Origin: Candidatus Woesearchaeota archaeon | GTDB taxonomy: Archaea > Nanobdellota > Nanobdellia > Woesearchaeales > UBA10216 | Assembly: GCA_016184345.1 (NCBI GenBank) | Contig: JACPCV010000004.1 | Location: 54,453-118,452, forward strand | Length of the DNA: 64,000 nt | Reading direction: 5' to 3' | Shown here: one piece after another, positions 1-64,000 of the stretch | How positions within the stretch are numbered: the first letter of the stretch is position 1 | How the letters are laid out: each line of letters begins with the position of its first letter | Program-made: the position numbers and the translations under genes | The notes under the pieces: generated by a model | Seen by the model: the letters and a program-made list of their open reading frames with translations, nothing else | Told to the model about the DNA's origin: nothing | Databases searched by the model: none

Positions 1-577
1 ACGACGCAGCATAGATATGCTCGGGGCAAAGATTATTGGCCTGCGGTGATGTTTCGCAAGCCTGACCAACTTCAGGAACAATGAAAAATTTTTATCTGAA
101 ACAAGCGAAGTGACAAAAACGTGCCTTGAGCCCTTCACCAAATCCTCTGTCAAGTGCTGAGGGCCCAGGCTGTCGTTTGCACCCCTGTAAACAAGCACAG
201 ACTTCTCGCCTGAAGGAGAAGTGATGTTAAGGCCAACGCCGGTCCTTAATGCCTTATCGGTAACGACGTGGCTGGAATCGACTTTATTGGCTTCCAGGTC
301 TTTCAGGACCATGCTGCCGAGGTAGTCATTGCCTACAGAGCTTAGAAGCGCAGTTTCGGAGCCGAGGCGCTGCATTGCAACAGCAGAGTTTGCAGCGCTT
401 CCGCCAGGAAAAAGGTCAAGACCCTCAAGATCTGTCTTAGAGCCAAACGCGATGCAAACCAGATGCTCAGCCAGTTTACCTTCATGACCTGCGATATCAA
501 TCCGCTCAGTGTGGCCGGTTCTGGCAAACAGGTCAATAGTGGAACTTCCGACAACAAGGAAATCGTATTTTGCCATG
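1..577 (-). CDS. PfkB/ribokinase-family sugar kinase; N-terminal part only, the gene runs off the window start
   Basis: Reverse-strand translation from the ATG at 575-577 gives MAKYDFLVVGSSTIDLF...GGSAANSAVAMQRLG, the N-terminal GG/anion-hole region of PfkB carbohydrate kinases. There is no stop within the window. Confidence 0.65.
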
Positions 578-588
578 ACAGACCAGAA

Positions 589-1290
589 TCAGAACTGGCT
601 TAGCTTGCCAATGGCATAAGTGGCTGCTGCCGCAACCACTCCGATAAGCATCATCTCAAAGCCGCTTATGAACCAGTTCTTCCTTGTGACGTAAGTCCTC
701 GCAGCACCGGCAGCAAATAGGGAAACAAGCGTGATTGCCACAGCCGCAACAACGCCGCTTTGCGCAGTCACAAACGGGAACAGGAACGGGATTATGGGCA
801 GAATGCCCCCGGCTACGGAAGCGAGCCCTATGATCGCTCCAACAACCACAGGCTTGTCAGGCTCCTTCGGAAAGCCAAACTCCTCAGCCCTCATAGTCTC
901 AAGCCAGCGCTCCTTGTCAGACGTTATTATCTTCACTATGGAGCCAAGCTCCCTGCCCCTAAAGCCCTTGGCAGCGTAAAACTCCCTGACCTCCTTCCTT
1001 TCCCATTCCGGAAACTTTTCAAGATGCTCCCTTTCCTTCCTGAGCTCCTGCTCATAAAACTCGTTCTGGCTTTTGGTTGAAAGGTAGCCACCAAGTGTCA
1101 TCGAGATTGTCTCGCCAAGAAGAGCGGCTGCTGCGGAAAGCAGGATGATGCCCTTGCTGCCCAGAACGCTCACGCCTGCTATGACGCCAATAACCGTGAC
1201 TATGCCATCCTGGATGCCGAAAACAACCTCCCTGATGAGCTTGCCCTCCTTGGAGTGCTCCTCCTGCGCCTCAGGCCTTGGAATTTTCAT
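589..1290 (-). CDS. VIT1/CCC1-family Fe/Mn transporter
   Basis: 233 aa with an N-terminal ferritin-like cytoplasmic segment and the DGIVTVIGVIAGV motif; C-terminal TM helices typical of vacuolar iron transporter family proteins. Confidence 0.75.
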   Translation of the reverse strand: MKIPRPEAQEEHSKEGKLIREVVFGIQDGIVTVIGVIAGVSVLGSKGIILLSAAAALLGETISMTLGGYLSTKSQNEFYEQELRKEREHLEKFPEWERKEVREFYAAKGFRGRELGSIVKIITSDKERWLETMRAEEFGFPKEPDKPVVVGAIIGLASVAGGILPIIPFLFPFVTAQSGVVAAVAITLVSLFAAGAARTYVTRKNWFISGFEMMLIGVVAAAATYAIGKLSQF

Positions 1291-1449
1291 TTTGACAGCG
1301 CAGCTTTTGCAGCTGATGCTTTTAAACCTTCGCGTTTAGAGCACTGCAAGGTTGGCGTTGCAAAGGACGCATGGCAAACGTAAGAGTGGCAAGGCAGAAC
1401 TAACAAAAGTTTTAAATATGTGTTTAAATTGTGTGTTATATGTGGCTAT

Positions 1450-1462
1450 CTATATATAAAAA
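1450..1462 (+). promoter_or_regulatory. TATA box (ctatatataaaaa) for the RM-island regulator gene
   Basis: AT box about 25 nt upstream of the ATG at 1481, archaeal leaderless geometry. Alternatively a GGAGAGG RBS serves an ATG at 1493. Confidence 0.4.
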
Positions 1463-1480
1463 GGTGCATAACTACGAGGC

Positions 1481-1747
1481 ATGGAGAGGCAAATGATAAA
1501 AGGAATTAGCATTATTAAAAATTCGGAATATAGAAAGAAAATACTTTTAAGCTTAGTTGATGTTAATTATTTAACGCCTTCTGAAATATCAGAAAAAACG
1601 AAACTTCGCCTTAATCATGTCAGTAACTTTTTAAAAGACTTGAGAGATAATGAACTCATCATATGCCTAAACGATGATGAAAAGAGAGGGCGACTTTACC
1701 AAATAACCGGACTCGGTAAAAAAGTGGCAAAAGAAAATGGAAACTAA
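1481..1747 (+). CDS. Small winged-helix transcriptional regulator (controller-like) at the head of the methyltransferase operon
   Basis: 88 aa, helix-turn-helix-like core (LTPSEISEKTKLRLNHVSNFLKDL). Overlaps the methyltransferase start by 11 nt. AT-rich codon usage like the rest of the island. Confidence 0.45.
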   Translation: MERQMIKGISIIKNSEYRKKILLSLVDVNYLTPSEISEKTKLRLNHVSNFLKDLRDNELIICLNDDEKRGRLYQITGLGKKVAKENGN

Positions 1748-2558
1748 AATAAACCGGATAATTCCGGGTGACTGTTTGGAAACAATAAGGAATCTTCCGA
1801 ACGAATCGGTAGATTTGATAGTTACAGATCCACCATTTAACATAGGGAAAAAATATAACTCTTATAAAGACAAGATGAAAAAAGAGGAATATATTAGATG
1901 GTGTGAGAACTGGCTTACAGAATGTATAAGAATTTTAAAACCTCACGGAAGTTTATATTTATTTAATTACCCTGAGAATAATGCTTATCTAATGCCGTTT
2001 TTAGACAAAAATATGGTTTTTAAAAGATGGATGACTTGGCATTACCCAACAAATACAGGAATGTCACCAACAAATTATACAAGGTCACAACACAGTATTT
2101 TATTTTACACTAAAACAGAAAAAGCAAGGTGGAATAAGAATCATATAGCCGAGCCGTATCGTAATCCGACAGATAAACGGATACTAGAGAGAATAAAAAA
2201 CGGAAGCAATGGCAAAACCCCTTATGACGTATTTCATTATAACATTGTTAAAAATGTAAATAGAGACAAAACAGAGCACGTTTGTCAGCTTCCGATTGAA
2301 CTTGTTGAAACATTCATCAAAGCGAGTAGTAATGCGGGAGATCTAGTTTTTGATCCTTTTATGGGTTCTGGAACTGTAGCTGTTGCCTCAAAAAAATTGG
2401 ACAGGAATTATTTAGGTTGTGAAATTGATAAATACTATTGTAAAATCATAAATGAAAGATTAGCAGAAGTAGAAAAGCCATTGCACAATTTCATAGTTGA
2501 AGACGCAAAAAAGGAGCATAAACCTGCAAGAGTTGAAGCGATAACTTCTTTTTTATAA
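1737..2558 (+). CDS. DNA amino-methyltransferase, beta class (N6-adenine or N4-cytosine)
   Basis: Motif IV TDPPFN near the N-terminus and motif I FDPFMGSGT near the C-terminus. 273 aa. Confidence 0.85.
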   Translation: METKINRIIPGDCLETIRNLPNESVDLIVTDPPFNIGKKYNSYKDKMKKEEYIRWCENWLTECIRILKPHGSLYLFNYPENNAYLMPFLDKNMVFKRWMTWHYPTNTGMSPTNYTRSQHSILFYTKTEKARWNKNHIAEPYRNPTDKRILERIKNGSNGKTPYDVFHYNIVKNVNRDKTEHVCQLPIELVETFIKASSNAGDLVFDPFMGSGTVAVASKKLDRNYLGCEIDKYYCKIINERLAEVEKPLHNFIVEDAKKEHKPARVEAITSFL

Positions 2559-3113
2559 AACTACTTTTTGTCTTTTTAGCTTAATTGTGCCTCTGCATGT
2601 TCTTATAAATCCGCCAAAGAATACAAGTTTATCTTTTTTGTCATAAATTGTTTTAGCAGATAAAGATGGCCCATAAAAATTATTTTGAATGTTTGATTTC
2701 CAATTTTCTTTTTCAAGATGAACTAAACAGCAAAAGAATTCGTCAAAATTTCCACCCCACGAGACCATAAGGTAATCAAATGGTCTTTTGCTAAATTCTC
2801 CACCTGTCCAGCTGTTATCTGTGGAAGTCATTTTTATCTCCATAGGAACATTAATTTTTGTGAAGGTAAGGTCTGGATCTCTATCTGCTGATGCTCTTTT
2901 GACTTCGTAACCTAATTTTTTGCTAAAAGTATCGGCGCAGGCTTTTTCCATTATTTTACCAATCAATTCAGAAATATTTTTTCTGCTTAAACCCAAATCT
3001 CCATACTCATGGTTAAATTTCTTCATCCTTAAAACTACAATTTTAAGAGACTCAAAAAGTGTCTTTTTTGTTAAGCCAAATTTTTGCAAATCAGCATTTA
3101 CTTTCTTTGCCAT
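2553..3113 (-). CDS. Putative type II restriction endonuclease (PD-(D/E)xK)
   Basis: 186 aa, convergent with and overlapping the 3' end of the methyltransferase by 6 nt. Contains RDPDLTFTKINVPMEIKM, a PD...ExK catalytic signature. Confidence 0.5.
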   Translation of the reverse strand: MAKKVNADLQKFGLTKKTLFESLKIVVLRMKKFNHEYGDLGLSRKNISELIGKIMEKACADTFSKKLGYEVKRASADRDPDLTFTKINVPMEIKMTSTDNSWTGGEFSKRPFDYLMVSWGGNFDEFFCCLVHLEKENWKSNIQNNFYGPSLSAKTIYDKKDKLVFFGGFIRTCRGTIKLKRQKVVL

Positions 3114-3363
3114 TACCTGATAAAATCGCGTACACCTTAAATATAATTAACACAAACTAGACACCAACTAATAATACAACCCCTGTTGTCTTATCCGTCT
3201 TTTTCATGCTTGAACAAGACATAAATTACCATTTCGGGAACGTGCAGCCACCCAGAGCTTACCTTATGGGCTATATCAGAATGGTTCAGTTAAATGCTGA
3301 AGAGATAGACAAGCTGTTGTGGAGTTCCACCCGCCATCCGCCACGAACAATTTATAGAAATCG

Positions 3364-4239
3364 TCAATAATTTCTAATAACAACTTCGTTTATCACTCCT
3401 CTTTTGGCGCCGATGCAATTAATGGCTCTCCTCGCTTTAACCGTTACGATATTGAAATCCGAGTATAATTCTCTTATGAAAGGCGTATCACTGTTGCTTA
3501 ACATTAGCAAGCAATGTTTCTTATCCAGCTCTTTAAATTCCTTAGCTAACTGCCTCTGTTCATTTTCTAAAAAAGCGCCTTTTTGGTAAGATGTGAAGCT
3601 GGCAGTTTTTGTCAATGGGAAATATGGCGGATCCATATAAACAAAATCGTCCTCTTCTGCTTTTTTTACAGCTTCAGTGAAATCGGAAACCGATAGCTCA
3701 GCATTCTGCAAAAACTTTGAAGCCATCCTTAGTTTAACTTCTTGAAGTATAGCAGGTTTCTTATATTTACCAAAAGGAACGTTAAACTTGCCTTCCGAAT
3801 TTACCCTGTAAAGCCCGTTAAAGCACGTTTTGTTCAAGTAAATGAAAATTGCTGCTTTCTCCAGCCCATGTTTCATGGTGTTAAACTTTTGTCTTTGCTC
3901 ATTAAAATACGCTTTATTGTTATCCTTATCCCTATGTTCCCTCAATAGAGGGATGAGTTCATCTACATTATCTCTTACTGATTTGAACGTATTAATCAAA
4001 TCTTCGTTAATGTCAAATAGAAAACTTTGCGACGGGTTAAACTTCTGTTTCACGTTAAAGAATACGGCTCCGCTGCCTAAGAATATCTCCAAAAAATGGT
4101 TGAACTTTTGAGGGTAAAGCTCCGAGAATTGCCTTAATAGTTGGGTTTTCCCGCCTGCCCATTTAATGAATGCTGGATTGGCTATTTGCATCTGTTCTAA
4201 TATCTGAAAATTGCCTTTAAATGTGTTTTGAAACTCCAT
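3364..4239 (-). CDS. Dam-like N6-adenine DNA methyltransferase (alpha class, D12 family)
   Basis: N-terminal motif I FLEIFLGSGAV followed by DPPY (FVYMDPPYF). 291 aa. Similar to the Dam/DpnM family. Confidence 0.85.
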   Translation of the reverse strand: MEFQNTFKGNFQILEQMQIANPAFIKWAGGKTQLLRQFSELYPQKFNHFLEIFLGSGAVFFNVKQKFNPSQSFLFDINEDLINTFKSVRDNVDELIPLLREHRDKDNNKAYFNEQRQKFNTMKHGLEKAAIFIYLNKTCFNGLYRVNSEGKFNVPFGKYKKPAILQEVKLRMASKFLQNAELSVSDFTEAVKKAEEDDFVYMDPPYFPLTKTASFTSYQKGAFLENEQRQLAKEFKELDKKHCLLMLSNSDTPFIRELYSDFNIVTVKARRAINCIGAKRGVINEVVIRNY

Positions 4240-4327
4240 CGCACATCAACAGCGGTTTCTTATTTAAATAGCTTGCGCGGACAATTGTCCAGTGTCCAGT
4301 GGTTCTTGCCTTGATTAGAGCTGTTAA

Positions 4328-5089
4328 CTATTTATCTACACTTCTTTTACGGGCTTTCAGCAGCATGTAGCCCCCAACAACAGCCATCGGGATGCTCCAG
4401 AACTGGCCCCAGGTCAGGCCAAAGGCGTAATCAGGAACGACCTTGGCAAATTCAAGGAAAAACCGGATGCTGCCGTAGAGGAAGATGAACGCCCAGAAAA
4501 GGGAGCCCGTTGGCAATTTCTTATTCCGCAGCTGCCAGAGAACTGCAAAAATTGCAAAATTCTTTATGGCCTCGTAAATCTGGACAGGGTGCCTGAACTC
4601 AGGAATATTGCCAAACTTCACGCCCCAGGGCAATGAAGTGGGCGTGCCGTAAAACTCGCCGTTGAGGAAGTTTGCAATCCTGCCAAAAGCAAGCGCAAGC
4701 GCAGCAGGAATTACGGCAATATCTGCAATGTCGTAAAAGCTGATTTTTTTCTTTTTCGCGAAAAAATAGCCTGCTGCCACCAAACCAATGAGGCCACCGT
4801 GGAAAGCCATCCCGCCGTTCCAGACAGCAAAAATCTGGAGAGGGAAGCTGCTGTAGTATCCCCATGACGATATAACATGGCCAAGCCGCGCGCCAACAAG
4901 GACGGCAAACGTGGCAATAATCAGCAGTTCGTCGTAATCGCTCCTGCTGAGAGGGAGCTGCCGCTTTTTCGCAAGGTGCCTTATGATAAAGAACGAAACG
5001 AGAATGCCGAGGGCAAATATCAGGCCGTAGTACCTGACAGCGAAAGGGCCTATCTCGACAAGGACGGGGTCAATGTTGTAGTAAAACAT
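4328..5089 (-). CDS. lgt: Prolipoprotein diacylglyceryl transferase homolog
   Basis: 253 aa polytopic membrane protein with the Lgt signature FGRIANFLNGEFYG (G-R-x-x-N-F-x-N-x-E). Confidence 0.75.
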   Translation of the reverse strand: MFYYNIDPVLVEIGPFAVRYYGLIFALGILVSFFIIRHLAKKRQLPLSRSDYDELLIIATFAVLVGARLGHVISSWGYYSSFPLQIFAVWNGGMAFHGGLIGLVAAGYFFAKKKKISFYDIADIAVIPAALALAFGRIANFLNGEFYGTPTSLPWGVKFGNIPEFRHPVQIYEAIKNFAIFAVLWQLRNKKLPTGSLFWAFIFLYGSIRFFLEFAKVVPDYAFGLTWGQFWSIPMAVVGGYMLLKARKRSVDK

Positions 5090-5127
5090 GCTGCAAGAGG
5101 AAAAACACTGCTATTTATTGTTTTCCG

Positions 5128-5319
5128 CTACTTTCCGCCTGACTGGATTATGTCCAGAATCTCCTTGGCTGTAAAAAAAAGCCCAACAGCCGCTACTGCG
5201 GCAGCCCCCAGGCCGTGGCCGCCAAAGCCCCTGTACGCCAGAAATGCGCCAAGAAGTATTCCAAAGACGCTCAGCAACATATAAAATCCCGCCATTAACT
5301 TACCACCTCCAACCGCCAA
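5128..5319 (-). CDS. Small hydrophobic protein (2 TM), hypothetical
   Basis: 63-aa ORF, Gly/Ala-rich TM segments. Weak support. Confidence 0.25.
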   Translation of the reverse strand: MAVGGGKLMAGFYMLLSVFGILLGAFLAYRGFGGHGLGAAAVAAVGLFFTAKEILDIIQSGGK

Positions 5320-5420
5320 AAAACCAATAAAACGCCACTAACATTCAACACCACTAACATTCACTATCGTGAAGAATGCTGATGCCACTATTATTTAAAG
5401 TTTATTGAACCGAGCAGGCA

Positions 5421-6293
5421 CTAAACTCTCACAGTGCCGGAGAAAACCGACTCTGCGGGCCCGGTCATGTATACATGGTTATCCCTCGCCCACTCAACCA
5501 CCAGGTCCCCGCCCCTGAGGTGCACCTTAACCTTCCTGCCTGTCTTCCCGTTAAGGGAGGAAGCGACAACAGACGCGCATGCACCTGTCCCGCAAGCCAG
5601 GGTCTCGCCAACCCCCCTTTCCCAAACCAGAAGCTCAACCTCTTTCCTGTTCAGGACCCGGACAAACTCGGCATTTGCCCTCCTCGGAAACACAGGGTGG
5701 TTCTCAACCTCCTTCCCAATCTCCTCAATGTCAAAATCAGTGTCATCAACAAAAGTGACCGCATGCGGGTTGCCCATTGAAACAGCCGTTATCCTGATTT
5801 TCTTGTACTTAAGCTGCAGCGGCTCATCAATTGCCTTTGCTGCTGCGCTGCCGTTCATGGGAATCTCCTTTCTCAGGAGCTGGGGAACGCCCATGTCAAC
5901 CCTGAACATGCCATCAGCAGCAACTATTTTTTTGATTCCGGATAAAGTGCCAATCTTCAATTCCTTCCTTGTGCTGTAGCCATTGTCAATGATAAGCTTG
6001 GCAATGCACCTTATGCCGTTGCCGCACATCTCGGCTTCCGAGCCGTCAGCGTTAACAAGCCGCATCACACCGTCTAATGCCTTATCACTTGAAGGCAGCG
6101 CCATGAGGACGCCATCCGCCCCTATCCCAAAATGCCGGTCACACACGCTTTTTGCAAACGACTTCAGCCCTGGCTCGGACATCGCCCCAAAAACCCTTCT
6201 GTTGGCACTGCCAAAAAGGTCCAGAACAACAAAATCGTTCCCAAGGCCGTGCATTTTCACAAACTTCAGTACATTTGGCATTTTACACCCCAT
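5421..6293 (-). CDS. dapF: Diaminopimelate epimerase
   Basis: 290 aa with the catalytic cysteine motifs (EMCGNGIRC and ETLACGTGACA). Last gene of the lysine operon. Confidence 0.85.
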   Translation of the reverse strand: MGCKMPNVLKFVKMHGLGNDFVVLDLFGSANRRVFGAMSEPGLKSFAKSVCDRHFGIGADGVLMALPSSDKALDGVMRLVNADGSEAEMCGNGIRCIAKLIIDNGYSTRKELKIGTLSGIKKIVAADGMFRVDMGVPQLLRKEIPMNGSAAAKAIDEPLQLKYKKIRITAVSMGNPHAVTFVDDTDFDIEEIGKEVENHPVFPRRANAEFVRVLNRKEVELLVWERGVGETLACGTGACASVVASSLNGKTGRKVKVHLRGGDLVVEWARDNHVYMTGPAESVFSGTVRV

Positions 6294-7545
6294 AAATCAC
6301 GTGAGCCATGCTTTCACGTTCCCTTATAACCCTCGCCTTCCCATTGCTGACAAGCACTTCAGCAGGCCTGGGCCTCGTGTTGTACGTTGACGCCATTGAG
6401 AAGCCGTAAGCCCCAGCGACAAGTATGGCCAGCACGTCGCCTTCCTTGATTTTAGGCAGCTTCCTGTCTGCAATGCCACTTTCATTCCGCGTAAAAACAT
6501 CACCCGACTCGCAAATATTGCCGCACACAGCAATTTTTTCTTTTTTATTGCTCTCACAAGTTTCAACAGCCAGTATCGGGTGGTAGCTGCCGTAAGCCAT
6601 CGGCCGTATGAGATGGTTGAAACCAGTGTCCACTCCTACAAACTTGTGCTTTGGCGTTTGCTTAATCGTGTTCACGGTGCAAAGGAGAACACCGGATTCT
6701 GCAACAAGAAACCTTCCAGGCTCTATCACCATTGCCAGCTGCCTGCCAAAGCTGCTGCAAAAATCCGAAAAGAGCTTGCTGACAGCAGAGCCAAAGACAT
6801 TCATGTCAATCGGCTTCTGGTCAAGCTTATACGGCACCCCAATGCCACCGCCGAAGTCAACAAACTCCAAATCGCCAAGCTTCTCCCTGTTTTTGCTGAT
6901 AATTGCAAGCAGCACCTTCATTGCGTCCAGGAACTTGCCAGTCTCAAGGATGCCTGAGCCGATGTGCTCATGGATGCCAATAATTTTCAGGTTGTGTTTT
7001 GCCGCTATTTCAAACGCCTTCCCAATCTCACCAGCCCAGATGCCGAACTTGCTGTCAGGGCCGCCAGTAATGACATGGCTGTGGTGCCCTGCGCCAACAT
7101 CAGGATTAACCCTGAAGCAGACCTTTGAGCTGGGGTTGAGCTTGCCGTAGCGCTCAAGCTGCGACAAAGAGTCACAGTTGACAAGGACTTTTTTGGCAAC
7201 TGCAAACCTCATTTCCTCATCCGTAACAGAGGTTGACGTGAAGATTATCTGCTCAGGCCTGAAGCCCGCCTTCAGGGCCATTTCAATCTCGCCAGGAGAA
7301 ACTGCGTCAATGCCAACAAACTCCCCGCCTTCGTCCTTAATAACTTTCAGGATTGCAAGGTTGGTGTTTGCCTTTGCCGCATAATAAAGTTTCAGCGGCC
7401 TGCAAGGGATATTCTGAAGCAGAGCCCTGACCTTTGAGCGTATAGTTTCCTCATCGTAAACGTACAGGGGAGTGCCGAACTGCCTTGCCAAACCAGAAGC
7501 TGCGACCTCGCCAACAAAGAGCCTGTTGCCCTTTACTGAAATCAT
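6283..7545 (-). CDS. lysA: Diaminopimelate decarboxylase
   Basis: 420 aa, PLP fold-III decarboxylase (YAAKANTNLAILK lysine-PLP motif, GGGIGVPY, CGNICESGD). Confidence 0.9.
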   Translation of the reverse strand: MISVKGNRLFVGEVAASGLARQFGTPLYVYDEETIRSKVRALLQNIPCRPLKLYYAAKANTNLAILKVIKDEGGEFVGIDAVSPGEIEMALKAGFRPEQIIFTSTSVTDEEMRFAVAKKVLVNCDSLSQLERYGKLNPSSKVCFRVNPDVGAGHHSHVITGGPDSKFGIWAGEIGKAFEIAAKHNLKIIGIHEHIGSGILETGKFLDAMKVLLAIISKNREKLGDLEFVDFGGGIGVPYKLDQKPIDMNVFGSAVSKLFSDFCSSFGRQLAMVIEPGRFLVAESGVLLCTVNTIKQTPKHKFVGVDTGFNHLIRPMAYGSYHPILAVETCESNKKEKIAVCGNICESGDVFTRNESGIADRKLPKIKEGDVLAILVAGAYGFSMASTYNTRPRPAEVLVSNGKARVIRERESMAHVIYGV

Positions 7546-8717
7546 TTCCCCATCGCCTTCCTTATCCTGTCCATTGCCTCTGCAAGCCCTGCATCAGGAA
7601 CTGTCAGCGAGATGCGAATGTAGCCCTCGCCGTAGCTGCCGTAAGCAGCCCCGGGAGTAACTACAACACCGGCTTTCTCAAGCATGAGCGTGGCAAAGCC
7701 GGCAGAGGAATACCCCTCCGGAACACGGCACCACATGTAGAATGCGGCTTTTGGCTTTGCAGCCTTGACTCCAACAGCTGTTAATGTATCATAAACAAGG
7801 TCACGCCGCTTCTGATAGATGCTGTTGAGCTTCTCTATGTCCGAGTCAGGGGTATCAAGAAGCGCGGTTATGGCAGCATACTGCACAGCATTGAAAACTC
7901 CCGAGTCAACGTTGTTCTTCACAGTAGCCATTGCGGAGATTATCTCAGGATTGCCGACAGCCATGCCAATGCGCCAGCCGGTCATGTTGTAGGGCTTTGA
8001 AAGCGAATTGAACTCAACACCAACCTCCTTGGCGCCGGGCACTTCAAGGAAGCTCAACGGCCTGTAGCCGTCAAAGGCAATCTCGCTGTAAGGGTTGTCA
8101 GAGCAGACGATTATGCCCTTATCCTTTGCAAAGTCAACAACTTCCTTATAGAACTCCCTGCTGGCAACAGCGCCAGTTGGATTGTTTGGGTAATTCAGGT
8201 AAAGTATCCTGGCGTTCCTGCATGCGGCCCTGGACAAACCGCTAAGATCCGGCAGAAAACTGTTCGCTTCAAGAAGCGGAAGGTCACAAACCCTGCCATT
8301 TGCCAAAAGCGTAGCAGTCCTGTATGGGGTGTAACAGGGGTTGGGCACAAACGCGCAGTCACCTGGGTTAATGAACGCGAGCGAGAGGTGCAGGCTGCCC
8401 TCCTTTGAGCCGATAAGCGCAAGGACCTCACTCACAGGGTCAAGGCTGACATTGTGCCTTCTCTTGTACCACGCTGCAACAGCCTCCCTAAAGGAGTAAA
8501 GGCCCTCATAGTCAGGATACTGGTGGTTTTTGGGATCGTTAGCAGCCTTCTCAAGCTCAGCAATGATGTGCTTCGGAGTTGGCAGGTCAGGGTCGCCAAC
8601 AGCCAGGCTGATGACATCAACGCCGGATTTCTTAGCCTTGTCAATCTTCTTGTTAATCTCCGCAAACAGGTAAGGCGGAATCTGCTGCAATCTTCCTGAA
8701 CGGGCGAATTTTGTCAT
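7542..8717 (-). CDS. dapL: LL-diaminopimelate aminotransferase
   Basis: 391 aa class-I aminotransferase with IPPYLFAEIN at the N-terminus and SLSKPYNMTGWR (PLP-lysine). Sits between asd and lysA. Confidence 0.8.
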   Translation of the reverse strand: MTKFARSGRLQQIPPYLFAEINKKIDKAKKSGVDVISLAVGDPDLPTPKHIIAELEKAANDPKNHQYPDYEGLYSFREAVAAWYKRRHNVSLDPVSEVLALIGSKEGSLHLSLAFINPGDCAFVPNPCYTPYRTATLLANGRVCDLPLLEANSFLPDLSGLSRAACRNARILYLNYPNNPTGAVASREFYKEVVDFAKDKGIIVCSDNPYSEIAFDGYRPLSFLEVPGAKEVGVEFNSLSKPYNMTGWRIGMAVGNPEIISAMATVKNNVDSGVFNAVQYAAITALLDTPDSDIEKLNSIYQKRRDLVYDTLTAVGVKAAKPKAAFYMWCRVPEGYSSAGFATLMLEKAGVVVTPGAAYGSYGEGYIRISLTVPDAGLAEAMDRIRKAMGK

Positions 8718-8750
8718 TTTACTTGCAAGCCCCCAAACGCAGAAGCCATC

Positions 8751-9803
8751 TTAGCCAATCAGCCCCCTTGCTTTCATGAGCTCTGCGTTGAGGATGGCCG
8801 CGCCAGCAGCGCCCCTGATGGTGTTGTGGCCCAGCACAACGAACCTGTAATCAAGGACAGGGCACGACCTGATTCTGCCGACAACAGATGCCATTCCTTT
8901 TTCTAAGTTGCGGTCCAGCTTCGGCTGGGGCCTGTCAGCTTCCTTCCTGACAACTATAGGATGCTGCGGGGATGACGGAAGCTTCAGCTGCCTCAGCGGG
9001 TTAAAATTCTCAAAGGCGCCAATAATTTCCTTTTCAGTTGCAGATTTTGACAGCTTGACAGAAACGCATTCCGTATGGCCGTCAGAAACATTAACGCGGT
9101 TGCACTGCGCGCTTACGGCAACCTTTGCGCTTTCCACGCCATTGCTGCCGAATTTGCCGAGAAGCTTCAAGGTTTCTGACTGCACCTTTTCCTCCTCCAT
9201 TCCGATGTAAGGGTAAATGTTGTCAATGATGTCAAGGGAAGCTACTCCAGGGAAGCCTGCACCGCTCAGGGCCTGCATCGTGGTAACCATGACCTTCTCC
9301 AGGCCGAACCCGTCCATCAACGGCTTCAGGGCGAGGACCATGTGAATAGTGCTGCAGTTCGGATTGGTGACTATGAATCCCTTCCATCCCCTCAGCTTCT
9401 GCTGGGTTTTAACAAGGCCGAGGTGCTCAGGATTAACCTCCGGAATCAGGAGCGGAACGTCAGAATCCATTCTGTGATTCCTTGAGTTGCTGCTTACAAC
9501 ATAGCCCGCTTTTGCGAATTCCTCTTCGATAGGACCTGCTACAGCAGCATCAAGCGCGGAAAAAACAATGCTGCAGTTGAGGGTTGGCTTGCACTCCCTG
9601 AGCTTCATTCTCCTGGCGTATTCCGGAACATCTGCAGAAACCTTCCACCTTCCTGCCATGGCTTCCTCATACGCCTTGCCAGCAGATTCAGGCGAGGCAG
9701 CCAGCTCTGCAACCTCAAACCACGGATGGCTTTCAAGCAGCTGCACAAAGCGCTGCCCAACCATGCCTGTTGCTCCCAGAATGCCAACCTTGATTTTTTG
9801 CAT
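8751..9803 (-). CDS. asd: Aspartate-semialdehyde dehydrogenase
   Basis: 350 aa, GATGMVGQ Rossmann motif and the active-site region NPNCSTI. Confidence 0.9.
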
Positions 9804-9877
9804 GCAAAAATCCCCCGGACTAATGAAGCTGCGGCTATACGGGTAATATTAAAAGTTATCGCTATAATCCCGACAGC

Positions 9878-10630
9878 TCACCTGAAAAAGTCACTGATAA
9901 AATCATTCATGGTGAAAAAGCCCTTCTTCCCCTTGAGCCACTCAGCGGCCATCACAGCGCCAAGGGCAAAGCCAGCCCTGCTCCTCGCAGTGTGCTTGAG
10001 CTCAATTGTGTCTGCCTCACTGTCAAAGCCGACAACGTGAGTGCCCGGAATTGAACCGCCTCTAATGCTTGCAAAGTGCACCTCATCGGGGTTTATCCTG
10101 CGCTCAAGCTTTTCATACTGGGCCTGCTTCTTCCTGCCAATGTTTTTGAGCAGGATTTCAGCAATGCTCTTCGCCGTGCCAGAAGGGCTGTCAAGCTTCT
10201 GGCTGTGGTGAAGCTCATAGCCGAACACGTCATATTCCGGAACCTTGTTTACCAGCCTGGCAGCAGCCTCAACAATTCTGTAAAAGACATTGACACCAAC
10301 TGAAAAGTTTGAGCTGTAAATAAAGCCAATTCCAGACTGGCCAACAAGCTGCTTTGCGTCAGTAATGCTGTCATACCAGCCCGTGGTGCCGACAACCATG
10401 TTCTTCCCTGCAGCGGTAACCCTGGAAATGTTCGTAAGCGCAGCTGCAGGCATTGTGAAATCAATGACAACATCAGCGTCCTTGAAGCAGCTGCCTGAGC
10501 CGTCAACCTCCTTGTAAGTTGCTGCTGGCTCAGACTTGTCAATAATCGCGCAAACCGTGTGGCCGCGGAGCTTTGCAACCCGCTCCACCTCCCTGCCCAT
10601 CTTCCCGTAGCCAATCAGGGCAATTTTCAT
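9878..10630 (-). CDS. dapB: 4-hydroxy-tetrahydrodipicolinate reductase
   Basis: 250 aa, MKIALIGYGKMG NAD(P)-binding N-terminus and a DapB C-terminal domain. Confidence 0.9.
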   Translation of the reverse strand: MKIALIGYGKMGREVERVAKLRGHTVCAIIDKSEPAATYKEVDGSGSCFKDADVVIDFTMPAAALTNISRVTAAGKNMVVGTTGWYDSITDAKQLVGQSGIGFIYSSNFSVGVNVFYRIVEAAARLVNKVPEYDVFGYELHHSQKLDSPSGTAKSIAEILLKNIGRKKQAQYEKLERRINPDEVHFASIRGGSIPGTHVVGFDSEADTIELKHTARSRAGFALGAVMAAEWLKGKKGFFTMNDFISDFFR

Positions 10631-11538
10631 TCTACTACCCCCATGCCAGCCAGCACCTTCCTGAGCGTTTCCCTGTTCTCAGGGCGGAGCTCACACAGCG
10701 GAAGCCGGAGCGGCCCGGCCGGCATGCCCGCCATTTCCATTGCCTCCTTGATGGGTATCGGGTTTGTCTCAATGAACGCAGCCTTGAAGAGGGGAGCAAG
10801 GTATGAGTTCACTTTTTCAGCTTCCGCATAATTTTTCTGCATCGCGTATGCGCACAGGTCAGCTACCTTGCGCGGCAGCAGGTTGCTGATGACTGAGATA
10901 ACTCCCACTCCTCCTGCTTTCATCAGCTCAAGGGTCATGTTGTCATCTCCGCTTAAAACAACAAAGTCCTTCGGCATCTTTGCAATGACATCCTTCATCT
11001 GGTTCAGGTCGCCTGACGCTTCCTTGACGCCAACAATATTCTTGATCCCCTTGAACCGCTCCATTGTAGCAGTCTCAATATTCACTGCAGTCCGCCCCTT
11101 GATGTTGTATACGATGATGGGAATGTCAACTGCCTCAGCCACTGCCTTGAAGTGCCTGTAAAGCCCTTCCTGGGTTGGCTTGTTGTAATATGGCGATACA
11201 ATGAGCACGGCATCTGCGCCAAGCTCTTTAGCCACTCTGGTATGCTCAACTGTCGTAGCAGTGGAGTTTGTCCCTGTCCCGACAATTACCGGTATCCGCT
11301 TGCGGGCAGTTTCAACAACTGCAGTGATGATGGCCTTGCGTTCCTCTTCAGTAACAGTAGGCGATTCGCCTGTTGTCCCAAGCGGAACAAGCCCTGAAAT
11401 TCCCTGCTGTATCTGAAATTCAACGTTCTCCTTCAATCCTGTGATGTCCAGGCTGCCGTCCTGCCTGAAAGGCGTAACCATGGCGGTTATCGCACCTGAA
11501 ATCCTTACAGTTTTTTCATTTGAACCCATTGGTACCAC
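10627..11538 (-). CDS. dapA: 4-hydroxy-tetrahydrodipicolinate synthase
   Basis: 303 aa, TIM-barrel lyase with the GTTGE motif (LGTTGESPT) and Schiff-base lysine region VGVKEASGD. Confidence 0.9.
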   Translation of the reverse strand: MVPMGSNEKTVRISGAITAMVTPFRQDGSLDITGLKENVEFQIQQGISGLVPLGTTGESPTVTEEERKAIITAVVETARKRIPVIVGTGTNSTATTVEHTRVAKELGADAVLIVSPYYNKPTQEGLYRHFKAVAEAVDIPIIVYNIKGRTAVNIETATMERFKGIKNIVGVKEASGDLNQMKDVIAKMPKDFVVLSGDDNMTLELMKAGGVGVISVISNLLPRKVADLCAYAMQKNYAEAEKVNSYLAPLFKAAFIETNPIPIKEAMEMAGMPAGPLRLPLCELRPENRETLRKVLAGMGVVE

Positions 11539-11552
11539 CCCGTAATCTTGTT

Positions 11553-12953
11553 TTAGGCTTTCAATTTGCCTTGCCTCGCCTTTGCGACTGCTGCAACCGG
11601 AGCCTGGGCAACCTGTGCGCCAAAAAACTCGCCATGCAAAGCCCGGACAGCCTCGGCAAGGCGACTCTCATTTATAACGATGCTCACGTTAACGTCAGCG
11701 TAACTCTGCGACGTCATCTCAATATTAATGCCAAGCTTTCCGAGCATTGAAAATATCTTGCCCCCAACACCCGGCCTTGACTTTATGCCCATACCTATCA
11801 CGCTTATGGATGCTCTGTCTTCCAAAACAGACACGTTTGCAAACTCCTTGAGCTTCTCAACAAGCTTTGAAACGTCAAACGACTTATCAACAGTCACTGA
11901 AACATTCACTTCAGACGTTGATACCAGGTCAACAGGAACCTTGTAATCGTTAAAAAGCTTGAACACGTGGTAAAGGAAGCCATACGCCCTGAGCATCCTT
12001 GCCGAGTTAATGTTAATAACGTAAATCTTATTCTTTGAGGTTATGGCTGTCACATGCTCCTTTCTGGCAACGTTTTTCAGGATAAGCGTGCCTTTGCCTG
12101 AAGGGTTGAACGTGTTAAGCACCCTTACCGGGATGTTCCTGTCCAATGCAGGCAGGATTGTCTTTGGGTGGAGCACCTTTGCGCCAAAATAAGCAAGCTC
12201 GCTCGCCTCCTCAAACGAAACAACGTCAACAGTCCTTGCATCAGGCACAATCCTCGGATCAGCAGTCATGACGCCGTCAACGTCAGTCCAAATCTGGATT
12301 TCCCCTGCGCCAAGGGCAGCGCCGAAAATCGCGGCAGAATAATCGCTGCCTCCCCTTCCGAGAGTTGTGACTTCACCCTGCTCATTCTTGCCGATGAAGC
12401 CTGTAACAACAGGGATAGCGCCTTTTGGAATAACTGAAACGGCAGCCGCAATCCGCTGGTAAGCGCCCGGAAGAATCTCCGCATTGCCAAAATTCTGGTC
12501 TGTAACCACGCCAAGGTCATAAGCATTAAACGCCTGGGCGCTGAGACCGATTTTCCTTGCGGAAGCAGCAAAAATATTTGAAGACATCCGCTCGCCAAAC
12601 GAGGCAACGTAGTCCGTAGTCCGGGTGGTGAGCTCCTTGACGAGGGAGATGCCAAAAAGGACCTGCTCAAGCTCGGCAACATCCTCTGAGATGATGCCAG
12701 GGTCAAGCCCCAAGCCCTGAATAACTGTTTGGTGCCTTTCCTCAATTGCACCTATCATTTCTTTCGCGGAAAAGCCCCTCTCAAGGGCTTTCCTGGCTGA
12801 TGCAAGGAGAAGGTCAGTAACCTCTGAGAGGGCAGAAACCACAACAAAAGGGGCACGGCCTTTGCTTGCAGCCACTATGCCAACAGACTGCCGTATGCTT
12901 TCAGCACTGCCAACAGACGTGCCGCCAAACTTCATCACAATCACAGCAACCAT
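11553..12953 (-). CDS. lysC: Aspartate kinase
   Basis: 466 aa, KFGGTSVGS kinase N-terminus and C-terminal tandem ACT domains. First gene of the operon. Confidence 0.9.
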   Translation of the reverse strand: MVAVIVMKFGGTSVGSAESIRQSVGIVAASKGRAPFVVVSALSEVTDLLLASARKALERGFSAKEMIGAIEERHQTVIQGLGLDPGIISEDVAELEQVLFGISLVKELTTRTTDYVASFGERMSSNIFAASARKIGLSAQAFNAYDLGVVTDQNFGNAEILPGAYQRIAAAVSVIPKGAIPVVTGFIGKNEQGEVTTLGRGGSDYSAAIFGAALGAGEIQIWTDVDGVMTADPRIVPDARTVDVVSFEEASELAYFGAKVLHPKTILPALDRNIPVRVLNTFNPSGKGTLILKNVARKEHVTAITSKNKIYVININSARMLRAYGFLYHVFKLFNDYKVPVDLVSTSEVNVSVTVDKSFDVSKLVEKLKEFANVSVLEDRASISVIGMGIKSRPGVGGKIFSMLGKLGINIEMTSQSYADVNVSIVINESRLAEAVRALHGEFFGAQVAQAPVAAVAKARQGKLKA

Positions 12954-13111
12954 CCCCCTTAATCAATAGCGCTAAAAAGCGGAGCTTTCCGACTATTTAA
13001 AGCTTTATTCACCTTGTACAACCGCGACAGGACAAAACAGTGCGCTGCTATTAAAACTTAATGTTACTAAAATAACAAAATTTAAATAGAAATGTTATTT
13101 CCTTTGATGCC

Positions 13112-13792
13112 ATGGTAACTGTAAGCGCTGTAGTCAAGAAGCTCGTTGATGAAAAGCCGCTGCTGCAGGAAGGGCTGAGGCAGGGAATAGTAAACTTTGC
13201 AGCCCTGGCTGAAAGGATAAAGCCGCAGGCAGAGCAGCAGCTTGGGAAGAGAATCAAAGAAGCGGCAATAGTCATGGCGCTGCGAAGGCACGGCGAGGCG
13301 CTGGAAGAAAGCGATGTCCGGCAAATCGGCTTTGAACCCCACACCCAGCTAACGCTTAAGACAAACCTCGCGTACTTCTCTGTAAAAAGGTCAGTGCAGC
13401 TGTTCAGGAAGCTGGAAGCGCTCTACAAGATATTTGACTACGAAGCCGGGGATACCTTCAACGTAATCCACGGCAACAACGAAGTCTCGATAATTGCCAA
13501 TGACAAGCATGAGAAACGAATAGCGGCAGCCCTGGAGGATGAGCGCATAACAACAAAGGAAAAGAACCTTGTTTCAATATCAATGAGCTTCGGCAGGGAT
13601 TTCCCGTACACGCCGGGAGCACTGTTCGCGGTAACAAGAAAACTGTATTGGGACAACGTAAACATATTTGAAATAGTCTCAGCTGCAACCGAACTCACGC
13701 TGATATTCCAGAAAAAGGACGCAATGAGGGCGTATGCGTCGCTGCAGGAATTGATTGACGAGAAGCGGCATACTGCTCACTCAGCGCCATAA
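13112..13792 (+). CDS. Hypothetical protein divergent from lysC, possibly an ACT-like regulatory protein
   Basis: 226-aa ORF transcribed divergently from the lysine operon across a 158-bp intergenic region with TTTAAATAG boxes. No strong motif recognised. Confidence 0.35.
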   Translation: MVTVSAVVKKLVDEKPLLQEGLRQGIVNFAALAERIKPQAEQQLGKRIKEAAIVMALRRHGEALEESDVRQIGFEPHTQLTLKTNLAYFSVKRSVQLFRKLEALYKIFDYEAGDTFNVIHGNNEVSIIANDKHEKRIAAALEDERITTKEKNLVSISMSFGRDFPYTPGALFAVTRKLYWDNVNIFEIVSAATELTLIFQKKDAMRAYASLQELIDEKRHTAHSAP

Positions 13793-14307
13793 TCAACCAG
13801 GCTGAAAACGTCGTAGCCCTGCAGCTTCTCCCTTCCCTTAAGGAACGAAAGCTCTATCAGGAAGGCAAAGCCTGCCACTTTTCCGCCAAGCTTCTCAACC
13901 AGGTCAGCAGCTGCCTTGCTGGTGCCCCCTGTCGCTATGAGGTCATCAACTATCAAAACCCTGTCGCCTTTTTTTATGGCATCCTCGTGAACCTCAAACG
14001 CGTCAGTGCTGTACTCTGTAGTGAACTCCTGCCGGATTTTTTTGTAAGGGAGCTTCCCTGGCTTCCTCAGGGGAACAAACGCAACGCCGAGCTCGTAAGC
14101 AAGCACAGAGCCAAAAATAAAGCCGCGGCTTTCGGCAGAAGCAACAACTGTTATGCCCCTGCCCCTAAAGCGGTCAAGAAACTGCAGGATGGCGTACCTG
14201 AACACCTTGGCATCTGACAGTAAGGGAGTGATGTCCCTGAACATTATCCCCTTCTTCGGGAAGTCAGGGACAGCACGGATTTTGGATTTGATGTCCATCG
14301 TTCTCAC
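13777..14307 (-). CDS. apt: Adenine phosphoribosyltransferase
   Basis: 176 aa, PRPP-binding motif VLIVDDLIATGGT. Confidence 0.9.
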   Translation of the reverse strand: MRTMDIKSKIRAVPDFPKKGIMFRDITPLLSDAKVFRYAILQFLDRFRGRGITVVASAESRGFIFGSVLAYELGVAFVPLRKPGKLPYKKIRQEFTTEYSTDAFEVHEDAIKKGDRVLIVDDLIATGGTSKAAADLVEKLGGKVAGFAFLIELSFLKGREKLQGYDVFSLVDYGAE

Positions 14308-15083
14308 AGCAGCGCGTCTTTCAATGCGGACTGGCAGCTGCAGGACGCCTTTCCGGGAATTTTTGGGATAATATCCAAAAGCAGTTTCTTCGTTTTCTCA
14401 ACGTTGCTTCTCAGGGTTGAAACCACAGCCTCTGCCGTGACTGCCTCGCCTTTCCAGCAGTCATAATCTGTAACCTGGGCAACAGCAGCGTAGCACATCT
14501 CAGCCTCCCTTGCCAGCACACACTCAGGCACCATAGTCATATTGATAGTATCACAGTTCCAGCTCCTGAAAAGGCTTGACTCTGCCAGGGTGGAAAAGCG
14601 GGGCCCTTCAATAACAACATTCGTGCCGACCTTGTGGTAAGGCAGCCCAAGCCTCTCAGCCGAAGCGCCAAGCAGCTTCCTGAGCTCTGGGCAGAAGGGC
14701 TCTGCCATTGAAATGTGGCAGACCTTATCCTTGTCGTAAAAAGTTGAAGCCCTCTTTGTCGTGCGGTCAATGAACTGGCCTGTGAAAACAAGGTCGCCGG
14801 GCCTGAACTCCTCTTTAAGCGAGCCAACAGCACAAGGCGCTATAATCCTGGAAACGCCAAGCTGCTTCATCGCCCAGACGTTAGCGCGGTAATTCACATT
14901 TGTAGGATTTAAAACGTGGCCCTTTCCGTGCCTAGGAATAACAATGACATCAACACCGCCTATTTTTCCGGCAATTACCGGCTGAGACGGCTTGCCGTAA
15001 GGGGTATCAACATCAACCGCCCTGGCTCCTGACAGAAAATCAGCATCATACATTCCTGTGCCGCCAATAACCCCGACCTTCAC
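14304..15083 (-). CDS. mtnP: 5'-methylthioadenosine / purine nucleoside phosphorylase
   Basis: 259 aa, MKVGVIGGTG N-terminus and PNP/MTAP family core (TPYGKPS, VIPRHG). Confidence 0.85.
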   Translation of the reverse strand: MKVGVIGGTGMYDADFLSGARAVDVDTPYGKPSQPVIAGKIGGVDVIVIPRHGKGHVLNPTNVNYRANVWAMKQLGVSRIIAPCAVGSLKEEFRPGDLVFTGQFIDRTTKRASTFYDKDKVCHISMAEPFCPELRKLLGASAERLGLPYHKVGTNVVIEGPRFSTLAESSLFRSWNCDTINMTMVPECVLAREAEMCYAAVAQVTDYDCWKGEAVTAEAVVSTLRSNVEKTKKLLLDIIPKIPGKASCSCQSALKDALL

Positions 15084-15157
15084 GAGAACTGGCTTTTAAC
15101 CTGCCAGATTTAAATCTTTTGAAAAAATGTTGCACAGCCACTTTAAAGCCGCTGCAG

Positions 15158-15853
15158 TTAAACGCGCTGTTCCGAAAAGATAAGGCCTTCCAGCTTAATC
15201 CCTTCCAGCTCGACAGGAAGCTTCCTGCCTGTAGCAGCCAGGTTTCCTTCAAGGGCATGGACCATGCTAATCCCGGAAGCCGTGACCAGGCCGTGCTGGT
15301 AAAGTGCAATAGTGCGGTGGCCACCTGCCCCTGCAGCATAAACCTGCTTGTCATGGGCGACTGTAGGAAGCATTTCCGCAGAAGGGCGGTCATTGTCAAA
15401 AATCACGGGTATTTCTTCACGCAAGACGGCGCCTTCCAAACTGTGGTCGTGAAAGATTGCGTACGGCTTGAAACCGCTATTCACGAGCCCGCCAGCCAGA
15501 GCTGCGTGGGTCCTGAACTCTATGCTTTCACGCTCGCCCCAAAGCCTGGTGTAAGCTGTGCCACCATCATTAATTCTCAGAAGAGCAACCTGCAAATTTT
15601 TAACAGCCTCAACCACATCTTTTTTGCTTGCCTTAACTAGGAAATACTGGCCAGCTAAACTGGGAACGGGAACATTGAATTTGAGTGTTTGTATCTCACA
15701 AACATCATCAGCAACATCCTGCGGCAAACTATCAAGGCGCAACGAGAAATTACCACCTTCATTACTCAGCCACCCCTTTTTAGAGGGATATCTTGCAGCT
15801 CCCAGAACCTTGTATCGCTCTAACTGCTCGGATACCCAATTCTCAATAGACAT
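15158..15853 (-). CDS. Class II aldolase/adducin-family protein (MTRu-1-P dehydratase or fuculose-P aldolase-like)
   Basis: 231 aa. GGNFSLR near the N-terminus, E...H...AIFHDHS zinc-ligand block, and a QHGLVTASG C-terminal block. Confidence 0.65.
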   Translation of the reverse strand: MSIENWVSEQLERYKVLGAARYPSKKGWLSNEGGNFSLRLDSLPQDVADDVCEIQTLKFNVPVPSLAGQYFLVKASKKDVVEAVKNLQVALLRINDGGTAYTRLWGERESIEFRTHAALAGGLVNSGFKPYAIFHDHSLEGAVLREEIPVIFDNDRPSAEMLPTVAHDKQVYAAGAGGHRTIALYQHGLVTASGISMVHALEGNLAATGRKLPVELEGIKLEGLIFSEQRV

Positions 15854-15897
15854 GAAAGAATCTGGAAATATGGGGGAATAAAAATATTTGCATCCAC

Positions 15898-16506
15898 TCA
15901 GGCTTCCTGGGCAGCGCCCTTGACTTTGCCTGCCATCTTCTGCACAACTGCCTTGTCGCTTATGATTGCAGAATTGCCTGTAGGGTCCTCAATGATTATC
16001 TTCAGCTTCTCCTCACCCCAGACGCACCGGTTTATCTTCTTAACCATGTTCTTAGCCTTCTGGACAGCGGCCTCATCCTCATCAGTATCCCTGATGACCT
16101 CCACCTGGTGCTTCACCCTCTGGAGAAGGCCTTCAATGTTGGTAACGTAGCCGTTAGAGGCCTCACCGGGCTCAATGTCAGCAACGTAAGGTATCCTGAC
16201 TGTGGCCTGGCTTGACTTTACAACCCTTATGCCCATGTCATCAGGCCCTGAAACTTCAATAGAATGCTTTGCAGGCTCCCTCTGCTCTGCACATTCAAGG
16301 TCAGCCTTGTGAAACTTGCAGCTTGTGCACGTCATTGCAAACAAAAGAACTTTACCGAAATAGGGAACTTCCTGCTCCCTCTCAGTGAGGGTAAGGGACT
16401 TCTGCGAGCAGACCGGGCAAAGCTCGCCCATAACGACGCTAACGTTTGCATCATTGCTTTGGCTGCTGCCTTCGGCAATCCCTTTCTTCCCAAATGGCTT
16501 TGCCAT
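15898..16506 (-). CDS. ZPR1-type zinc-finger protein
   Basis: CPVC...x26...CTSC zinc ribbon followed by VVKSSQATVRIPYVADIEPG...GYVTNIEGLL, matching the ZPR1 A-domain signature. The ORF-track start at 16524 is TTG; the ATG at 16504-16506 sits ~25 nt downstream of the TTTAAATA box at 16530-16537. Confidence 0.7.
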   Translation of the reverse strand: MAKPFGKKGIAEGSSQSNDANVSVVMGELCPVCSQKSLTLTEREQEVPYFGKVLLFAMTCTSCKFHKADLECAEQREPAKHSIEVSGPDDMGIRVVKSSQATVRIPYVADIEPGEASNGYVTNIEGLLQRVKHQVEVIRDTDEDEAAVQKAKNMVKKINRCVWGEEKLKIIIEDPTGNSAIISDKAVVQKMAGKVKGAAQEA

Positions 16507-16566
16507 GGAAGAAAATCTCCGCAATACAATTTAAATAGTTTTTGGTGGAGAAAAAAATTCTTAGTC

Positions 16567-17211
16567 CTAAACCTGTAGTTTTTTACTAAATTCAGCGACT
16601 ATAGAAGCTTCATTCTTTCCTAAGGAATGTTGTTGCGGGTAATATTGGCGCGTAAAAATTCTAAGGTCGTTTTTGAATGGACTGTATGGAGGCGACTCGG
16701 ACGTGTACCCGCATCTCTCAAATGGGACTACGGCGCCATCGTGGACACCCACTGAATGCTTTAAGCTATCAGCATGCGCCGAGTATGCGAAAGATTCAAA
16801 GATTTGTTGCAAGGCACGTATAACATGTGTGCCAATGCCTTGGCGCTGTTTTGCCGGTTCTACCATTATGAAACCAGCATTACGTGGAGTTAACATGCCA
16901 CTACCCCGCATTGAAAATGGGGGCAGCACATAAAATGCAACTACACTTTCATCAATAGTTGCTGCAACCACTACCTTTTCCCTAGCTGATGAACGCAACC
17001 GTCTTAAGTATCCACTTACGGCCTCTTCAGGGCGTTGTTCAGGAGGCAAGCTCCTTAACTCCAACTCATCTCCAGCCATGACAACTGCTGCTTCATGTTT
17101 TTGTTGACTGCTCAATTCCCGAAAAAGCTTAAGCTCAAGCATAAAGGCGGGTAATTGCTCTTTGCTTAAATATGTTCCCAGCCAGCAAAGCGCAGCAATC
17201 TGCGTCTTCAC
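16567..17211 (-). CDS. GNAT-family N-acetyltransferase (likely shorter, starting at an internal Met)
   Basis: Acetyl-CoA-binding motif VEPAKQRQGIGTHVIRAL. The 5' end overlaps the metG stop, so the true start is probably downstream. Confidence 0.5.
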   Translation of the reverse strand: MKTQIAALCWLGTYLSKEQLPAFMLELKLFRELSSQQKHEAAVVMAGDELELRSLPPEQRPEEAVSGYLRRLRSSAREKVVVAATIDESVVAFYVLPPFSMRGSGMLTPRNAGFIMVEPAKQRQGIGTHVIRALQQIFESFAYSAHADSLKHSVGVHDGAVVPFERCGYTSESPPYSPFKNDLRIFTRQYYPQQHSLGKNEASIVAEFSKKLQV

Positions 17212-19349
17212 CTGACAACAGCATCATCAGCCGCGTCAACAGGGATGATTTCCTTGCTGGTCTTCAGCGGCTTAGCGCCATACATAACCTTCTCGTCCTT
17301 GACCCTGAGGTTAAGCCTGTAGAACTCGTCAATGGCAAGCTGCTTCCTGTTTCCGGCTATCTTTTCGGGGTCAGAGCCTTCAGGGAAAACCAAATCGCCC
17401 GGTTCAGAGCCCTGCGGAAAAACCACGGTAACCCTGCTGCCGTCATCAGCGGCCAGCAACATCCCCTGGCTTTCATAGCCGCGAAGCTTGGCATGCTTGA
17501 GGTTTGAAACAACAACAACCTTCTTCCCCAGAAGCTCGTCCTTTTTGTAGTAAGGCCTCAATCCGGCAACGAGCTGGATGACTTTTGGCTTGCCCTTGCC
17601 AATGTCAACCTTCAGGACATAAAGCTTGTCAGCATCAGGATGCTCTGCTATTTCACCTATCACGCCAACCTTAAGGACAGCGGGAAAAACAGGGGCGAGG
17701 GCAATTGTCTCCTCAATTGGGGCAAAGACAATCCTTGCAGGGTAAAGCTTCTTTGCAGACGGGAACCTGCCCAAGTCAGCAAAACTTAAGTGCTCAAAGT
17801 TCTCATAGCCAAAAAGCCGCAGAATCTTCTCGGAATACTTTGGCAGTATGGGGAAAGCCAGCAGCATGAGATCCCTGACTATCTGTGCTGCGACAGAAAC
17901 AACCCTGTGGCACTTCTTCTTGTCTGTTTTTATCAGCTGCCACGGCTGGTTTTCCTGGAAATAGCGGTTGCCAATGCTGCTCAGCTCAAGGAGCTCCCTG
18001 ACAGCATCCTTAAAGCTGTATTCCAGGTAATGCCCAGCTATGCTGTCATACTTAGGCTGCAGCTGCTGGAGGAAAAGCTTCTCATCAGTGCCGAGAGGCT
18101 CAAGCTTTGAATCAAAATTGTTGTTAAGGAACACAAGCGTGCGGTGCACAAAATTAGCCAGGTTGTTGACCAGGTCATTATTGGTTTTCTCCTTAAAATC
18201 ATTGAAGTCAAGGTTTATGTCACTCACTGACTTTGTCAAATGCGAGGCATAGTAAAACCTCAGGAACTCCGGCTCATGCCCTGAAACAGCAAGGTAATCC
18301 TTTGCTGTCAGGAAGTTGCCCCGTGACTTTGACATCTTCTCGCCGTTTACTGTGAGGTGGCCGTGCACTGCAATGTCGCTTGGGAGGCTAAAGCCTGCTG
18401 CGGCCAGCATGGCGGGCCAGAACAGGAGGTGGAAATAGATTATGTCCTTCCCTATAAAGTGGATTATTCTCGCATCAGGATTCTGCCAGTAAGCCTCAAG
18501 CGCCGTCTTGCCCAGCTTGTCCTTACAGTATTTCTCAGTTGCCGCAATGTAGCCGATTGGGGCATCAAGCCAGACATAGTAATACTTGTTAAGCTCACCC
18601 GGAATCTTAAAGCCAAAGTAGGGGCCATCCCTGGAGATGTCCCAGTCCTGCAGCCCTGACTTAATCCAGCCCTCAACAAAATGCCTCACATCGCTCTGGA
18701 TGCCCTTGTTGCCATCCAGCCACTCCTGCAGCTGCTGCGAAAAAGAGCTTAGCTTGAAGAAGTAATGAAGGCTCTGCTTCCTCACAGGGGCTAAACCGCA
18801 GATTGCACATCTCGGCTCAATAAGCTCAACAGGCTGGTAAGTGGCATTGCACTTCTCGCACTGGTCGCCATACTGGTCTTCAGCACCGCATTTTGGGCAT
18901 TTTCCTTTCACATACCTGTCGGGAAGGTAGCGCTTGTCATTCTCGCAGTAAGTGAGCTCAACAAGGCGTTGCTGGATAAGCCCCTTCTCATTAAGCCTGT
19001 TGAAGAAAAGGTCGCTGTAGAACCTGTTCTCAGGGCTGTTAGTGGAATGGTAAACGTCAAAGTTCACGAAAAAAGAAGCAAAATCAGCAGTGTGCTCATC
19101 ATAATACCTCTTGATAAGCTCCTCAGGCGCAATTTTTTCCTTTGCAGCAGCAAGCTCAATCGGAGTCCCATGCGTGTCATCGCCGCAAACGTAAATAACA
19201 TCCTTCCCCGACAGCCTCAGGAACCTCACAAATATGTCTGCCTGGATGTACTCAACAAGATGCCCAAGATGGATAGGACCATTAGCATACGGCAACCCCG
19301 CAGTCACGAGTATTTTCTCTTTCCGGCTGGCACCTGATTCTTTCACCAT
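17208..19349 (-). CDS. metG: Methionyl-tRNA synthetase with a C-terminal tRNA-binding domain
   Basis: 713 aa, HLGHLVEY (HIGH), KMSKS, zinc knuckles (CPKCG, CEKCN). C-terminal EMAP-like tRNA-binding domain. Confidence 0.95.
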   Translation of the reverse strand: MVKESGASRKEKILVTAGLPYANGPIHLGHLVEYIQADIFVRFLRLSGKDVIYVCGDDTHGTPIELAAAKEKIAPEELIKRYYDEHTADFASFFVNFDVYHSTNSPENRFYSDLFFNRLNEKGLIQQRLVELTYCENDKRYLPDRYVKGKCPKCGAEDQYGDQCEKCNATYQPVELIEPRCAICGLAPVRKQSLHYFFKLSSFSQQLQEWLDGNKGIQSDVRHFVEGWIKSGLQDWDISRDGPYFGFKIPGELNKYYYVWLDAPIGYIAATEKYCKDKLGKTALEAYWQNPDARIIHFIGKDIIYFHLLFWPAMLAAAGFSLPSDIAVHGHLTVNGEKMSKSRGNFLTAKDYLAVSGHEPEFLRFYYASHLTKSVSDINLDFNDFKEKTNNDLVNNLANFVHRTLVFLNNNFDSKLEPLGTDEKLFLQQLQPKYDSIAGHYLEYSFKDAVRELLELSSIGNRYFQENQPWQLIKTDKKKCHRVVSVAAQIVRDLMLLAFPILPKYSEKILRLFGYENFEHLSFADLGRFPSAKKLYPARIVFAPIEETIALAPVFPAVLKVGVIGEIAEHPDADKLYVLKVDIGKGKPKVIQLVAGLRPYYKKDELLGKKVVVVSNLKHAKLRGYESQGMLLAADDGSRVTVVFPQGSEPGDLVFPEGSDPEKIAGNRKQLAIDEFYRLNLRVKDEKVMYGAKPLKTSKEIIPVDAADDAVVR

Positions 19350-19372
19350 GAAAGAAAAAGGAACAGGGATTG

Positions 19373-19380
19373 TTTAAATA
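19373..19380 (-). promoter_or_regulatory. TTTAAATA box upstream of metG (leaderless start)
   Basis: Box lies 24-31 nt upstream of the ATG at 19349. The same box recurs at several other genes in the window. Confidence 0.4.
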
Positions 19381-19428
19381 GTTTGCCGAAAAAGGCCAAA
19401 ATAGAAGGCGAGAACGGCTCGATAAGAA

Positions 19429-19866
19429 TTAAATGCCCTCATCAGCAGCTTCTTCACCAATGGCCTTCCCCTTCTTCTCCTTCAGCTTCTTGGTGACGTC
19501 AATGCCGGCACTGCACTTGCCGCACTGGAAGCGCAACGTGGGAATGCCCTCAATGTTTTTCCTCTTGAACGGAATTTGCGCCTCGCCGCTGCTGCCGCAA
19601 CTCGGGCATTTATACTGTGAATTTGCAGTCAAGGATTCTTCGTATGACTTCTTGTCAATGCTGTAGCCGCAGCCGGGGCAGGCATACTCCTTTGCCCTGA
19701 TGAGGGCCTTGCCCTTCTTATCCCGGGGCTTCCCCATGATACTTTTTTTGCACTTGGGGCAGGCCTGCTTGAAAACCCAAACCTTGACACTGCCTTTACC
19801 TCCTTCAAGGGAGCGCTGCGTAAAATAAACGCACTCGTCCATGGACTCAGGCTGCTTTAGTGGCAT
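19429..19866 (-). CDS. Zinc-ribbon protein with four CxxC pairs, hypothetical
   Basis: 145 aa with CPKC, CPGC, CPSC and CGKC spaced as two zinc ribbons. TATTTAAAG box 24-32 nt upstream of the start. Confidence 0.5.
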   Translation of the reverse strand: MPLKQPESMDECVYFTQRSLEGGKGSVKVWVFKQACPKCKKSIMGKPRDKKGKALIRAKEYACPGCGYSIDKKSYEESLTANSQYKCPSCGSSGEAQIPFKRKNIEGIPTLRFQCGKCSAGIDVTKKLKEKKGKAIGEEAADEGI

Positions 19867-20008
19867 GAAGCCGGAAACCGAACAGCGGTTATTTAAAGTT
19901 TTTGAAATGCTATTTTTGCCTGAAGCCTGATGAAGCCATGATTCAGCCTGGCGGCAAAAAAAGATTAATTTTATAAATCAGCGCAGAATCTGCAGCCGCT
20001 GAACAAGC

Positions 20009-20239
20009 ATGAGCAAGAAAAGCAAGAAGAAGGAAAAGAAAATCAGCGCCAAGGCGCTCAGGTACGCGAAGTTCCAGAAGGAAAAGCCCGGAACCATTGA
20101 CTTGACAATGCCTGATCTCACCGAAGAGCAGAACAAGCAGAAGCAGCTAGACCAGGACAGGATTGACATGTTCCTCCGCAGAAACAGGAACCCGCCTACA
20201 AAGGAGATTTCCGAAAGAAGGATGAGGAGCAAGCGGTAA
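20009..20239 (+). CDS. Small lysine-rich basic protein, hypothetical
   Basis: 76 aa. TTTTATAAAT box ~31 nt upstream. Competes with an antisense 117-aa low-complexity ORF that looks spurious. Confidence 0.35.
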   Translation: MSKKSKKKEKKISAKALRYAKFQKEKPGTIDLTMPDLTEEQNKQKQLDQDRIDMFLRRNRNPPTKEISERRMRSKR

Positions 20240-20284
20240 GAAAAACAGGTTCTGAAGATTTTTTTGTTATTGAAGAATAAAGAT

Positions 20285-20683
20285 CTATTCCCCAAGCACT
20301 TCCTTAACCCATTTGTAAAATCTCTCGGCATCCCTCAAAGCGTCAGAAGCGTCCGATTTACTCATGAGCTTTTCTTCGTACTCTGCAGTGCTTTTAATCC
20401 GCAAAAGGTTGCTTAATTGCTGGTTTTTCTTCCCAATCTCAGGAAGGTTAAGCTTACTGAGCAGCTTGATAACCGCTTCATGCCTGCTGCCGCTGTTACG
20501 AAGGCCGAGATGCTTTACTGTAAGAGCATCGGCAGCGCTTATGCCGCAATGAACAGCCGCGATAACAGCCATATTCCAGCTATCGCTGGCAAAAGCAGAA
20601 TTCATGCCGGTATGGCACTCTTCCGCCTTCTTTAAAAAGTTCTTATAAAAGCTTGATGCCACGTTTACTGTATTAGCTTCCAT
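20285..20683 (-). CDS. HEPN-domain protein (toxin partner of the upstream MNT)
   Basis: 132 aa, R-x5-H motif (RNSGSRH). Overlaps the upstream nucleotidyltransferase gene by 19 nt. Confidence 0.65.
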   Translation of the reverse strand: MEANTVNVASSFYKNFLKKAEECHTGMNSAFASDSWNMAVIAAVHCGISAADALTVKHLGLRNSGSRHEAVIKLLSKLNLPEIGKKNQQLSNLLRIKSTAEYEEKLMSKSDASDALRDAERFYKWVKEVLGE

Positions 20684-21267
20684 AAATCCTCACCCTTAAT
20701 CAAGTTGTAACTTTCAAGAACACCCTTGACAAAAGGCGTATTCTTCTTGCGGACAAACTCATTTTTTGACATAATATAAGGCGCTATCACATTACCGTAC
20801 CTTTTGACAAAAAACTGCTGTTTTTCCTCCACAAACTTCTGAACTGCTTCCTTATTGCCAGTAATGAAAAGCACATCGACATCGCTATCCGGCTTCTCTG
20901 TTCCCCTTGCAACGCTGCCGAAAACAGCGCATGAAACCATCCCATTCGGAATCTCCCTTTTTAATTCTTGGACGAAATGATCCTTAAACATTTCCGCCTC
21001 TACGCCAAATAACGTCTGGAGCGCGTTATATGCGTAGCTACCAGTGTTCAAGGTTATGAGATTTGAGCGGCCATGGTATTCCAGCTTTACCAAATTTGAG
21101 GCTTGCAGCTCTCGCAGCGCGCGCCTCACGCCAGTGTGCGTAAGCCGTATGGACTCCGCCAACTCTCTCCCGGTAAAGGTCTTTGCCTTGAATTTAAAGA
21201 GCATCCTGAGTACGTTAACCTTAACCCTACTCCCCAGCACATCCTCCAAAAAAGCGTGCAGTCTCAT
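20665..21267 (-). CDS. Minimal nucleotidyltransferase (MNT) with N-terminal wHTH
   Basis: 200 aa, GS-x9-DxD motif (AVFGSVARGTEKPDSDVDVLFI). Confidence 0.75.
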   Translation of the reverse strand: MRLHAFLEDVLGSRVKVNVLRMLFKFKAKTFTGRELAESIRLTHTGVRRALRELQASNLVKLEYHGRSNLITLNTGSYAYNALQTLFGVEAEMFKDHFVQELKREIPNGMVSCAVFGSVARGTEKPDSDVDVLFITGNKEAVQKFVEEKQQFFVKRYGNVIAPYIMSKNEFVRKKNTPFVKGVLESYNLIKGEDLWKLIQ

Positions 21268-21360
21268 TTTTCATATGGAAACTTATTATTCCATGTGGAA
21301 ACTAAAAGTTCCACTACTATTTAAACCTTTCCATGCCCTAAAGTTTAACCTAGAAGCGTA

Positions 21361-21374
21361 GTAGCCCCGCCCGG
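21361..21374. repeat. 14-bp copy of the tRNA-Gln 3' end (gtagccccgcccgg)
   Basis: Identical to the tRNA-Gln 3' end at 23830-23843 on the + strand, in direct orientation. Confidence 0.6.
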
Positions 21375-21406
21375 ACAGGCAATGGTCTTGTCAACAGCCA
21401 GGGCTG

Positions 21407-21784
21407 TCAAGCTACTTTAACTTCAAACCTGGACTCGTCCTCTCCTTTCAAGATCAGACCACCACCCTTCTCTATGCTGTAGAACTGGGCAAATTCCTTT
21501 GGAATCCTCACCATTAAGGCTTCTCCAAGCTTTCCCACCTTTACAGGAATTCCATGCCTTAGCTTGTTAAATACGAGCATTTTCTGGGCATCTTCAGGGT
21601 GCAGCACGGTCTCATTGCATTTCGGGCATTTCCAAGCCCTAACAGACATTCCTTCAACTACCACTTTTGCCTTGCCCATCTTGCAGTTATCATTCTGGCA
21701 AAGATGCTCTGCTTCCCAAATATCACGCTTCATTTTCATCACCCTTTCGCTTATGTTTTTTGGAGTAAGTGAACTTACCAACAT
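21407..21784 (-). CDS. Zinc-ribbon plus AbrB/SpoVT-like small protein (putative antitoxin)
   Basis: CQNDNC...CPKCN zinc ribbon, then a swapped-hairpin-like C-terminus (ALMVRIPKEFAQFYSIEKGGGLILKGEDESRFEVKV). The 5' region overlaps the upstream gene. Confidence 0.4.
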   Translation of the reverse strand: MLVSSLTPKNISERVMKMKRDIWEAEHLCQNDNCKMGKAKVVVEGMSVRAWKCPKCNETVLHPEDAQKMLVFNKLRHGIPVKVGKLGEALMVRIPKEFAQFYSIEKGGGLILKGEDESRFEVKVA

Positions 21785-22040
21785 GAATCAGCCTCCATAC
21801 ATCCTCCTGAAAACCATCAGGATACCTTACACTTGTCTGGGCAACAACAGCCTTAAGCACCTTATTTCCTTTCCTCAAGCACTGCTCAACTATTCCTTCC
21901 TTTCTTTTGCCAGTGCCACAATCATAACCGTCCTCAAGTATCTCCACAACATCGTTCAAATCTATGTTCTCAGACACGGATTCCCTGCCAGCTGCCAAAG
22001 TGACTTCAATCCTAAGGCCTTTGTACCTGACGTCAAACAT
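21723..22040 (-). CDS. Small conserved hypothetical protein (DUF4258-like, putative toxin)
   Basis: 105 aa, immediately upstream of and overlapping the zinc-ribbon/AbrB gene. Family assignment is from memory and uncertain. Confidence 0.3.
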   Translation of the reverse strand: MFDVRYKGLRIEVTLAAGRESVSENIDLNDVVEILEDGYDCGTGKRKEGIVEQCLRKGNKVLKAVVAQTSVRYPDGFQEDVWRLIHVGKFTYSKKHKRKGDENEA

Positions 22041-22129
22041 AAAGCGCCCTCAAATAGTATCATAAATGATATCATAATAGATATCCTTATATTAATATTT
22101 TTCGGTTTTTTGTGCTGAATCAAGAATAG

Positions 22130-22143
22130 CCCCGCCCGGCGGA
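22130..22143. repeat. Second 13-14-bp copy of the tRNA-Gln 3' end (atagccccgcccgg)
   Basis: 13 nt identical to the tRNA 3' end, direct orientation. Confidence 0.6.
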
Positions 22144-22197
22144 ATGGCCGGGATCGGACAGTCGAATGTTATCTTTGGTTAAAAAGAGTTTATCCTG

Positions 22198-22680
22198 TTA
22201 TTTTGCGGCCTTCTCGCACAAGCTAAACATGTTGGTAAAGAAGAATTGGGCGTTCTTAACGCTTTCCTTGGCAGGTTCCAAATTGGCCTGCGGAATTCTT
22301 TTGTAAGTGAACCTTCCCCGCTTTCCCTTCTCAAACTCAAAAATATGCAGAAGCGTGTCTGCCTTAACCAACATGTTTTTGTAGATGTTCAACAGCTCAA
22401 CATCAACAATTCCGTTGTCAACGAGCCTTGAAAAGGCGTCAAAAGTTTTCCTATGTTCTTCCGGAGCTTCAGTTTTTATGCCTTTCAGCAGCAAATACGC
22501 TTTGGCTGAGTAAAAAATAGAATAGTAAGCGTGTGAGATTGTTGCACTGTAATAAGTGTCTTGTTTCATGCCAAAAACGGTGACCTGCAGGCTTATATCA
22601 TCGCTAATCCGCAGAATCATAATTGAAAGGTTCAGTTCATTCTGCGACCGCTGCAGGTATAGTTTATATTCGGAATCCAC
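22198..22680 (-). CDS. HEPN-like domain protein (partner of the upstream MNT)
   Basis: 160 aa, alpha-helical, overlaps the upstream MNT gene by 17 nt. HEPN assignment rests on context and helical composition. Confidence 0.5.
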   Translation of the reverse strand: MDSEYKLYLQRSQNELNLSIMILRISDDISLQVTVFGMKQDTYYSATISHAYYSIFYSAKAYLLLKGIKTEAPEEHRKTFDAFSRLVDNGIVDVELLNIYKNMLVKADTLLHIFEFEKGKRGRFTYKRIPQANLEPAKESVKNAQFFFTNMFSLCEKAAK

Positions 22681-23314
22681 GCTTCATCCCCTCCAATACA
22701 ATGCCATAGAAAATCTGGTGATTATGCACGGCAAGGTGTTTCCGCGCTATTTGCTTTCCCAGATTCTCCTCATCATTCGTAAGCATCTCAATCATTTCCG
22801 CCCGTGGGATTACATGAACATCAACTTCAACCAAAATTTTAAGCTTCGCACTATTCACTGCTGCTTCAATCAGCTTCACTTTTTCCGGATCCTCAACGAA
22901 AATAGCGATATCTATATCGGAAGTTCGTTTTTGCTCGCCGACCGCATAAGAACCAAAAACAGCGACAGAATAGAACTGCGTGACAAGATCAAGTTCACCG
23001 GTAATCCTGGCCACTGCCAGCTTTACCTCTTTTCCAGCCCGCCTATCATTACAAAGAGCAATATAGCAAAAGGTGATATCATTTTGCAGGTTAAGCGTCA
23101 GGAGGCCAGATTTTCCAACTTTCCGCTCGATAATAACTTCTTCCCTTTTCAACTGGTTGATTGCCAAAGCCAAAGAGTTATTTGACTTCTCCCGAGAGTC
23201 TTTTTTAATCTGGCCGCGGGTATGTTCGGCAAATGGGTTCCTTGCGAACACTTCAAATATTTTCAGCTGTTTTTGAGTAAGCATAAAACCACCTAATTGG
23301 TTTATATGAACCAT
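22664..23314 (-). CDS. Minimal nucleotidyltransferase (MNT) with N-terminal wHTH
   Basis: 216 aa, AVFGSYAVGEQKRTSDIDIAIFV. Confidence 0.75.
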   Translation of the reverse strand: MVHINQLGGFMLTQKQLKIFEVFARNPFAEHTRGQIKKDSREKSNNSLALAINQLKREEVIIERKVGKSGLLTLNLQNDITFCYIALCNDRRAGKEVKLAVARITGELDLVTQFYSVAVFGSYAVGEQKRTSDIDIAIFVEDPEKVKLIEAAVNSAKLKILVEVDVHVIPRAEMIEMLTNDEENLGKQIARKHLAVHNHQIFYGIVLEGMKRGFRI

Positions 23315-23388
23315 AATAATGGTTATTTATATATTTTTCCATTTGGGATATGTCTTTAGCCGTCTGAATTACCCCGACGGTGGTTTGA

Positions 23389-23452
23389 CACCCAAATACG
23401 CGGCCTAAACTGCCCCTACAGGCCTTGTAAAGCCAAATACACGGCCTAACTG
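23389..23452. repeat. Two direct ~21-bp repeats (ccaaatacgcggcctaaactg / ccaaatacacggcctaactgg) in a divergent promoter region
   Basis: Found by eye between the MNT gene (start 23314) and the 23473 ORF. About 18/21 identical, spaced ~36 bp. Confidence 0.4.
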
Positions 23453-23472
23453 GCTCGTTTAGAGAACCGAAT

Positions 23473-23763
23473 ATGTCACAGTGCATTAGTTGTAGGAAAA
23501 GAATTAAGCCTTGGTTCAGGGAATGTTATCATTGTCATTCTCAGCATAGAGGTAGTTCAAACCTAATTCTAGGCATCATTTCTTTTATTTGGTTGCCCTC
23601 AATTCCCACATTGCTGTTGGTCGGATTCGGAAATGCGTTCAGGCAAGCGGGGATGCCAAACAATCTACTTTTGATATTTTGGGCGGTGTCTAGCATTATT
23701 CTAATTCTAGTTAGGGAACAAGAACTCCATGACATTTATGAACAGATAATGAAGCTATTTTAG
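23473..23763 (+). CDS. Small zinc-ribbon membrane protein, hypothetical
   Basis: 96 aa: CISCRKR...CYHC then two TM helices. Confidence 0.35.
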   Translation: MSQCISCRKRIKPWFRECYHCHSQHRGSSNLILGIISFIWLPSIPTLLLVGFGNAFRQAGMPNNLLLIFWAVSSIILILVREQELHDIYEQIMKLF

Positions 23764-23830
23764 GAAAAACGACAAATCTTAAACGAACTAATCGAGGGCT
23801 GATCACCCTCGAAAATCCGATATGAGTGAG

Positions 23831-23933
23831 TAGCCCCGCCCGGATTCGAACCGAGGTTACCGGAGCCAGAGTCCGATGTGCTTCGTCGCTGGCCTCCCGA
23901 AGAGGTCAACTTTGACCGCTACACCACGGGGCT
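23831..23933 (-). tRNA. tRNA-Gln (anticodon CUG) with a ~29-nt non-canonical intron in the D-loop
   Basis: 5' AGCCCCGTGGTGTAG, the archaeal Gln/Glu-type start. Acceptor AGCCCCG/CGGGGCT, D-stem GTGT/GCAC, anticodon stem TCGGA/TCCGG with loop CTCTGGC, T-arm CTCGG-TTCGAAT-CCGGG, discriminator A. About 29 extra nt (GGTCAAAGTTGACC and CCTCTTCGGGAGG hairpins) lie between the D-loop and the D-stem 3' strand. Confidence 0.6.
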
Positions 23934-23982
23934 GTGAATAAGGCAGAAAAGCAGCCAGTTTAAAAAAATTTGGGTTGTTTGG

Positions 23983-25179
23983 CTATTTTGCCGCGGCAGG
24001 TGCTGCTGCGGCTTTGTTCCTTTTGAACAACGAGGAGAACACGCTTGCACATTTGTGGCTGCTTGCCTTCCTGAGGAAGCCGCACTTAAGCTTCTGGCAG
24101 CTATGGCCTTGGGCTATCTCGTTGCCGGCGCATTCCAGCTTTTTGCAGGCATGATTTGCGGCAGCTTCGTCCTCGCCGCAGTTTAGCTTGCTGCAGCTGT
24201 TGTTGAAGATGTACTCGTCTTCCGCGCATTCAAGAGATGCACAGCTGTGCTCAGAAACGTACTCGTTGTATTCACACGACAGCGGCTGGCACTTCCTGCT
24301 GTCACCGCAAACAAAACCAGAGTCGCAGTCCAAGTCAGTGCAGCAGTCATAATCAACGCAGGTGTGGTTTGACTGGTACTGGCACGAGCCGCAGCTTACC
24401 GGAATGCAGAAGCCCCCATCGCAGCGCTCGCTTTGGAGGCACTGGCCGTCACTGCTGCACGAGGGGCGGTCTGTGCACTCAAAGGAATCGTAAAACTTGT
24501 ACTTCGCTGTGTCACAATCATCATACCTTATCATTAGCTTGGAAACGTTAAGAGGCGTCTGCCACTTCAGCGTGTAGGTGTTTGAGCCCACACGCTTAAT
24601 CCTAGTTATGTTTATTGTTTCAAAATCAGGGCTGACGGCATCCGGGGCATGAGTAAGCTCTTTTTTCTTGCCGCCAATGCTTGCAACAGCATCGTACCTC
24701 AGCATGAACGGCTTTTCAAAGCGGAACTCGTTCTTCTTGTCATAACGGAAGCTGTAGGCAGTGTATTTCCCAAAAAAAGTGTCGTTGCGCCTGTAGCAGC
24801 TGTTTATTGTTATGTTGATGAGCTTGCAGCTGAACTTGAAAGGGGGGCAGGTAACGCCGTAGCTGCCCTTGTCAACTTTTATCGTGTAGTAGCCACCCTT
24901 AACATCAACAACAGCCATGTCGTCGGACGTAAACTTAAACATGCCGTTGGACATCTCTCTCCACGTTCCTGAAACAGCAGAAGCCGAGCCGCCGCTCCTC
25001 TTGATTGAAATAGACTTGCCCCTGTCCTCAAGGTTGGAGATGCTGAAAGCGCCGGTATTCTGGCAGTGAGACTCTGCAACCGGCTTTGGCTGTAGCTGGG
25101 CTGAGACAGCAGCAGCAGTAGCAATAAGCAAAGTGCCGACTAAAGCTGCCAGCAAAGCAGTTTCCGCCTCTTTTTTCAT
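23983..25179 (-). CDS. Secreted cysteine-rich protein with C-x3-C repeats, hypothetical
   Basis: 398 aa, N-terminal signal/TM (LLAALVGTLLIATAAAVSAQ). C-terminal half has ~8 repeats of ...SC.KL.C.EDE... Divergent from the next gene. Confidence 0.55.
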   Translation of the reverse strand: MKKEAETALLAALVGTLLIATAAAVSAQLQPKPVAESHCQNTGAFSISNLEDRGKSISIKRSGGSASAVSGTWREMSNGMFKFTSDDMAVVDVKGGYYTIKVDKGSYGVTCPPFKFSCKLINITINSCYRRNDTFFGKYTAYSFRYDKKNEFRFEKPFMLRYDAVASIGGKKKELTHAPDAVSPDFETINITRIKRVGSNTYTLKWQTPLNVSKLMIRYDDCDTAKYKFYDSFECTDRPSCSSDGQCLQSERCDGGFCIPVSCGSCQYQSNHTCVDYDCCTDLDCDSGFVCGDSRKCQPLSCEYNEYVSEHSCASLECAEDEYIFNNSCSKLNCGEDEAAANHACKKLECAGNEIAQGHSCQKLKCGFLRKASSHKCASVFSSLFKRNKAAAAPAAAK

Positions 25180-25244
25180 TAAGACGACTATGCAACTGCC
25201 CCTTTAAAAAAATTTTGCAAAGGAAGGGAGAGCCAACAGAAAGT

Positions 25245-25252
25245 TTTAAATA
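25245..25252 (+). promoter_or_regulatory. TTTAAATA box for the large repeat-protein gene
   Basis: 27-34 nt upstream of the ATG at 25279. Confidence 0.4.
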
Positions 25253-25278
25253 GCGAGCTGGGAGTATGCTGGCTTGGC

Positions 25279-27969
25279 ATGAGAAAAGAGGCAGGAATTT
25301 CTTCAGCATCAGCTTCAACAATAGCCATCTTTAGCGCTTTAATCGCTTCATTACTGCTAGTAATAGCTGTTGCAGCCCAGGAAGAGGAGGAAGAGGTCAT
25401 GGTCGAGGAGGAGCTTGTTCCTGAGGAAGCAGCAGGGGTAACTCCTGACAGCCCAATCTACGTCTTTGACAAGATTGTTGACGACGTGCAGCTTGCTCTC
25501 GCTAAAGGAGAGGACAAGACAAAGAAAGCCCTTGAAATAAAGGAGGAAAGGATTGCAGAAGCAGCCATAATGGTTGACAAGAAAAAGCCAGATGCGGCAA
25601 AAGGCGCGCTTGAGCTCGCAGCAAAGGCAGCAGGGCAGGCGCAGAAGGAGCTTGACCCTGAGTTTGAAAAAGAGACAAACGAAAAAGTAAGGAGGGCGGC
25701 AAAGCTGCTCTCTGGCCTGCAGGAAAAGCTCCCTGACCAGGGCTGGGAGGGCGTAGAGAAAGCGCTTGACGCACAGCTCAGCGAGGAAGAAAAGGTAAGG
25801 GTAGCGCTTCTCGTGTCAAAAAGCAGGCTCACCTACTGCGATGCCATTGCACAGCAGGACTTTGACCTAATGAAGCAGGACGAACTCTGCCAGGTGGAAA
25901 AAGCCCCACAGTGGCTCAGAGAAAGGGTAGAAGGCGAGTTCAAGTCAAGGGAAGACAAAGCCAGGAACCTGATTATAGACACGGTAAGCTCCTGTGTAGT
26001 AGACCCTAAAAAGTGCGACTGCAGCCAGATACCTGTTGGGAAGCACAGCCAGTCATGCGAAGTCAAAAAGGCATTAGCGATAAGGTGCGAGTACGAAAAC
26101 GACGAGTCGGCATGCTCAGAGCTGGCTTCTGAGAAGCTTGAAGACTTCCTGCCCGAGTTCGTTGGCGAGGAGGGGAAGCAGACTGTGCTCTCGCACCTGC
26201 GCGAGAAGGAAGAGCAAATGTTTGAAAAGTTCAAGCCGCCGGAATGCGCAAATGCGCAAACGTTCCAGGAATGCTTCGCAGTCATGAAAGACCTCTACGG
26301 AACACCCATGCAATGCAAAGGCCTAAGCGATGACGAATGCATGGAATTCATTAAGCGAAACCCTCCAACCGAGAAGCCCAACCTGCCGCCGGAATGCAAT
26401 GAGGCAGGCGTCCAAAAGCCAGTTGAGTGCGCAGAGCTCATGTTCAGCAAATATGGAACACCCCCACAATGCGAAGGGCTTGACACAAGGGAATGCATGA
26501 AGCTGATGAGGCAGGAAAGGCCTGATGCGATGCAAAACGCAATGCCAAAGGAGTGCCAGGACGCAGGAGCGAAAGAGCCAAGGCAGTGCTTTGACATAAT
26601 GACTGCAAAATTCGGCTTCCCGCCAGAATGCGAAGGGCTGGATACTGATTCCTGCTTCAAGGAAATGATGAAGCGGGGACCCGGAGAAGGGCCGGAAGGC
26701 GGAACAAGGCAGGAAACTCCGGAGTGCCAGGAGAAGGGAGTAAAAGGCAAGGACTGCTTCCTGCTAATGACTGAGCTCTATGGGGGAATGCCACAGGAAT
26801 GCGAAGGGCTGAGCGCTGACGAATGCTTTGAGAAAGTGACAAAGGAAGGCCCGCCAAAAGGAGCACCTCCGGTAAACTGCGTCGGGCTAAGCCCTGAAGA
26901 GTGCAGGGCAAAGATCCAGGAGCAGCACGGGCTCCCGCCGGAATGCGCGCAGAATCCTGACCAGTGCCAGAACGCGTTTGAAGGCAGGGGAGTGCCGGGA
27001 GGAATACCTGCAGAATGCGCAGGGCTTGAGCCAGAGCAGTGCGAGCTTGTAATGATGCAGAAGTTCGGGCCGCCGGAATGCAAAGAGGCAACAAAGGACG
27101 AGTGCGAGGCAATAATGAAGGAAAAATACGGAGAAGGCGGCTTTGGAGGAGGACCCGGTCCCGGCGGTCCGGGCCAAGGCGGTGAAGGCGGCTTCGGATT
27201 TGGAGGAACAGGCGGAGGAGGCTTTGTAAATGAATGCGAAGGCCTGCCAAGGGAGGAGTGCGAGAACAAGATGTTTGAAAAGTTTGCCCCGCCGGAATGC
27301 AGCGGCTTATCAAGGGAAGAATGCGGAAGGATGACCAGGGGGAGGTTTGAGCGCGAGAGGCAGGAACAAGATAAAAACCGCGGTGAATGCGAAGGCCTAT
27401 CAGAAGAAGAATGCAGAGGCAAGTTCTTTGAAGGCAGGGGAGAGGGAGACGCAAGAGGCGAGGGCGAAAGGCGGGAAGGAGGGGATGCAGGAGCGGCTGG
27501 ACCACAACGCACATTTAGGGAGCCGCTTGGGGAGCCTATAAGGGGAGCACCTTCTGGGTGTGAAGGACTCTCACCAGAAGAATGCGGCTCAAGAATGGAA
27601 CAGGCAGCGAAGGAAAGGTTCATTCCGCAAGGAGAGCCGATAAGGCGAGAACCGCAACAGCAGCCATACCCGGCAAGGGAATATCCTGCAGGCTCATACC
27701 CCGAACGGGGAGGAGAATACCCGAGAGGTTACCAGCAGCCCAGCGGCGGAGAAGGCAGCTACCCAAGCAGTGAAGGTTCTTACCCTGGCAGCGGGAGCGG
27801 CACCAGCGATGGCGGAAGCGAAAGCAGTGGAGGATTTGGAGGAGACTCTGGAAGCCCAGGCAGAAGTGACAGTGGCAGCGGGGGAGGCGGCTCAGGCGGC
27901 GGAGAAGGCACAGCAGCAGCGATAACAGGCCAGATAATAAAAGCAATCAAGTGGGTAGGCGGGAGATAA
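25279..27969 (+). CDS. Large secreted low-complexity protein with >12 tandem Cys-containing repeats (PPEC-EGL-x3-EC-x2-M-x3-G), acidic N-terminus and Gly/Ser-rich C-terminus
   Basis: 896 aa, N-terminal hydrophobic anchor or signal. Repeat unit of about 22-30 aa (e.g. GTPPQCEGLDTRECMKLMRQERP, GFPPECEGLDTDSCFKEMMKRGP). C-terminal G/S/Y-rich tail. Antisense ORFs in this region are compositional artefacts. Confidence 0.7.
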   Translation: MRKEAGISSASASTIAIFSALIASLLLVIAVAAQEEEEEVMVEEELVPEEAAGVTPDSPIYVFDKIVDDVQLALAKGEDKTKKALEIKEERIAEAAIMVDKKKPDAAKGALELAAKAAGQAQKELDPEFEKETNEKVRRAAKLLSGLQEKLPDQGWEGVEKALDAQLSEEEKVRVALLVSKSRLTYCDAIAQQDFDLMKQDELCQVEKAPQWLRERVEGEFKSREDKARNLIIDTVSSCVVDPKKCDCSQIPVGKHSQSCEVKKALAIRCEYENDESACSELASEKLEDFLPEFVGEEGKQTVLSHLREKEEQMFEKFKPPECANAQTFQECFAVMKDLYGTPMQCKGLSDDECMEFIKRNPPTEKPNLPPECNEAGVQKPVECAELMFSKYGTPPQCEGLDTRECMKLMRQERPDAMQNAMPKECQDAGAKEPRQCFDIMTAKFGFPPECEGLDTDSCFKEMMKRGPGEGPEGGTRQETPECQEKGVKGKDCFLLMTELYGGMPQECEGLSADECFEKVTKEGPPKGAPPVNCVGLSPEECRAKIQEQHGLPPECAQNPDQCQNAFEGRGVPGGIPAECAGLEPEQCELVMMQKFGPPECKEATKDECEAIMKEKYGEGGFGGGPGPGGPGQGGEGGFGFGGTGGGGFVNECEGLPREECENKMFEKFAPPECSGLSREECGRMTRGRFERERQEQDKNRGECEGLSEEECRGKFFEGRGEGDARGEGERREGGDAGAAGPQRTFREPLGEPIRGAPSGCEGLSPEECGSRMEQAAKERFIPQGEPIRREPQQQPYPAREYPAGSYPERGGEYPRGYQQPSGGEGSYPSSEGSYPGSGSGTSDGGSESSGGFGGDSGSPGRSDSGSGGGGSGGGEGTAAAITGQIIKAIKWVGGR

Positions 27970-27972
27970 CTT

Positions 27973-28260
27973 TTACTTCTTTGATGCATTTTTGTTGCGG
28001 TAGTAAAGCCACATCGCAGTTGCACCAGTAACAAGGCCAGCCGCAGCACCAGCAACCAAGCCTTCAAGCCCTGCAGTGTAAACAGGATGATTGTCAATGA
28101 ACTGCCTAACGCCTTCCGGCGCAGCAGATTTGACAGTGCCATAAGCAAAGTCAACCGCCTTAAAGAACCAGCCGTGAGGCGGAGGCAGGCCTGTGTAAGC
28201 GGCTGTAGCTAATGCGGCAATGCCGCCCACGATTAAAACAGGCTTTGAAACCTTCATCAT
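27973..28260 (-). CDS. Small membrane protein, hypothetical
   Basis: 95 aa, two hydrophobic segments and a lysine-rich C-terminus. Confidence 0.35.
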   Translation of the reverse strand: MMKVSKPVLIVGGIAALATAAYTGLPPPHGWFFKAVDFAYGTVKSAAPEGVRQFIDNHPVYTAGLEGLVAGAAAGLVTGATAMWLYYRNKNASKK

Positions 28261-28369
28261 AATACGCTAAGTTTACTCTGGGCTATTTAAACTTTACTAT
28301 TTTTACCATTATAAAGTAACTACTTTCCATACATAAACTAATTAAAACCAGCAGCTGATTCTTTGCATT

Positions 28370-28996
28370 ATGAAGGCTTTAAAGACGTTATCAATAGGCG
28401 CAGAAGCCGTTATATACGCAGATGAGCGCAGGAAGGCTGTAATTAAGCAGCGGCAGCCAAAGAAATACCGCGTTAAAGAACTGGATGAGAAACTCAGGCT
28501 GCACCGCATGAGAAGGGAGGCAAAGGTGATTGAAGCGCTGCAGAAGCTCGGAATACCTGTCCCTAAGCTGGTTGATGCTGATGAGAAAACAGCAACGATA
28601 ACGATGCAACTCATTGAAGGCAGGAAGGTAAGGGACGTCCTAGGCAAAGGCAATTACCGTGACATTTGCAGCAAGATAGGGAAAGCGATTGGAACAATGC
28701 ACTCCAGCGACATTGTCCACGGCGACTTGACTACGTCAAACATGATTCGCAGCAGCCACGACGGAAAAACATACTTTGTAGACTTCGGGCTGAGCCTTTT
28801 TTCAAACAAGGATGAGGACAAGGCAGTTGACCTGCATCTCTTCAGGCAGGCACTCAGCAGCAGCCATCATGAAATTGCGAATAAGTGCTTTACAGCTGCT
28901 GTGACAGCCTACAAGGGAACAAACAAAAACTGGCAGCCTGTGCTAAGACGTCTGGAAAAGGTTGAAGAACGAGGAAGGAACAAAGGGAAAGGATAG
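28370..28996 (+). CDS. bud32: KEOPS complex kinase/ATPase Bud32
   Basis: 208 aa. RIO-like kinase motifs HGDLTTSNM and DFGLS. Confidence 0.8.
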   Translation: MKALKTLSIGAEAVIYADERRKAVIKQRQPKKYRVKELDEKLRLHRMRREAKVIEALQKLGIPVPKLVDADEKTATITMQLIEGRKVRDVLGKGNYRDICSKIGKAIGTMHSSDIVHGDLTTSNMIRSSHDGKTYFVDFGLSLFSNKDEDKAVDLHLFRQALSSSHHEIANKCFTAAVTAYKGTNKNWQPVLRRLEKVEERGRNKGKG

Positions 28997-29060
28997 AAAG
29001 GCTTAAAATCGAAAGGTATATAAGTAAGATATGCTTTACTTATCCTACAGGTGACGCACT

Positions 29061-29324
29061 ATGCAAGTTGAATTAACAAGGATATCTGAAAAAGGACAGG
29101 TCGTTATTCCTTCTTCTCTAAGGAAAGAGATGGGAATAAAGAAATCAGACCAATTTATGATATTTGGAGAAGGCGGGACAGTAATATTGAAGAAGATAGA
29201 AACGCCGGCAATTAAAAGAACATTTGACGAGATTGCCAAGCCATTACAACAGGCGGCAAAGCAGGCAGGATTAACAAGAGCTGACGTAAACAAAGCCATC
29301 AAAGATGTAAGAAATGTTGCTTAA
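29061..29324 (+). CDS. AbrB/MazE/SpoVT-family antitoxin (VapB-like)
   Basis: 87 aa, swapped-hairpin motif (GQVVIPSSLRKEMGIKKSDQFMIFGEGGTVILKK). Confidence 0.7.
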   Translation: MQVELTRISEKGQVVIPSSLRKEMGIKKSDQFMIFGEGGTVILKKIETPAIKRTFDEIAKPLQQAAKQAGLTRADVNKAIKDVRNVA

Positions 29325-29550
29325 ATTAGTTCTTGATACCAACACAATTGTTTCACTTTCCCATTTGGTTATTGCTCCCAAATTGAACATAAAAGTTTGC
29401 AGAGATGAGAAGGATAATAAATTCCTAGAATGCGCAGAGAACGCAAAAGCTGATTATATTATCAGTGGAGACGATGACTTGCTGTCATTGAAGGAACATA
29501 AAGGAATTCCTATTGTGAGAACTTCCAAAATACTGCATTTACTGAAATAA
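29314..29550 (+). CDS. Short PIN_3-like protein, apparently truncated or degenerate toxin
   Basis: 78 aa. N-terminal LVLDTNTIVS and C-terminal CRDEKDNKFLECAENAKADYIISGDDDLL resemble the two ends of PIN_3 nucleases, but the middle ~40 aa are missing. Overlaps the antitoxin gene by 11 nt. Confidence 0.4.
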   Translation: MLLKLVLDTNTIVSLSHLVIAPKLNIKVCRDEKDNKFLECAENAKADYIISGDDDLLSLKEHKGIPIVRTSKILHLLK

Positions 29551-29798
29551 ATTTCTTTTTCCGCAGAAAAAGGCAATATGTCCGAAGGACTGAGCCCTTT
29601 TCCCCTCGTCACTAAGAAAAAATTTGGGCGAATGAAATGAAGCGAACTGAAGAGAACACAGAAGTATGCCTGAACTAAGCGAAGGTTGGATTTTAGTGCA
29701 ACGATGCCGAAGGGAAAAATCCAAAGTTGAGAAAAAGACTGATACAATCAAAGCCGAAGGCTAATAAAAGCATACATAATAAAGGCTGGGACTACCGC

Positions 29799-30311
29799 TT
29801 AAAGTAGAAACATAACCGCCCAGAATATCACACCAACAATTATCCAAACCACTTCTCCAATTGAAAAATCTGTCTTTTCTGGTGATTTTTGGGTTTTATC
29901 CCAATACCCATTAAAATATTTTTGAATTGCAATTAATGGAAGAAGAGCTAAAACAGTAAATACCAAACTAAAATACCAATATTGATCCGGAAGTTTCCAT
30001 GAAAGTCTATTGTCAATCAGGGTTAAACCAATATACACTGCAGTTAAATCACCTGCAGAAAATTTTGTATTTACTTTCTTCTGGTTTGCTAGTTTGATAA
30101 TTGTTCTAAACTGGTCATAAATCAACCAAATACCATATAAAGGCACAATCAAACCCAGAGTTCTCCATTTTGGGTGAATATCTTTTTTAGCTGTTTCCTT
30201 AATATATTTCCAATTTCTATAAAGCCAATAGATTTCATAAATTCCTAGAGTAACGATACTAAGTATAATCAACTTCTTAATTGGAAACTTATTTGAATAT
30301 TTTTCCTTCAT
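29799..30311 (-). CDS. Membrane protein (4-5 TM), hypothetical, in AT-rich DNA
   Basis: 170 aa, Trp/Tyr-rich TM segments. Confidence 0.35.
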   Translation of the reverse strand: MKEKYSNKFPIKKLIILSIVTLGIYEIYWLYRNWKYIKETAKKDIHPKWRTLGLIVPLYGIWLIYDQFRTIIKLANQKKVNTKFSAGDLTAVYIGLTLIDNRLSWKLPDQYWYFSLVFTVLALLPLIAIQKYFNGYWDKTQKSPEKTDFSIGEVVWIIVGVIFWAVMFLL

Positions 30312-30392
30312 ATTAATATTAACAAATTTGGCTATTATTTAAAACTATCTAAAGCTGGTCCAGCCTCTTAAAGTTTAAGGTCTTTTTCTGAA

Positions 30393-30833
30393 TTGCATTT
30401 AATCGGTGTTATACTCCCAGCAGCCGAATTTATGAAGAAGTCAATAAATGAGGCAAGGGTTGAACACTACAGCAGCAGCGAGGAGCGGAGAAAATCTAAG
30501 AGGCAGAATTTTATTAAAATACAGAGAACTTTGACAGATAGAATAATATTTAAAGACCAAAGCGTTTTTCTTTTTAGTATGCGAAGTATTCAATGGTTCC
30601 TCATTGGTATTTTTTTAATAGTTATGGGTATCTGGTTTATTAAAATAGATATGACATGGGCTCTTGGTTGCAATATTTTAGATGACTCTTCTACGTTAAA
30701 TAAAGCTGATATAGTTGCATGTGTAAATGGTGAGATTTTAGACCCGTTTATATGGCTGTTATTTCCTTTAGGAGTAGTTTTTAATATCTGTGGGTGGATA
30801 GAAGCTATAGCAGAAAAAAGAGAAAAAAGATAA
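30393..30833 (+). CDS. Membrane protein, hypothetical, in AT-rich DNA
   Basis: 146 aa with two clear TM helices. Confidence 0.3.
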   Translation: MHLIGVILPAAEFMKKSINEARVEHYSSSEERRKSKRQNFIKIQRTLTDRIIFKDQSVFLFSMRSIQWFLIGIFLIVMGIWFIKIDMTWALGCNILDDSSTLNKADIVACVNGEILDPFIWLLFPLGVVFNICGWIEAIAEKREKR

Positions 30834-31030
30834 TGTCTGAATTAGCTCTTCGTTGCAAGACTTGTAAAAAAATATTCTTTAAATTTGATATTCCATTTAG
30901 TTTATCCAAACTTTACTCTAAGAAAAAAGAAAGAAGGGTTCATTTAGGCCATCGTGTAGATGTTATTGAAGTAAAATAAAATCCGCCCCCTTTTTCGTTT
31001 ACAGGCACATTGAAAGCATTAAAGTTTTCT

Positions 31031-31306
31031 TTACTCTTTCGAAGCCGAAGAAGCTAAAGAAGCCGAAGGCCTCTTCACAGCTATCGGTATGACGCCCTTC
31101 TCAAACTCAAGCTTTGCTATTTCAACAGGGCTGTACCTGAGCTTCTTAAGGCCTTCCTCATCAAGCTTGATAAGAAAAGGCGCGCCCATTGAAATCTGCA
31201 ATGCGCGAGCGCCAATCATCCTTGCAGTCTCGTACTTGTTGTACTTCTGGGCGAGTTCGCCAGCCGCACCGGAATCCTTGGAAGCCTTTCCTGCCATTTT
31301 AACCAC
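31031..31306 (-). CDS. rpoK: DNA-directed RNA polymerase subunit K (Rpo6/omega)
   Basis: 91 aa, YETARMIGARALQISMGAP signature. Confidence 0.8.
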   Translation of the reverse strand: MVKMAGKASKDSGAAGELAQKYNKYETARMIGARALQISMGAPFLIKLDEEGLKKLRYSPVEIAKLEFEKGVIPIAVKRPSASLASSASKE

Positions 31307-31330
31307 CGTTTTAACAATCGATATTTAAGC

Positions 31331-32167
31331 TTACCGTTTGAGCCGAGCCATCAGCTCAGCTGCCTTCACGGTTGCCAGCTCAATCATCCTGCCGATATCA
31401 TCAATTGCTACTGGGGCATCACCGCCTTTCTGCATGGCACATATCTTGCCATCCTGCGCCAGGGCAACAGTGAGCCTGGAGTCAACAACCTTCTCCTCCT
31501 CAATTGAGGGGTCAACAAACAAGTAATCGCCAATCTTCATCACAGTAATGGACAAGGGCAGCCTCGCTATTGGAAGCTTCTTGTCAGTCAGCTTCTTGTA
31601 ATTTACAACCTTCCCGTCGTATTCCGGGAACCTTGCATCCTGCACAGCCGCAACAGCAGCAAGGGCAGCAGCGTCAAGCAGGTTGCCGTCAGAGTTTATC
31701 GTGCAGATGTCAATGGCAATCATCCAGACCTTCTCACCTTCAATAAGGCAGAGCTTCTTCGTGTCAATTGCCTTGGACTCCCTAAGGCCGCGGTCAACAA
31801 CCCTGGCAACCTCAATGGACTCCTCATTTGGAGGGCCGGCCTCGTAATCAGGGCTTGACAATGGCAGAAGCTCAGCGCCAACCATCAGGTTGCCGTCCTT
31901 TGGAGTGTCAGGGTAGGGCTTCTCAACAGACAGCTTCACGCCCGCTATGACCTCTGTATCGCCAATCTTAACCCTGGCTGAGCCCTCGGCATTCTTTGTC
32001 ACACCGTACTCAACAACAACAGGCCTGAACTCATCCAGGCTTCTGCCGTCATAGCGCTTGCCCTTCTCAAACCATTTCACAATGTGCAACTTCAAAAACT
32101 CATTCATTTCAAAACCACCATCACTTGTTATTGCCGTCAGTGCTGTTAACCTCAACAGAGGAGGCAA
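31331..32167 (-). CDS. rrp42: Exosome complex component Rrp42
   Basis: RNase PH-like inactive subunit. The likely start is the internal Met at ~32107, which overlaps the rrp41 stop. Confidence 0.8.
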   Translation of the reverse strand: MPPLLRLTALTAITSDGGFEMNEFLKLHIVKWFEKGKRYDGRSLDEFRPVVVEYGVTKNAEGSARVKIGDTEVIAGVKLSVEKPYPDTPKDGNLMVGAELLPLSSPDYEAGPPNEESIEVARVVDRGLRESKAIDTKKLCLIEGEKVWMIAIDICTINSDGNLLDAAALAAVAAVQDARFPEYDGKVVNYKKLTDKKLPIARLPLSITVMKIGDYLFVDPSIEEEKVVDSRLTVALAQDGKICAMQKGGDAPVAIDDIGRMIELATVKAAELMARLKR

Positions 32168-32858
32168 ACCTCTCCTTCAAGGCCTTCTTCTGGATTTCAT
32201 AAATCCGGGCACAGGCCTTCCTTCCCATCTCAAGGGCCCTCTTGAGGCTTTCCTTGTCAATTAGGCCGTCCATCTGAAGCAGGGAAACATGCCCTGTCCT
32301 TGGGATAAAGGCAACAGGAATATCAGCAACATCGCCTTCCTCATACGACTCTTCAGCATAATTCAGGTCAACGGCAATCATGCTGCCAACCTTCCCGACA
32401 GAAACTGATGAGACCATGTCCTTCATTGACAGGCCGGCATCAGCCAGGGCAATTGAAGCTGCGCAAATTCCCGCACACCTAGTTCCGGCATCTGTCTGGG
32501 GAAGCTCAATAAAAACGTCAACAACCGCATTTGGAAAGTCCTCAAGGTTAAGGACAGGCAGCAGCGCCTTCTCGGTAACCATGGAGATTTCCTTTGACCT
32601 CCTTGAGCCGCCCGGCTTGACGCGGTCGCCAGCCCCTGAGAAAGGCATCATGTTATACCTCACCCTCAATGTCCCGCGCTGCGGGTTCTGGAGGAACCTC
32701 GGGAACATGTCCCTCGGGCCGTACACTGCCGCGTAAGCAACAGTATTCCCTATCTGGAACATTGCAGAGCCGTCAGCCCTCTTGATGACGCCAGCCTTTG
32801 CAACAATAGGCCTGAGCTCATCCGGCTTCCGGCCATCAACACGCTTGTCATAACCCAT
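32121..32858 (-). CDS. rrp41: Exosome complex exonuclease Rrp41
   Basis: 245 aa, RNase PH domain (RPDELRPIVAKAGVIKRADGSA, phosphate-binding GSRR region). Confidence 0.9.
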   Translation of the reverse strand: MGYDKRVDGRKPDELRPIVAKAGVIKRADGSAMFQIGNTVAYAAVYGPRDMFPRFLQNPQRGTLRVRYNMMPFSGAGDRVKPGGSRRSKEISMVTEKALLPVLNLEDFPNAVVDVFIELPQTDAGTRCAGICAASIALADAGLSMKDMVSSVSVGKVGSMIAVDLNYAEESYEEGDVADIPVAFIPRTGHVSLLQMDGLIDKESLKRALEMGRKACARIYEIQKKALKERFASSVEVNSTDGNNK

Positions 32859-32864
32859 AAAAAA

Positions 32865-33614
32865 TCACCTTTGCGGCACAATTCCGCCAGAAGCGGAATG
32901 TGCAATCGGGCTTTGCCCGATTTGCAGCTTCCTTGCCTCTTCATCAAGGAACGCCTTAATCCTGTCTGTCAAGCCTGATATGTGACTCTCGCTCTCAATC
33001 TTCCTCAGGGCAGCAACTGCAATGAGCTCCTGCCCAGGCTCGCCCTGCAGCCATACAATGCCGTTCTGGCCGACGATAATCTTGCAGCCAGTGGCGTCCT
33101 TAATCATGCTGACCATGCTGCCCTGCTTGCCAATTATCCTAGGCACCTTGTTCGGGGCAACGGTTATAATCCTGCCCTCAGGCAGCTTCCTCAGGCCGGG
33201 GCCCTTCATGCTAAGGTCAACCAGGTTCTGGGAAGTAACGTTAACGATGCTGGTCACGAGGTAATCGCCAAAGGTAAAATACCTCGTCAGGTCAGCACCC
33301 CTCGCTATGAATTCTGACGTCGCATCCTTCATTGAAAGCATGGCAGTGTAAGCAGAATTGATTTCAACGCGCCAGCCGGAAATAGCCACATCAATGACCT
33401 TGCCGATGATTACATCGCCCCTCTTCGGCAGGTACTTGCCGGCAAGCGGGATAAGCTTGACCAATCTCCCATCAACAGCAAGCAGCCCAAGCCGCGAGGC
33501 AACAAGCTTGTCGCCATCCCGGTAAACGCCCTCTGTAGGCAGAAAATCCATACCTGCAGCGACTTCCTCTCCGGGCACCACAATACTTTTGTCCTGAACC
33601 AACAATTCTCCCAT
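32865..33614 (-). CDS. rrp4: Exosome RNA-binding subunit Rrp4 (N-terminal + S1 + KH domains)
   Basis: 249 aa. S1 domain (GDVIIGKVIDV...) and KH motif IIGKQGSMVSMI. Confidence 0.85.
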   Translation of the reverse strand: MGELLVQDKSIVVPGEEVAAGMDFLPTEGVYRDGDKLVASRLGLLAVDGRLVKLIPLAGKYLPKRGDVIIGKVIDVAISGWRVEINSAYTAMLSMKDATSEFIARGADLTRYFTFGDYLVTSIVNVTSQNLVDLSMKGPGLRKLPEGRIITVAPNKVPRIIGKQGSMVSMIKDATGCKIIVGQNGIVWLQGEPGQELIAVAALRKIESESHISGLTDRIKAFLDEEARKLQIGQSPIAHSASGGIVPQR

Positions 33615-33650
33615 TCAATTCACCACTCAATTATTTTAACCATTGCCTGT

Positions 33651-34373
33651 TTATCTTACACCTATGACCCTGCTCTCAACAGCCCCTTTCGTGAGCCTGT
33701 TCAGCTCTGAATAAAGGTCCTGCTGCATTCCAGCAGGGACTTCAACCACAGCCACCAGGCTGCCATCGTCCTGCCATGAATCCTTCTGCAGGGTGCCAAA
33801 GCCCTTCAGCAAAGGATACGCCTTTGCTGCGAACTGCGCCGGAATATGAAACTCAACCTGCCGAACCTCAAACTTTATCGGCAGCACAGGCATCAGCTGC
33901 TTCACGATGCCGTGAATCTGCTCCTCAGCCGCCTGATGCTCGTCAATCCTGACCTTGGCTTCCTCAATGGCCGCCTCAATCCTGTTAGGAGGGTGAGGGT
34001 AGCCTGTCTTTGGGTCAACAGCTGTCCTATGGATGATTTCAATGACTGCCTTCCTTTTGTCCTCGCGAAGCCGGTCCCTGTACTCGGCTGTAAGCTGAAT
34101 CTCACCCTTCTGGATTATCTGCCTCGCGACCTCAAAATGGTCGCCTGTCTTGAACACGCTCTTCATGACGTGCTCGGAAGCTTCAAGCCCTTTCCTGGCA
34201 TCAGCGAATACCCTATCGTAAAGCAGGACATCCCTGATGTCACCCTGGCCCTGCCTGAACGCGATGGCCTTGTCTGGGTCAACTATGACCTCAAAGCCCT
34301 CCCCGCCTGCCCTGAGCCGGGCAAGGTTATAATGGGGCTTCTCCTTCCCGAAATGCTCGGTTGACCATGCCAT
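33651..34373 (-). CDS. sdo1: Ribosome maturation factor SDO1/SBDS
   Basis: 240 aa. Conserved position between psmA and rrp4 in the archaeal exosome superoperon. SBDS N-domain (ARLRAGGEGFEVIVDPDKA). Confidence 0.8.
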   Translation of the reverse strand: MAWSTEHFGKEKPHYNLARLRAGGEGFEVIVDPDKAIAFRQGQGDIRDVLLYDRVFADARKGLEASEHVMKSVFKTGDHFEVARQIIQKGEIQLTAEYRDRLREDKRKAVIEIIHRTAVDPKTGYPHPPNRIEAAIEEAKVRIDEHQAAEEQIHGIVKQLMPVLPIKFEVRQVEFHIPAQFAAKAYPLLKGFGTLQKDSWQDDGSLVAVVEVPAGMQQDLYSELNRLTKGAVESRVIGVR

Positions 34374-34378
34374 GGTTA

Positions 34379-35134
34379 TTACTGGTCTTTCTTCTTCGGG
34401 GCTGACTTCCTAATCTCCTCCATATACTTCTCAATCTCAGCCCTCTTGAGCTTTGTGAACCTCTTATTAGCAAGTGTTATGTAAGCGCCTGCAATCCTAT
34501 CATAGTTGAAGTCCTTCTCAATGACCTTGTAAAGCGCCCTGAGGCCGAGCTTAATGGCATCGTCAAGGCTGAGGTCTTCCCTGTACTCCTTCTTGAGCAC
34601 TTCCTCAATCTCAGGCTCGCCCTCGCCTATGACTGTCGCCCTATACTGGAAGTAGATGCCAGTAGGGTCTGTCTCAAAAAGCTTGGCGCCTGTGTCGTCA
34701 ATGCCTGCTATCAGGAGAGAGACTCCAAAAGGCCTCAGGCCTCCGGACTGGGTGCAGAACTGCTTAAGGTTTGAAACGTCCTTGACAACAGACAACACAT
34801 CAATGGCCGAATCATAAGTAACGCGGTGCTGCTGCGCCCTGAGCTGGGCACGCTCAATCAAAACCCTAGCATCAGACAAAATCCCGGAAGCTGTAGCAGC
34901 AATGTGGTCATCAACCTGCCAAATCTTCTCAACAGCCTCAGCAACCACAAGGCTGTCAACAATACGCTTGTCGGTAATAAAAACGATGCCCTCCCTGCAG
35001 ACCATCCCAATAGCGGTAGAGCCCTGCCTTACAGTCTTCTTTGCATACTCAACCTGCAAAAGCCTCCCGTCAGGGCTGAACATGGTAATGGCGCGGTCAT
35101 AACCCATAATCTGATGAGGCATTGGCTGCTGCAT
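34379..35134 (-). CDS. psmA: Proteasome subunit alpha
   Basis: 251 aa, YDRAITMFSPDGRLLQVEYA N-terminus. Confidence 0.9.
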   Translation of the reverse strand: MQQPMPHQIMGYDRAITMFSPDGRLLQVEYAKKTVRQGSTAIGMVCREGIVFITDKRIVDSLVVAEAVEKIWQVDDHIAATASGILSDARVLIERAQLRAQQHRVTYDSAIDVLSVVKDVSNLKQFCTQSGGLRPFGVSLLIAGIDDTGAKLFETDPTGIYFQYRATVIGEGEPEIEEVLKKEYREDLSLDDAIKLGLRALYKVIEKDFNYDRIAGAYITLANKRFTKLKRAEIEKYMEEIRKSAPKKKDQ

Positions 35135-35425
35135 TCAAATCACCCCTCAACTCCGAATGAAAATCGGCTGCCCGCCATAGCTGCAGCTGCTATACTTACC
35201 ATAACTGTTTTTGCTGGCATCTTTCCCATCATGTGAATCATTTTTTCCGCTGGCTTAAAGCCAGTAAACGAAGAATCTAGCTCAGGTTCTTCTTATCTCA
35301 CAGCTTTTAGAACAGCACGGCTGTATTTAAAGGTTTCGGAATAGTTTTGGAAAGCGCCGCGATAACGCTGCAGCCGCATACTTGAGCCAGTGATAACAAA
35401 CTTTAAAAATACGCCAAGCGGAGAG

Positions 35426-35878
35426 ATGAGCAAGATGCCACTGAGCGGAATGCTGACATGCGGGAACTGCGGAGCAAGGACGCAGATGAACACCATGAGG
35501 TACAACCTCAGCGGAAGCAAGCTCATATGCCAAAACTGCATTGAAAAGGAAAGGAGCGGCTTAAAGCCTGGAACCACCCACTCAATGTCTGCCAGGCTCA
35601 GGCAGGAGCAGATGGTGCAGAAAACAGCTGCCACGATGCCTTTACACACTGAAGCAGCAGGAGATCAGGGGCAAAATCATACAGGGCCTGCAGAGGCTGG
35701 TGGCGAGGGCATGGCAAGGTATGTCTGCCGGAGCTGCCACTTCAAGTTCTCAAGGAAAAGGGACGTAGAGATAGGCACGTGCCCGTACTGCGGAAGGGAA
35801 GCGGTATCGCCAGCATACGAAGGCAAGGCGCAGGACCTCATTGAAGAATCAGCAGGGATGGAAGACAGGATGTTCTAA
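35426..35878 (+). CDS. Double zinc-ribbon protein, hypothetical
   Basis: CGNCGA...CQNC and CRSCHF...CPYCG. The ORF-track start at 35390 is GTG; the ATG at 35426 (MSKMPLSG) is preferred, with TTTAAAAA ~20 nt upstream. Confidence 0.45.
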   Translation: MSKMPLSGMLTCGNCGARTQMNTMRYNLSGSKLICQNCIEKERSGLKPGTTHSMSARLRQEQMVQKTAATMPLHTEAAGDQGQNHTGPAEAGGEGMARYVCRSCHFKFSRKRDVEIGTCPYCGREAVSPAYEGKAQDLIEESAGMEDRMF

Positions 35879-35958
35879 CGATTCCTTTAGGAATATTTCT
35901 CTCATTTTTTATTATAAAAATCAAAACTATTTTAAATTACAGCTGCTAATGCAGGTGC

Positions 35959-36525
35959 ATGTGGCAAACAAGCAGCCTTAACCCCGAGCTTCAGGAGATA
36001 AAACAGCTCAGGAAGAAGCACAGCCTCACGCAAGCGCAGCTGGCGAAGCTGGCGGGGGTCTCCCAAAGCCTGGTTGCAAAGATAGAAGCTGGCACGATTG
36101 ACCCGACATTCAGCCATGTGAAAAGAATACTGGAAGTCCTGCACAGCATGGAAACGGAAAAAGAGCCGAAAGCAGGGCAGCTGATAACGCACAGGATAAT
36201 TGTCGTAGGGAAAAGCGAGCCCCTGTCCAAAGCGATAAGGGAAATGAAGAATTACGGCATATCACAGCTGCCTGTCACTGATGGCAGAGGAATTGTCGGG
36301 CTTGTTTCAGAAACAGCTATAATTGAAAAGATGGCAGAGGGCAGAGAGCTGTCAAAACTCGGCGTGAAAGACGTCATGGAAGAAGCCCCACCTGTCGTTG
36401 CAATGGCAACGCCAATGGCAGCGGTCACTGAGCTGCTAAGGCACTCTTCCCTGATTATTGTCGCTGAGAACGGAAAGCCGAAGGGCGTGATAACCAAGGC
36501 GGATATGCTGAAGAGGATAGGATAA
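35959..36525 (+). CDS. HTH (XRE-type) plus tandem CBS-domain regulator
   Basis: 188 aa. LTQAQLAKLAGVSQSLVAKIE helix-turn-helix, then two CBS modules. The 3' end contains one copy of the 44-bp repeat. Confidence 0.7.
   Translation: MWQTSSLNPELQEIKQLRKKHSLTQAQLAKLAGVSQSLVAKIEAGTIDPTFSHVKRILEVLHSMETEKEPKAGQLITHRIIVVGKSEPLSKAIREMKNYGISQLPVTDGRGIVGLVSETAIIEKMAEGRELSKLGVKDVMEEAPPVVAMATPMAAVTELLRHSSLIIVAENGKPKGVITKADMLKRIG
36475..36518. repeat. 44-bp direct repeat, left copy, inside the 3' end of the CBS gene
   Basis: aagccgaagggcgtgataaccaaggcggatatgctgaagaggat, identical to 37468-37511. Confidence 0.85.
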
Positions 36526-36567
36526 ATAAGCTCTGTTAAAAGTCTTTGGCGACTGCAAGTTGCGCCG

Positions 36568-37401
36568 TTAGCCCTGCTGCGGCGAATATTTGTCTAGAAT
36601 GTCCTGCCTGCCAGTACACTTGGCAGCCAGAAGCATAAAATTAAGTATCTCAGAGGTCATTTTTTTAGGTATTTCTTCAGGTAGACCTTCTAATTTGCTG
36701 TGAAGGTCAACACCTGCCAATTTCGCAATGTTATAAACTGAAGCTGCAGCTGTGTAGAACCGCAAAGCATTTTCGCAAGTGGTAAAGTACTTATTTATAG
36801 TTTCTTTTCCTACGGTATCGGCCAAGTATTCCTCCAACCGTCTGTCTGAGGCCTCAAACAGTCTGAAGCCAAACATTGAGAGTTGAACTTTCTCTAATTC
36901 TAGAAACTCGCTTTTAACCTGTTCCATCCGGGGCGGGCTAGCGTAGCGATAGAGGTCTGCAAGATGAAGAGAGGCGTCTGCCCAAACATAAAAAAACATA
37001 TACTTTCCCTCACGCCTTTTACCGAATATAATGCCCGGCTGCAGTTTTGCTAACTGCATTTCTAAACTACCAGTTTGCTCTAAAAATTTGTAAACGTTCT
37101 CAAAAGTCACAGCAGTTTGCTCGAAGCGCCGAACCGCCGCTTTCCATTTTCCAAGAGGTATTAGAGGTGGCTCATCGAAGGGTGAGTCTGGATTTATCCA
37201 AACATAAGGATCAAGATCAAACCCATCCAGAATTCTGCGAGCTTCAGCATATTTTCGGATTGCAATTGTTAACTCGGAAAATGTTTGAGGCATCAAAAAA
37301 TCGTGTTCAGCCAGCACTTCTTCTAGAAAGGAAACTGCGATTCCTGAGTAAACTCGCGGCGCTCCTTCAGTCCCATGCTCTTTTGGCAAGTTATCAACCA
37401 T
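36568..37401 (-). CDS. Hypothetical 277-aa protein, the sole cargo between the 44-bp direct repeats
   Basis: Long ORF with no recognisable motif. Opposite strand to flanking genes. Confidence 0.5.
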   Translation of the reverse strand: MVDNLPKEHGTEGAPRVYSGIAVSFLEEVLAEHDFLMPQTFSELTIAIRKYAEARRILDGFDLDPYVWINPDSPFDEPPLIPLGKWKAAVRRFEQTAVTFENVYKFLEQTGSLEMQLAKLQPGIIFGKRREGKYMFFYVWADASLHLADLYRYASPPRMEQVKSEFLELEKVQLSMFGFRLFEASDRRLEEYLADTVGKETINKYFTTCENALRFYTAAASVYNIAKLAGVDLHSKLEGLPEEIPKKMTSEILNFMLLAAKCTGRQDILDKYSPQQG

Positions 37402-37467
37402 TTGAGCAAGTGATTTGAAACTAATATATTAAGATTATGGCTGGAGGACAATCTCAAGTTATGTGGG

Positions 37468-37511
37468 AAGCCGAAGGGCGTGATAACCAAGGCGGATATG
37501 CTGAAGAGGAT
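37468..37511. repeat. 44-bp direct repeat, right copy
   Basis: Perfect copy of 36475-36518. Re-encodes ...KPKGVITKADMLKRI in frame, followed by a stop. Confidence 0.85.
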
Positions 37512-37574
37512 TAGCTGAAGTAAAAACGCTTATAAACAGTAACCACAATTTAGCTGCCAGCGAGGTGCGCTAAA

Positions 37575-38078
37575 ATGGTAAATCGGTTCATTAGCGGGCT
37601 GAGATCCTTAGTAGGAATCAGCGAGAAAGAGGACGTCATTGAACTTAGGGAGCTTGTGAAGGCTCATAAGCTGCTTGAAAAACCCGGAGGCATAAAAGAG
37701 GAACAAAAATTCTACGAAGAGCTGCCTAACAGGATTGAACAAGCCCGCCAATTGTTGTCTGATGCAATGAAGCATGATGAGAAGCTTAAAAGAGCTTCAG
37801 AACAGCTCATGATAAATATAGGCACGTTGCCACTAGCCATGAAAAGGGAAATCGGAGATAGAGAACGGCAAGCCATACTGATAGCGGGAAATATAAAGCA
37901 ACATCTGGATGTGGTAGTTGAAAGCTTGGATGAGTTGAAGCGAACGCTTTACACGTTCAACCTTCAACAGATAGAAGATCATTTGTATAGGATTATTGAG
38001 GCAGTCAGATGGCTGTTCCGGTCAGAGGCAAAAGCGGCACAGATGCTGAAAAGCCTTGAAGATTTGTCAAGGCACTAA
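37575..38078 (+). CDS. Hypothetical alpha-helical/coiled-coil protein
   Basis: 167 aa. GAGGTG RBS ~10 nt upstream. Confidence 0.4.
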   Translation: MVNRFISGLRSLVGISEKEDVIELRELVKAHKLLEKPGGIKEEQKFYEELPNRIEQARQLLSDAMKHDEKLKRASEQLMINIGTLPLAMKREIGDRERQAILIAGNIKQHLDVVVESLDELKRTLYTFNLQQIEDHLYRIIEAVRWLFRSEAKAAQMLKSLEDLSRH

Positions 38079-38097
38079 TTCCGACTGCCTGACGGCC

Positions 38098-38838
38098 TTA
38101 GGCAATATCCCTAACCTTCCCGAAGCGGTAAACTTTGTCGCCGATAACGAAAACCTCAAACTGGCTTAAATCCTGCCGCATGAACGGACTGATGAATTTC
38201 TCTTTCATGATGTCAGTGCCTATTGTAACCTGATTGAAGGAGGGCATGACTATCATCCTCTTGCCCTTCCACTTGCCGAGGATGAAGCACTTGTAAAGCT
38301 CGCTCCTGGCTCCCTCCCTCAGCGAGACAGCAGGGTGCTCATCGCCAACAATGACAATTTTTGACTTTTCAAACTCTCTGCTGGCAGGGATTTCATGGCC
38401 GTGGCTAACGAATTTGCCGTTAATGGCAATGTCCTCCACAACGACTATGCCCCTTTTCCTCGCTATTGGGGCTAATTTAACATCATGGTTGCCCTTCACA
38501 AGTATCACCTGCTTTGAGTGCCCAAGAAGGAAGTCAATGAGCTTCAGGATTTCACGCCATTCCTGGCCTGTGATCGTGCCAAACTCGTGCTTGAGGTCGC
38601 CGTTCACAACAACAGCCTCAAGTTTTTTACTTTTCAGCTGCAGGCGCAACAGCGAGAATATTTTTTCCAGGCGGCTGATTGTATCCTTAAACTGGAACCT
38701 GGGCAGGAACACGCCCTGCCTTCCCATGGCTTCCTCGTAGCCGAGGTGCACATCCCCAATTACCAGAATGTTCTCTTTCCTGAGGTAGAGCGCGAGGTCA
38801 GCTATTGCAATACCCGGGAGGATTTCTATGAGTGCCAT
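38098..38838 (-). CDS. Calcineurin-like metallophosphoesterase (the MPE partner usually found beside Lhr)
   Basis: 246 aa, GDVHLG...GDLKH...GNHD...GH motifs. Confidence 0.75.
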   Translation of the reverse strand: MALIEILPGIAIADLALYLRKENILVIGDVHLGYEEAMGRQGVFLPRFQFKDTISRLEKIFSLLRLQLKSKKLEAVVVNGDLKHEFGTITGQEWREILKLIDFLLGHSKQVILVKGNHDVKLAPIARKRGIVVVEDIAINGKFVSHGHEIPASREFEKSKIVIVGDEHPAVSLREGARSELYKCFILGKWKGKRMIVMPSFNQVTIGTDIMKEKFISPFMRQDLSQFEVFVIGDKVYRFGKVRDIA

Positions 38839-38886
38839 GCAAAAAAGAAAGATTTAGGGGTATAAATTGGTTGCTGAGAAAAATGC

Positions 38887-39126
38887 CTAACCAAAACTTT
38901 CAGGAAGCTCCATTTCACCAAGGCTGCACCTTTGGCAAATCGTGCCTTCAAGGCTAAGCCCCTTGAGCTTGAACAGCTTGAACGGCCTGCCGCAATTGGC
39001 ACAGGTGATAGTAACCTGCTCAAGAGTGGGAACCTCGTCAGCTGCCTTTTTGACTGGTACGGCAGCTGCTGTTTTCGGCTGCCTCGGCTGCCGCTGTTGC
39101 TTCTTTGCATGCCTGTGCTTCTTCAT
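38887..39126 (-). CDS. Small zinc-ribbon protein with a basic N-terminus, hypothetical
   Basis: 79 aa, CANCG...CQRC. TTTAAATA box ~30 nt upstream (39156-39163). Confidence 0.5.
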   Translation of the reverse strand: MKKHRHAKKQQRQPRQPKTAAAVPVKKAADEVPTLEQVTITCANCGRPFKLFKLKGLSLEGTICQRCSLGEMELPESFG

Positions 39127-39359
39127 GACGCAAGGCAGCTTTTCCCCCTGCCGAATTTAAATAGTTTTTGCTTTCCCGAGTGCTGTAGAAAATCTGCCAA
39201 AGCCTCTTCCGGTCAGTGCAAGTCGGCAGCCGCCGACTGCACAGTCGGGCGCATCCCGACTTGTGCCTGACTCGGTTACTCCCTCCCTCGCTTAGCGAAG
39301 GGAGGAGATAACCGACCTTGGCGTCAAGCCAAGGCTGAAGCGGCAAAAACCGACTGTTT

Positions 39360-42005
39360 CTATAGAGCCGCTTTCCCGCCAATTCTCTCCAGCACCTTCT
39401 GGTGCATCCTCTTTAGGAACTCCTGCCTGTCCTCCATGCGCATGACATCGGTATGGGCTTCAAGAACTATGCTGAAGGCAAAGGGCGAAGGCATTGGCGT
39501 GTTGATTGCTTTCATCTTAATCTTGCCATCTTCCAGAAGCCTGAGCACTGCTGAGGCTGCGGGAAGGTCCATGAGGTCCTCAAGCACCTCCCTCCTGGCT
39601 TCCTTGAGGATGCTGAAGTCAGGGCTGATTCGCCTGACAGCATTAATCAGTATCTGGGAAGATACCTGCTGCCTGCCAACTCGCCTGGTGTAGCCCTTGT
39701 ACTCGCGCAGAATCATCAAAGCCCGGGCAGCGCAATGCCTGAACCTCCTCCTCAGGATTTCTGTATGCTCAAGGGCTGCTGACAGAATTTGGGGAAGCTT
39801 CTCTGACTTCAGAAGCTTAAGGGCAGCTGTAGCGTTAAACGGCTTCTCGTAAGCGACGTAAAAGCCGTTGTCAGTTATGCCTACCTCAACATCGCGGTGC
39901 TGGGTCCTGGAAATGGCAAAAGCAACCGCCCTTGAAAGGCAGTCATTCACCCTCCTGCCAAACATGGAGTGAAAAACAGCATAATGGCGCCTGTCCTCAG
40001 CATAGCTTTCAATGACGATCTTCCTGTCATGCGGAATCTCTGCAAAAAGGAACTGCTCCCTGAAATAGCTGTAGATTGACTGCGCAGAATTTCCATCAAC
40101 GTAGAGGTAGCTGTTTATGAATTCCAGAATCTCCTCCCTGCTGCGGTTGTGGTTGAACTTCTCTTCCATCAATCTGCGAAACCTGCCGATGCTGCTTGCA
40201 AGGTCAAAGCTCAGCGGCAGCATCTCGGAAAACCACGAAGGGATGGTCGGAGGCCTGTCAACAGAGCCCTTAACGTAAGCAACCATGCCCTTGGCGTGGC
40301 CGAACTGGTACTTATCCCCCCCGAGAACAAACACATCACTCTTCTTGAGCCGCTCAAGGAAAGACTCGTCAATCTTGCCAACAACCTGCTCTGTGCCTGA
40401 AATCTTCACGGTAACAAAGGTTTCATCAGGGATTGTGCCTATGTTTGTCATGTAAATAACACGGCTCAGCCTGCCCCTTCTCCCAACCATCCCTGTTGAC
40501 TCATCATACCATATCTTTGCGTAGATATGCCTATCCTCCAGGGAAATATACTTTCCAGCAAGGTAGTCCAGGACATCCTTGAAGTCATTAAAGCCCAGGT
40601 TGTGGTAGCAGTAGCTGCTGCGAACCATACTGAACAGGTCATTGATGTTAATCCTGTCAGCGATTGCTATCCCGAAAATCTGCTGGGCAAGCACATCAAG
40701 GCAGTTCGTCGGCAGGTGTATCCTGTCAATTTCTTTTTCTATTGCTGATTTCAGAAGCACAGCGCACTCAACGAGATCATCACGGTCAAGGACAACAATC
40801 CTGCCTGTTGAAGTCTCGTGCAGGCGATGACCACTGCGGCCTATCCTCTGGATGGCCCTCGCGACTGACTTTGGGCTGCCGAGGAGAATCACAAGGTCAA
40901 CGTAACCAATGTCAATGCCAAGCTCAAGGCTTGTTGAGCTTACAACGCACTTCAGCTTGCCAGAGCGCAAAGCACTTTCAATGCCGTAACGGTGGGATTT
41001 GCTGAGCGAGCCGTGATGCGCACCTATCGTCTGCTCTGCGGTAGCATAATTTTTGGGGAACTTTTCCTTCAGGTGGTTGATAACGCGCTCTGTCGCCGAC
41101 CTCGTGTTGGTAAAAATAAGCGTCGTGCGGTGCTCCTGGATTAAGCTGTCAATAAGGGTGTACATGGCATCACGCATCGACGCCTGGCTGGCATCAATCA
41201 GGTCAGGAACCGGGCTGATAACCTTCAGGTCCATCTTCTTGACAAACTGGACGTCGCAGATTTTGCAGTTCCTGTACTTGCCGCTGCCGACATCGGCAAT
41301 GCCAACAAGGAATTTCGCAATCTCTTCCAAAGGCGCGATTGTCGCTGAAAGCCCAATCCTTGTCATGGCAGGGGAAAGCCGCTGCAGCCGCTCAAGGCTA
41401 AGCGAAAGATGAACACCCCTCTTGTTTTCCGCAAGGGCGTGAATCTCATCAATAATGCACCAGTCAACTCTTCCCAGATGGGCAACGAACTTTGACGAAG
41501 AGAGGACAATCGCCAAGGATTCCGGAGTGGTGATAAGGATGTGAGGCGGCTTTCTGAGCATTTTTGACTTCTCAGCTGCGGTTGTGTCGCCGGTTCTCAC
41601 GGCAACGCGAATGCCAAGCTTTTTGCCTGCAAGCTTCTCAATCTCCTCCAAGGGCTCCTTAAGATTCTTGCTGATGTCATTGTTCAATGCTTTAAGAGGT
41701 GAAACGTAAACGCAGTAAATCCTGTCCTCAAGGATGCCCTTCTGGCTGCAGTCAACCAGCTCGTTAAGGATGGAAAGGAAAGCAGTCAGTGTCTTTGTTG
41801 CCCCTGTAGGGGCTGAAACGAGAATGTTGCCCCTGCTGTGGATTTCCATCACGCCAAAAAGCTGCGGCAGGCTGAACTCCTTAAAGCGCGAGAAAAACCA
41901 CTGCTTAACAAGCGGGTTTAGTATGCCAAGTATCTCATCAGGAGTGTTTGGCACTTCCTTCCTTGCAATTTCTCCGCCATCCGCAGAAGCTGTTGCAATA
42001 ACCAT
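39360..42005 (-). CDS. lhr: Lhr-type ATP-dependent helicase (superfamily 2, DEIH)
   Basis: 881 aa, Walker A APTGATKT, DEIH box (CIIDEIHAL), SAT, and an Lhr C-terminal domain. Confidence 0.9.
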   Translation of the reverse strand: MVIATASADGGEIARKEVPNTPDEILGILNPLVKQWFFSRFKEFSLPQLFGVMEIHSRGNILVSAPTGATKTLTAFLSILNELVDCSQKGILEDRIYCVYVSPLKALNNDISKNLKEPLEEIEKLAGKKLGIRVAVRTGDTTAAEKSKMLRKPPHILITTPESLAIVLSSSKFVAHLGRVDWCIIDEIHALAENKRGVHLSLSLERLQRLSPAMTRIGLSATIAPLEEIAKFLVGIADVGSGKYRNCKICDVQFVKKMDLKVISPVPDLIDASQASMRDAMYTLIDSLIQEHRTTLIFTNTRSATERVINHLKEKFPKNYATAEQTIGAHHGSLSKSHRYGIESALRSGKLKCVVSSTSLELGIDIGYVDLVILLGSPKSVARAIQRIGRSGHRLHETSTGRIVVLDRDDLVECAVLLKSAIEKEIDRIHLPTNCLDVLAQQIFGIAIADRININDLFSMVRSSYCYHNLGFNDFKDVLDYLAGKYISLEDRHIYAKIWYDESTGMVGRRGRLSRVIYMTNIGTIPDETFVTVKISGTEQVVGKIDESFLERLKKSDVFVLGGDKYQFGHAKGMVAYVKGSVDRPPTIPSWFSEMLPLSFDLASSIGRFRRLMEEKFNHNRSREEILEFINSYLYVDGNSAQSIYSYFREQFLFAEIPHDRKIVIESYAEDRRHYAVFHSMFGRRVNDCLSRAVAFAISRTQHRDVEVGITDNGFYVAYEKPFNATAALKLLKSEKLPQILSAALEHTEILRRRFRHCAARALMILREYKGYTRRVGRQQVSSQILINAVRRISPDFSILKEARREVLEDLMDLPAASAVLRLLEDGKIKMKAINTPMPSPFAFSIVLEAHTDVMRMEDRQEFLKRMHQKVLERIGGKAAL

Positions 42006-42059
42006 GAGTTGCTGGAATGGAAAGAGTGTTTAAAAGGGTTACTCACGCATATGATGGTG

Positions 42060-42171
42060 CGCCGGGAGCGGGAACTTCACCTCCCTAGGAAAGGATTTGA
42101 ACCCGCAGGGCCTCTGGGGAAGCCCACTCGTTTCTGAAACGAGCGCGTCTACCTGATTTCGCCATCCCGGC
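42060..42171 (-). tRNA. tRNA-Leu (anticodon CAG), class II, with a ~22-nt intron in the T-loop (59/60)
   Basis: Acceptor GCCGGGA/TCCCGGC, 3-bp D-stem GCG/CGC, anticodon arm CTCGT-TTCAGAA-ACGAG, long variable arm. T-stem GCGGG...CCCGC is interrupted after TTCAAA by TCCTTTCCTAGGGAGGTGAAGT. Confidence 0.6.
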
Positions 42172-42562
42172 GTGAAATAAGCACTGCAAATCAAGATTCA
42201 AATGCCTTTCGTGCAGATTTCCGGAAAACTTTCGAATTATTCAGAAGAGTTTTGTTTAATGCCGTAAATTTTTCACAAATTCGTTAATTTCCCGAAAAGT
42301 TTCCGGTTTGCCCGGATTATTTCGCCCAGGATTTTAGAAAAGTTTATTAATAACCTCACCCATACGGTAGATAAGACCTCTGGGGAAGTTTAAGCGCACG
42401 CCGGTTTCGCCTTTCTTTTTTATTTTTGATCTATTTTTCTCATAGCTGAACAAGTAGTTCACAAAAGTTTATTAAGAAGTTCCACTTAATAACAAATAGA
42501 TTGTTGTGCACAGTTTAGGCGTATACCAATTACGCCATTTTCTTTTTATTTTTTAAACTTAA

Positions 42563-43282
42563 TCAGGCATAGATGCCGTACAAAAGCAAAAGCCCTAACA
42601 GGCTTATTGTTCCAAAAACTGCGACTATAAGCTCCATAAGCCAAATCCTTGAAGGCAGCACTTTCCATTTCAAATGCCCGAAAGCAGCTATGCTGTCCAG
42701 CAGGCTTTTAAACCCAAAAGAGAACCAAAACAAAAGATAGCTGCTCTGCTGCACAGCCAATACAATCAAAACAGTAGTAAAAGCATGCACAAACAATGCG
42801 AAAATTCTTTCAATTACCGGCGCAGTTGCAGTCAGAATAAACTCTGAAACCTTTTTTTGTTTTTCTTCAGCCGCTTGGGAGAGCGAGAAAAGCCCAAGAA
42901 CCCAAGCTTCGGTTGCTCCGAAACCAACACCGAAAACCAAAGCCTCCGGCCAACTTGCTGCACGAAGCATAGGCTGTAAGAGAACAAACAGCAGCACAAT
43001 TCCACACTCAAATATTCCTGTGAGAAACCCAATGTAGGCCCAGCTGGCAGGGCCTGATAAAGCTCTTGGAAAATTCTTCTCGAGAAAATCCATTACGGGT
43101 TTGTTAGTAGGAACACTCCAAGCAAGTTTCAAGCCAACCGCTACAAGCCACGCCAAAGCACCAAGCGCTAGAAATGGCAAAGCGGAAGAACCAGAAACGG
43201 CCATAACTCCTATGGCAGCCACTACAGCTACACCACCCATGCCTAAACGGCCAGCATAGGAAAGAAGACTGGCGGTTGCCAT
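42563..43282 (-). CDS. Polytopic membrane protein, hypothetical
   Basis: 239 aa, ~7 TM segments. Confidence 0.4.
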   Translation of the reverse strand: MATASLLSYAGRLGMGGVAVVAAIGVMAVSGSSALPFLALGALAWLVAVGLKLAWSVPTNKPVMDFLEKNFPRALSGPASWAYIGFLTGIFECGIVLLFVLLQPMLRAASWPEALVFGVGFGATEAWVLGLFSLSQAAEEKQKKVSEFILTATAPVIERIFALFVHAFTTVLIVLAVQQSSYLLFWFSFGFKSLLDSIAAFGHLKWKVLPSRIWLMELIVAVFGTISLLGLLLLYGIYA

Positions 43283-43288
43283 TAAAAC

Positions 43289-44899
43289 TCACCGGAACTG
43301 CTTTTCTTTCATCATGTCCCTGACAAACTTCTTTGTCTCAGGGCTGTCCCTGTCCAGGGCCTTGGGCTGCGCTGGCTGGCGCTGCATCTGCTGCCTGCGC
43401 TTCTCCTCGATTATGCGCCTTATCCTGGACTCCTCATCATCAGGCTGCTGCACCGACCTTTGGCTGCTGCCAGCTTCACCGCTGCCACCTCTCTGCACCC
43501 TTTCCATTGAGCTGCCCCTTCTCTTTTTACGCAGGGAGGAAAGCCCTATAACCGCAACAAGAATCATCAGTGCGGTAAGCAGGAACGGAAGGCGGCTGCC
43601 CTGCTGCCTGCCGGTTTCCGGAGCTATGACCTTGACGTTGGTGCCTGTTATGCCAAGGAAATCAGACGCTTTCTTGACAACAGAGCGCCTGTCCTCAACG
43701 TACACGTTTTCAACAGGGGATGTGCCGGCAACTGTTGGGAAGCTTATGTTGTATTCCCCGCCTGAAACAGCCTTTGTAAGGTCCACCTCAAAGGCCTGGC
43801 CGGGCTTCATGTCAACATCTTCAACAACCACATAAGTCTTCCTGCCAGACAAAGTTACATTGAACATCTTGGCATAATTAACATTGCCTGTGTTGTTGAC
43901 GATAACAGTTCCGTTGTTGAACACGACAGACACACTCTCAACCTCATCAACCACCAGCGGGCTTGCGTCTGCAAGGCCCTTCCCCGATGAGGTGAGGGTA
44001 TAAGCTCCCGGTGCCTGGCCGGGCGCGAAAGCAAGCGTGATGTTTGTGCCCGTATAATTTAATGCGGAGAGGACCGCATTGCCGGCCTGGTCAGAAACCC
44101 TGACGGCAATTGGGGAGCTTATCAAATCATCAGCCTGGTCGTAAACCAAAACAGACAGGTAGAAGATTTCTCCAGGCTTTACAGTACGGCTGCTTAGCGT
44201 GTTAACTATGCGGGTAGGGACTGCCTGGACATCAAAGCCAATCGATGCGGAGCCTGAGTTGCCATACGAGTCGTTGACTGTGAATGAAAGTACATGCCTG
44301 CCGCTCTTAATGTTTCTTGGGAGCCTGATGCTGTACGAAAAGGTGTTGTTTGAAACAAGCGAGGAGTACTGGGTGCCGAGAAAAGCCATCACCACAGAAG
44401 CTGGCAGCGCGTGGCTCTTGCCAACAGTGCCGGAAACCTCAACAGACTGGGATGGAAGGTATGATTCCTTATCAATGAGCAGTGCCACCGATGCCAGGTT
44501 AGTGACGTTGAAGAAGTTTGAAATGCCGCTCTCATTCACAGAGCTGTCAAAAGAGGTTGCATTTGCAGCAACATAGCACCTTCCAAGCATGCTGCCGGAA
44601 ATGCTGAGCGGGGGAACGCTGACCTCCTGCTTCTGGCCTGCATTAAGGTTTGTAGGCAGCGTGTAAAAGTCCAGCCCATAATTGGTGCAGAACAGGGAAA
44701 GCTTCAGCAGCCCGCTAAAGTCCTGGTCGCGCGAAAAATCGTAATTAACCACGACCTGGTCTCCAAAGTTATAAGCATCCTTGTCAGCCTTCACATTCAG
44801 GGAGGCAGAAGCCGAAACAGCACCAAGCAACAGGACGAAACCAAGCAACAGGACGAAATAGACGGCACCCGAGAGAGAACTACACACGCTTTTCTTCAT
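43289..44899 (-). CDS. Predicted cell-surface protein (signal peptide, large extracellular domain, C-terminal TM anchor, charged tail)
   Basis: 536 aa. N-terminal signal (LLLGFVLLLGAVSASA), Ser/Thr/Asn/Val-rich beta-type domain, TM LLTALMILVAVIGL, basic cytoplasmic tail. Confidence 0.5.
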   Translation of the reverse strand: MKKSVCSSLSGAVYFVLLLGFVLLLGAVSASASLNVKADKDAYNFGDQVVVNYDFSRDQDFSGLLKLSLFCTNYGLDFYTLPTNLNAGQKQEVSVPPLSISGSMLGRCYVAANATSFDSSVNESGISNFFNVTNLASVALLIDKESYLPSQSVEVSGTVGKSHALPASVVMAFLGTQYSSLVSNNTFSYSIRLPRNIKSGRHVLSFTVNDSYGNSGSASIGFDVQAVPTRIVNTLSSRTVKPGEIFYLSVLVYDQADDLISSPIAVRVSDQAGNAVLSALNYTGTNITLAFAPGQAPGAYTLTSSGKGLADASPLVVDEVESVSVVFNNGTVIVNNTGNVNYAKMFNVTLSGRKTYVVVEDVDMKPGQAFEVDLTKAVSGGEYNISFPTVAGTSPVENVYVEDRRSVVKKASDFLGITGTNVKVIAPETGRQQGSRLPFLLTALMILVAVIGLSSLRKKRRGSSMERVQRGGSGEAGSSQRSVQQPDDEESRIRRIIEEKRRQQMQRQPAQPKALDRDSPETKKFVRDMMKEKQFR

Positions 44900-44977
44900 T
44901 TTGGCTAACCCTAACCCAACTGCACAGCAGTGGCTTAAATATTTTGCTATTTGACGACAAAAAGCAGCCGCAAACGA

Positions 44978-45844
44978 TTACCCGAAAATCATCGGCGTAA
45001 TGAAAACCTCAACCACTGCCGCAAGGAACAGCGCGCCAACAGAGAGCGCAATGAGGTCAACAGAATCAGTTAGCACAGCCCTGAACCTGGGGCTGCCAAA
45101 GCTGTGCCTCGCAACAGCAACAGAGATTATCCCGCCAGCCAGGGCAGCAATGAAGTAAGCAAGAATCTCAAGGCTGCCGTGGGTGAGGTACCGCATCAGG
45201 CCGACAGAGTACGATGAAAAGTAGCCGGCTATGCCTGACATGCCTGCTGTAGCGGCAGCGCCGCTCAGGGCGCTCCTGACAAAAGAGCCTATGGCCGCAG
45301 CAATGACAGTAGCGTTCCACGCAAGTATGAAAACAGAGCCTGCACCGTAAAAAAAAGCGATAAGAAGCACGAACATAAGAACACGGATGTTATTCATGAA
45401 AATCCTGCCAAAAGAATCTGCCGAAGTAGCAGCAGAAGTGACGCAGCCCACAGCGCCACCGGAGTTTATGCTCTGGATAGTGCACTCCTGGACATTAAAC
45501 AGCTGGCTTGAGAAGGTGTGGGGCAGCACGACATACCACAGCGAGAAGGCAACCACAAAGCCGAGGAAAAGGAACATGAAATACGAAAGGGCCTTGCCAT
45601 GCTCCTTCAAAAGCGCAAGCTCATGCGGGATAACTGCGTCCTTACTCTCCTCCCTCCTCAAAGTGCCCTGAATGAGGTAAGTGCAGGCAAGCGTGGTGAG
45701 AAAAACCATGACAATGCCGGCATACTGCCTGAAGATGTAAAAGCCCAGGAAGATTGACACCGAGCTGTAAACCAGCCCGATAAAGAACATCTCCCACGGG
45801 CTGCGCTCAGCCCTCCTGGGATTGATGAGCATCTCAAGGACCAT
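44978..45844 (-). CDS. DUF95/SpoIIM-like membrane protein
   Basis: 288 aa, 6 TM. Family call is tentative. TTTAAATA box 24-31 nt upstream of the start. Confidence 0.3.
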   Translation of the reverse strand: MVLEMLINPRRAERSPWEMFFIGLVYSSVSIFLGFYIFRQYAGIVMVFLTTLACTYLIQGTLRREESKDAVIPHELALLKEHGKALSYFMFLFLGFVVAFSLWYVVLPHTFSSQLFNVQECTIQSINSGGAVGCVTSAATSADSFGRIFMNNIRVLMFVLLIAFFYGAGSVFILAWNATVIAAAIGSFVRSALSGAAATAGMSGIAGYFSSYSVGLMRYLTHGSLEILAYFIAALAGGIISVAVARHSFGSPRFRAVLTDSVDLIALSVGALFLAAVVEVFITPMIFG

Positions 45845-45915
45845 GCACCCTTCTTTCCGATGCAGCGTTTAAATAGCTTTCCCCAAACTTTACTCAGCCG
45901 GAAACAAAAGCAGGC

Positions 45916-46479
45916 TCAGCGCTTAAACTGGGCAAGGTCAATAACTGCCAGAAAATCCCTTCCCCCATTGGCATATGATACTTCCAGGCTAGGGTGCTTA
46001 AAAGTCGTGAAGCCACCCCTTCCCGGATTCTCCCTGATTTCCTTTTCATAATCCCACTCTTTTGCATTCGGGTTTGAAATGTGCATCAAGGCATGAGAGG
46101 AGTCAGCGGGATGGTAATGCCGTATGACCGTCAGTGCATTTTTAACATCTTCCCCGCCATGCACAACAAGGTTTGCAAGTGATTCAGAGAAAATTCCTAT
46201 AAACAACCAGTACTGCATTCCAAAAAATTGTTTTGTGAATAAGCGGTAATAAAGCTGAAGAGAATGAGCAAGGCCGGCCACCTTGTCTAGACTCACAACC
46301 TGCTCATACTGGGTAAGCCTATAGGGAAGCGTAACATTCTCCCATCTATTAGGAGTGAAGTGCTCGTAATTACCAAAGCTTGCAGCGCCATCCCAACCGA
46401 TGAGCGCCAACATCCCATCCAAACCCAAATCCGGCCGAAATGTCATAAAAAGAAATGCCTTACTTCCTAGCCTTCTCAA
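45916..46479 (-). CDS. Hypothetical protein, occupies the position after rpsL where rps7 would be expected
   Basis: 187-aa ORF overlapping the rps12 stop by ~20 nt. No ribosomal S7 features. Confidence 0.35.
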
Positions 46480-46903
46480 GCTTGCCGTGAAGCAGAGCGT
46501 TAAGCGACTGGTCGTTGACCTTGATGACCTTCCACCTCACGCCTGGAATGTCACCGTAAGACCTGCCCTTCCTTCCCCCAATGCACTCAACCATTACCTC
46601 ATCGTGCTCGTCAATAAGCTTTGAAGCGCCATCGCCAGGGCAAAATGCTGTCACCTGCCTGCCATTCTTGATCAATTGAACTCGAACGCACTTCCTCATC
46701 GCAGAGTTAGGCTGCTTTGCCTCAAACTGCACCTTCTCAAGAACAATGCCCTTAGCCTGCCATGAGCCCTCAAGAGGGTCAGACTTAACCCTCAGGTTCA
46801 GAACCCTTGCCACGTAAGAGTGCTTCGCCCACCTCGCCCTGGCCCTGCGCCTAGCAAGCGAGCCTCCTGCATTCAAACCACGAGCCTTCTTCGCCATATC
46901 CAC
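46460..46903 (-). CDS. rpsL: 30S ribosomal protein S12 (uS12)
   Basis: 147 aa, [31 protein letters not shown] signature. Confidence 0.9.
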
Positions 46904-46941
46904 AAGAGCATTAAGGGGTGGTTTATAAAGATTACTAACGC

Positions 46942-46975
46942 TTGAGCTGTAAGGTTAGCGGGTGGTAAGCAAGGT
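46942..46975 (+). repeat. Island boundary repeat A (ttgagctgtaaggttagcgggtggtaagcaaggt), outer left
   Basis: About 31/34 identical to repeat B. Its reverse complement matches repeat D (52753-52785). Confidence 0.7.
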
Positions 46976-47240
46976 ATTGTTCAGGGTTTGTGTTAAGTAA
47001 CAGATGTTAAGGAAACGTCTGAAAAACATTTATAAAGGTCTATTATTGAGCTTTTTCTATGGGTAGGGCACCAAGCCATAAAACAGAGAGGTATGGTGCA
47101 AAGGTAAGCCATAAACAGGTTGTTTGCTCAAAACAGTTCCCAGAATGCCCTGAAACTCCGAATTACAACGATTGCCACACTTGTCCCTTGTGGGGAACGG
47201 GCATTAGTTCAACATATAAGCAAAAATGGTTAAACGAAAA

Positions 47241-47274
47241 TTGAGCTGTAAGGTTAGCGTTTGGTAAGCAAAAG
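47241..47274 (+). repeat. Island boundary repeat B (ttgagctgtaaggttagcgtttggtaagcaaaag), inner left
   Basis: Its reverse complement matches repeat C (52332-52362), about 21/27. Confidence 0.7.
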
Positions 47275-47306
47275 CTGTTTATAAAACTAGCTTTGATGAG
47301 GTAAAA

Positions 47307-47897
47307 ATGCTTATTCCGCCTTATCCAATAATCCCGATGCAATTTCAATATTTGGAAAAGATTGATAAAATTGCTCAGGATTTGCAAGAGAAGGCAAAAC
47401 AGCACGGTCACAAAGATAAATTTATTGATGGGAACGAGTTAAGAGCCAATAAAATCGGTAAATTAGGCGAACTCGGTTTTAGGGACTTTCTTGATTTATA
47501 TTCAATCAAGTATGAATATGATGAAAGTTTGGATGACCTTGATGAAAAGGATTTTTTCTTATGGGAAGCAGAGAAAAAAGCAAAGTTAGATTTAAAGACT
47601 CAACGTATAAGGGAAAATCAACGACCTATACCTATTTGGAATTGTGAGGTTAATGATAAGCAAAAAGATAAAAAAATGGATTACTATGCTTTTACAAAGT
47701 ACAATGAGGATATTCAGGAACTTCATTTTGTTGGATTTATTGGTTATGAACGTTTCTGGAAAATAGCTCAAAAAAGGAAAGTTGGAGAAACGTTTTTTGG
47801 TGGAGAACCAGTAAAAGGCGACAATTGGTGTGTTCAAATATCGGATTTAGAAACGCCTGAAGAATTTTTAAAACAATTTAAAAAGAAACAACAATAA
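47307..47897 (+). CDS. Hypothetical protein, convergent with the methyltransferase; possible PD-(D/E)xK nuclease
   Basis: 196 aa, AT-rich. Segment ...GFRDFLDLY...DFFLWEAEKK offers a possible D...E-x-K arrangement, weakly supported. Abuts the methyltransferase stop with no gap. Confidence 0.3.
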   Translation: MLIPPYPIIPMQFQYLEKIDKIAQDLQEKAKQHGHKDKFIDGNELRANKIGKLGELGFRDFLDLYSIKYEYDESLDDLDEKDFFLWEAEKKAKLDLKTQRIRENQRPIPIWNCEVNDKQKDKKMDYYAFTKYNEDIQELHFVGFIGYERFWKIAQKRKVGETFFGGEPVKGDNWCVQISDLETPEEFLKQFKKKQQ

Positions 47898-49448
47898 TTA
47901 AAAGTGTCCTATTTTCTTTTGACTTTCCCTCTTTGTTGATAAATCTTTAATTCCTTGCGCTTCTTTGAATGGCATATAGCTACTCGGTAATCTTAATCTC
48001 GTATCATCTAAAAATTCTTTAATGGTAATTATTTGTATTTTTGGATATTCTTCTTCCATCATCCCAATTTTAAAGAAGCCTTCCTTATTCGCTTCTTCTT
48101 TCATTGGCTTTGTTGGGTCTTCCAAAGTTATGAGAACCCCTCCAATAGCTTTTTCCCTTTTCATATCACCATTTAAAGCAGAAATATCCTTCCTTTGAAC
48201 CCCGCCGCTCTTAACCTGAATAAGAATTTTCTCAAAGTCCTTTTCAGAAGTTCTTATGATAACATACCCGTCTATTCCTTCATCGGCACTTTTCTTTTTT
48301 GAAGGGATTGCATTAACTAAACTTAAAGCCCAATATTGAAATTCAAACCTGTTTTTTAAAGCGAGTTCTTTTGCACCCCCAACGTCTTTCGGAATACCAT
48401 CAAGACTAATCTTTATGCCTTTTTCAAATAAGTGAAATTGTTTTTCTAACCTGCTTTTAATAAGAGTAATGGCTAATGTTGTAATGTCAATTCCGACCCA
48501 TTTTCTATCTAAATGTTCAGCAACAGAAACCGTAGTTCCACAACCGCAAAAAGGGTCAAGAATAACATCGCCCTTATTTGAACTTACACGGATAATTCGT
48601 TCCAAAAGTGCCTCTGGTTTTTGAGTGGGATAACCTAAAACTTCTTGGTCTCTTTTCAAAGTCATCATATCAATACCGTGCAAAGGCTTTACATCACCCC
48701 ACCAATCCCTCAAAGGATAGCCTTTTGCCTCATCTAAATATTGCCTATACCTCCCCCCACTTCCATCAGGTTGTAATTGAAAAAGCCTTCCTTTTTCGTC
48801 TATGTGCGTAAAATACATTTTTATATAATTATCATCATAAGGGGTAAATTGTATGTTAAAAGTGTATTCGCTACTCTTCGTATAAAAGAAAATTATGTCG
48901 TGCTTTCTTGAATATTTCTTAGCTTTCGGGCTTTCCCTTCCACTATAACACCATGCGATTTCATTCCTAAAATTGTTTTTATCAAATATGCTGTCTAAAA
49001 TTATTTTTAGATAATGGCTTGCGGTTGGGTCGCAATGTAAGTAAATAGACCCTGTTTTTTTCAAAACCCTATGCAGTTCTATTAATCTTATTGTCATCAT
49101 TACTAAATAAGCCATCATATCGTTTTCGCCTAAAATCTTCTTAAATCCTTGAATTAAATCAGAAATCTCAGTGTTTATTTTTGTTTTAGAAGGTCTTGTG
49201 CCTATCAGTTCTTCAAAAGTTCTTTCTGCCTCTTCCGTCCAATGCCATGTATCATCAAAAGCTTTCAGTTGTGCACCATTTTTAACAAGCCCTTCTTTAA
49301 ACAGAATATTGTATGCTCTATTGGAATTAAATGGCGGGTCAAGATAAATCAGGTCAATGCATTCATCTGAAAATCTATCTCTTAATACTTCAAGATTATC
49401 GCCAAAAAATAAGGTTCTATTTTCCATTAAGCTTATTTTTTGCACCAT
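47898..49448 (-). CDS. Beta-class DNA amino-methyltransferase fused to a C-terminal Mrr-like PD-(D/E)xK nuclease domain
   Basis: 516 aa. DPPFNSNRAYN (motif IV) then DPFCGCGTT (motif I). C-terminal ~180 aa carry ADEGIDGYVI and ILIQVKSG, resembling the Mrr catalytic GIDG / Q-x-K motifs. Confidence 0.7.
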   Translation of the reverse strand: MVQKISLMENRTLFFGDNLEVLRDRFSDECIDLIYLDPPFNSNRAYNILFKEGLVKNGAQLKAFDDTWHWTEEAERTFEELIGTRPSKTKINTEISDLIQGFKKILGENDMMAYLVMMTIRLIELHRVLKKTGSIYLHCDPTASHYLKIILDSIFDKNNFRNEIAWCYSGRESPKAKKYSRKHDIIFFYTKSSEYTFNIQFTPYDDNYIKMYFTHIDEKGRLFQLQPDGSGGRYRQYLDEAKGYPLRDWWGDVKPLHGIDMMTLKRDQEVLGYPTQKPEALLERIIRVSSNKGDVILDPFCGCGTTVSVAEHLDRKWVGIDITTLAITLIKSRLEKQFHLFEKGIKISLDGIPKDVGGAKELALKNRFEFQYWALSLVNAIPSKKKSADEGIDGYVIIRTSEKDFEKILIQVKSGGVQRKDISALNGDMKREKAIGGVLITLEDPTKPMKEEANKEGFFKIGMMEEEYPKIQIITIKEFLDDTRLRLPSSYMPFKEAQGIKDLSTKRESQKKIGHF

Positions 49449-49468
49449 CTTTAAAAACTTTCTTTTCG

Positions 49469-49663
49469 CTACTTTGTTTCTATTAAATCTACTCTTGTTT
49501 TATCGTTTTTGCTTATGACTATTTTTCCTTTTTTTATCTCGGCTTCTAAGTCTTGTCCTTCTTTCCAACCTATTTTATCAATAAGAAAATTAGGGATTAC
49601 TATCCAATGTTTTTGATATGCTTTTCCCTTGTATTCTCGGCTTTTTTGCTTTAATAGTCGCAT
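49469..49663 (-). CDS. AbrB/SpoVT-like small DNA-binding protein
   Basis: 64 aa, HWIVIPNFLIDKIGWKEGQDLEAEIKKGKIVISK. Divergent from the transposase gene across a motif-rich 117-bp spacer. Confidence 0.4.
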   Translation of the reverse strand: MRLLKQKSREYKGKAYQKHWIVIPNFLIDKIGWKEGQDLEAEIKKGKIVISKNDKTRVDLIETK

Positions 49664-49667
49664 AAGA

Positions 49668-49775
49668 AGTCTTAGATACCTACCCCTTTATAAGCATTTC
49701 GGTATCTAAACATATAGTTCCGATTAACTCTCTTTAGGTATCGAAATGTTTATATACTTGCTTAGATACCTAATA
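49668..49775. promoter_or_regulatory. Four copies of an AGATACC/GGTATCT motif in the divergent intergenic spacer
   Basis: cttagatacct at 49671-49681 and 49761-49771 (direct). Inverted ggtatct at 49701-49707 and ggtatcg near 49737-49743. Confidence 0.45.
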
Positions 49776-49779
49776 CGCT

Positions 49780-50661
49780 ATGGAAATGCAAACAAAATGC
49801 GTCTTTTGCAAAGCCACCAACTATATCAAGTGGGGTACTCGCAAAACAGAGAACAGGGGTAGTATTCAGAGGTATAAATGCCTGTCTTGTAAGAAGCGAT
49901 TTACTAATGATGATGGTTTTTACAGGATGCGAAATAGCGAAGAGAAGATTACAGCAGCTATTGACCTTTACTTTTCTAACTTGTCCAGTAGGAAGGTTAG
50001 GAACCACTTTAGAAGGCATTGGAACCATAATGCCAGTCATATGAGCATACTTGATTGGTGCCGAAGATACACCCTTAAAATCCAAAAATACGTGGCTACA
50101 ATGCAGCCACAGCTAAGTGGGCAGTTCTATATGGACGAAACCGAAATAGACAGAGGCAGGGGAAATGATGTTTTTTGGTGTAACGTGGACTGGGGAACAC
50201 GATTCATTAACTCAACAATGTATAGTCCTCACAATCAAACTGTAGAGGATGCTGCTACTTTCCTTAAAGCTACTGTTGCCAAAGGACTGCCAAAATACAT
50301 TCAGACAGATGCGGGTGTTTTTTACCCACAGGCATTTCAAAAGACCTTCTACTCAAGTAAAGCACAAGGTTTGACAGTAGAACACCGCATCCAGAACTAC
50401 CACAAAACAGGCAAGCACAACGTAAGGATTGAAACCGTCTTTATGAAGGTCAAAGACCGAGTGGACGATTTTAGAGGGCTTAAAGCCCTATGGAGTGCTC
50501 CGATACTAATGCAGGGCATAATATTACAGCATAACTTCATAGAAGCACACACAACAACAGGAAAAGTGCCTTCAGAATTAGCAGGTCTTAAACTGGAGGC
50601 AGGACAAAACAGATGGCTTGGAATGATAAAGTTGGCTTCGTCGGGAACAAAAGGTTTATAA
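49780..50661 (+). mobile_element. DDE transposase with N-terminal zinc ribbon, IS6-like
   Basis: 293 aa. CVFCKATN...YKCLSCKK zinc finger, then FYMDETEIDRGRG...NVDWGTRFI, resembling the DETY(V/I)K and D..R core of IS6-family enzymes. No matching terminal inverted repeats found. Confidence 0.5.
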
Positions 50662-50705
50662 ATAACGTTATATTAACGTTAAATAAACGTTATGAGGACG
50701 TTAAG

Positions 50706-50882
50706 ATGTATGTTCCAAAAGGTAAGCGGAAATTTTTTATAACTGTAAGAGAAGTCAGAGCAGATAACGTTTTAGGGGATTCAGAGTCGTTTTCGGTTTA
50801 TGATTCAGAAGTAAGAATGACCAGAAGAGAGCTTGTAGATTTTTTGACTCAAAAGATTAACGAGACGGATAAAGATGTTTGA
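50706..50882 (+). CDS. Small hypothetical protein, first gene of the unknown island operon
   Basis: The internal ATG (MYVPKGKRKFFITVREV...) has a GAGGA RBS 8 nt upstream. The ORF-track start at 50613 extends into the transposase gene. Confidence 0.25.
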   Translation: MYVPKGKRKFFITVREVRADNVLGDSESFSVYDSEVRMTRRELVDFLTQKINETDKDV

Positions 50883-51519
50883 ACTAATAAAATTCGTAGG
50901 CGTAATTTGGGATTACTACGATAACACTAACACACTTATAAGAATTTTGAAAACAATTTGGCGATACGTGAATTTCTGGAAATGGTTTATTCAAAATCCA
51001 AAAATTAGAATGAAATATGGAAGATTAATTAATGCAAAAGGAAACTACAATGATAGCTTATTAAAAATAAAATCAAAACTAAAATCTGGCGATTATGAAT
51101 TTAGTGACGGCGTAATAGAGCATGATAATAAATTACTTTTTGAATTTAAGGATACCAGATTAGGTTATCAAATAAAATTTTATCCATTAAAAGAAAATTC
51201 TCATCATATCAAAATAAGCACAATATTCTACACACTCTTTCCTTTTCGTGAATTAACTACCATTAATGATATTAAGAAGGATTTTTATCGTCTTTGTGAA
51301 TTAATAAGAACATTAATTAAGATGCAAGGAAACGAAAACGAAACTATATTTTTAGAAGTTGGAGTAAAAAATAAAAATTCCATCAGGTCAAGTTTTGATT
51401 ATAAAGATGTTCACGTAACATTCTTAGATGAAAAAATCCAGATTGATAATACGTATGGTTCAGAATTTGACCAGATAATTCTTCTTATTTTAACAAGATG
51501 GCTGATAGACCGTAACTAA
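50875..51519 (+). CDS. Hypothetical 214-aa protein (AT-rich, island)
   Basis: Overlaps the upstream small ORF by 8 nt, so operon-like. No recognisable motif. Confidence 0.4.
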   Translation: MFELIKFVGVIWDYYDNTNTLIRILKTIWRYVNFWKWFIQNPKIRMKYGRLINAKGNYNDSLLKIKSKLKSGDYEFSDGVIEHDNKLLFEFKDTRLGYQIKFYPLKENSHHIKISTIFYTLFPFRELTTINDIKKDFYRLCELIRTLIKMQGNENETIFLEVGVKNKNSIRSSFDYKDVHVTFLDEKIQIDNTYGSEFDQIILLILTRWLIDRN

Positions 51520-52286
51520 TGAGAATAATCTTCGTAACCTTGAGATACTTCGGGTAATTCAGTTTGAACTTCCGATTTTTGAACATAGTCAGAATAAGGC
51601 AGGAAAATTGTTGTAAGTTCTTTAAGCAACAAGATTTCTTCATCTGAGTTCTTCAGAATAATGTGTTTTAACAAAGAACCAGATTTAAAGATGGCAACTT
51701 TAATCCTTTTTCCTATTTTTGATAAGACCTCAACACCTATCCCCTCTCTTTCTGAAGGGGCTGTTATAAACTTGAGGTCTTCATCAATTTCTTCCCCATA
51801 TTGACCTTGATATTTTATGTTACCTTCTTCCCTGACACCGTTAAACCAGATATTATCAAATTCGCCCTTTCTTTTAGCTTCAAGGACTAATTGCGGTTTA
51901 AAACTAACTGGGCGAATCTTTTTACCTGATTCATATAAAATCTTACTTAAAATCTCAATACCGAATAAACTAGCTTTTTCTTTTGATTCAAATAAAATAA
52001 CATCAATATCAGGAAATATTGTAAAATTTAATTCGTCCTTGAGAAAAATGGGCTTTTCTTTTAAAATTGGCATATAATTATCCTCAATCTCATAATCATA
52101 GTCCATATACCGCCTTTTAACAAGAATTGTTCCACTAATAAACTTTCTTTTTTCTGAAATAAGAGGTTTGCCAGCAATTCTCACTTCTTTAATCCTATCA
52201 GAATCAATTGATTTATAGTTAAAACCGATTAATTTCTTCTCGGCTTCTTTCTTAGTTATTTTAAGACATTTTGTAATAAACGCCAT
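51516..52286 (-). CDS. Hypothetical 256-aa protein (AT-rich, island)
   Basis: Convergent with the 50875 gene, 3' ends overlap by 4 nt. No recognisable motif. Confidence 0.4.
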   Translation of the reverse strand: MAFITKCLKITKKEAEKKLIGFNYKSIDSDRIKEVRIAGKPLISEKRKFISGTILVKRRYMDYDYEIEDNYMPILKEKPIFLKDELNFTIFPDIDVILFESKEKASLFGIEILSKILYESGKKIRPVSFKPQLVLEAKRKGEFDNIWFNGVREEGNIKYQGQYGEEIDEDLKFITAPSEREGIGVEVLSKIGKRIKVAIFKSGSLLKHIILKNSDEEILLLKELTTIFLPYSDYVQKSEVQTELPEVSQGYEDYSH

Positions 52287-52331
52287 ATTCCATAACTTAA
52301 AAATATGGGTATATAAACCTTTATCACTTGT

Positions 52332-52362
52332 CAGTTTACCAAACGTTTACTTTATAGCCAAC
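52332..52362 (-). repeat. Island boundary repeat C (inverted copy of B), inner right
   Basis: Reverse complement gttggctataaagtaaacgtttggtaaactg vs B gctgtaaggttagcgtttggtaagca. Confidence 0.65.
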
Positions 52363-52364
52363 AA

Positions 52365-52697
52365 TCATTTGCCTTTTAGTAGTTTATTTACTGTTGGTAG
52401 GCTTTTTTTAACTTCATCCAACAACTTAAGTTGAACCTCAAGTGGCAGGACTGGAGCGATTATGGTTTCAATAACTACCTTAAGCCGCTTAACATAGAAC
52501 TCTACACCCTCCTTTTTCCCAGCAGCAACTAACGCTTCAGACAGGTCATAAACTGCTTTTTGAATCCGCTGAAACTCTGGCTTAAGACTTTGCTCTACTA
52601 CTCCCCGAGCAACTTCCTCTTCAGGCACGCCCAGCATAGCAGCCAGCTCCTTACGCTTCTGCTTATAAAAATCCGTTTGCTCCTTATCCCACTCCAT
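52365..52697 (-). CDS. Hypothetical 110-aa helical protein between inner and outer right repeats
   Basis: Normal GC. Lies between repeats C and D. Confidence 0.4.
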   Translation of the reverse strand: MEWDKEQTDFYKQKRKELAAMLGVPEEEVARGVVEQSLKPEFQRIQKAVYDLSEALVAAGKKEGVEFYVKRLKVVIETIIAPVLPLEVQLKLLDEVKKSLPTVNKLLKGK

Positions 52698-52752
52698 AAA
52701 GAGTCAAAAGAACAAGCTAAAGATAAAAAGCTTCCCATCCCTAACCAAGAAG

Positions 52753-52785
52753 CTACCACCCGTTTACTTTACAGCCCACTAACGC
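52753..52785 (-). repeat. Island boundary repeat D (inverted copy of A), outer right
   Basis: Reverse complement gcgttagtgggctgtaaagtaaacgggtggtag vs A gagctgtaaggttagcgggtggtaag. Both share the gggtgg variant. Confidence 0.65.
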
Positions 52786-52842
52786 TTGGCATTTGTTCCT
52801 TATTGGTATCCCTTCTATGCTAGCGTCAGATAAACTTCAGAA

Positions 52843-53361
52843 CTACACAACCTTTACTTCTTTTATCGGGAAATATCTCTGGATTATGGATTCCATGTTC
52901 CTGAGGTTCCTGCCGGAACGGCCGATGAGGTAGCCGCGGCTTTCTGACGACTCCGGGGTTATTGTGATTATGCCGTCTGAAACTGAAATGTCCCTTGCCT
53001 TGGAGGGCTGGATGAGGCCGGCCACGAACTGCACAAGGTCGTCGGAGAACTCTGCTATCTTGACTTTCCTTTTCAGGGCTTCCTCAATGCGCTTCACGTT
53101 TGCGCCTCCTTTCCCGACAGCAAGGCCGTACTGCGCTGGCTCAACCACGAAAACGAGAAGGCTGTTCTGGTCAACAAAGCAGTCCTTCAGCCTGGCTTTT
53201 GTAGCTGCCTCAAAGAAGGACATCAGCTTCATCAGCGTATTGTCATACTTTATTTTCTGCATCTTATCATGAGAATCAGCGGCAGCAGCCATCATCAACG
53301 ACCATTCACGGATATTTATCTCAAAACGCCCACTACAGATATGGAGAACGGCTTCTTGCAC
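52843..53361 (-). CDS. nusA: Transcription elongation/termination factor NusA (archaeal, KH domains)
   Basis: GLAVGKGGANVKRIE and LIGRSGRNLRNME KH motifs. The likely start is the internal Met at ~53262 (MQKIKYD...), which avoids overlap with L30e. Confidence 0.75.
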   Translation of the reverse strand: MQEAVLHICSGRFEINIREWSLMMAAAADSHDKMQKIKYDNTLMKLMSFFEAATKARLKDCFVDQNSLLVFVVEPAQYGLAVGKGGANVKRIEEALKRKVKIAEFSDDLVQFVAGLIQPSKARDISVSDGIITITPESSESRGYLIGRSGRNLRNMESIIQRYFPIKEVKVV

Positions 53362-53579
53362 ATGACGCCGAGCTCATCATTCGGAATTTCAAGCTGCACA
53401 ACCTCGCAGCCGGCATCAGGACCGTACTGGCCAAGGCTGTCCTTCACCGAAGGGAGCGAGTTTGACGCGACAAATACCTTTGCAAGCTTGTTTTGCTTCA
53501 GCATCTTCATGACCTCGGCAGTGCCTATTACGAGCTTGCCGCCCTGCACGTGCTTCCTCAATTCAGTAATGGCTTCCAT
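53316..53579 (-). CDS. rpl30e: 50S ribosomal protein L30e
   Basis: 87 aa. Conserved position after rpoA''. GKLVIGTAEVMKMLKQNKLAKVFVASN signature. Confidence 0.85.
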   Translation of the reverse strand: MEAITELRKHVQGGKLVIGTAEVMKMLKQNKLAKVFVASNSLPSVKDSLGQYGPDAGCEVVQLEIPNDELGVMCKKPFSISVVGVLR

Positions 53580-53586
53580 CTTTCAT

Positions 53587-56289
53587 TCACGCCTTAGCTT
53601 CCTGCCTTTTTGAAACCAGCTTCGGGAGGCCAGTTCCAACTGGCACGGGCTGGTTCAGCATTACATTCTCAACAACTGAAGTCAGGTTGTCAACCTCTCC
53701 GTAAAGGCTTGCATTTATTATGTGCTTTATGGGAGTCTCAAAACTGGCACGGGCAAGGACGCTTGCCTTGTCCCTTACAACACCGTACCTTGTTATGCCC
53801 TTTACCTTGCCGTCAGCGCACATGACATCGGCAACAAGCATCAAATGACGGATGTCAACGTTAAGGCCCTGGGTCTCAATGACCTTGTAAACCTCATCAA
53901 TCACTGCCTGCCTTGCAGCCTCTATGCCAAGGGTTTCCTCAATCTCAAAAACATCATTAGTTGTTGTCCTTGTCTCGTCAACGAACGGCAGCTGGAGCAC
54001 CTTCTTCAGGTTTGAGCCGAACGTGAGTATGACATACTCATTGTTCTTCCTGACAGGAAGCACCTGAGACACCCCCCTGACTCCCCTGACAAAGGTCTCC
54101 TTGGCCTTCTCCTTGAGCTTGAATATGTCGCTCACCCCGCCTTCCTTTGCCTTTACCTTGAGGATAAGGGTATCGCTTTTTATGTCAACGTGAACGCCCT
54201 TGACGCCAACCTTGAGCGCCTTGGCAAGCGTGACCTCGTTAATGCCAAGCTCCTTCATCTTGCCTGTATCAAGCTGCACCTCAATCCTGTTGTCAGCAAC
54301 ATTGATTGAGAACTCCAGGGCTATGTCCTTGAGCTTGGTCTCCTTAACCATCAGCGCAACCTTCTTGATGTCCTGGCCCTCGGAGTAGGGCTTCTTGAGG
54401 TAAATCTCCATCATCGGGGTAGTCAGGTTTTTCCTTCCATCCAGGATTTCAATAATCCTCGGCAGTCCCATGGTGACGTTCATCTCTGAAACGCCTGCGA
54501 AGTGGAACGTGTCCAGAGTGTTGTGGGTTACGATGCCGTCAAAGGTTGTGAAGGTCTCTGTATCTTCCACAGAGAAGTCATAGACGTGTACCGCAGTTGG
54601 TTTCACATAATCCAGCGCCACTATTTCGTCCCACACAACATCAGCATCCAACATCCTTTTAATTACGCCCAGTTCTTCGCTGATGTCAGCACTCTTTTTT
54701 GCTGCAAGCGCCGAGAAATTTTCGGCATACCTTGCAAGCGCTGCCCTTCCCACCTTCTGCTTCCTTGTCAGCTTGGTTACCAGCCTGCTTGGAAGCCCAA
54801 GCTTCTGGCCAAGCGCTGCAAACAGCTGCCCGTAGCCGGGAATCATGTCAATTACGTCATAACTTTTTCCCCTCACCTCAGCCGCTTCCAGCTTTTCAGC
54901 CAGCTTAACCAGCGCGGCCCTCTTTTCAGGAATCATTGAGCCAATCTTTTCCAAAAACTTTTTGCCGTACCTGTAGGAAATGGAAAGCCAGCACTGGCCC
55001 TTCTTATCCGAATTCTTTACAGAAAATATTCCCAGCCGCGTGAGCAGCAAAGAAATTCCGTCAATAAGCTCCTCAGAATTGGAGCTGGCCCTTATCACAT
55101 TTCTAATGACGCTTACATTTCCGTCGCCGTCAAAATACGCCTGCAGCAGGCTGGCGATGAAATCCTCATTGGCATCGTAAGCGAATGCGGGAATTTTCTT
55201 GTTGTCTGATTTCTTGCCGCAGACCAGCCTAAGAAGGTCTGCAAGCACTGTTGAGTGCATCCATAAGGTGGTGCTTGGCCCGAATTCGCCCATTTCGCGC
55301 TTGACGTTATAGCCGACTTTGTACTTGCCTGCGAACTGCACAGCCATTGCCAAATACTCTTCTGACACGTTGGAAATGCCTACAGAGTTCTCGACGTGAA
55401 CGCCTTCCGCGAGGTAAGCGCCAACAAGCCAGCCAAACGAGCTGTCAAGGGGCATGACTTCATGTATCTGAGCTCTGCCGTGGTTCTGGTAAGGGTAAAC
55501 AAAGCCTTCCTGGACTAAAACCTGGTTAGCTGAATTGGCGTAATTATTTATCTGCTCGTACTTCAAGGGAATTGTGGCTGCGCTGTGCAGCCTGCTGTTG
55601 CTCTCAATGGCTTTTTTAAGCTCGCTGCCATAGACATACCTTTCTTTTGGCAGGAACTCTTCAATTGCAAGCAAGTCTTTCGATCCGGCAATGGCAAGCT
55701 TCCTAAGCGCTGGAATCCTGGCGCCAACTTTTAAGCTGGAGCCTGCAACAGGCTTAACCTTGTTGTCGTCTCTTATGACAAAGGAGTGGTATGGCGTGGC
55801 TACAATCTGCCTTCCGGAAGCGGTTGTTATCCTCAACAGCTTGGAAGGAGCCGTGTGCCTGCTGACCGCAGTAATCCTGCGCCACACTATTTTCTCATCC
55901 TTGCCTAAGCTGGGCACAAACACATTGCCAGCAAGCTGGCAGACCGATGTTTGCTCGTGATTAGCCAGCTCCTTGAAGCCGTAAAACGCCATGGCGGCAT
56001 CAACGAACCTTCCAATCTCCACCGCTTTAACGCCCTGCTCGACCTTAATAATGACCTTTTCCGCATAGTCGACTGACATCTGCGTTCCTGGCTCGCCTAT
56101 GGACTCCGCAGCAACCAGGCCGACAGACTCGCCTGCCTCAACCTTCATTCCAGAGTACTCGTCAGCAATGCTCTTGGCAATCTCCTTTGCCCTTGAGTCT
56201 GAAACCTTTTCAGGCATTGCCGCAACTACCTCTGCATAGAGCCCTGGCGGAAGGGTGCCCTGAAGTTCCTTCAAAATGCTGGTTGCCAT
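53587..56289 (-). CDS. rpoA2: DNA-directed RNA polymerase subunit A'' interrupted by an intein
   Basis: 900 aa, against ~380 aa for a typical A''. Exteins: N-terminal 71 aa ending GEPGTQM; C-terminal 310 aa starting TLDTFHFAGVSEMN. Confidence 0.9.
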   Translation of the reverse strand: MATSILKELQGTLPPGLYAEVVAAMPEKVSDSRAKEIAKSIADEYSGMKVEAGESVGLVAAESIGEPGTQMSVDYAEKVIIKVEQGVKAVEIGRFVDAAMAFYGFKELANHEQTSVCQLAGNVFVPSLGKDEKIVWRRITAVSRHTAPSKLLRITTASGRQIVATPYHSFVIRDDNKVKPVAGSSLKVGARIPALRKLAIAGSKDLLAIEEFLPKERYVYGSELKKAIESNSRLHSAATIPLKYEQINNYANSANQVLVQEGFVYPYQNHGRAQIHEVMPLDSSFGWLVGAYLAEGVHVENSVGISNVSEEYLAMAVQFAGKYKVGYNVKREMGEFGPSTTLWMHSTVLADLLRLVCGKKSDNKKIPAFAYDANEDFIASLLQAYFDGDGNVSVIRNVIRASSNSEELIDGISLLLTRLGIFSVKNSDKKGQCWLSISYRYGKKFLEKIGSMIPEKRAALVKLAEKLEAAEVRGKSYDVIDMIPGYGQLFAALGQKLGLPSRLVTKLTRKQKVGRAALARYAENFSALAAKKSADISEELGVIKRMLDADVVWDEIVALDYVKPTAVHVYDFSVEDTETFTTFDGIVTHNTLDTFHFAGVSEMNVTMGLPRIIEILDGRKNLTTPMMEIYLKKPYSEGQDIKKVALMVKETKLKDIALEFSINVADNRIEVQLDTGKMKELGINEVTLAKALKVGVKGVHVDIKSDTLILKVKAKEGGVSDIFKLKEKAKETFVRGVRGVSQVLPVRKNNEYVILTFGSNLKKVLQLPFVDETRTTTNDVFEIEETLGIEAARQAVIDEVYKVIETQGLNVDIRHLMLVADVMCADGKVKGITRYGVVRDKASVLARASFETPIKHIINASLYGEVDNLTSVVENVMLNQPVPVGTGLPKLVSKRQEAKA
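54520..56076 (-). other. Intein (519 aa) with LAGLIDADG homing-endonuclease domain inside rpoA''
   Basis: Starts with Ser (SVDYAEKVIIKV, block A) and has block B GRQIVATPYHSF. Two LAGLIDADG motifs (GWLVGAYLAEG, LLQAYFDGDG). Ends VTHN followed by Thr +1. Confidence 0.8.
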
Positions 56290-56304
56290 TTGTTTACACC
56301 GTTC

Positions 56305-58905
56305 CTACTGCGACGCCTTTTCACTGGCTTCGCTTATGACCCTCTTGACGCTAAGCGCGCCGCCTTCTGACTTTGAAACGTCAATGCCGTCCTCGCCGTA
56401 GCTGAACTGCACAATCCTCTTTCCAGAATCGCGGACAGTGCCGTCATACTCCACCTTGAGGTCCTGCAGCGCATTAGCTAACCTCCTGTAGAGGTAGCCT
56501 GACTTTGGAGTCCTCAACGCCGTGTCCATCAGTGCATCCCTGCCTACAACAGACTGGAAGAAGAACTCAGCCGGCTTTAACCCTGCCTTGAAGCTGTTCT
56601 TTATGAAACCGCGGGCTTCAGGAGTCAAGTCATCGCGCTGGAAGCATGAAAGTGTCCTTCCAGAGTAGCCTGCCTCAATCCTCTTGCCCCTCAACGCCTG
56701 CTGGCCAACGCAGCCTGCCATCTGGGCAAGGTTAAGGGGAGTTCCGCGAGCTCCGGAAATCGCCATCACGATTGTGTGGGAGTAGCTCTCAACATTCATC
56801 GCAACAATCTTGCCTGTCTCATCCCTTGCCTTGTTAAGCACTTCAAGAATCTTCAGCTCAAGAGTCTCCCTCAAAGTCCTGCCCGGAAGGATGTCCAGCT
56901 GGCCTGAGTTGTACTGCGCAATAAGCCCGGCAACATCCTGCTCGGCCTTCTCAAAAACATTCTTGATGGCTGACTTTGCCTCATTCGGAAGGTCGGTATC
57001 AGACAGTGCTGTGGTGAATCCGCGCTTCATCAGGACAGCAATGCCAAGCTTGAACATCTTGCCAAGCACATCAAGGGCAAACTGCCTGCCATACTTCTTG
57101 TGAAGGTTCCTGAGCAGCAGGCCCGAGCCCTCACCGAGGTTATTCTTGTCCATGACGCCGCTGACAAGCTTTCCGGACTTAATCACGACCTCAGGCTCCT
57201 CCCTTGACTTTGACCTCCCTGTAAAGCTGAAGTCATCAGGCAGGAGGACACTAAACACCTCCTTGCCGGTAACAGATTCCTTCTTCGGGAGCTTTGCAGC
57301 CTCAGTAATTCCAATGGATGCGAGAAGGTCAATGGCATCGGCCCTCGGCATTGAAAATCCCCCCCGGGTCAGCAGGTAGTTCCCTGAAATCGCGTCCTGG
57401 ATGCAGCCTATGACAGACAGGCCATACCTCGGCGAAATCATCTGGGTATCAACAAGCATCAGGAGCTCTGCTTCAGCCCTGGCTTCCTCAGTCTGCGGTA
57501 TGTGAAGGTTCATCTCATCGCCATCAAAGTCAGCATTATAAGGGAAGCAGACAGCGGGGTTGAGCCTGAGCGTCTTGTTCGGCAGCACCCTGACCCTGTG
57601 GCACATCATGCTCATCCTGTGCAGCGAAGGCTGCCTGTTGAAAATGGCAATGTCACCATCCATCAGGTGCCTCTCAACAATGTAGCCCGGCTGGAGCTCC
57701 TCAATGGAAGCCTCAATGGTATCCTCGGTGAGCTTTTTCTTCTTGCCATCAGGCCTGATAATGTAGTTCGCGCCGGGGTAATTCTTCGGGCCCTTCCTCA
57801 CAAACTCCTTGAGGTAAGCCATGTTCCAGTCTGACACCCTCTCGGGAACAGTCAGCTTCATCGCCATGATGTCAGGAACGCCAACCTCGTTGAGCTCAAG
57901 CATAGGGTCAGGGCTTATGACAGTCCTTGCGGAAAAGTTAGTCCTCTTGCCTGTAAGGTTATGCCTTATCCTGCCCTCCTTGCTCTTGATGCGCTCAGTC
58001 AGGGTTTTGAGCGGCTGGCCCGAGCGGTGCCTTGCCGGAGGGAGCTGCGCAACCTCATTGTCAAAGAAAGTCGTGATGTGGTACTGCAGCAAATCCCAGA
58101 GGTCCTCAACGATTATCTCAGGAGCGCCTGCATTGATGTTCTCAAAAAGGCGCTGGTTAATCCTGACAATATCACCGAGCTTGTGGGTGAGGTCATCCTC
58201 AGAGCGCTCGCCAGTCTCCAGGGTAATCGAAGGCCTCATAGTCACAGGAGGAATAGGAAGCACTGTAAGCACCATCCACTCAGGCCTCACTGATGCAGGG
58301 TTGAGGCCAAACAACTCGATGTCCGCATCGTTGAGCTTCTCAAGCCTGCTCCTTATCTCAATCGGGGAAATCCTCTTTTCATCCTCGAAGAATGTCGTCG
58401 GCTTCTCAATGACTATCTTCTTCTGCTTTGCCTTGCAGTGGGGGCACTTGCCACCGCCCTTTGAGGCAGTTATCAGGTCCTTGAGCTTCTTCCTCATGAC
58501 ATCAGGGCCCTTGTCCTTGCCAAGGCGCTTCAGCCTGTCGCCGTACTGCTCAATCCTGGCAGTCGGCAGCAGAATCCTTGAGCACTCCCTGCACGTGTAC
58601 CTCAGCAAAGTCAGGACTACAGAAATGAAACTGATGTGAATGACAGGCCGTGCAAGCGAGATGTAGCCAAAGTGGCCTGTGCACTCCTTGAGCTTTGAGC
58701 CGCAGGTCTTGCACCTCAGGCCGGGGTCAATGACGCCAAGCCTGACATCCATCAAGCCCCCATCAACAGGATAGCCCTCCTTATCATAAAGCTCAGGCGT
58801 GACTATCTTGGCTGCAGCCATCTTCTTGATAAACTTCGGGCTCAGCACGCCAAATACCACATTGGCAACCTTCTTGTACACGTACGGCTCGGTATCATCA
58901 GGCAT
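56305..58905 (-). CDS. rpoA1: DNA-directed RNA polymerase subunit A'
   Basis: 866 aa. Zinc-binding CKTCGSKLKEC, NADFDGDEMN catalytic loop. Confidence 0.95.
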   Translation of the reverse strand: MPDDTEPYVYKKVANVVFGVLSPKFIKKMAAAKIVTPELYDKEGYPVDGGLMDVRLGVIDPGLRCKTCGSKLKECTGHFGYISLARPVIHISFISVVLTLLRYTCRECSRILLPTARIEQYGDRLKRLGKDKGPDVMRKKLKDLITASKGGGKCPHCKAKQKKIVIEKPTTFFEDEKRISPIEIRSRLEKLNDADIELFGLNPASVRPEWMVLTVLPIPPVTMRPSITLETGERSEDDLTHKLGDIVRINQRLFENINAGAPEIIVEDLWDLLQYHITTFFDNEVAQLPPARHRSGQPLKTLTERIKSKEGRIRHNLTGKRTNFSARTVISPDPMLELNEVGVPDIMAMKLTVPERVSDWNMAYLKEFVRKGPKNYPGANYIIRPDGKKKKLTEDTIEASIEELQPGYIVERHLMDGDIAIFNRQPSLHRMSMMCHRVRVLPNKTLRLNPAVCFPYNADFDGDEMNLHIPQTEEARAEAELLMLVDTQMISPRYGLSVIGCIQDAISGNYLLTRGGFSMPRADAIDLLASIGITEAAKLPKKESVTGKEVFSVLLPDDFSFTGRSKSREEPEVVIKSGKLVSGVMDKNNLGEGSGLLLRNLHKKYGRQFALDVLGKMFKLGIAVLMKRGFTTALSDTDLPNEAKSAIKNVFEKAEQDVAGLIAQYNSGQLDILPGRTLRETLELKILEVLNKARDETGKIVAMNVESYSHTIVMAISGARGTPLNLAQMAGCVGQQALRGKRIEAGYSGRTLSCFQRDDLTPEARGFIKNSFKAGLKPAEFFFQSVVGRDALMDTALRTPKSGYLYRRLANALQDLKVEYDGTVRDSGKRIVQFSYGEDGIDVSKSEGGALSVKRVISEASEKASQ

Positions 58906-58922
58906 TTCTTGTTTTCTCCAAA

Positions 58923-60746
58923 TCAGTATTTTGTCTTCAGCTTAAGCTGCGGATACAGCACCAGGCTCTTGAACTCGTCAAGTATGAGCTTGAAAGCATA
59001 AGCAACCTCAATGAAGCTTATGGCAGACTCGCCGCACACCTGGCAGTAGCTCCTTCGCTTGAACTCATCATAGATTGCAACCATGCCGCAGTTCTCGCAC
59101 ACAGGAACAATGGTGCGGTCAGCATCAAACCTCTCCTTCAACAGCATTGCAGCCCCATGGGCCACAAAAGTGTCCTTCTCCATCTCACCCAGCCTTAAGC
59201 CGCCTTCCTTTGCCCTGCCCTCTGTAGGCTGCCTAGTGAGCAGCTGGATTGGGCCTCTAGCTCTCGAGTGGATTTTGTTTGCAACCATGTGCTTCAATCT
59301 TAAGTAGTACATGTCTCCCACAAAAATGCCAACCTGGAACGCCTCGCCTGTCTCGCCGTTGTACATTGTCTCAAGGCCGTTGTCCCTGAAGCCAAGGCTG
59401 AGAAGCTCCTTCCTAATCATCTCTTCCGGTTCCGAGTCAAAAACAGTGCCGTTAATGTGCCTTCCGGACAGCGCCCCAGTCTTGCCTGCAATAAGCTCAA
59501 TAAGGTGGGCCATCGTCATCCTTGTCGGAATGCTGTGAGGGCTGAAAATCAGGTCAGGGGTTATGCCTGAAGCTGTGAAAGGCATGTCCGCCTCGGGGAC
59601 AATCAGGCCAACAACGCCCTTCTGGCCGTGCCTGGAGCTGAACTTGTCACCCACCTCAGGAATGCGCTGGTCCCTTATTTTCACCTGGATGAGCTTGTTG
59701 CCCTCGCTGTTCTCAGTAATCAGGACAAAATCAATTATGCCTTCCTCACCGTGCTTCATAATCACAGAGCTCTCCCGCCTGGTCTCAGCAGAAAGCGAAT
59801 ACTGCTCCATGCTGCTCAAGAACCTCGGAGGCGAGGTCTTCCCAATAACGACATCACCCTCCCTGACCTGGGCCTCAGGGTAGATTATGCCATCCTCCTC
59901 CAAAAAGCGGTAGTCCTTCTCGCTCTTAAAGCCCTTGACATCCTTGGCAGGAATGCAAACCTCATCAACCAGGCCGCCAGAATACCTGAGTTCCTCTGCA
60001 ATCATGGGCCTGTAATAACTGCCGCGGCCCATGCCCCTTCCAATCGAGCCGCCGTTAATGATAATGGCGTCTTCCATGTTGTAGCCCTTGTAGCTCATAA
60101 CAGCAACAACAAGGTTCTGGCCCGCAGGGTGCTTCCCGTATTCTGAAATGTCATGCATGACTGACTTGACAACAGGCATCTGCGGATTGTGAAGGAGGTT
60201 GACATCCATGTCCATCCTTATCATGTAGTTGGAAGCGTAAAAGCCAATCGCCTGCTTCTGGTTCTTCGAACCGGTATTGACCTTCTGCGCAGAGTTGAAG
60301 TTTGCATAAGGAACAAGGCTTGTGACCAGGCCAAACATCGTAAGAGGGCTAAGCTCAAGGTGCGTGTGCTGGGGCGTAAGCTCCTCCTCAAAGAAGGCAA
60401 CAAGCGCGTTTTCCTCTTCAGCAGCGTCAATGTATTCAATGACGCCCTGCTTCACCAAGTCAGACCACTTAAGCTCGTTCCTTCCAAGCTTGTCAACATG
60501 GTCAGGCGTGAGCATAGTCCTGCCATCCCTGACTACGATAAGCGGCCTCCTCAAGCGGCCCTTCGCAGCCTCTATGTGAACCTCATCGCTCGCAGCGTTA
60601 AAGTAGACATTAACATTCTCTGAGAGGGCATTCCGCCTCCTCTCCTCGCGCATTGAAGCGGCAAATGCCTCGCCGTCCTCAACCGTGCCTACAAACTTCC
60701 CGCTCAGGTACACATCAGACATTTTCACCACATCACTGCCTGGCAA
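58923..60746 (-). CDS. rpoB1: DNA-directed RNA polymerase subunit B' (C-terminal half of split RpoB)
   Basis: 607 aa. Likely start MSDVYLSG a few codons into the ORF, overlapping the B'' stop. C-terminal zinc ribbon CENCG...CQVCG. Confidence 0.9.
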   Translation of the reverse strand: MPGSDVVKMSDVYLSGKFVGTVEDGEAFAASMREERRRNALSENVNVYFNAASDEVHIEAAKGRLRRPLIVVRDGRTMLTPDHVDKLGRNELKWSDLVKQGVIEYIDAAEEENALVAFFEEELTPQHTHLELSPLTMFGLVTSLVPYANFNSAQKVNTGSKNQKQAIGFYASNYMIRMDMDVNLLHNPQMPVVKSVMHDISEYGKHPAGQNLVVAVMSYKGYNMEDAIIINGGSIGRGMGRGSYYRPMIAEELRYSGGLVDEVCIPAKDVKGFKSEKDYRFLEEDGIIYPEAQVREGDVVIGKTSPPRFLSSMEQYSLSAETRRESSVIMKHGEEGIIDFVLITENSEGNKLIQVKIRDQRIPEVGDKFSSRHGQKGVVGLIVPEADMPFTASGITPDLIFSPHSIPTRMTMAHLIELIAGKTGALSGRHINGTVFDSEPEEMIRKELLSLGFRDNGLETMYNGETGEAFQVGIFVGDMYYLRLKHMVANKIHSRARGPIQLLTRQPTEGRAKEGGLRLGEMEKDTFVAHGAAMLLKERFDADRTIVPVCENCGMVAIYDEFKRRSYCQVCGESAISFIEVAYAFKLILDEFKSLVLYPQLKLKTKY

Positions 60747-62274
60747 CAGGCTTCAAGCCGTAGTTGCGCATAAGCTTCAAAACATCATCCTCATTAGCGT
60801 CAAGGCTCACCGTAGCGACAAGCGACAGGTTTTTCTTCAGCCCAATGTTGGTGCCTTCAGGCGTCTCGATCGGGCAAAGCCTGCCAAGATGGGTGCAGTG
60901 AAGCTCCCTCGCCTGGAAGTTCTCCTGCGTTGCCGAAAGCGGGCTGACAACCCTCTGAAGATGGCTCATCATCTCAAGGAAATTAAGGCGCTGTATCCTC
61001 TGGCTGACGCCCTTCCTGCCGCCAACCCAGGCGCCTGTTGCCATTGAGCTGTAAATCCTTGAAGTAAGAAGCTTCTCCCTGATAATAACCTTAAGCGTTG
61101 GAAACTTGCCCCTCTTGACAACGCGCTGGAAGTTATACAGCAGGTCACCAATAAGCACTTTGAGGTTGACCCTGAGCAGGTCAGCAAGCAGGTCGCCTGA
61201 AAGCTTCAGCCGCTTGTTCATGTAGTGGTCCTTGTCATCAGCAGGAAGCTGCCCCCTCAGGCCCAGGATGTATTTCCTCACCATCTTGCAAAGGTTGTAG
61301 GCCTTCCACATCCTGTCCTTAGTAACTATGCCAAGATGGGGAAGAAGGTACTTGTCAAGGATTTCCTTCATGCGCTCAAGCCTGATTTCCTTCGGCTGGG
61401 TGATGCCTGAAACCTTGGCAATCGCATCCATGGCATCCTCCTCAGTCTTTAAGTCAGCAGAATCCAGGAGGTTAACGAGAAGCTCGTCAAAGTTCTCTGA
61501 GCCGGCTATGAACCTCATGATTTCCTCATCCTTGGTAATGCCCAGGGCCTTTATGACTGCAATAAGCGGAACCCTCCTGACCCTGGTGAATGTGAGATAG
61601 AAAATGCCATCCTTCATCCTTTCAATGGTGTGCGGAATCTTGTAAGAGCCCTTCTCGGAAAATATCTTGCAGACCAGCTTCCCGGTGCTGCCCGACTCCT
61701 TGTCAATAAGGACCTTGTTGGAAGCAAGGTCTTCAACCTTGACCAGCACTTTTTCAGTGCCGTTGATAATGAAGTATCCGCCGGGGTCGTCAGGGTCCTC
61801 GCCGTGCTGGACCAGCTCCTCGCTGCTGAGCTTGTTCAAATGACAAACCTTTGACTTAAGCATCACAGGCAGGCTGCCAATCTGGGTCTCAAAGCTCTCG
61901 CGCTGCGCGCCGTTAATGTGCGCGCTGACGGTAATGTACATCGGGGCAGCGTACGTAAGCTTCCTGAGCCTTGCCTCCATCGGGTAAATCTTCCTGACAG
62001 AACCATCAGCCTCGGTTATCTCGGGCTTTGTGATCCTGACATTGTCAAACCTAATCTTGAACTCGTCAACATTAGGCGGGATGATTGTAGGCAGGATTTC
62101 CCTGTTCTCCTCAATGATTGAGTTGAGCTCATTGTCCAGGAAATAGTTGAACGACTCTATGTCTGACTTTACAAAGGACTGCTCCTCAAAGAACTTCTTC
62201 ATGAGAACAGCGTAGTTGTTCATTCCATCAGCACCAAACGAATTTAAACCAACACTATGTAAGCACAACAACAC
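60733..62274 (-). CDS. rpoB2: DNA-directed RNA polymerase subunit B'' (N-terminal half of split RpoB)
   Basis: Probable start at MNNYAVLMKKFFEEQ (~62223) with GGTG upstream. About 496 aa. Confidence 0.9.
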   Translation of the reverse strand: MLLCLHSVGLNSFGADGMNNYAVLMKKFFEEQSFVKSDIESFNYFLDNELNSIIEENREILPTIIPPNVDEFKIRFDNVRITKPEITEADGSVRKIYPMEARLRKLTYAAPMYITVSAHINGAQRESFETQIGSLPVMLKSKVCHLNKLSSEELVQHGEDPDDPGGYFIINGTEKVLVKVEDLASNKVLIDKESGSTGKLVCKIFSEKGSYKIPHTIERMKDGIFYLTFTRVRRVPLIAVIKALGITKDEEIMRFIAGSENFDELLVNLLDSADLKTEEDAMDAIAKVSGITQPKEIRLERMKEILDKYLLPHLGIVTKDRMWKAYNLCKMVRKYILGLRGQLPADDKDHYMNKRLKLSGDLLADLLRVNLKVLIGDLLYNFQRVVKRGKFPTLKVIIREKLLTSRIYSSMATGAWVGGRKGVSQRIQRLNFLEMMSHLQRVVSPLSATQENFQARELHCTHLGRLCPIETPEGTNIGLKKNLSLVATVSLDANEDDVLKLMRNYGLKPVARQ

Positions 62275-62494
62275 GGTAAAAAACCGTCTGCCCTGCCGTC
62301 GCGCTTTTCCTGGTAATCCTGATTATGTCGCCAAACTTGACGTTCATGCCGAGCAACACGGCATCCCTCTTGAGTATGCGCGGGAAATCCTCAGCCCTTG
62401 AGCTGAACTGCTTCAGAACCTCCTCTTTCTCCTTCTCCGAGAGCTTCTCGTGCTTCGGAACAAGCACATGCTTCTTAACGTCAATCCTCTTCAT
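62255..62494 (-). CDS. rpoH: DNA-directed RNA polymerase subunit H (Rpb5-like)
   Basis: 79 aa. HVLVPKHEKLSEKEKEEVLKQF. Its 3' end overlaps the rpoB'' start. Confidence 0.85.
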   Translation of the reverse strand: MKRIDVKKHVLVPKHEKLSEKEKEEVLKQFSSRAEDFPRILKRDAVLLGMNVKFGDIIRITRKSATAGQTVFYRVVVLT

Positions 62495-62515
62495 TTTTGA
62501 ACCCTCTGGATTAGG

Positions 62516-62649
62516 CGGGCCGGACGGGACTTCCCTACCTTATCCTTTTTGGCCAAGCTTTTTGCTCGCCACAGCGAGGAAAAAGGTTGTTTGAACCCGC
62601 GACCCACGGATTAAAAGTCCGTTGCGCTGCCAGGCTGCGCTACCGGCCC
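62516..62649 (-). tRNA. tRNA-Lys (anticodon UUU) with a 60-nt intron in the T-loop between positions 59/60
   Basis: GGGCCGG-TA-GCGC-AGCCTGGCA-GCGC-A-ACGGA-CTTTTAA-TCCGT-GGGTC-GCGGG-TTCAAA[60-nt insert]T-CCCGT-CCGGCCC-G. The mature sequence is 74 nt with all stems paired. CC follows the discriminator. Confidence 0.7.
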
Positions 62650-62720
62650 GATAATGCCTGGATGATGCAAGTTGGCATTAGCCGACTGCACATTCCGCCT
62701 CGCGGAATTGTGAGCGAAAG

Positions 62721-62816
62721 CGCCCTGGCCGGGACTTTCAAAACCGCTCGGTTAATTTGAACCCGGGTCGCAGCCGTGACAGGGCTGTATTCTAGGCCAG
62801 GCTGAACCACCAGGGC
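62721..62816 (-). tRNA. tRNA-Asp (anticodon GUC) with a 21-nt intron at T-loop position 59/60
   Basis: GCCCTGG-TG-GTTC-AGCCTGGCCTA-GAAT-A-CAGCC-CTGTCAC-GGCTG-CGAC-CCGGG-TTCAAA[TTAACCGAGCGGTTTTGAAAG]T-CCCGG-CCAGGGC-G. Confidence 0.7.
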
Positions 62817-63057
62817 GATACTGATTTGTGTGAACTGGTGAAATCTGCGGATCTCGGCACTGCTGGGTTTAAACGTCGATAGCTCTACCTGTTGAAAACA
62901 ACTTTAAGTAGAGAAAAACACGTCGCCCCAGCCATTCCAAAGTCAAAAACAGCCACTTGTTTATAAAGTTAACTGTCACAACCTTCACCCTTGACAAACA
63001 CCGCTAATGACTGAGGCTTTAAATACTAGGGCTTTTAAAACAACCAAGTGAAGCAAA

Positions 63058-63213
63058 ATGGGAAGGATGACGATAAGAATAAACGATGATCTCGATAAAA
63101 AAGTTCGTGCGAAGGCAAAAGAAAGGTTTGGAGAAGGGGAGGACAACCTTAGCAAAGCATTTGAGGCAGCATTCAACGAATACATTGAAACTGCTCTGGA
63201 AGAGAAAGAATAA
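63058..63213 (+). CDS. Ribbon-helix-helix (CopG-like) small protein, 51 aa; not in the ORF track
   Basis: Hand translation gives MGRMTIRINDDLDKKVRAKAKERFGEGEDNLSKAFEAAFNEYIETALEEKE. CTTTAAATACT box ~31 nt upstream. Confidence 0.55.
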   Translation: MGRMTIRINDDLDKKVRAKAKERFGEGEDNLSKAFEAAFNEYIETALEEKE

Positions 63214-63306
63214 TCCGCGCACCCGGACTTCTGCCATTGGCGAAAGCTTTAAATATCTGCGTATCTATTTGCTTCAAAACGATACGATTTTGGGGCTGAT
63301 GAGCAA

Positions 63307-63609
63307 ATGACAGCAACTGTAACAACAAGGGTGACTGAGGAAGTGCTGAGGCAGATTGATGAGTTTTCATCAGACAAGAACATGGACAGGGCTACAATGC
63401 TGCGCAACCTGATTGAGCACGGCTTGGCTGAAGAGAAAAGGAGGAAAGTCCTTTCAGACTACAAGGAAAGGAAAATAAGCCTGCAAAGGGCTGCAGAGCT
63501 TCTTGGAATCCACCTTGTCGAAATGCTGGAACTAATAGAAAGGGAAGGCATCTATCTCGACTACACTGCGGAAGAGCTGCGAGAAGACCTGAAAGGCCTG
63601 CCAAGATGA
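63307..63609 (+). CDS. UPF0175-family antitoxin-like protein
   Basis: 100 aa, ISLQRAAELLGIHLVEMLELIEREGI. Stop overlaps the next start (ATGA). Confidence 0.6.
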   Translation: MTATVTTRVTEEVLRQIDEFSSDKNMDRATMLRNLIEHGLAEEKRRKVLSDYKERKISLQRAAELLGIHLVEMLELIEREGIYLDYTAEELREDLKGLPR

Positions 63610-64000
63610 AAATTGTAAGCAACACTTCTCCGCTCGTCTTTCTCACAAAAATCAACAGGCTGGACTTTCTAAAAGGATACAAACTTACAATCCCGGGACA
63701 AGTTTTTGAGGAGATAATAGAATGGGAAAAGATTGATAGCGAAAGCTGCTTAAATCTGAAGGAGTGGATTAGCAAGAACAAAATTGCTGTGAAAAAAGCC
63801 GATGTCACCAGCAATTTGCCACAGAGCTTGGGAAAAGGTGAAAAGGCCGCAATATCTTTGGCTTTAAAGGAAGGCATAAAAGTAATATTAATCGATGAGA
63901 AGAAAGCAAGAGTAGCGGCTAAATCTTCAGGAATTATCCCGATAGGAACAATTGCCGTTGTCAAACAGCAGCTGATAGAAAAGAAGATAACAGCAAAAGA
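63606..64000 (+). CDS. PIN-domain protein (COG2405/DUF3368-type), partial, runs off the window end
   Basis: MKIVSNTSPLVFLTKINRLDFL... is a PIN N-terminus. No stop before the window end. Classic UPF0175/PIN pairing. Confidence 0.55.
   Translation, partial: MKIVSNTSPLVFLTKINRLDFLKGYKLTIPGQVFEEIIEWEKIDSESCLNLKEWISKNKIAVKKADVTSNLPQSLGKGEKAAISLALKEGIKVILIDEKKARVAAKSSGIIPIGTIAVVKQQLIEKKITAK

Follow-up and report, generated by a model that had tools for sequence, protein, structure and literature searches.

Helicobacter cysteine-rich proteins (Hcp) and Sel1-like proteins are secreted proteins composed of alpha-helical repeats, with one disulfide staple per repeat. Archaeal S-layer glycoproteins of the PGF-CTERM/archaeosortase type are exported, acidic or N-glycosylated, and have a linker that leads to an anchoring signal at the C-terminus; many archaeal S-layer glycoproteins have Ig-like domains together with N-glycosylation. 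Here, we analysed a pair of neighbouring genes, A and B, in a 64,000-nucleotide stretch of DNA (the window) from a Candidatus Woesearchaeota archaeon. The helical "PPEC" repeat of protein A is previously undescribed, and is common to this DPANN archaeon and the equally tiny CPR bacteria.

A conserved gene pair in a housekeeping neighbourhood

Gene A (25279–27969, forward strand) encodes a predicted secreted, cysteine-rich, all-alpha repeat protein of 896 amino acids, corresponding to the NCBI hypothetical protein HYU40_02310 of Candidatus Woesearchaeota (100% match), while gene B (23983–25179, reverse strand) encodes a cysteine-rich, glycoprotein-like protein of 398 amino acids, likewise predicted to be secreted. 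Both open reading frames are intact, and the original prediction had delimited the divergent pair exactly. The homologue search that it proposed recovered 18 relatives of A (30–71% identity) and 30 of B (24–100% identity, none with a Pfam domain), and both families are kept across DPANN bins. As these many homologues display invariant cysteine columns in the alignments, both frames are truly coding. No meaningful tandem repeats were found in the DNA between 23900 and 28100; the repeats in the proteins are thus ancient and divergent, and not an artefact of assembly.

The pair is surrounded by archaeal Bud32, Rpb6 and exosome genes, and a genome scan revealed one locus per genome, within a conserved housekeeping neighbourhood. 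This conserved placement demonstrates vertical inheritance but does not speak to function. Phage or defence family matches were not found, and no disulfide-forming enzyme was identified within the window. The source is a tiny groundwater archaeon, represented by a DPANN genome bin, and Woesearchaeota are generally held to be anaerobes. On one related contig, DsbD-TM and thioredoxin-like genes lie at a distance of 2.3 kb.

Domain architecture of protein A

Protein A contains 40 cysteines (4.5%, compared to 0–2% in most other proteins of the window) and is acidic, with a pI of 4.6. Its hydrophobic N-terminus (aa 1–33, 25279–25377) is a predicted Sec-type signal peptide, with the n-region MRKE, a hydrophobic core of about 19 residues (top 19-residue Kyte–Doolittle hydropathy of 2.8, from residue 15) and a conserved A-x-A-Q end. 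It is followed by a disordered acidic stretch (aa 34–52, 25378–25434) containing EEEEEVMVEEE, with ten Asp and Glu, no Lys or Arg and an AF2 pLDDT below 50; both features had been correctly anticipated. The subsequent four-helix DUF5667 domain (PF18915; aa 53–154, 25435–25740) was identified by Pfam (E 8.6e-16; score 58.6 bits, cutoff 27) and AF2 (pLDDT 71–84 for the helices at 59–150), and is carried by 16 of the 18 close homologues. The original remark that the repeat architecture resembles no familiar family holds for the two repeat types, but in view of this domain and of the Ig-like sandwiches of protein B the proteins are not entirely unlike known families. Next comes a helical "mid" domain (aa 155–311, 25741–26211; helices with pLDDT 71–87), whose eight cysteines (187, 204, 239, 246, 248, 260, 270 and 279) fall in invariant columns, and which co-occurs with DUF5667 in DPANN-type matches according to a local HMM.

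The largest part of the protein (aa 312–779, 26212–27615) consists of the PPEC array, in which disordered hinges, Gly-rich or charged, intervene at aa 619–650 and 719–759. A disordered, Gly/Ser-rich tail with Pro, Glu and Tyr follows (aa 780–876, 27616–27906; pLDDT about 30), the length of which differs between homologues, and alignment revealed a peptide conserved throughout the family at the very C-terminus (aa 877–896, 27907–27966; ...ITGQIIKAIKWVGGR). A Gly/Ser/Tyr-rich tail had been predicted, and Gly (31) and Ser (18) indeed dominate the last ~97 residues, whereas Tyr (6) is less frequent and the conserved 15–20-residue C-terminal helix had been overlooked. This peptide is a basic amphipathic helix that may act as a tether or sorting signal; the C-terminal tail has a pI of 11.2, and the helix at 877–895 was modelled by AF2 with a low pLDDT of about 41–45. 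A [TS]G followed by 7–20 aromatic/basic residues was observed at the C-terminus of 37 of 63 DUF5667-type proteins. The C-terminal peptides of A and B match no known sorting signal and fall short of the length needed to cross a membrane, and protein A has no transmembrane segment once the signal peptide is removed.

The AF2 model of A is all-alpha, with low global confidence (pTM 0.28), and the rod shape of the protein is for this reason an assumption. Pfam gave no Sel1 or TPR-type match at E ≤ 0.1, Foldseek returned only generic helical-repeat matches that were not significant, and neither Pfam nor NCBIfam detected a toxin or enzyme domain. A literature search for DUF5667 or the PPEC repeat found no paper.

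The PPEC repeat and its distribution

Sixteen consecutive two-cysteine units, spanning C323 to C769, were defined from spacing, AF2 and profile, in agreement with the more than 12 repeats originally proposed. The cysteines are spaced C-x7-C (C-x-G-L-x3-E-C) in 11 of the 16 units, with x6, x8, x9 or x10 in the rest, and most units are preceded by P-P-E or P-x-E. The unit comprises approximately 23–28 residues (a 26-residue repeat) with one long helix. The structure prediction that had been suggested for it (AF2, pLDDT ~70–80 within units) gave a short helical P-P-E-C turn, a loop of 6–10 residues and a helix of 10–12 residues, with the second cysteine near the N-terminal end of the helix and a Met at +4. 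Pfam and NCBIfam hold no model for the PPEC repeat; only the two repeat types of the pair, this one and the hairpin of protein B, are without a described family.

A profile built from aa 312–618 of protein A retrieved 204 representative proteins, about one-third being DPANN DUF5667 proteins and more than half originating from CPR bacteria (Parcubacteria/Paceibacterota) and combining Ig-like and calcium-binding adhesin modules with a membrane anchor at the C-terminus. Approximately 84 of the 149 newly listed matches (P0049–P0197), from Parcubacteria/Paceibacterota genomes, have a CPR-type adhesin layout, in which N-terminal Ig-like/fn3 arrays are followed by 10–25 PPEC units, by TSP3 calcium-binding and Big_13/Ca_tandemer modules, and by a transmembrane anchor at the C-terminus. 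The consensus of the x10 unit, lPPEC-x-EAG-x-tt-x-eEC-x-K-x-M, is identical in the DPANN and CPR groups.

Domain architecture of protein B

Protein B contains 28 cysteines (7.0%) and begins with a hydrophobic signal peptide (aa 1–28, 25096–25179, reverse strand as for all parts of B; MKKEA..., with a conserved ...SAQ end), predicted by hydropathy and alignment. The following region (aa 29–234, 24478–25095) forms two Ig-like beta-sandwich domains in the AF2 model, with pLDDT mostly 61–89 and a dip to 48–51 at aa 141–160. Foldseek matched them to Fab, EpoR and Dscam in the PDB (E ~1e-4, probability 0.99–1.0), as well as to viral Ig-like glycoproteins. The region is basic (pI 9.3) and holds four of the six N-x-S/T sequons of B (N122, N132, N190 and N211), N122 being kept in 23 of 25 homologues; 3–13 sequons occur per B homologue, several at conserved positions, compared to 0–2 in A.

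The remainder is mainly a cysteine-rich beta-hairpin stack (aa 235–379, 24043–24477), in which a compact C-rich knot (C235–C302) precedes five 16-residue C-x4-C-x10 hairpin repeats. Nearly all stack cysteines are invariant or nearly so, and AF2 gave regular paired strands (pLDDT 77–91, mostly 85–91). The signal peptide and cysteine repeats had both been foreseen, with the spacing misread as C-x3-C. Protein B ends in an aromatic/basic tail (aa 380–398, 23986–24042; consensus ...CVSVFSLWFGRK) with a pI of about 11 in an otherwise acidic context, and in the distant homologues P0047 and P0048 this position is occupied by a genuine C-terminal transmembrane anchor. Neither part of B gave a match in Pfam, NCBIfam or PDB sequences.

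Promoters and adjacency of the two genes

The 99-bp spacer between the genes (25180–25278) contains two back-to-back TATA-like boxes, TTTAAAAAAATTTT for B (25203–25216) and TTTTAAATA for A (25244–25252), each approximately 25–35 nt upstream of its own ATG. Judging from the general spacing of archaeal TATA boxes, these are putative promoters, and their distance from the ATGs means that leaderless or short-leader mRNAs would result. Genes A and B lie side by side in 14 genomes, divergently in 11 (the window, L001/6, L002/10, L004, L005, L007, L008, L009, L011, L014 and L015) and co-directionally in three more distant ones (L016, L021 and L022). The predicted bidirectional promoter is plausible here but not essential for pairing, since B and A stand in tandem in some lineages, and the persistence of adjacency through a change of orientation argues for linkage. 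More distant homologues of A lack an adjacent B, so A is able to work without a B gene alongside.

Export, cysteine pairing and a proposed role

The Sec-type N-termini of A and B both end in a conserved A-x-[AS]-Q followed by acidic residues, and both proteins are predicted from their sequences to be Sec-exported and cleaved, in line with the secretion initially proposed. Their proposed disulfide-rich character is supported by the invariant cysteines and by even mature cysteine counts in 16 of 18 A and 20 of 25 B homologues; as the counts stay even while totals vary between 28 and 42, cysteines are gained and lost pairwise. From this parity, the spacing and the secondary structure, we infer that the two cysteines of each PPEC unit most likely form an intra-unit disulfide.

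We estimate a probability of roughly 0.6 that A and B, inherited together as a pair, are surface stalk or adhesion proteins which are stabilised by disulfides and tethered at their C-termini. Each would consist of a head, a rigid cysteine-stapled stalk and a flexible or short basic C-terminal tail. In A, the acidic tip, DUF5667 and the eight-cysteine helical domain may form the distal head, and the 16 PPEC units an elongated alpha-helical rod, each disulfide stapling the short turn onto the next helix. The ~100-residue disordered Gly/Ser-rich linker would then lead to the basic amphipathic helix, by which A could be attached to the surface of the membrane or to a partner. Protein B would present two N-glycosylated Ig-like domains atop a disulfide-laddered beta-hairpin stalk, its aromatic/basic tail taking the place of the transmembrane anchor of its distant relatives. 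Vertically inherited and probably functionally linked in this Woesearchaeal (DPANN) archaeon, the two may be part of the cell envelope or cell–cell contact apparatus of an episymbiont-type organism. The original suggestion of a scaffold or adhesin pair agrees with the adjacency in 14 genomes and the CPR adhesin-type relatives, from which we infer the function itself. The low global confidence of the A model, the anaerobic habit generally ascribed to Woesearchaeota, the window's negative result for disulfide-forming enzymes, the shortness of the C-terminal peptides and the distant A homologues with no neighbouring B count against this reading.

It is unlikely that A, B or both are instead the main, lattice-forming S-layer proteins. 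The single locus in its conserved neighbourhood, the compact TATA-like promoters near the start codons, the low pI of A and the conserved sequons on the Ig-like domains of B, as in many archaeal S-layer glycoproteins, would fit such a role. However, a comparison that had been recommended from the outset found no match to described S-layer families or PGF-CTERM-like sorting signals in Pfam and NCBIfam; moreover, A combines an all-alpha fold with long stretches of disorder, an unusual makeup for a lattice protein, and more distant lineages lack B beside A. Quite improbable is an extracellular metal-binding or redox-buffering function of A, with the paired cysteines, flanking Glu and Met as ligands. 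The conservation of E-C...E-C-x3-M over hundreds of units and the marked acidity of A are compatible with this, as is the probably anaerobic lifestyle, which generally disfavours spontaneous disulfide formation. Yet, to our knowledge, C-x7-C and C-x10-C spacings in which the second cysteine opens a helix are not typical metal sites, the units contain neither His nor CxxC motifs, their conserved Pro, Gly and hydrophobic positions suit a structural repeat, and in the CPR proteins the repeat is a spacer between adhesin modules and membrane anchor.

We consider it very improbable that A is a released effector against a host cell, with a terminal helix that inserts in the host membrane and B as an unrelated neighbour. 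That helix does resemble membrane-targeting sequences in being amphipathic and basic, and A retains no transmembrane segment after signal-peptide removal, but the B–A adjacency survives reorientation, the CPR proteins with related repeats carry membrane anchors and A has no detected toxin or enzyme domain. The chance that the repeat region is non-coding or an assembly or frameshift artefact is negligible. The purine skew is strong and the opposite strand carries several long shadow ORFs, which could raise this suspicion, but the frame runs unbroken through 896 codons and is kept, with every cysteine, in homologues from independent assemblies and sources. This check, also part of the original prediction, came out in favour of a genuine gene, and the artefact reading is refuted by the intact frame, the homologues and the profile matches, together with the lack of DNA tandem repeats.

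Comparison with known systems

Protein A shares a full-length domain, well above the gathering score, with the DUF5667 proteins, but the model covers 11% of A, and the Cys-helical domain, PPEC repeats and tail lie outside any model. Unlike the PGF-CTERM S-layer glycoproteins, A and B lack a PGF motif, a C-terminal transmembrane helix and any NCBIfam sorting-signal match. Protein B resembles type I glycoproteins with Ig-like domains and Cys-rich stalks (furin-like, TNFR-like and laminin-EGF-like ladders) in architecture only: it shares with them two sandwiches followed by regularly spaced disulfide-type hairpins, and its distant homologues also have the C-terminal transmembrane anchor of type I membrane glycoproteins, whereas its 16-residue C-x4-C-x10 period differs from the named eukaryotic modules.

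From general knowledge, the Hcp/Sel1-like repeats are the nearest working analogue of the putative PPEC rod, although theirs is a 36-residue helix pair and the PPEC unit is shorter, with a single long helix. The CPR surface proteins, such as MFA6096395.1 ("Ig-like domain-containing protein") and MCK4554294.1, are bacterial, have heads of Big_7/fn3 Ig-like arrays where A has DUF5667, additionally contain Big_13 and calcium-binding TSP3 modules, end in a true transmembrane anchor, and use mostly x10 spacing compared to mostly x7 in A. Their PPEC repeats are nevertheless homologous to those of A (E-values as low as 1e-60) and share both the unit consensus, lPPEC-x-EAG-x5-EC-x-K-x-M, and a terminal C-x-G-L-x4-C unit, in proteins that are likewise exported and place the repeat array N-terminal to the cell-proximal end.

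Sequence features and predicted structure of A

Both divergent open reading frames lie where the original prediction had placed them, with A at positions 25279-27969 on the forward strand, encoding a cysteine-rich repeat protein of 896 aa, and B at 23983-25179 on the reverse strand, encoding a cysteine-rich protein of 398 aa. Cysteine makes up 4.5% of A (40 residues) and 7.0% of B (28 residues), compared to 0-2% in most other called proteins of the window. A is identical to the NCBI entry 'hypothetical protein HYU40_02310 [Candidatus Woesearchaeota archaeon]', located on a 200,984-bp contig. The expectation that A contains more than 12 two-cysteine repeats was borne out, as 16 consecutive units could be counted from C323 to C769. 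The spacing within the unit is C-x7-C (C-x-G-L-x3-E-C) in 11 of the 16, x10 in two, and x6, x8 and x9 in one each, and most units carry P-P-E or P-x-E before the first cysteine and a methionine four residues past the second, hence the name PPEC unit used below. The units are 23-28 aa long, and the gaps between units span 12-48 residues. The hydrophobic N-terminus and the acidic stretch (EEEEE) ascribed to A are likewise present, while its end, described as rich in Gly, Ser and Tyr, proved to be Gly/Ser-rich with only some tyrosine.

The sole Pfam match in A was DUF5667 (PF18915; aa 53-154), at E 8.6e-16 and 58.6 bits (gathering cutoff 27), the profile being covered from position 1 to 99 of 99; an NCBIfam scan of A gave no match. 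In an alignment of 18 homologues (30-71% identity), the signal-peptide end A-x-[AS]-Q and the acidic residues following it are conserved, eight cysteines at aa 187-279 are invariant, and so are the P-E-C, C and M columns throughout the repeats, with low-complexity segments varying in length.

The AF2 model of A was all-alpha, with a pLDDT of 61 and a pTM of 0.28. The helices at 59-150 correspond to DUF5667, and long helices at 157-318 bear the eight invariant cysteines. Each PPEC unit was modelled as a one-turn helix at P-E-C, a loop of 4-7 residues and a helix of 10-12 residues beginning just before the second cysteine, with a confidence of approximately 70-80 inside the units. Residues 619-650, 719-759 and 781-876 were disordered, and a terminal helix at 877-895 was of low confidence. 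A Foldseek search of the model against the PDB returned no significant match, only generic or designed helical repeats, and little weight is placed on such global matches because of the low pTM. Nothing significant was obtained in a PDB sequence-profile search with the A family alignment either (best E 0.5).

Sequence features and predicted structure of B

The hydrophobic N-terminus attributed to B is present, and so are cysteine repeats; their spacing is not C-x3-C as first described, and they consist of five 16-aa C-x4-C-x10 units in the C-terminal half. No Pfam domain was found in any of 30 B homologues, and Pfam and NCBIfam scans of B itself gave no match at all. The alignment contains 20 invariant columns, 18 of which are cysteines, and several further cysteines are nearly invariant. 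The AF2 model (pLDDT 75.7) comprises an N-terminal helix corresponding to the signal peptide, two beta-sandwiches at aa 36-234, and paired short strands stacked at 251-379 (pLDDT mostly 85-91), followed by a short C-terminal helix. The sandwiches matched tandem Ig domains of Fab, EpoR and Dscam in Foldseek searches of the PDB (probability 0.99-1.0, E approximately 1e-4) and also viral Ig-like glycoproteins in the viral libraries. Membership is established for A in DUF5667, a domain of unknown function, and for B among Ig-like proteins at the fold level only, Pfam recognizing no Ig family. The matches of B in the PDB and viral libraries were all generic Ig-like ones, with no specific relative of the hairpin stack among them. 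For aa 235-379, no furin-like, EGF or TNFR match was found in Pfam or NCBIfam, and a PDB sequence-profile search with the B family alignment gave nothing significant (best E 0.04). B contains six N-x-S/T sequons, compared with 0-2 per approximately 900 residues in A-family proteins, and 23 of 25 homologues retain the B sequon at N122.

Genomic context and co-occurrence of A and B

The neighbours of the pair include the archaeal housekeeping genes Bud32, MetRS and Rpb6, with Bud32 (KEOPS; 28370-28996) on the A side, and genes further downstream are collinear with the exosome, SBDS and proteasome genes of related contigs. B and A are separated by 99 bp that hold two TATA-like boxes (25203-25216 and 25244-25252), located approximately 25-35 nt from one ATG each. 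Judged by what is usual for archaeal promoters, the arrangement fits two back-to-back promoters that would give leaderless or short-leader transcripts. The sole inverted repeat at the locus (25155-25179 versus 25279-25303, 80%) covers the first 25 nt of both coding regions and is explained by the M-[KR]-K-E-A start common to the two signal peptides.

Between the MetRS block and B lie two pairs of HEPN and nucleotidyltransferase genes (20285-21267 and 22198-23314, both on the reverse strand), which are toxin-antitoxin-like. They are absent at that place in the syntenic contig L001, and since other genes are found there, the pairs look like a local insertion into a conserved housekeeping neighbourhood. 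L001 and L003 also lack a 95-aa membrane protein that the window encodes between A and Bud32 (27973-28260, reverse strand). This protein ends in VTGATAMWLYYRNK, similar to the [IV]TG...aromatic-K/R tail of A-family proteins, yet here the sequence belongs to a full transmembrane helix.

A scan of one genome per species recovered relatives of A at 31 loci, with no assembly counted twice. All 31 are in DPANN bins, assigned to Woesearchaeota, Pacearchaeota or 'Nanoarchaeota' or, in some cases, titled Methanosarcinales. B was sought near A by tblastn and with a local HMM of the B family. It was found divergent and upstream of A in 11 genomes (the window, L001/6, L002/10, L004, L005, L007, L008, L009, L011, L014 and L015), and upstream and co-directional with A in three more distant ones (L016, L021 and L022). 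Adjacency that survives inversion is a stronger sign of functional linkage than synteny by itself. No B was present at L003, L017, L019, L020, L023, L026, L030 and L032, eight loci whose upstream sequence extends for 3.9 kb or more. Most of the loci lacking B hold the most distant A relatives (25-33% identity), so the pairing is a feature of a subclade. No conserved third gene was found: what lies past B in L001 is unrelated to what lies there in L002, and a 400-aa ORF past Bud32 in L003 is not B-like.

Six third-party bins with the A locus, which is specific to DPANN, are titled 'uncultured Methanosarcinales archaeon' (L004, L009, L011-L013 and L024). L004 and L009 hold B and Bud32, L011 a partial B, and L012 and L013 Bud32. 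With up to 68% identity to A, these labels are probably wrong. The B homologue of L009 (2671-3809, reverse strand) is split into ORFs of 233 and 146 aa, by a frameshift or pseudogenization or by a sequencing error.

The window encodes a full-length Lgt (PF01790; 4328-5089, reverse strand; E 4e-70), and the related Woesearchaeal contig L002 a signal peptidase II (Peptidase_A8; 4980-5450, reverse strand), so that DPANN archaea seem to have lipoprotein machinery of a bacterial type; a lipobox is present in neither A nor B. L002 also carries DsbD-type transmembrane and thioredoxin-like (AhpC-TSA/Redoxin) genes at 12754-14629 on the forward strand, 2.3 kb downstream of the A homologue, possibly an extracytoplasmic thiol-disulfide system. 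Elsewhere in the window, a 536-aa protein (43289-44899, reverse strand) with a signal-peptide-like N-terminus and only weak, sub-threshold Big_13/MG2 matches adjoins a YhfC-type intramembrane protease and a SpoIIM-like membrane protein, and this region could be another surface protein locus.

The C-terminal peptide

A-family proteins end in a conserved ITGQI[IV]K..KW[VL]GGR peptide. More generally, [IV]-[TS]-G followed by a stretch of 7-20 residues, rich in aromatic, aliphatic and basic ones, forms the end of 37 of 63 DUF5667-type proteins, many of the others being fragments; examples are ITGNIIRGNSFLRYYFR, VTGGVIFNNDFLNYYYK and ITGQIIKAIKWVGGR. In A the peptide follows the disordered linker and is basic (pI 11.2) in a very acidic protein (pI 4.7). 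It is too short to cross a membrane, and within the last 60 aa of A-type proteins the maximal 19-residue hydropathy does not exceed the transmembrane cutoff of 1.8, compared to 2.1-3.7 in the membrane-anchored relatives from CPR bacteria. The short tail of B, with the consensus CVSVFSLWFGRK, is of the same aromatic and basic character, and B is strongly hydrophobic only at its N-terminal signal peptide; a true C-terminal transmembrane helix replaces the tail in the two most distant B homologues. Since the CPR relatives of A and the distant relatives of B carry transmembrane anchors at this end, the C-termini are probably cell-proximal, and by this analogy we infer that the tails may fix A and B either on the membrane surface or on a partner. 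Neither tail matched an NCBIfam sorting signal, and neither protein belongs with the PGF-CTERM/archaeosortase-anchored S-layer glycoproteins. Among the loci compared, the A-type tail is essentially confined to A homologues, and as a general sorting signal it is at most a candidate.

Distribution of the PPEC repeat

A repeat profile built from 13 sequences (alignment A3; aa 312-618 of A) was compared with 1.84 billion representative proteins, yielding 204 matches at E <= 1e-3, of which 95 had E <= 1e-10 and 32 had E <= 1e-30. The 149 newly listed matches (P0049-P0197; P0004 was known earlier) were assigned to architectures by local HMMs, motif and hydropathy tests. At least 45 of the matches listed, or approximately 55 when those matching the cysteine-helical domain alone are counted, are of a DPANN type, consisting of DUF5667, the eight-cysteine domain and 1-15 repeats. 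At least 84 are of a CPR type, proteins of 600-1700 aa with N-terminal Ig-like domains (Big_7, fn3), 10-25 repeats, a TSP3-type calcium-binding motif and Big_13, and 80 of these 84 end in a C-terminal transmembrane anchor. Named members of the latter belong to Candidatus Parcubacteria and Paceibacterota, and their contigs carry the bacterial genes HrcA, GrpE, DnaB, PriA, Fmt, Def and TsaD/E. A, with its 16 tandem two-cysteine units of the general type P-P-E-C-x(6-10)-C-x3-M (approximately 26 aa), has the DUF5667-headed DPANN architecture and, unlike the CPR type, lacks a TSP3 motif, Big_13 and a C-terminal transmembrane anchor after the repeats.

The x10 units of both groups share the same consensus, which reads k.mPpECkEAGAttPeEC..IM..KyG in DPANN (n=90) and ..lPpEC.eAGItt.eECeK.M..ky in CPR (n=340). 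The x7 unit, dominant in A (n=208, DPANN), occurs in CPR mainly as the conserved last unit of the array. On the strength of the profile matches, the two architectures and the shared x10 consensus, the PPEC repeat is an undescribed module of exported surface proteins, common to DPANN archaea and CPR bacteria. NCBIfam covers only adhesin-type parts of the CPR proteins (Ca_tandemer and the TSP3 regions of CglD/MtsD) and never matched the repeat itself.

Two CPR-type proteins, P0063 and P0132, carry tandem C-G-[ND]-[GA]-x-C-E-x3-G-E-x4-C-P-x-D-C repeats at the N-terminus in place of the Ig-like arrays, a second type of cysteine repeat that no Pfam match covered in the scan. In the CPR contig L035 (6129-10981), a PPEC gene lies next to VanW/PG_binding_4, with TsaD and TsaE at a distance of 2 kb. 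As A abuts Bud32, which acts in the same t6A pathway, a connection with t6A genes was considered; it was rejected, since L036 and L037 show none, and the neighbourhood in L035 is probably a coincidence.

Possible cysteine pairing and functions

Every repeat unit of A contains exactly two cysteines, and in the family alignment units are present or missing as a whole, both cysteines together. An even number of mature cysteines was counted for 16 of the 18 homologues of A and for 20 of the 25 of B, with totals of 28-42 among the 16 closest A homologues and 24-30 in B. Judged from sequence, this pattern fits disulfides or some other strictly pairwise use and does not fit scattered free thiols. That the cysteines of A instead serve as metal ligands seems improbable to us.

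The reading we favour, at a probability of roughly 60%, is that A and B are exported structural or adhesive surface proteins, stabilized by pairwise cysteines and working together; confidence in any single detail of the mechanism is much lower. Both proteins would be exported by Sec, with cleavage probably after A-x-A, and would probably be co-expressed from the compact divergent promoter in the lineage of the window. A may present a head, made up of the acidic tip, DUF5667 and the eight-cysteine helical domain, on a long stalk, whose rod would consist of the 16 PPEC units with one staple each and two flexible hinges, and whose cell end would be the linker of approximately 100 residues and the basic amphipathic tail. 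B would form a shorter, glycosylated stalk, in which a hairpin column laddered by disulfides carries the two Ig-like domains and ends in the aromatic/basic tail. Together, the two may play a part in the envelope or in contact between cells.

Among other readings, the one in which the pair constitutes the S-layer lattice itself is unlikely. Less plausible still, given the adjacency across genomes, is that A is a released effector to which B is unrelated; neither protein had a match in PHROGs or PADLOC that would place it among phage or defence proteins. That the repeat region could be an assembly artefact or non-coding, a concern raised with the original prediction, is effectively refuted: Tandem Repeats Finder returned nothing meaningful on the DNA of A and B, which shows that the repeats in the protein are of old origin and have diverged. 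A more far-reaching version of the favoured reading is put forward as a doubtful, if conceivable, extension. The PPEC repeat would here be a new fold, a disulfide-stapled solenoid with one helix per repeat, spread between CPR and DPANN by inter-domain transfer and serving as a rigid host-contact stalk, and A and B the core of a contact or envelope apparatus of Woesearchaeales, held on the cell by a new tether signal, the short [IV]-T-G ... aromatic-K/R peptide.

Significance and comparison with known systems

Attachment to other cells is the presumed way of life of DPANN archaea and CPR bacteria, and to our knowledge their contact molecules are almost entirely undescribed. A surface pair conserved at a single locus in Woesearchaeales is a well-defined target for work by metaproteomics, with antibodies or by cryo-ET. 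Genes for hypothetical cell-surface proteins were singled out as the most rapidly diversifying ones in one study of a nanoarchaeal population (PMC6142677), which makes a conserved, targetable pair useful. The repeat module is widespread (204 representative clusters) and crosses the domain boundary in exactly two radiations, the C-terminal peptide is a candidate for a new tethering signal, and definition of the family would improve the annotation of hundreds of 'hypothetical' giant proteins from groundwater metagenomes. If the repeat is a disulfide-stapled rod, it also becomes a question by what means organisms presumed to be anaerobic oxidise cysteines by the dozen outside the cell.

Surface proteins with cysteine-rich repeats are, as a class, already known. 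The PPEC repeat, its confinement to two ultra-small episymbiotic radiations, and the A-B pairing with its C-terminal peptide appear to be undescribed, as the literature search found no paper on DUF5667, the PPEC repeat or cysteine-rich Woesearchaeal surface proteins, and neither Pfam 2025 nor NCBIfam 2026 holds a model covering them. In working principle, the putative PPEC rod is nearest to the secreted, disulfide-stapled helical repeat of the Helicobacter cysteine-rich proteins. Two cysteines per unit and even counts are indirect signs that A, too, may have the one disulfide per helical repeat of the Helicobacter cysteine-rich/Sel1 proteins. The units of A are 23-28 aa long as opposed to the 36-aa helix pair of Sel1-like/Hcp proteins, and no Sel1 (PF08238) or TPR-clan Pfam match was found in A at E <= 0.1. 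A also differs from twin CX9C (CHCH) proteins, in which antiparallel helices carry two C-x9-C motifs: its spacing is mainly x7, with x9 in a single unit. B most resembles type I membrane glycoproteins that carry Ig-like domains upon a cysteine-rich stalk.

Follow-up and report, generated by a model that had tools for sequence, protein, structure and literature searches.

In archaea, 44 bp is a typical length for att sites, such as those of SSV-type and pNOB8-type elements. Gene exchange among the tiny, host-dependent DPANN archaea is, to our knowledge, poorly documented. The mechanism class considered below is already known from bacteria. In E. coli, a circular molecule that carries part of a gene end gives rise, by a single crossover, to duplications of that end of 109–950 bp, and single crossover of circles is far more common than true HFIR (PMC3240628). 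A second precedent comes from Rhs/T6SS loci, where displacement leaves orphaned 3′ ends behind (PMC5361080).

Here we describe a locus in a Woesearchaeota genome, located within a window of 64 kb (the whole stretch of DNA that was analysed), in which two perfect copies of a 44-bp sequence enclose a short cassette with a single cargo gene. One of the copies is the 3′ end of a regulator gene. The repeat is probably a one-off recombination scar rather than the att site of an element that is demonstrably mobile.

The regulator gene, its duplicated end and the variable slot

The regulator gene (35959–36525, + strand) is intact and encodes a protein of 188 aa with an HTH_3 domain (Pfam, E = 5e-14) and a CBS pair (Pfam, E = 4e-21). 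The protein is a member of a family conserved in Woesearchaeota, and its close relatives likewise comprise 188 aa. The 44-mer AAGCCGAAGGGCGTGATAACCAAGGCGGATATGCTGAAGAGGAT occurs in two exact copies on the + strand of the window, at 36475–36518 and 37468–37511. There are no mismatches between them, and the perfect 44-bp direct repeat that the preliminary description had placed at the 3′ end of the regulator gene is thereby confirmed. No match arose in 100 dinucleotide shuffles, and the pair is the sole long exact dispersed repeat within the 64 kb. The homology reaches 3 nt further to the left (36472 and 37465, respectively), resulting in a total of 47 nt with a single mismatch, GGA versus GGG, which is synonymous as both codons encode glycine. 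These 47 nt span 16 codons, GKPKGVITKADMLKRI. The left copy (R1, 36472–36518, + strand) codes for the 3′ end of the regulator. The right copy (R2, 37465–37518, + strand, including the adjoining ATT AGC TGA) is non-coding, and no + strand ORF of at least 40 aa extends over it. The copy reads on through ATT AGC TGA to end with ...KRIS*, correcting an earlier reading with a stop after ...KRI. The closest regulators, P0004 and P0006, also end with ...KRIS (ATC AGC TGA and ATA AGC TAA, respectively). The right copy therefore represents the displaced original end of the gene.

An uninterrupted version of the locus, which had been proposed as a check, is found in L003 and L005, the closest relatives. 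Both are without the insert, and the stop codon of the regulator gene is located 8–9 nt from the stop codon of a convergent metallophosphoesterase gene. The same abutting pair is found in many other Woesearchaeota. In other lineages the two genes are separated by 0.6–4 kb of varied DNA, hence the position after the regulator gene is a variable slot. Its right edge in the present genome is formed by the convergent partner, the metallophosphoesterase gene (38098–38838, − strand, Pfam Metallophos). The slot also contains a second orphan of low GC content, ORF167 (37575–38078, + strand). A counterpart with 35% identity is located at the equivalent position of L004, beside the metallophosphoesterase gene; no further homologs of ORF167 were found. 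We interpret ORF167 as a putative resident of longer standing that followed the original end of the regulator gene. A DUF362 gene, which occupies the slot across most of the sub-clade, is missing in the present genome.

The final structure is symmetrical as to which side came last, and it is conceivable that the order of events was reversed. The cargo gene would then have been resident first, and a later fragment, starting within a conspecific regulator allele, 47 nt from its end, and consisting of the right copy with its KRIS* end and ORF167, would have replaced the spacer and the DUF362 gene. The missing DUF362 gene is in agreement with such a replacement, as is the fact that ORF167 is likewise a low-GC orphan. 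We nevertheless consider this order very unlikely. It requires two events instead of one, namely a scarless gain of the cargo together with the KRIG end, followed by an illegitimate capture of the KRIS end. Furthermore, the regulator is nearest to alleles of the KRIS type (86% and 83% identity, versus 78% to L087), so that KRIS is the expected native end, and the position of the ORF167 counterpart in L004 suggests that this ORF is a resident of the slot.

In L087, another Woesearchaeote, the regulator gene is followed by a homolog of the cargo gene and then by DUF362. A search of the 320-nt spacer of L087 revealed no second regulator end, not even a degenerate one, with scores at or below those of shuffled controls. 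Likewise, a duplicated regulator end is found in none of 77 other DPANN loci, nor in L087, L088, L004 and L006 (more than 80 loci). The preliminary description had envisaged that relatives with the same arrangement and diverged repeats would argue for an ancient origin; such relatives were not encountered. L087 instead harbors the same gene at the same position with no repeat, which argues against att-site mobility in that genome. To the right of ORF167, the window contains no third or degenerate copy of the repeat, the scores again being at or below those of shuffled controls. We note that a tandem-accretion model involving three att copies was also considered, and is rejected as no such copy was found beyond ORF167 or in the spacer of L087.

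The inserted cassette and its cargo gene

The cassette comprises 949 bp (36519–37467) and consists of a donor-type regulator end (A GGA TAA), intergenic DNA, the cargo gene and the cargo promoter. It is extra DNA compared to the closest relatives, and its GC content of 0.41–0.46 (approximately 0.43) contrasts with approximately 0.51 in the flanks, in line with the roughly 950 bp of foreign DNA described previously. The reading frame of the regulator was said to be preserved, and this is indeed the case: the insert supplies the last codon and the stop codon (GGA TAA), and the protein ends with ...KRIG*.

The insert is homologous to L087 and L001 from 36519 to approximately 37451. Its first segment (36519–36567) consists of the donor-derived regulator terminus, the convergent intergenic DNA and the 3′ UTR of the cargo gene. 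The sequence that continues R1, ATAGGATAA-AT-AAGCTCTGTTAAAAG..., matches the native regulator end, the intergenic DNA and the cargo 3′ end of L087 in 57 of 60 nt, and the left junction is therefore an in-register homologous crossover. Within the repeat itself, the identity to L087 is 35 of 44 nt, compared to the 57 of 60 nt after R1 (Fisher p = 0.026). This lower value is ordinary divergence for a host gene. At the opposite end of the cassette, the region upstream of the cargo gene (37402–37451, − strand) has 90–93% identity to L001 and L087. It contains a TATA-like motif, TTAATATATTA, at 37422–37432, approximately 25 nt upstream of the cargo ATG, and is assigned as a putative promoter based on the position of archaeal TATA boxes. 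The homology to L087 and L001 breaks off at approximately 37451, and the adjoining segment TCTCAAGTTATGT (37452–37464) has no homology to L087, to L001 or to the regulator gene. The segment is the out-of-register join, either illegitimate or circle-closing.

The ends of the insert carry no terminal inverted repeats. The conserved 3′ region of the cargo gene (36519–36567) shows no significant RNA fold (z = 0.9), and a consensus terminator scan of the conserved 3′ UTR found nothing; on these grounds, we reject a structured element in the 3′ UTR, whether attC-like or a terminator. A transposon or insertion sequence was rejected as well, since there are neither inverted ends nor a transposase, and the duplication amounts to 44–47 nt versus the 2–15 bp of such elements. 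An integron gene cassette is disfavored by the cassette's own TATA-containing upstream region, by the missing attC-like fold and by the fact that no integrase was found.

As described previously, a single ORF of 277 aa is located between the repeats on the opposite strand (36568–37401, − strand), and it has indeed no recognizable family. This only ORF of the insert has no match at E ≤ 1 in Pfam, PHROGs, PADLOC and NCBIfam, and a PDB profile search yielded only noise with E > 0.3; none of these searches points to an integrase or transposase. Among approximately 15 billion proteins, the remote-homology searches recovered only the cargo itself and one other cluster (P0001 and P0002). A word-indexed search and an exhaustive HMMER search over 1.84 billion representatives gave the same two clusters and linked no larger family to them, and no relatives beyond P0001 and P0002 occur in IMG/VR, the INPHARED phages or JGI metagenome contigs. 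The protein is predicted to be all-alpha. An AlphaFold2 model from the alignment of two sequences is poor (pLDDT 45).

The L087 allele, which was found by its genomic context, encodes 323 aa and has 51% identity to the cargo (E = 2e-76). One cargo allele contains an internal tandem duplication of 66 aa. All indels between the alleles are multiples of 3, and the off-frames of the gene hold 16–22 stops. The dS between the two lineages is 0.24 (bootstrap 0.17–0.32), with a dN/dS of 1.29. For five flanking host genes of the same lineages, dS amounts to 0.98–2.08, that is, 4–8 times the value of the cargo gene, which places the exchange of the cassette long after the split of the lineages. The dS is even over the length of the gene, and what sets the better-conserved 3′ part apart is a lower dN. 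Conserved cassette ends acting as shared recombination sites, or a recent mosaic, were rejected on account of the uniform dS and the lower dN of the conserved 3′ part. Both alleles are present in one run series (SRR121134xx). The cargo is a real and maintained orphan that evolves fast and is horizontally exchanged between co-occurring lineages. We consider it a candidate conflict gene, as it is a maintained, fast-evolving orphan (dN/dS of approximately 1.3) seen in only two lineages. An accessory role of the conflict type is a guess based on the neighborhood of the gene and the rate at which it evolves. The cargo gene shares slot, strand and size with DUF362. The possibility that it is a diverged DUF362 was dismissed, as L087 and L001 hold both genes side by side.

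Origin of the duplicated gene end

Both junctions between insert and repeat are also present in independent raw-read assemblies (Logan, k = 31). A Logan contig of 1009 bp, found in 6 samples, consists of the insert plus 30 nt of the repeat on each side. In every sample in which contigs with the downstream gene were found, these begin at the point exactly 30 nt into the right copy, and those bearing ORF167 all break at the repeat. Graphs with k = 31 cannot resolve a repeat of 44 nt, and the integrated form looks identical to a circle plus an empty site. JGI metagenomes do not contain the exact repeat. An assembly artefact, in which a 993-bp circle or another strain haplotype was threaded into an uninterrupted chromosome of regulator gene and ORF167, would be compatible with this ambiguity of the graphs and with the breakage of every Logan contig exactly at the repeat. 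Such an artefact is extremely improbable, however. The repeat is shorter than both Illumina reads and the largest k of the usual metagenome assemblers, so that the deposited 201-kb contig should rest on k-mers or reads bridging each junction, and at least 8 samples, drawn from two run series, show the same topology of the graph. A free circle of 993 bp without a replication gene is implausible, and the R1 junction is in register with the native junction of L087, hence this type of junction exists in real genomes.

Direct repeats flank the insert in the manner of attL and attR. The cassette might accordingly be read as an integrative element without an integrase (satellite- or CIME-like), whose att core is the repeat. 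Its circular form of 993 bp would carry the regulator 3′ end as attP, and the recombinase would be encoded elsewhere or would be the orphan protein. The repeats are perfect and of a length that fits archaeal att sites, the 3′ end that restores the target gene is carried by the element itself, and the cassette is a discrete unit with its own promoter and a low GC content. It moved horizontally between lineages, an identical nucleotide position is used in two of them, and the cargo is without known fold or family, so that a novel enzyme is possible. The search for the machinery of such an element gives a different picture. Within the 64 kb of the genome covered by the search, no Tyr/Ser recombinase was found in the insert or among 20 other integrase-sized ORFs tested in the window. 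The L087 cargo, the only other copy of the family, is not flanked by an attR-like repeat, and the duplication does not recur in the more than 80 related loci. IMG/VR contains no viral copy of the repeat or of the regulator-end peptide, and no viral contigs with the regulator end or the cassette UTR were found. The tandem duplication of 66 aa and the high dN/dS would be unusual for an enzyme, and a pure empty site is found in no sample, within the resolution of k = 31 graphs for a repeat of 44 nt. The reading is therefore unlikely, and the site-specific integration with an att-like duplication that had been proposed in the preliminary description finds no support: no integrase was found in the insert or among the ORFs tested, there are no inverted ends, the duplication does not recur and L087 is repeat-free. 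Quite unlikely, too, is the more specific notion that the 993-bp unit constitutes a minimal DPANN cassette without integrase that uses the last 44 nt of the regulator gene as att, together with a trans-acting recombinase or with its own orphan protein as a recombinase of a new kind. If true, co-occurring Woesearchaeota would pass a rapidly diversifying gene of the conflict type among themselves by means of this unit.

The recombination scar, in comparison, would have the following history. The cassette, consisting of promoter, 277-aa ORF and 3′ UTR, has its native place in another Woesearchaeota lineage, immediately after the ortholog of the regulator gene, and its entry would have been anchored by recombination on the conserved 3′ end of that gene. 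At the left junction, an in-register homologous crossover at the extreme gene end resulted in a regulator that finishes with the donor's last codon. DUF362, which elsewhere provides homology on the right-hand side of the cassette, was missing in the recipient, and the promoter-side end would therefore have been attached out of register, at a position 47 nt ahead of the regulator end. The original gene end was thereby pushed downstream, giving rise to the non-coding copy of 44/47 nt. The simplest route would be a single-crossover (Campbell-type) integration of a circularized donor fragment that includes the end of the gene; the same product is expected from a replication template switch or from a homology-facilitated illegitimate join. 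The sequence data directly show the insertion, the in-register junction, the displacement of the ancestral gene end, that the cassette is of horizontal origin, and that it encodes no recombination machinery. We infer a circular intermediate, as well as the enzymes, which would be those of host homologous recombination.

The locus shows what is expected after Campbell-type integration, namely a target segment duplicated on both sides of the insert, one junction in register, and another junction without homology. The identity of the anchor refers to the only donor-type sequence available (L087, 35 of 44 nt), and the true donor may differ. Counting against the Campbell route, identical copies of 44 nt require an exact match in the donor, and L087 differs at 9 of the 44 positions. 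The identical copies would require an unseen conspecific donor, a later homogenization, or a template switch in which both copies were templated by the recipient. The perfect identity, the discrete cassette with its promoter and the transfer between lineages count against a scar in general, in that they are compatible with a mobilizable element, too. The preliminary description had offered a recent duplication-mediated insertion as its alternative. That suggestion comes close to the explanation preferred here, with the duplication now read as the scar of recombination at a homologous gene end.

Comparison with known systems

The locus provides an example, at the level of sequence, of the exchange of a single-gene cassette between co-occurring Woesearchaeota. 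The cassette landed between two conserved convergent genes, in a slot that is recurrently variable; one junction was formed by homology on the last codons, and the other is a duplication scar. A perfect att-like repeat that restores a gene end need not, therefore, indicate an integrase-driven element.

With integron cassettes the locus shares a single gene unit of approximately 1 kb, a recurrent insertion position and an orphan cargo. It differs from them by its own promoter and by the lack of an attC-like site (z = 0.9), an integron integrase and an array. SSV-type and pNOB8-type elements as well as CIMEs resemble it in direct repeats of approximately 44 bp, in an element-borne 3′ end and in compositionally foreign cargo. 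Unlike in these elements, no integrase is found in the cassette, the window or the related loci, the att-like duplication occurs in none of more than 80 loci, and the sole other family member is unflanked.

The displacement of C-terminal ends at Rhs, CDI and T6SS effector-immunity loci, together with homology-facilitated illegitimate recombination (HFIR; PMC5361080 and references therein), differs in that only one codon of the regulator is replaced here, without a toxin/immunity signature, and in that the anchor is a transcription regulator and not a toxin-delivery gene. In both cases, recombination is anchored on a conserved gene upstream, the DNA that comes in consists of a new gene end followed by a fast-evolving gene, the old 3′ end persists further downstream as a fragment, and the slot is recurrently variable. 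Compared to Campbell-type integration, as described for the duplications of the lacZ end in E. coli (PMC3240628), the duplication is shorter (44–47 nt versus 109–950 bp), the organism is a DPANN archaeon and the circular intermediate would be a presumed one. The shared features are a homologous gene end that is duplicated directly around the insert, with one copy in the gene and the other a non-coding remnant, and a route of integration for which no element-encoded recombinase is needed.

The duplicated regulator end and its cargo

The locus lies on a 201-kb contig of a Candidatus Woesearchaeota MAG (locus tag HYU40_02385). The regulator, an HTH_3 protein with a CBS pair (188 aa; 35959-36525, + strand), ends in a 44-nt sequence that occurs exactly twice in the window, both times on the + strand: R1 (36475-36518) is the coding 3' end of the gene, R2 (37468-37511) lies to its right, and no shuffled sequence contained a match. 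As homology reaches 3 nt further left with a single mismatch (GGA/GGG, synonymous for glycine), the repeated unit comprises 16 codons, GKPKGVITKADMLKRI. The 64-kb window contains no other long, exact, dispersed repeat. The reading continues with ATA GGA TAA after R1 (ending KRIG) and with ATT AGC TGA after R2 (ending KRIS). Between the copies lie 949 bp with a single ORF, the cargo (277 aa; 36568-37401, - strand), which could be assigned to no Pfam, PHROGs, PADLOC or NCBIfam family. Both the exact repeat pair around the insert and the opposite-strand orphan are thus as given in the preliminary description. The GC content drops from approximately 0.51 to 0.43 over 36520-38100, i.e. past R2.

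Independent k=31 assemblies of raw runs yielded, in 6 samples, a 1009-bp contig in which the insert is extended into the repeat by exactly 30 nt on either side. Contigs bearing ORF167, a second orphan to the right of R2, all begin exactly 30 nt inside R2 (at least 8 samples, two run series). Both insert-repeat junctions, and the repeat itself, are thus real in the reads. In the k=31 graph alone, the integrated form is indistinguishable from a circle plus an empty site; a 44-nt repeat is exceeded in length by the reads and by the large k used in standard assemblers, from which we infer that the integrated form is the correct one. An artefact of assembly is extremely improbable.

A variable slot and an exchanged cassette

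The regulator is conserved in Woesearchaeota, and its close relatives likewise have 188 aa. The two nearest (86% and 83% identity) end in KRIS, the reading continued from R2, and in both a gap of 8-9 nt separates the regulator stop from that of a convergent metallophosphoesterase gene, which is homologous to window 38098-38838. Among 80 further DPANN loci such abutting convergent pairs are common, and lineage-dependent, varied DNA of 0.6-4 kb is found between the two genes, frequently with a DUF362 gene and in some cases with toxin-antitoxin-like genes. The interval is a recurrent variable slot. Toxin-antitoxin-like pairs near the metallophosphoesterase and Lhr helicase genes of relatives (NTP_transf_2 with HEPN, DUF2683 with ParE, DUF3368 with UPF0175; at L006:8398-9487, L088:8811-9310 and 10850-11684, and L087:10264-10476, all loci in other genomes) therefore leave the conserved block dotted with small accessory modules in several lineages.

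The only homologue found for ORF167 (37575-38078) is 35% identical and occupies the equivalent position in the related locus L004. We treat ORF167 as an older occupant of the slot, in which case R2 and the DNA to its right represent the regulator's original end and downstream sequence. The reversed polarity, with the cargo as resident and R2-ORF167 as incoming DNA, is quite improbable: two events are needed instead of one, and the overall affinity of the regulator to KRIS-type alleles conflicts with it.

Searches with the cargo (word-indexed, 5.8 billion clusters; exhaustive HMMER, 1.84 billion representatives) each returned only itself and one homologue, P0002, on the 1.3-kb contig L001, where it adjoins the 3' end of a DUF362 gene. 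Neither IMG/VR nor phage records nor JGI metagenome contigs contain the cargo, and it has no PDB relative by sequence. The protein is predicted to be almost entirely helical, but its structure model (pLDDT 45) is too poor for comparing folds. A further homologue (323 aa, 51% identity, E=2e-76) is encoded by the Woesearchaeote L087, which stems from the same groundwater study and has a KRIG-ending regulator of 78% identity. The order there is regulator (+), cargo homologue (-), a 320-nt spacer, DUF362 (-) and metallophosphoesterase (-). No second copy of the regulator end, exact or degenerate, exists in the L087 locus, nor was one found in 77 other loci or in L088, L004 and L006. The length of the L087 allele (6610-7581, - strand) results from an internal tandem duplication of ~198 nt (~66 aa), as seen against L001:526-1299. 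The duplication includes an ~80-nt repeat at ~7190-7260 and ~7388-7458; the L001 allele, from a different sample of that study, is without the duplication and has 257 aa.

When the window is compared with the L087/L001 lineage, cargo dS is 0.24 (bootstrap 0.17-0.32), far below the 0.98-2.08 of five host genes in the flanks (regulator, metallophosphoesterase, proteasome alpha, SBDS, Rrp4); the cassette was therefore exchanged long after the two lineages diverged. The window and L087/L001 cargo alleles both occur in one run series. Contig L001 ends (1302-1331) exactly 30 nt (k-1) past its last difference from the window cassette, as expected if a second cassette allele with the same 30-mer, possibly that of the window, is present in SRR12113432; this points to co-occurrence of both alleles in that sample. 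All three cargo alleles (277, 257 and 323 aa) are open, 6 of 6 indels between window and L001 are multiples of three, and the off-frames contain 16-22 stops. The ORF is thus maintained despite a dN/dS of 1.29 (0.91-1.82), versus 0.05-0.10 for the host genes, and encodes a functional but rapidly diversifying protein.

Further features of the window

A tRNA-Lys(UUU) gene (62517-62649, -) has its T-loop interrupted by an intervening sequence of ~60 nt, which looks like an intron in a non-canonical position. Rfam matches the 5' part only (62592-62649, 30.1 bits), ARAGORN misses the gene, and the matching 3' T-stem and acceptor strand (TCCCGTCCGGCCC) lie at ~62517-62529. A 31-nt sequence is directly repeated at 46942-46972 and 47241-47271 (+), with 94% identity (TTGAGCTGTAAGGTTAGCG..TGGTAAGCAA) and a spacing of 299 nt. 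Both copies are followed, after a few tens of nt, by a TTTATAAA box and a small or medium ORF. The repeat may be a common regulator-binding site of two adjacent promoters. Two DNA methyltransferase genes (1737-2558, +; 3364-4239, -), one N6_N4_Mtase (E=2e-56) and one D12-class Dam-like (E=3e-66), lie close together on either side of a 186-aa ORF (2553-3113) and may belong to restriction-modification systems. An 896-aa ORF (25279-27969, +) has several diverged internal repeats of 30-49 nt that encode Cys-containing motifs (PPEC, EECE); its product resembles a repetitive protein that is probably secreted or located at the surface.

Junctions and origin of the insertion

The sequence following R1 matches the native L087 sequence AGA ATA GGA TAA AC AAGCTCTGTTAAAAGTCTTTGGCGAC at 57 of 60 nt, so the left junction lies in the register of a native regulator-cargo junction. 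In contrast, R and its L087 equivalent agree at only 35 of 44 positions (Fisher p=0.026), the whole regulator gene at 0.75-0.85. The shared register marks the left junction as a homologous crossover on the last bases of the regulator gene. The presumed cargo promoter region, with a TATA-like TTAATATATTA ~25 nt upstream of the ATG, is 90-93% identical to L087/L001. Cassette homology ends at ~37451, followed by 13 nt matching nothing and then GGG and R2: the right junction is an out-of-register join. The insert ends have no inverted repeats, the conserved cargo 3' UTR has no significant fold, and no third repeat copy lies right of ORF167.

Site-specific integration at an att-like site, as proposed in the preliminary description, is partly supported in form but not in mechanism: the repeat length, the restored gene end and the discreteness of the cassette would all fit an att-flanked cassette mobilised in trans. 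As a mechanism it is unlikely, given that the insert encodes no recognisable recombination enzyme, that, of 20 integrase-sized ORFs in the rest of the window, all but one borderline IS6/IS240-like DDE match 12 kb away belong to housekeeping or unrelated genes, that the duplicated regulator end does not recur, and that the L087 cargo copy is unflanked. The DDE match, a 293-aa ORF (49780-50661, +; DDE_Tnp_IS240, IS6-family transposase, E=4e-6, 27.4 bits against a cutoff of 27), is the sole mobile-element signature among the window ORFs tested. Virus-like contigs contained neither the regulator end nor the cassette UTR. A minimal integrase-less integrative cassette is improbable.

The most economical account is a single crossover of a circularised donor fragment on the regulator 3' end. 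The fragment would have covered the end of the regulator gene and the adjoining cassette, and the regulator 3' end would have been its sole homology to this genome, since the DUF362 gene found on the other side of the cassette in L087 is missing from the recipient. After circularisation, one crossover would yield exactly the observed product: R1, the donor last codon and cassette, the circle-closing junction, then R2 with the native end. The weak point is the 44/44 identity of R1 and R2, which would require an exactly matching donor anchor (that of L087 does not match exactly), later homogenisation, or a template switch, in which case the recipient would be the source of both copies.

The locus is most likely a recombination scar around a horizontally exchanged, fast-evolving orphan gene. 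Scars of this kind are already known; the DPANN-archaeal example is new. Comparable events in E. coli duplicated 109-950 bp of a gene end and were far commoner than true homology-facilitated illegitimate recombination (PMC3240628). As in C-terminal displacement at Rhs and T6SS loci (PMC5361080), a new gene end arrives here together with a downstream fast-evolving gene, and the old end is orphaned behind it.

Follow-up and report, generated by a model that had tools for sequence, protein, structure and literature searches.

A Woesearchaeota island between nusA and rpsL is probably a pair of nested IS6-like transposons carrying restriction-modification-like and other cargo

The AT-rich island that separates nusA from rpsL in this Woesearchaeota (DPANN) genome very probably consists of two DDE transposons, one lying within the other, that belong to a single IS6-like family specific to Woesearchaeota (Table 1). 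Just one copy of the arrangement was seen in the window, the 64-kb stretch of DNA that we analyzed. Coordinates, sequences and GC content all agree with the initial annotation in placing an AT-rich island of ~5.9 kb here: the gap between rpsL and nusA is 5.9 kb long, four repeats enclose 5.8 kb at 35% GC compared to 50% for the host genome, and GC is 0.29–0.39 within the island versus about 0.50 outside (0.347 for the element itself and 0.503 for its flanks). An assembly artefact was rejected, with two independent Logan contigs (L039 and L040) spanning the island at 100% identity.

Table 1 Features of the nusA–rpsL island and its flanks (window coordinates)
Feature	Coordinates	Strand	Basis or remark
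rpsL (ribosomal protein S12), flanking host gene	46460..46897 (alternative end 46903)	-	ORF list; exact protein on record, Pfam Ribosom_S12_S23
Left 8-bp TSD copy, CTAACGCT	46935..46942	.	Same as 52779-52786; abuts outer TIR A
Outer element, ends A and D, GGGTGG type	46943-52778		~0.7 kb of own DNA left (ORF61, ORF110)
Outer left TIR, repeat A, TGAGCTGTAAGGTTAGCGGGTGGTAAGC	46943..46970	+	21/25 identical to reverse complement of D
ORF61, Cys-rich, 61 aa, outer element's left arm, doubtful gene	47059..47244	+	ORF list
Inner element, ends B and C, GTTTGG type	47242-52361		Autonomous; close sibling of L027 element
Inner left TIR, repeat B, TGAGCTGTAAGGTTAGCGTTTGGTAAGC	47242..47269	+	Repeat alignments
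ORF196, cargo, probable PD-(D/E)XK nuclease	47307..47897	+	Motif, predicted fold, neighbourhood
N4/N6 DNA methyltransferase fused to C-terminal Mrr-like/NA-iREase1 domain, 516 aa, cargo	47898..49448	-	Pfam, PADLOC
AbrB/MazE-like small predicted DNA-binding protein, 64 aa, core gene, heads operon divergent from tnp	49469..49663	-	
Divergent promoter/operator-like region	49664..49779	.	Four TTAGRTAYC repeats, two TATA boxes
IS6-like DDE transposase (tnp), 293 aa, N-terminal CxxC...CxxC zinc ribbon; D119, D177, E218 intact	49780..50661	+	Pfam, NCBIfam
ORF89, small, after tnp, no family	50613..50882	+	Gene call on Logan contigs
ORF214, cargo	50875..51519	+	No family (Pfam, NCBIfam, PADLOC)
ORF256, cargo, probable RdgC-like (toroidal DNA-binding) protein	51516..52286	-	Predicted structure
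Inner right TIR, repeat C, degenerate tip, TTGGCTATAAAGTAAACGTTTGGTAAAC	52334..52361	-	19/25 identical to B
ORF110, outer element's right arm	52365..52697	-	Homolog search
Outer right TIR, repeat D, TGGGCTGTAAAGTAAACGGGTGGTAGCT	52751..52778	-	Repeat alignments
Right 8-bp TSD copy, CTAACGCT	52779..52786	.	Abuts outer TIR D
nusA (archaeal KH-domain NusA), flanking host gene	52843..53295 (alternative end 53361)	-	Pfam KH_2, KH_5

The four repeats are copies of a ~25-nt motif at 46943, 47242, 52361 and 52778 (four found, 0.01 expected). Allowing up to three mismatches, GCTGTAARGTWARCGKKTGGTA matches the 64 kb exactly four times, at 46946(+), 47245(+), 52358(-) and 52775(-), a count reached in 0 of 100 shuffles. 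Repeats A and B are 94% identical across 31 nt, A is 84% complementary to D over 25 nt, and B and C agree at 83% over 23 nt. The two nested pairs of inverted repeats described initially are significant. On sequence grounds, all four belong to a transposon family as its terminal inverted repeats (TIRs), because an 8-bp target-site duplication (TSD) surrounds A/D and the same TIR and TSD surround homologous transposases at seven other loci.

At all seven of these loci, for which both ends could be read, the transposase gene lies inside a 2.7- to 6.8-kb unit bounded by the TIR TGAGCTGT...ACG.... The same TIR is found at both ends of L027, L028, L029, L030 inner, L030 outer, L051 and L052, whose transposases share 65–89% identity, and of a 141-bp MITE (miniature element) at L038. 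Family TIRs are about 25 nt long, imperfect and begin 5'-TG(A/G)GCTGT. Perfect 8-bp TSDs were present for 8 of 10 TIR pairs, including A/D and the L038 MITE, the chance probability of each being about 1.5e-5. That such duplications abut the repeats is one of several observations that make it extremely unlikely that the repeats are promoter-proximal transcription-factor binding sites in an island that arrived by another route. It is true that each repeat in the window precedes, by 36–90 nt, a gene that faces inward (ORF61, ORF196, ORF256 and ORF110), in the same orientation relative to that gene in all four copies, and that AT-rich boxes resembling TATA separate the repeat from the start codon. 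However, the genes beside both TIRs of L028 point outward, the repeats of the L038 MITE are 117 bp apart and enclose no gene, and the motif of the candidate regulator, TTAGRTAYC, is different and confined to the abrB–tnp spacer. The TIRs may additionally serve as inward promoters, as a secondary role.

The initial annotation had left a choice between two successive insertions and one transposon with multi-copy end sequences, and the former is favored here. TIR positions 19–22 differ between elements and read identically at the left and right ends of 8 of 10 pairs; L028 and L030 outer each have a single mismatch between their ends. Because these element-specific positions match within each pair (GGTG in A/D, which have GGGTGG in common, and TTTG in B/C, which have GTTTGG in common), A/D and B/C probably represent two elements. 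No transposase gene is present in the remaining DNA of the outer one. We consider it quite unlikely that the island is instead, in the manner of Tn7 or Mu, a single transposon with two transposase-binding sites per end (A and B on the left, C and D on the right). Such a transposon would have the observed topology, in which a direct pair of repeats at one end is mirrored by an inverted pair at the other; no TSD surrounds B/C (ACGAAAAT versus CAATCATT when flanks are compared), as expected of internal binding sites, and left-type bases are common to A and B (AAGGTTAGCG) and right-type bases to C and D (AAAGTAAACG). Against this, there is exactly one site per end in L027, L028, L029, L051 and L052, and ORFs occupy the 299 and 417 bp that separate the sites in the window. 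The stretch 47242–47284, comprising repeat B and its subterminal 20 nt, is 95% identical to the true left terminus of the L027 element. Finally, the four sites of L030 belong to two transposase genes, and its inner pair has its own TSD (CTATTCCT) within the outer element, constituting a second nested case. Without a TSD around B/C and with a mutated C tip (three mismatches in 8 nt), the nesting history is less proven in the window than for L030 inner. Both features would reflect later adjacent deletion or decay, which would also explain the outer element's lost transposase.

The outer unit inserted into the nusA–rpsL spacer at a point 5 nt upstream of the TATA box of rpsL (TTTATAAA, 46923–46930) and duplicated CTAACGCT. 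The rpsL promoter block AATCTTTATAAACC is conserved in the close relatives L001, L002 and L017, and nusA, called as 150 aa on Logan contigs, is 89% identical to that of L001. Comparison of the junction across relatives revealed either no island, with nusA and rpsL adjacent in L003 and 17 more distant relatives, or unrelated cargo that differs in each close relative (L001, L002, L017 and L026) and comprises toxin-antitoxin, defence-related or other accessory genes. None of the related genomes has the same genes at the same locus without a repeat boundary. An empty-site allele of the same strain was not found among the 15+ contigs carrying island genes, all of which are occupied. The presence of other cargo in every close relative would fit site-specific delivery at an integrase- or cassette-type hotspot, with the TIR elements as mere passengers, as would the situation in L001, where 70 nt of the nusA 3' end are duplicated so as to bracket a HEPN/NTase pair, in a pattern resembling att sites. 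This is very improbable for the window, where TIR and TSD bound the whole non-host segment exactly, no foreign DNA lies outside A/D beyond a 56-nt lineage-specific spacer, and neither an integrase nor a nusA duplication is present; moreover, members of this transposon family have inserted into unrelated sites at other loci.

The transposase has 696 homologs, and the DDE residues and zinc-ribbon cysteines are invariant across 16 of them. Some NCBI records label homologs 'IS1 family transposase'. Its description as IS6-like is supported by the intact DDE triad, by Pfam DDE_Tnp_IS240 (PF13610; 27.4 bits against a GA of 27, with homologs at 29–57 bits), by NCBIfam IS6 (NF033587; 67.6 bits, E = 1.2e-18, positions 1–201 of 202, equivalog cutoff 125) and by the archaeal IS6-like signature E--F---K-R (PMC6807381), present as IETVFMKVKDR. 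Membership of the IS1 family was rejected, the InsAB-type model NF033558 scoring 29.6 bits (cutoff 100), below the IS6 match. The IS1/IS1595 Zn domain model NF050000 reached 25.6 bits (cutoff 28), and a profile search of the transposase gave no match to the IS1595 DDE model at E ≤ 10.

Across elements, the zinc-ribbon DDE transposase and a divergently transcribed AbrB-like gene form the conserved family core; the AbrB-like regulator, initially listed as cargo, is not cargo. An abrB homolog adjoins tnp in nine elements (window, L027, L028, L029, L030 inner, L034, L035, L051 and L052) and also occurs in L037, where tnp lies beyond the contig end. The protein itself scores 24 bits to Pfam MazE_antitoxin (cutoff 24.7), with a weak NCBIfam AbrB domain match. 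Within the abrB–tnp spacer, TTAGRTAYC repeats at 49672–80, 49701–09 (inverted), 49734–42 and 49762–70 bracket the TATA boxes of abrB (49687–93) and tnp (49749–56), and all five matches to the motif in the window fall inside this spacer (0.83 expected). Six elements preserve this layout, and the repeat sequence changes in step with the AbrB variant. The AbrB-like protein would bind the four repeats and so repress both tnp and the cargo operon headed by abrB.

Genes outside the core are interchangeable passengers, most often a DNA methyltransferase and a small partner ORF. Elements are 2,685–6,781 bp long with 5–11 genes, are all AT-rich relative to their flanks, and share nucleotide-level similarity only in abrB–tnp and the left terminus. 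Every autonomous copy examined has 3–7 extra genes between its TIRs, and no transposase-only copy was found among nine autonomous or formerly autonomous elements. Unrelated methyltransferase types occupy the same slot downstream of the AbrB-like gene, including an N6_N4–Mrr fusion, the D12 class, and a ThaI-family enzyme with its methyltransferase; in the last case (L029), the ThaI-family restriction enzyme is the partner ORF.

In the window, this slot holds the methyltransferase–Mrr fusion (Pfam N6_N4_Mtase 155 bits, NA-iREase1 49.7 and Mrr_cat 40.4; PADLOC Type II MTase 206 bits), the Mrr-like domain of which best matches an 'inactive REase' model. Two of four ORFs initially listed without a recognizable family now have probable folds. 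ORF196 is probably a nuclease of the PD-(D/E)XK type found alongside DNA methyltransferase loci: E55, D82 and D95-x-K97 are conserved, and the top Foldseek matches of its predicted structure (AF2 pLDDT 80) are mostly PD-(D/E)XK nucleases, restriction enzymes among them, with all matches weak (E ≥ 0.009). It may be an accessory nuclease, because its homologs adjoin type III and MmeI-type restriction-modification (R-M) loci in which the type III or type IIG system is already complete. ORF256, which has six homologs and no Pfam match at the sequence level, probably adopts the RdgC fold, as its predicted structure (AF2 pLDDT 77) matches RdgC entries 2owl/2owy in the PDB (Foldseek E = 5e-6 to 1.5e-5, probability 1.00) with TM of 0.49–0.53 to E. 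coli and Pseudomonas RdgC. For the arms of the outer element, ORF61 has no Pfam or PADLOC family and is not called as a gene on Logan contigs, and ORF110 has only three homologs among 1.8 billion representatives, the closest of which has a PemK toxin and a resolvase nearby in DNA of plasmid- or virus-like character. The proposal of a mobile defence module holds for mobility (TIR and TSD) and, as to defence, for the R-M-like part only and not for the remainder.

Mechanistically, the family is a variant of ordinary DDE transposition. Strand transfer would follow IS6-type DDE chemistry, by either cut-and-paste or copy-in, the latter via a cointegrate that host recombination resolves; both are compatible with the sequence. 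Borrowing the IS6 mechanism is an extrapolation, because the transposase falls far below the NCBIfam cutoff and barely reaches that of Pfam, and the TIR tip is TG rather than GG. These Woesearchaeota IS6-like elements, with R-M and other passengers between their own ends, form a previously undescribed family, and a natural shuttle for genes in tiny archaea about which little is known.

Among known systems, members of IS6 are compact, measuring about 0.7–0.9 kb and at most about 1.7 kb, and encode only the transposase. Their TIRs are short (15–20 bp), with a GG tip and cTGTt and caaa motifs (PMC7986276), and they transpose through cointegrates, cargo normally moving in pseudo-compound transposons built from two direct copies of the IS. 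A single member with a passenger gene, ISDsp3, appears in the review of the family (Varani et al. 2021, PMC7986276). The family also offers an IS-in-IS precedent (IS15), and MITE derivatives are reported for it. Archaeal IS6 members often lack GG and have TIRs longer than the bacterial 14 bp (Harmer & Hall 2019, PMC6807381). The Woesearchaeota elements resemble these archaeal members in the PF13610/NF033587 transposase over the full model, the E--F---K-R signature, the 8-bp target duplication, and short TIRs that exceed 14 bp and have CTGT near the tip. They differ from IS6 in their score far below the curated cutoff, the tip TG(A/G)G (GCTGT is present, but GG is offset by 2 nt and in some ends only, and no caaa motif was seen in the family's TIRs), the 3–7 passengers inside their own TIRs in units of 2.7–6.8 kb, the conserved AbrB-like partner gene, the N-terminal zinc ribbon and the DPANN host. 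Neither a cointegrate nor a direct-repeat IS pair was seen among the loci, the two tnp copies of L030 being inverted relative to each other. Membership of IS6/IS26 sensu stricto, defined by a short Tnp26-like transposase, a 14-bp TIR starting GG and the signature E-DH---K (PMC6807381), was rejected on the archaeal signature, the zinc ribbon and the TIR tip TG. By description, the family is also like passenger-carrying IS1595 in its zinc domain, 8-bp duplications and internal passengers, whereas its catalytic domain is closer to IS6 (67.6 bits) than to IS1 (29.6 bits). Passenger-bearing members of IS1595 (ISNha5 and ISNwi1+ subgroups), and 'transporter IS' (tIS) in general, encode their DDE transposase in one ORF with a zinc-binding domain at the N terminus, make 8-bp duplications, hold passengers inside their TIRs and reach several kb; to our knowledge, the IS1595 family has not been described as having an AbrB-like partner. 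Lastly, R-M genes are known to travel with transposase genes as mobile units that insert with target duplications, and post-segregational killing may allow an R-M module to stabilize its carrier (Furuta et al. 2010, PMC2853133; Takahashi et al. 2011, PMC3031569). The units in those papers are bacterial and mostly IS-flanked composites or other insertion modes, whereas here the R-M-like cargo sits inside a unit transposon, downstream of a conserved AbrB-like gene.

nusA and rpsL are split in this genome by 5.9 kb of AT-rich DNA carrying four repeats (A, B, C and D), as the initial annotation described. GC content is 0.29-0.39 between the two genes versus ~0.50 on either side, and 0.347 for the element compared to 0.503 for its flanks. 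The repeats A and B are in direct orientation and 94% identical across 31 nt, with C and D as their inverted counterparts (83-84% complementary). Shared bases form a genuine mosaic among the copies: CGGGTGG is common to A and D, CGTTTGG to B and C, AAGGTTAGCG to A and B, and AAAGTAAACG to C and D. The repeats also proved significant, with a 22-nt degenerate pattern derived from all four copies (≤3 mismatches) matching these 4 sites and no others in the 64-kb window, against 0.01 expected. The island is not a mis-assembly, because two independent public contigs (L039 and L040) read across all of it at 100% identity. On their outer sides, A and D are abutted by an 8-bp direct repeat, CTAACGCT, and the in-silico empty site for the island reads ...GGAACAAATGCCAAGCGTTAGTAATCTTTATAAACC.... 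An Rfam search of the window returned no match within the island. Of the public contigs that match the window at 100% identity, seven stop inside one stretch, from the 3' half of the transposase gene (tnp) through ORF214, and two others pass through it; these breaks suggest either a second genomic copy of the conserved tnp segment or a heterogeneous population.

Features of the nusA-rpsL island and of other regions in the window
Feature	Position	Strand	Description
AT-rich patch	1737-4239		GC 0.33-0.40; two methyltransferase genes
896-aa ORF	25279-27969	+	DUF5667 domain
tRNA-Leu(CAG)	42082-42172		ARAGORN call
176-aa ORF	45916-46446	-	No family; GC host-like
rpsL	46460-46897	-	Host gene, left flank of island
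Direct repeat, left copy	46935-46942		Abuts A
Outer element	46943-52778		A to D, predicted
Inner element	47242-52361		B to C, predicted
abrB	49469-49663	-	Divergent AbrB/MazE-like gene
tnp	49780-50661	+	IS6-like DDE transposase
Contig-break stretch	50074-51110		tnp 3' half through ORF214
ORF256	51516-52286	-	RdgC match of structural model
Direct repeat, right copy	52779-52786		Abuts D
nusA	52843-53295	-	Host gene with KH domains, right flank of island
RNA polymerase subunit A'' gene	53587-56289	-	900 aa, contains intein
Rfam tRNA match	62592-62649	-	30.1 bits (gathering score 29)

The island encodes a 293-aa protein that matches Pfam DDE_Tnp_IS240 (27.4 bits) and, across the whole model, NCBIfam IS6 (67.6 bits, far below the curated cutoff of 125 bits), with an IS1/IS1595-type zinc-ribbon match at its N terminus. 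These profile matches identify it as an IS6-like DDE transposase. Residues D119, D177 and E218 and four zinc-ribbon cysteines are present and are invariant across 16 homologs. An exact-protein lookup found no identical protein on record; homologs number ~700 (65-89% identity), and all those with a named source come from Woesearchaeota. We inspected the genomic context of six homologs, and in every case the gene lies inside an AT-rich unit of 2.7-6.8 kb whose ends are an inverted pair of the island motif. Scanning metagenome contigs with the terminal inverted repeat (TIR) pattern revealed six additional loci: an abrB homolog adjoins the TIR at three, two of which also carry tnp (L034 and L035), and one locus is a miniature element of 141 bp (L038). 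The same pattern had no matches in viral contigs.

Across the family, the TIR tip is TG(A/G)GCTGT and positions 16-18 are ACG. Perfect 8-bp target-site duplications (TSDs) flank 8/10 TIR pairs, including the window's outer pair A/D (CTAACGCT) and those of L027 (GGAATTAG), L028 (CGGAAGTG), L029 (TGAAAACC), the inner element of L030 (CTATTCCT), L051 (TGGTTTCT), L052 (CCGAACAG) and the miniature element (GTTTTGTT), which identifies the repeats as the TIRs of a transposon family. A promoter or operator reading of the repeats was rejected: the TIR-proximal genes of L028 face outward, the miniature element is gene-free and TSDs abut the repeats. Integrase attachment sites were likewise rejected, as an integrase is absent and the repeats have inverted rather than direct orientation. 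The hexamer at TIR positions 19-24 differs by element and agrees between the left and right ends; the ten pairs from the window, L027-L030, L038, L051 and L052 carry GGTGGT, TTTGGT, TCACCT, AGACCT or AGTGGT. This hexamer may be a specificity code, or address, that co-evolves with the transposase.

Four sites could reflect either two elements or one element with multi-site ends of the Tn7/Mu type. TIR positions 19-22 vary across elements, with both ends identical in 8/10 pairs and a single mismatch in the remaining 2, and because these positions match within each element, the partner of A is D (GGTG) and that of B is C (TTTG). This pairing, together with the single site found at each end of the other complete elements, disfavours multi-site ends. 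The sole other locus with four sites, L030, contains two transposase genes, and nesting is proven there because the inner pair has its own TSD. Furthermore, the L027 and window transposases are 89% identical, and the true left terminus of the L027 element matches B plus its 20 subterminal nt at 95% identity. End pairing, single-site relatives, L030 and the L027 terminus thus support one of the two initial readings, namely that transposon-like DNA inserted twice in succession, and point to an autonomous inner element nested in a second, now transposase-less outer element. Of the latter, ~0.3 kb is kept on the left and ~0.4 kb, including ORF110, on the right. A search by eye for an inner-pair TSD (8-mers, offsets, inverted orientation) found none, and the tip of C is degenerate (TTGGCTAT); a subsequent deletion next to this end, or its decay, would account for both features as well as for the lost outer transposase. 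The outer TSD is compatible alike with a composite that moved as a unit and with an inner element that entered a resident outer one.

The L030 locus itself (7653-14433) comprises a 3,067-bp inner element within a 6,781-bp outer element; the latter, which lacks a TSD, encodes a separate, inverted transposase copy with no abrB partner, and the locus adjoins a tyrosine integrase and a gene for a reverse transcriptase.

All-against-all comparison found only two genes common to the elements, encoding the transposase and a divergent AbrB/MazE-like protein of 54-65 aa. The layout of the spacer between them, with two TATA boxes bracketed by four ~10-nt motif copies, is kept in six elements. The window, L029 and L034 carry this motif as TTAGATACC. 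L027 and L028, which share 97% identity in their AbrB-like proteins, carry it as GGGTACCC. Within the 64-kb window, TTAGRTAYC has five matches compared to 0.83 expected, all of them inside the 100-bp abrB-tnp spacer. A sigma-70 promoter and terminator scan showed no enrichment, using a bacterial-type model unsuited to an archaeon. We infer that the AbrB-like protein would act as a repressor at both promoters.

Cargo is modular, and the slot downstream of abrB varies by element. It holds a DNA methyltransferase in the window, L027, L029, L035, L037 and L051 (at least two unrelated classes, adjoined in L029 by a ThaI-family enzyme), an NYN-domain protein in L028 and, as we also observed, small ORFs without an assigned family in L030 and L052. 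The 516-aa methyltransferase of the window is fused to an Mrr-like domain whose best match is an 'inactive restriction endonuclease' model, and PADLOC matched only methyltransferase models in the island cargo. ORF196 keeps an E...D...DxK motif, and its structural model (pLDDT 80) retrieved mostly PD-(D/E)XK nucleases, all at weak scores (E ≥ 0.009). Two homolog families of ORF196 are known, and each lies beside other restriction-modification (R-M) systems that are already complete. ORF196 is probably an accessory or restriction nuclease, and its partnership with the methyltransferase is putative. For ORF256, the model (pLDDT 77) matched RdgC (E = 5e-6, TM ~0.5), which in bacteria forms a DNA-binding ring and modulates RecA. 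Only six homologs of ORF256 were found in 5.8 billion proteins, and an RdgC-like gene is unexpected as DPANN transposon cargo. ORF61, ORF89, ORF214 and ORF110 had no match in NCBIfam or Pfam. ORF110 has its nearest homolog (52% identity; L053 3221-3646 and L054 1785-2210) in a plasmid- or virus-like context of dense small genes without an assigned family, which also includes a serine resolvase and a PemK toxin and has no TIR motif.

NusA assigns the window to Woesearchaeota (DPANN), and the expectation that nusA and rpsL normally adjoin was borne out in related genomes, 18 of 23 of which have a gap of 0-180 bp. One of them (L003; NusA 65% identity) represents an empty site with a 46-bp gap. 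The rpsL promoter block AATCTTTATAAACC is kept in close relatives, and homology to them ends at the island's left boundary. In every close relative the junction is occupied too, each time by different DNA: a HEPN and nucleotidyltransferase pair in L001 (NusA 89% identity), flanked on both sides by a 70-nt duplicate of the nusA 3' end (89% identical; 8514-8583 and 9741-9810); a 5.3-kb insert in L002 (78%; 10530-15850) with an AbiEi-family gene and ORFs of 769, 321 and 248 aa without an assigned family; an insert of ~0.9 kb in L017 (2240-3030); and a gene that is NUDIX-like by eye in L026 (1-405; RpsL protein identical). Neither the window's cargo nor its repeat motif was found in these four inserts, and no convincing boundary repeats were found in those of L002 and L017. 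Within this lineage, the nusA-rpsL spacer is a hotspot that accessory genes have entered via more than one insertion mechanism. Between rpsL and a SpoIIM-like membrane gene, the window also carries a 176-aa ORF, which is a second small variable insert beside the island because it is missing in L003 and L026, where rpsL directly adjoins the SpoIIM-like gene.

Elsewhere in the window, a second AT-rich patch encodes two methyltransferases, an N6_N4 DNA methyltransferase and a D12-class adenine enzyme, along with a 186-aa ORF without an assigned family. Neither the TIR motif nor a transposase is present, and the patch may be a further R-M island or an element that has decayed. The RNA polymerase subunit A'' gene contains an intein with a LAGLIDADG homing-endonuclease domain (precomputed Pfam, identical Logan gene), and the 896-aa ORF coincides with very strong purine skew (AT skew ≤0.36, GC skew ≤0.29). 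ARAGORN called only the tRNA-Leu(CAG) gene in the window and did not call the Rfam tRNA match.

Overall, the island is a nested pair from a DPANN family of unit transposons in which an IS6-like transposase is accompanied by a candidate AbrB-like regulator and by exchangeable R-M or toxin cargo, and its mobility mechanism is conventional, not new. A broader reading, to which we give slightly less than even credence, is that this is an undescribed DPANN-wide family built on a fixed two-gene 'chassis', IS6-like transposase plus AbrB-like repressor, that routinely bears interchangeable R-M, toxin and DNA-binding cassettes inside the TIRs, the AbrB-like protein co-regulating tnp and the cargo operon it heads, and TIR positions 19-24 serving as an element-specific address co-evolving with the transposase. 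If so, genome-reduced Woesearchaeota would have in this family a principal vehicle for exchanging defence genes, and the border between IS6-type insertion sequences and unit transposons would be blurred. How DPANN archaea, with their tiny genomes and host dependence, exchange genes is poorly understood. The locus opens onto a large family of self-contained transposons moving R-M and toxin-like genes, and its readable ends, target duplication and candidate regulatory circuit therefore give a concrete, testable model of defence-gene mobility in Woesearchaeota. We know of no genetic tools for these archaea, for which the family is possibly a starting point. The results also flag the nusA-rpsL operon boundary as an accessory-gene hotspot specific to this lineage.

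No earlier account of the family in Woesearchaeota or DPANN was found in the literature searched, a set that excludes ISfinder and does not prove absence. Functionally, the family appears to resemble 'transporter IS' elements and the passenger-carrying IS1595 subgroups. By transposase homology and its 8-bp TSD, it appears to belong with the archaeal IS6-like group, and the window transposase shares the E--F---K-R signature of archaeal IS6-like transposases (Harmer & Hall, PMC6807381). However, its TIR tip is TG rather than the GG of IS6, it spans several kb compared to <1 kb, and it keeps an AbrB-like partner gene not described for IS6 (PMC7986276). Every autonomous copy also carries passenger genes within its own ends, unlike IS6 normally, in which only one member is recorded with a passenger gene and cargo is moved by pseudo-compound transposons (PMC7986276). 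An IS6-like transposase that acts as a unit transposon with internal cargo is thus a boundary case for IS6 classification, and IS15 provides a precedent for the IS-in-IS arrangement (PMC7986276).
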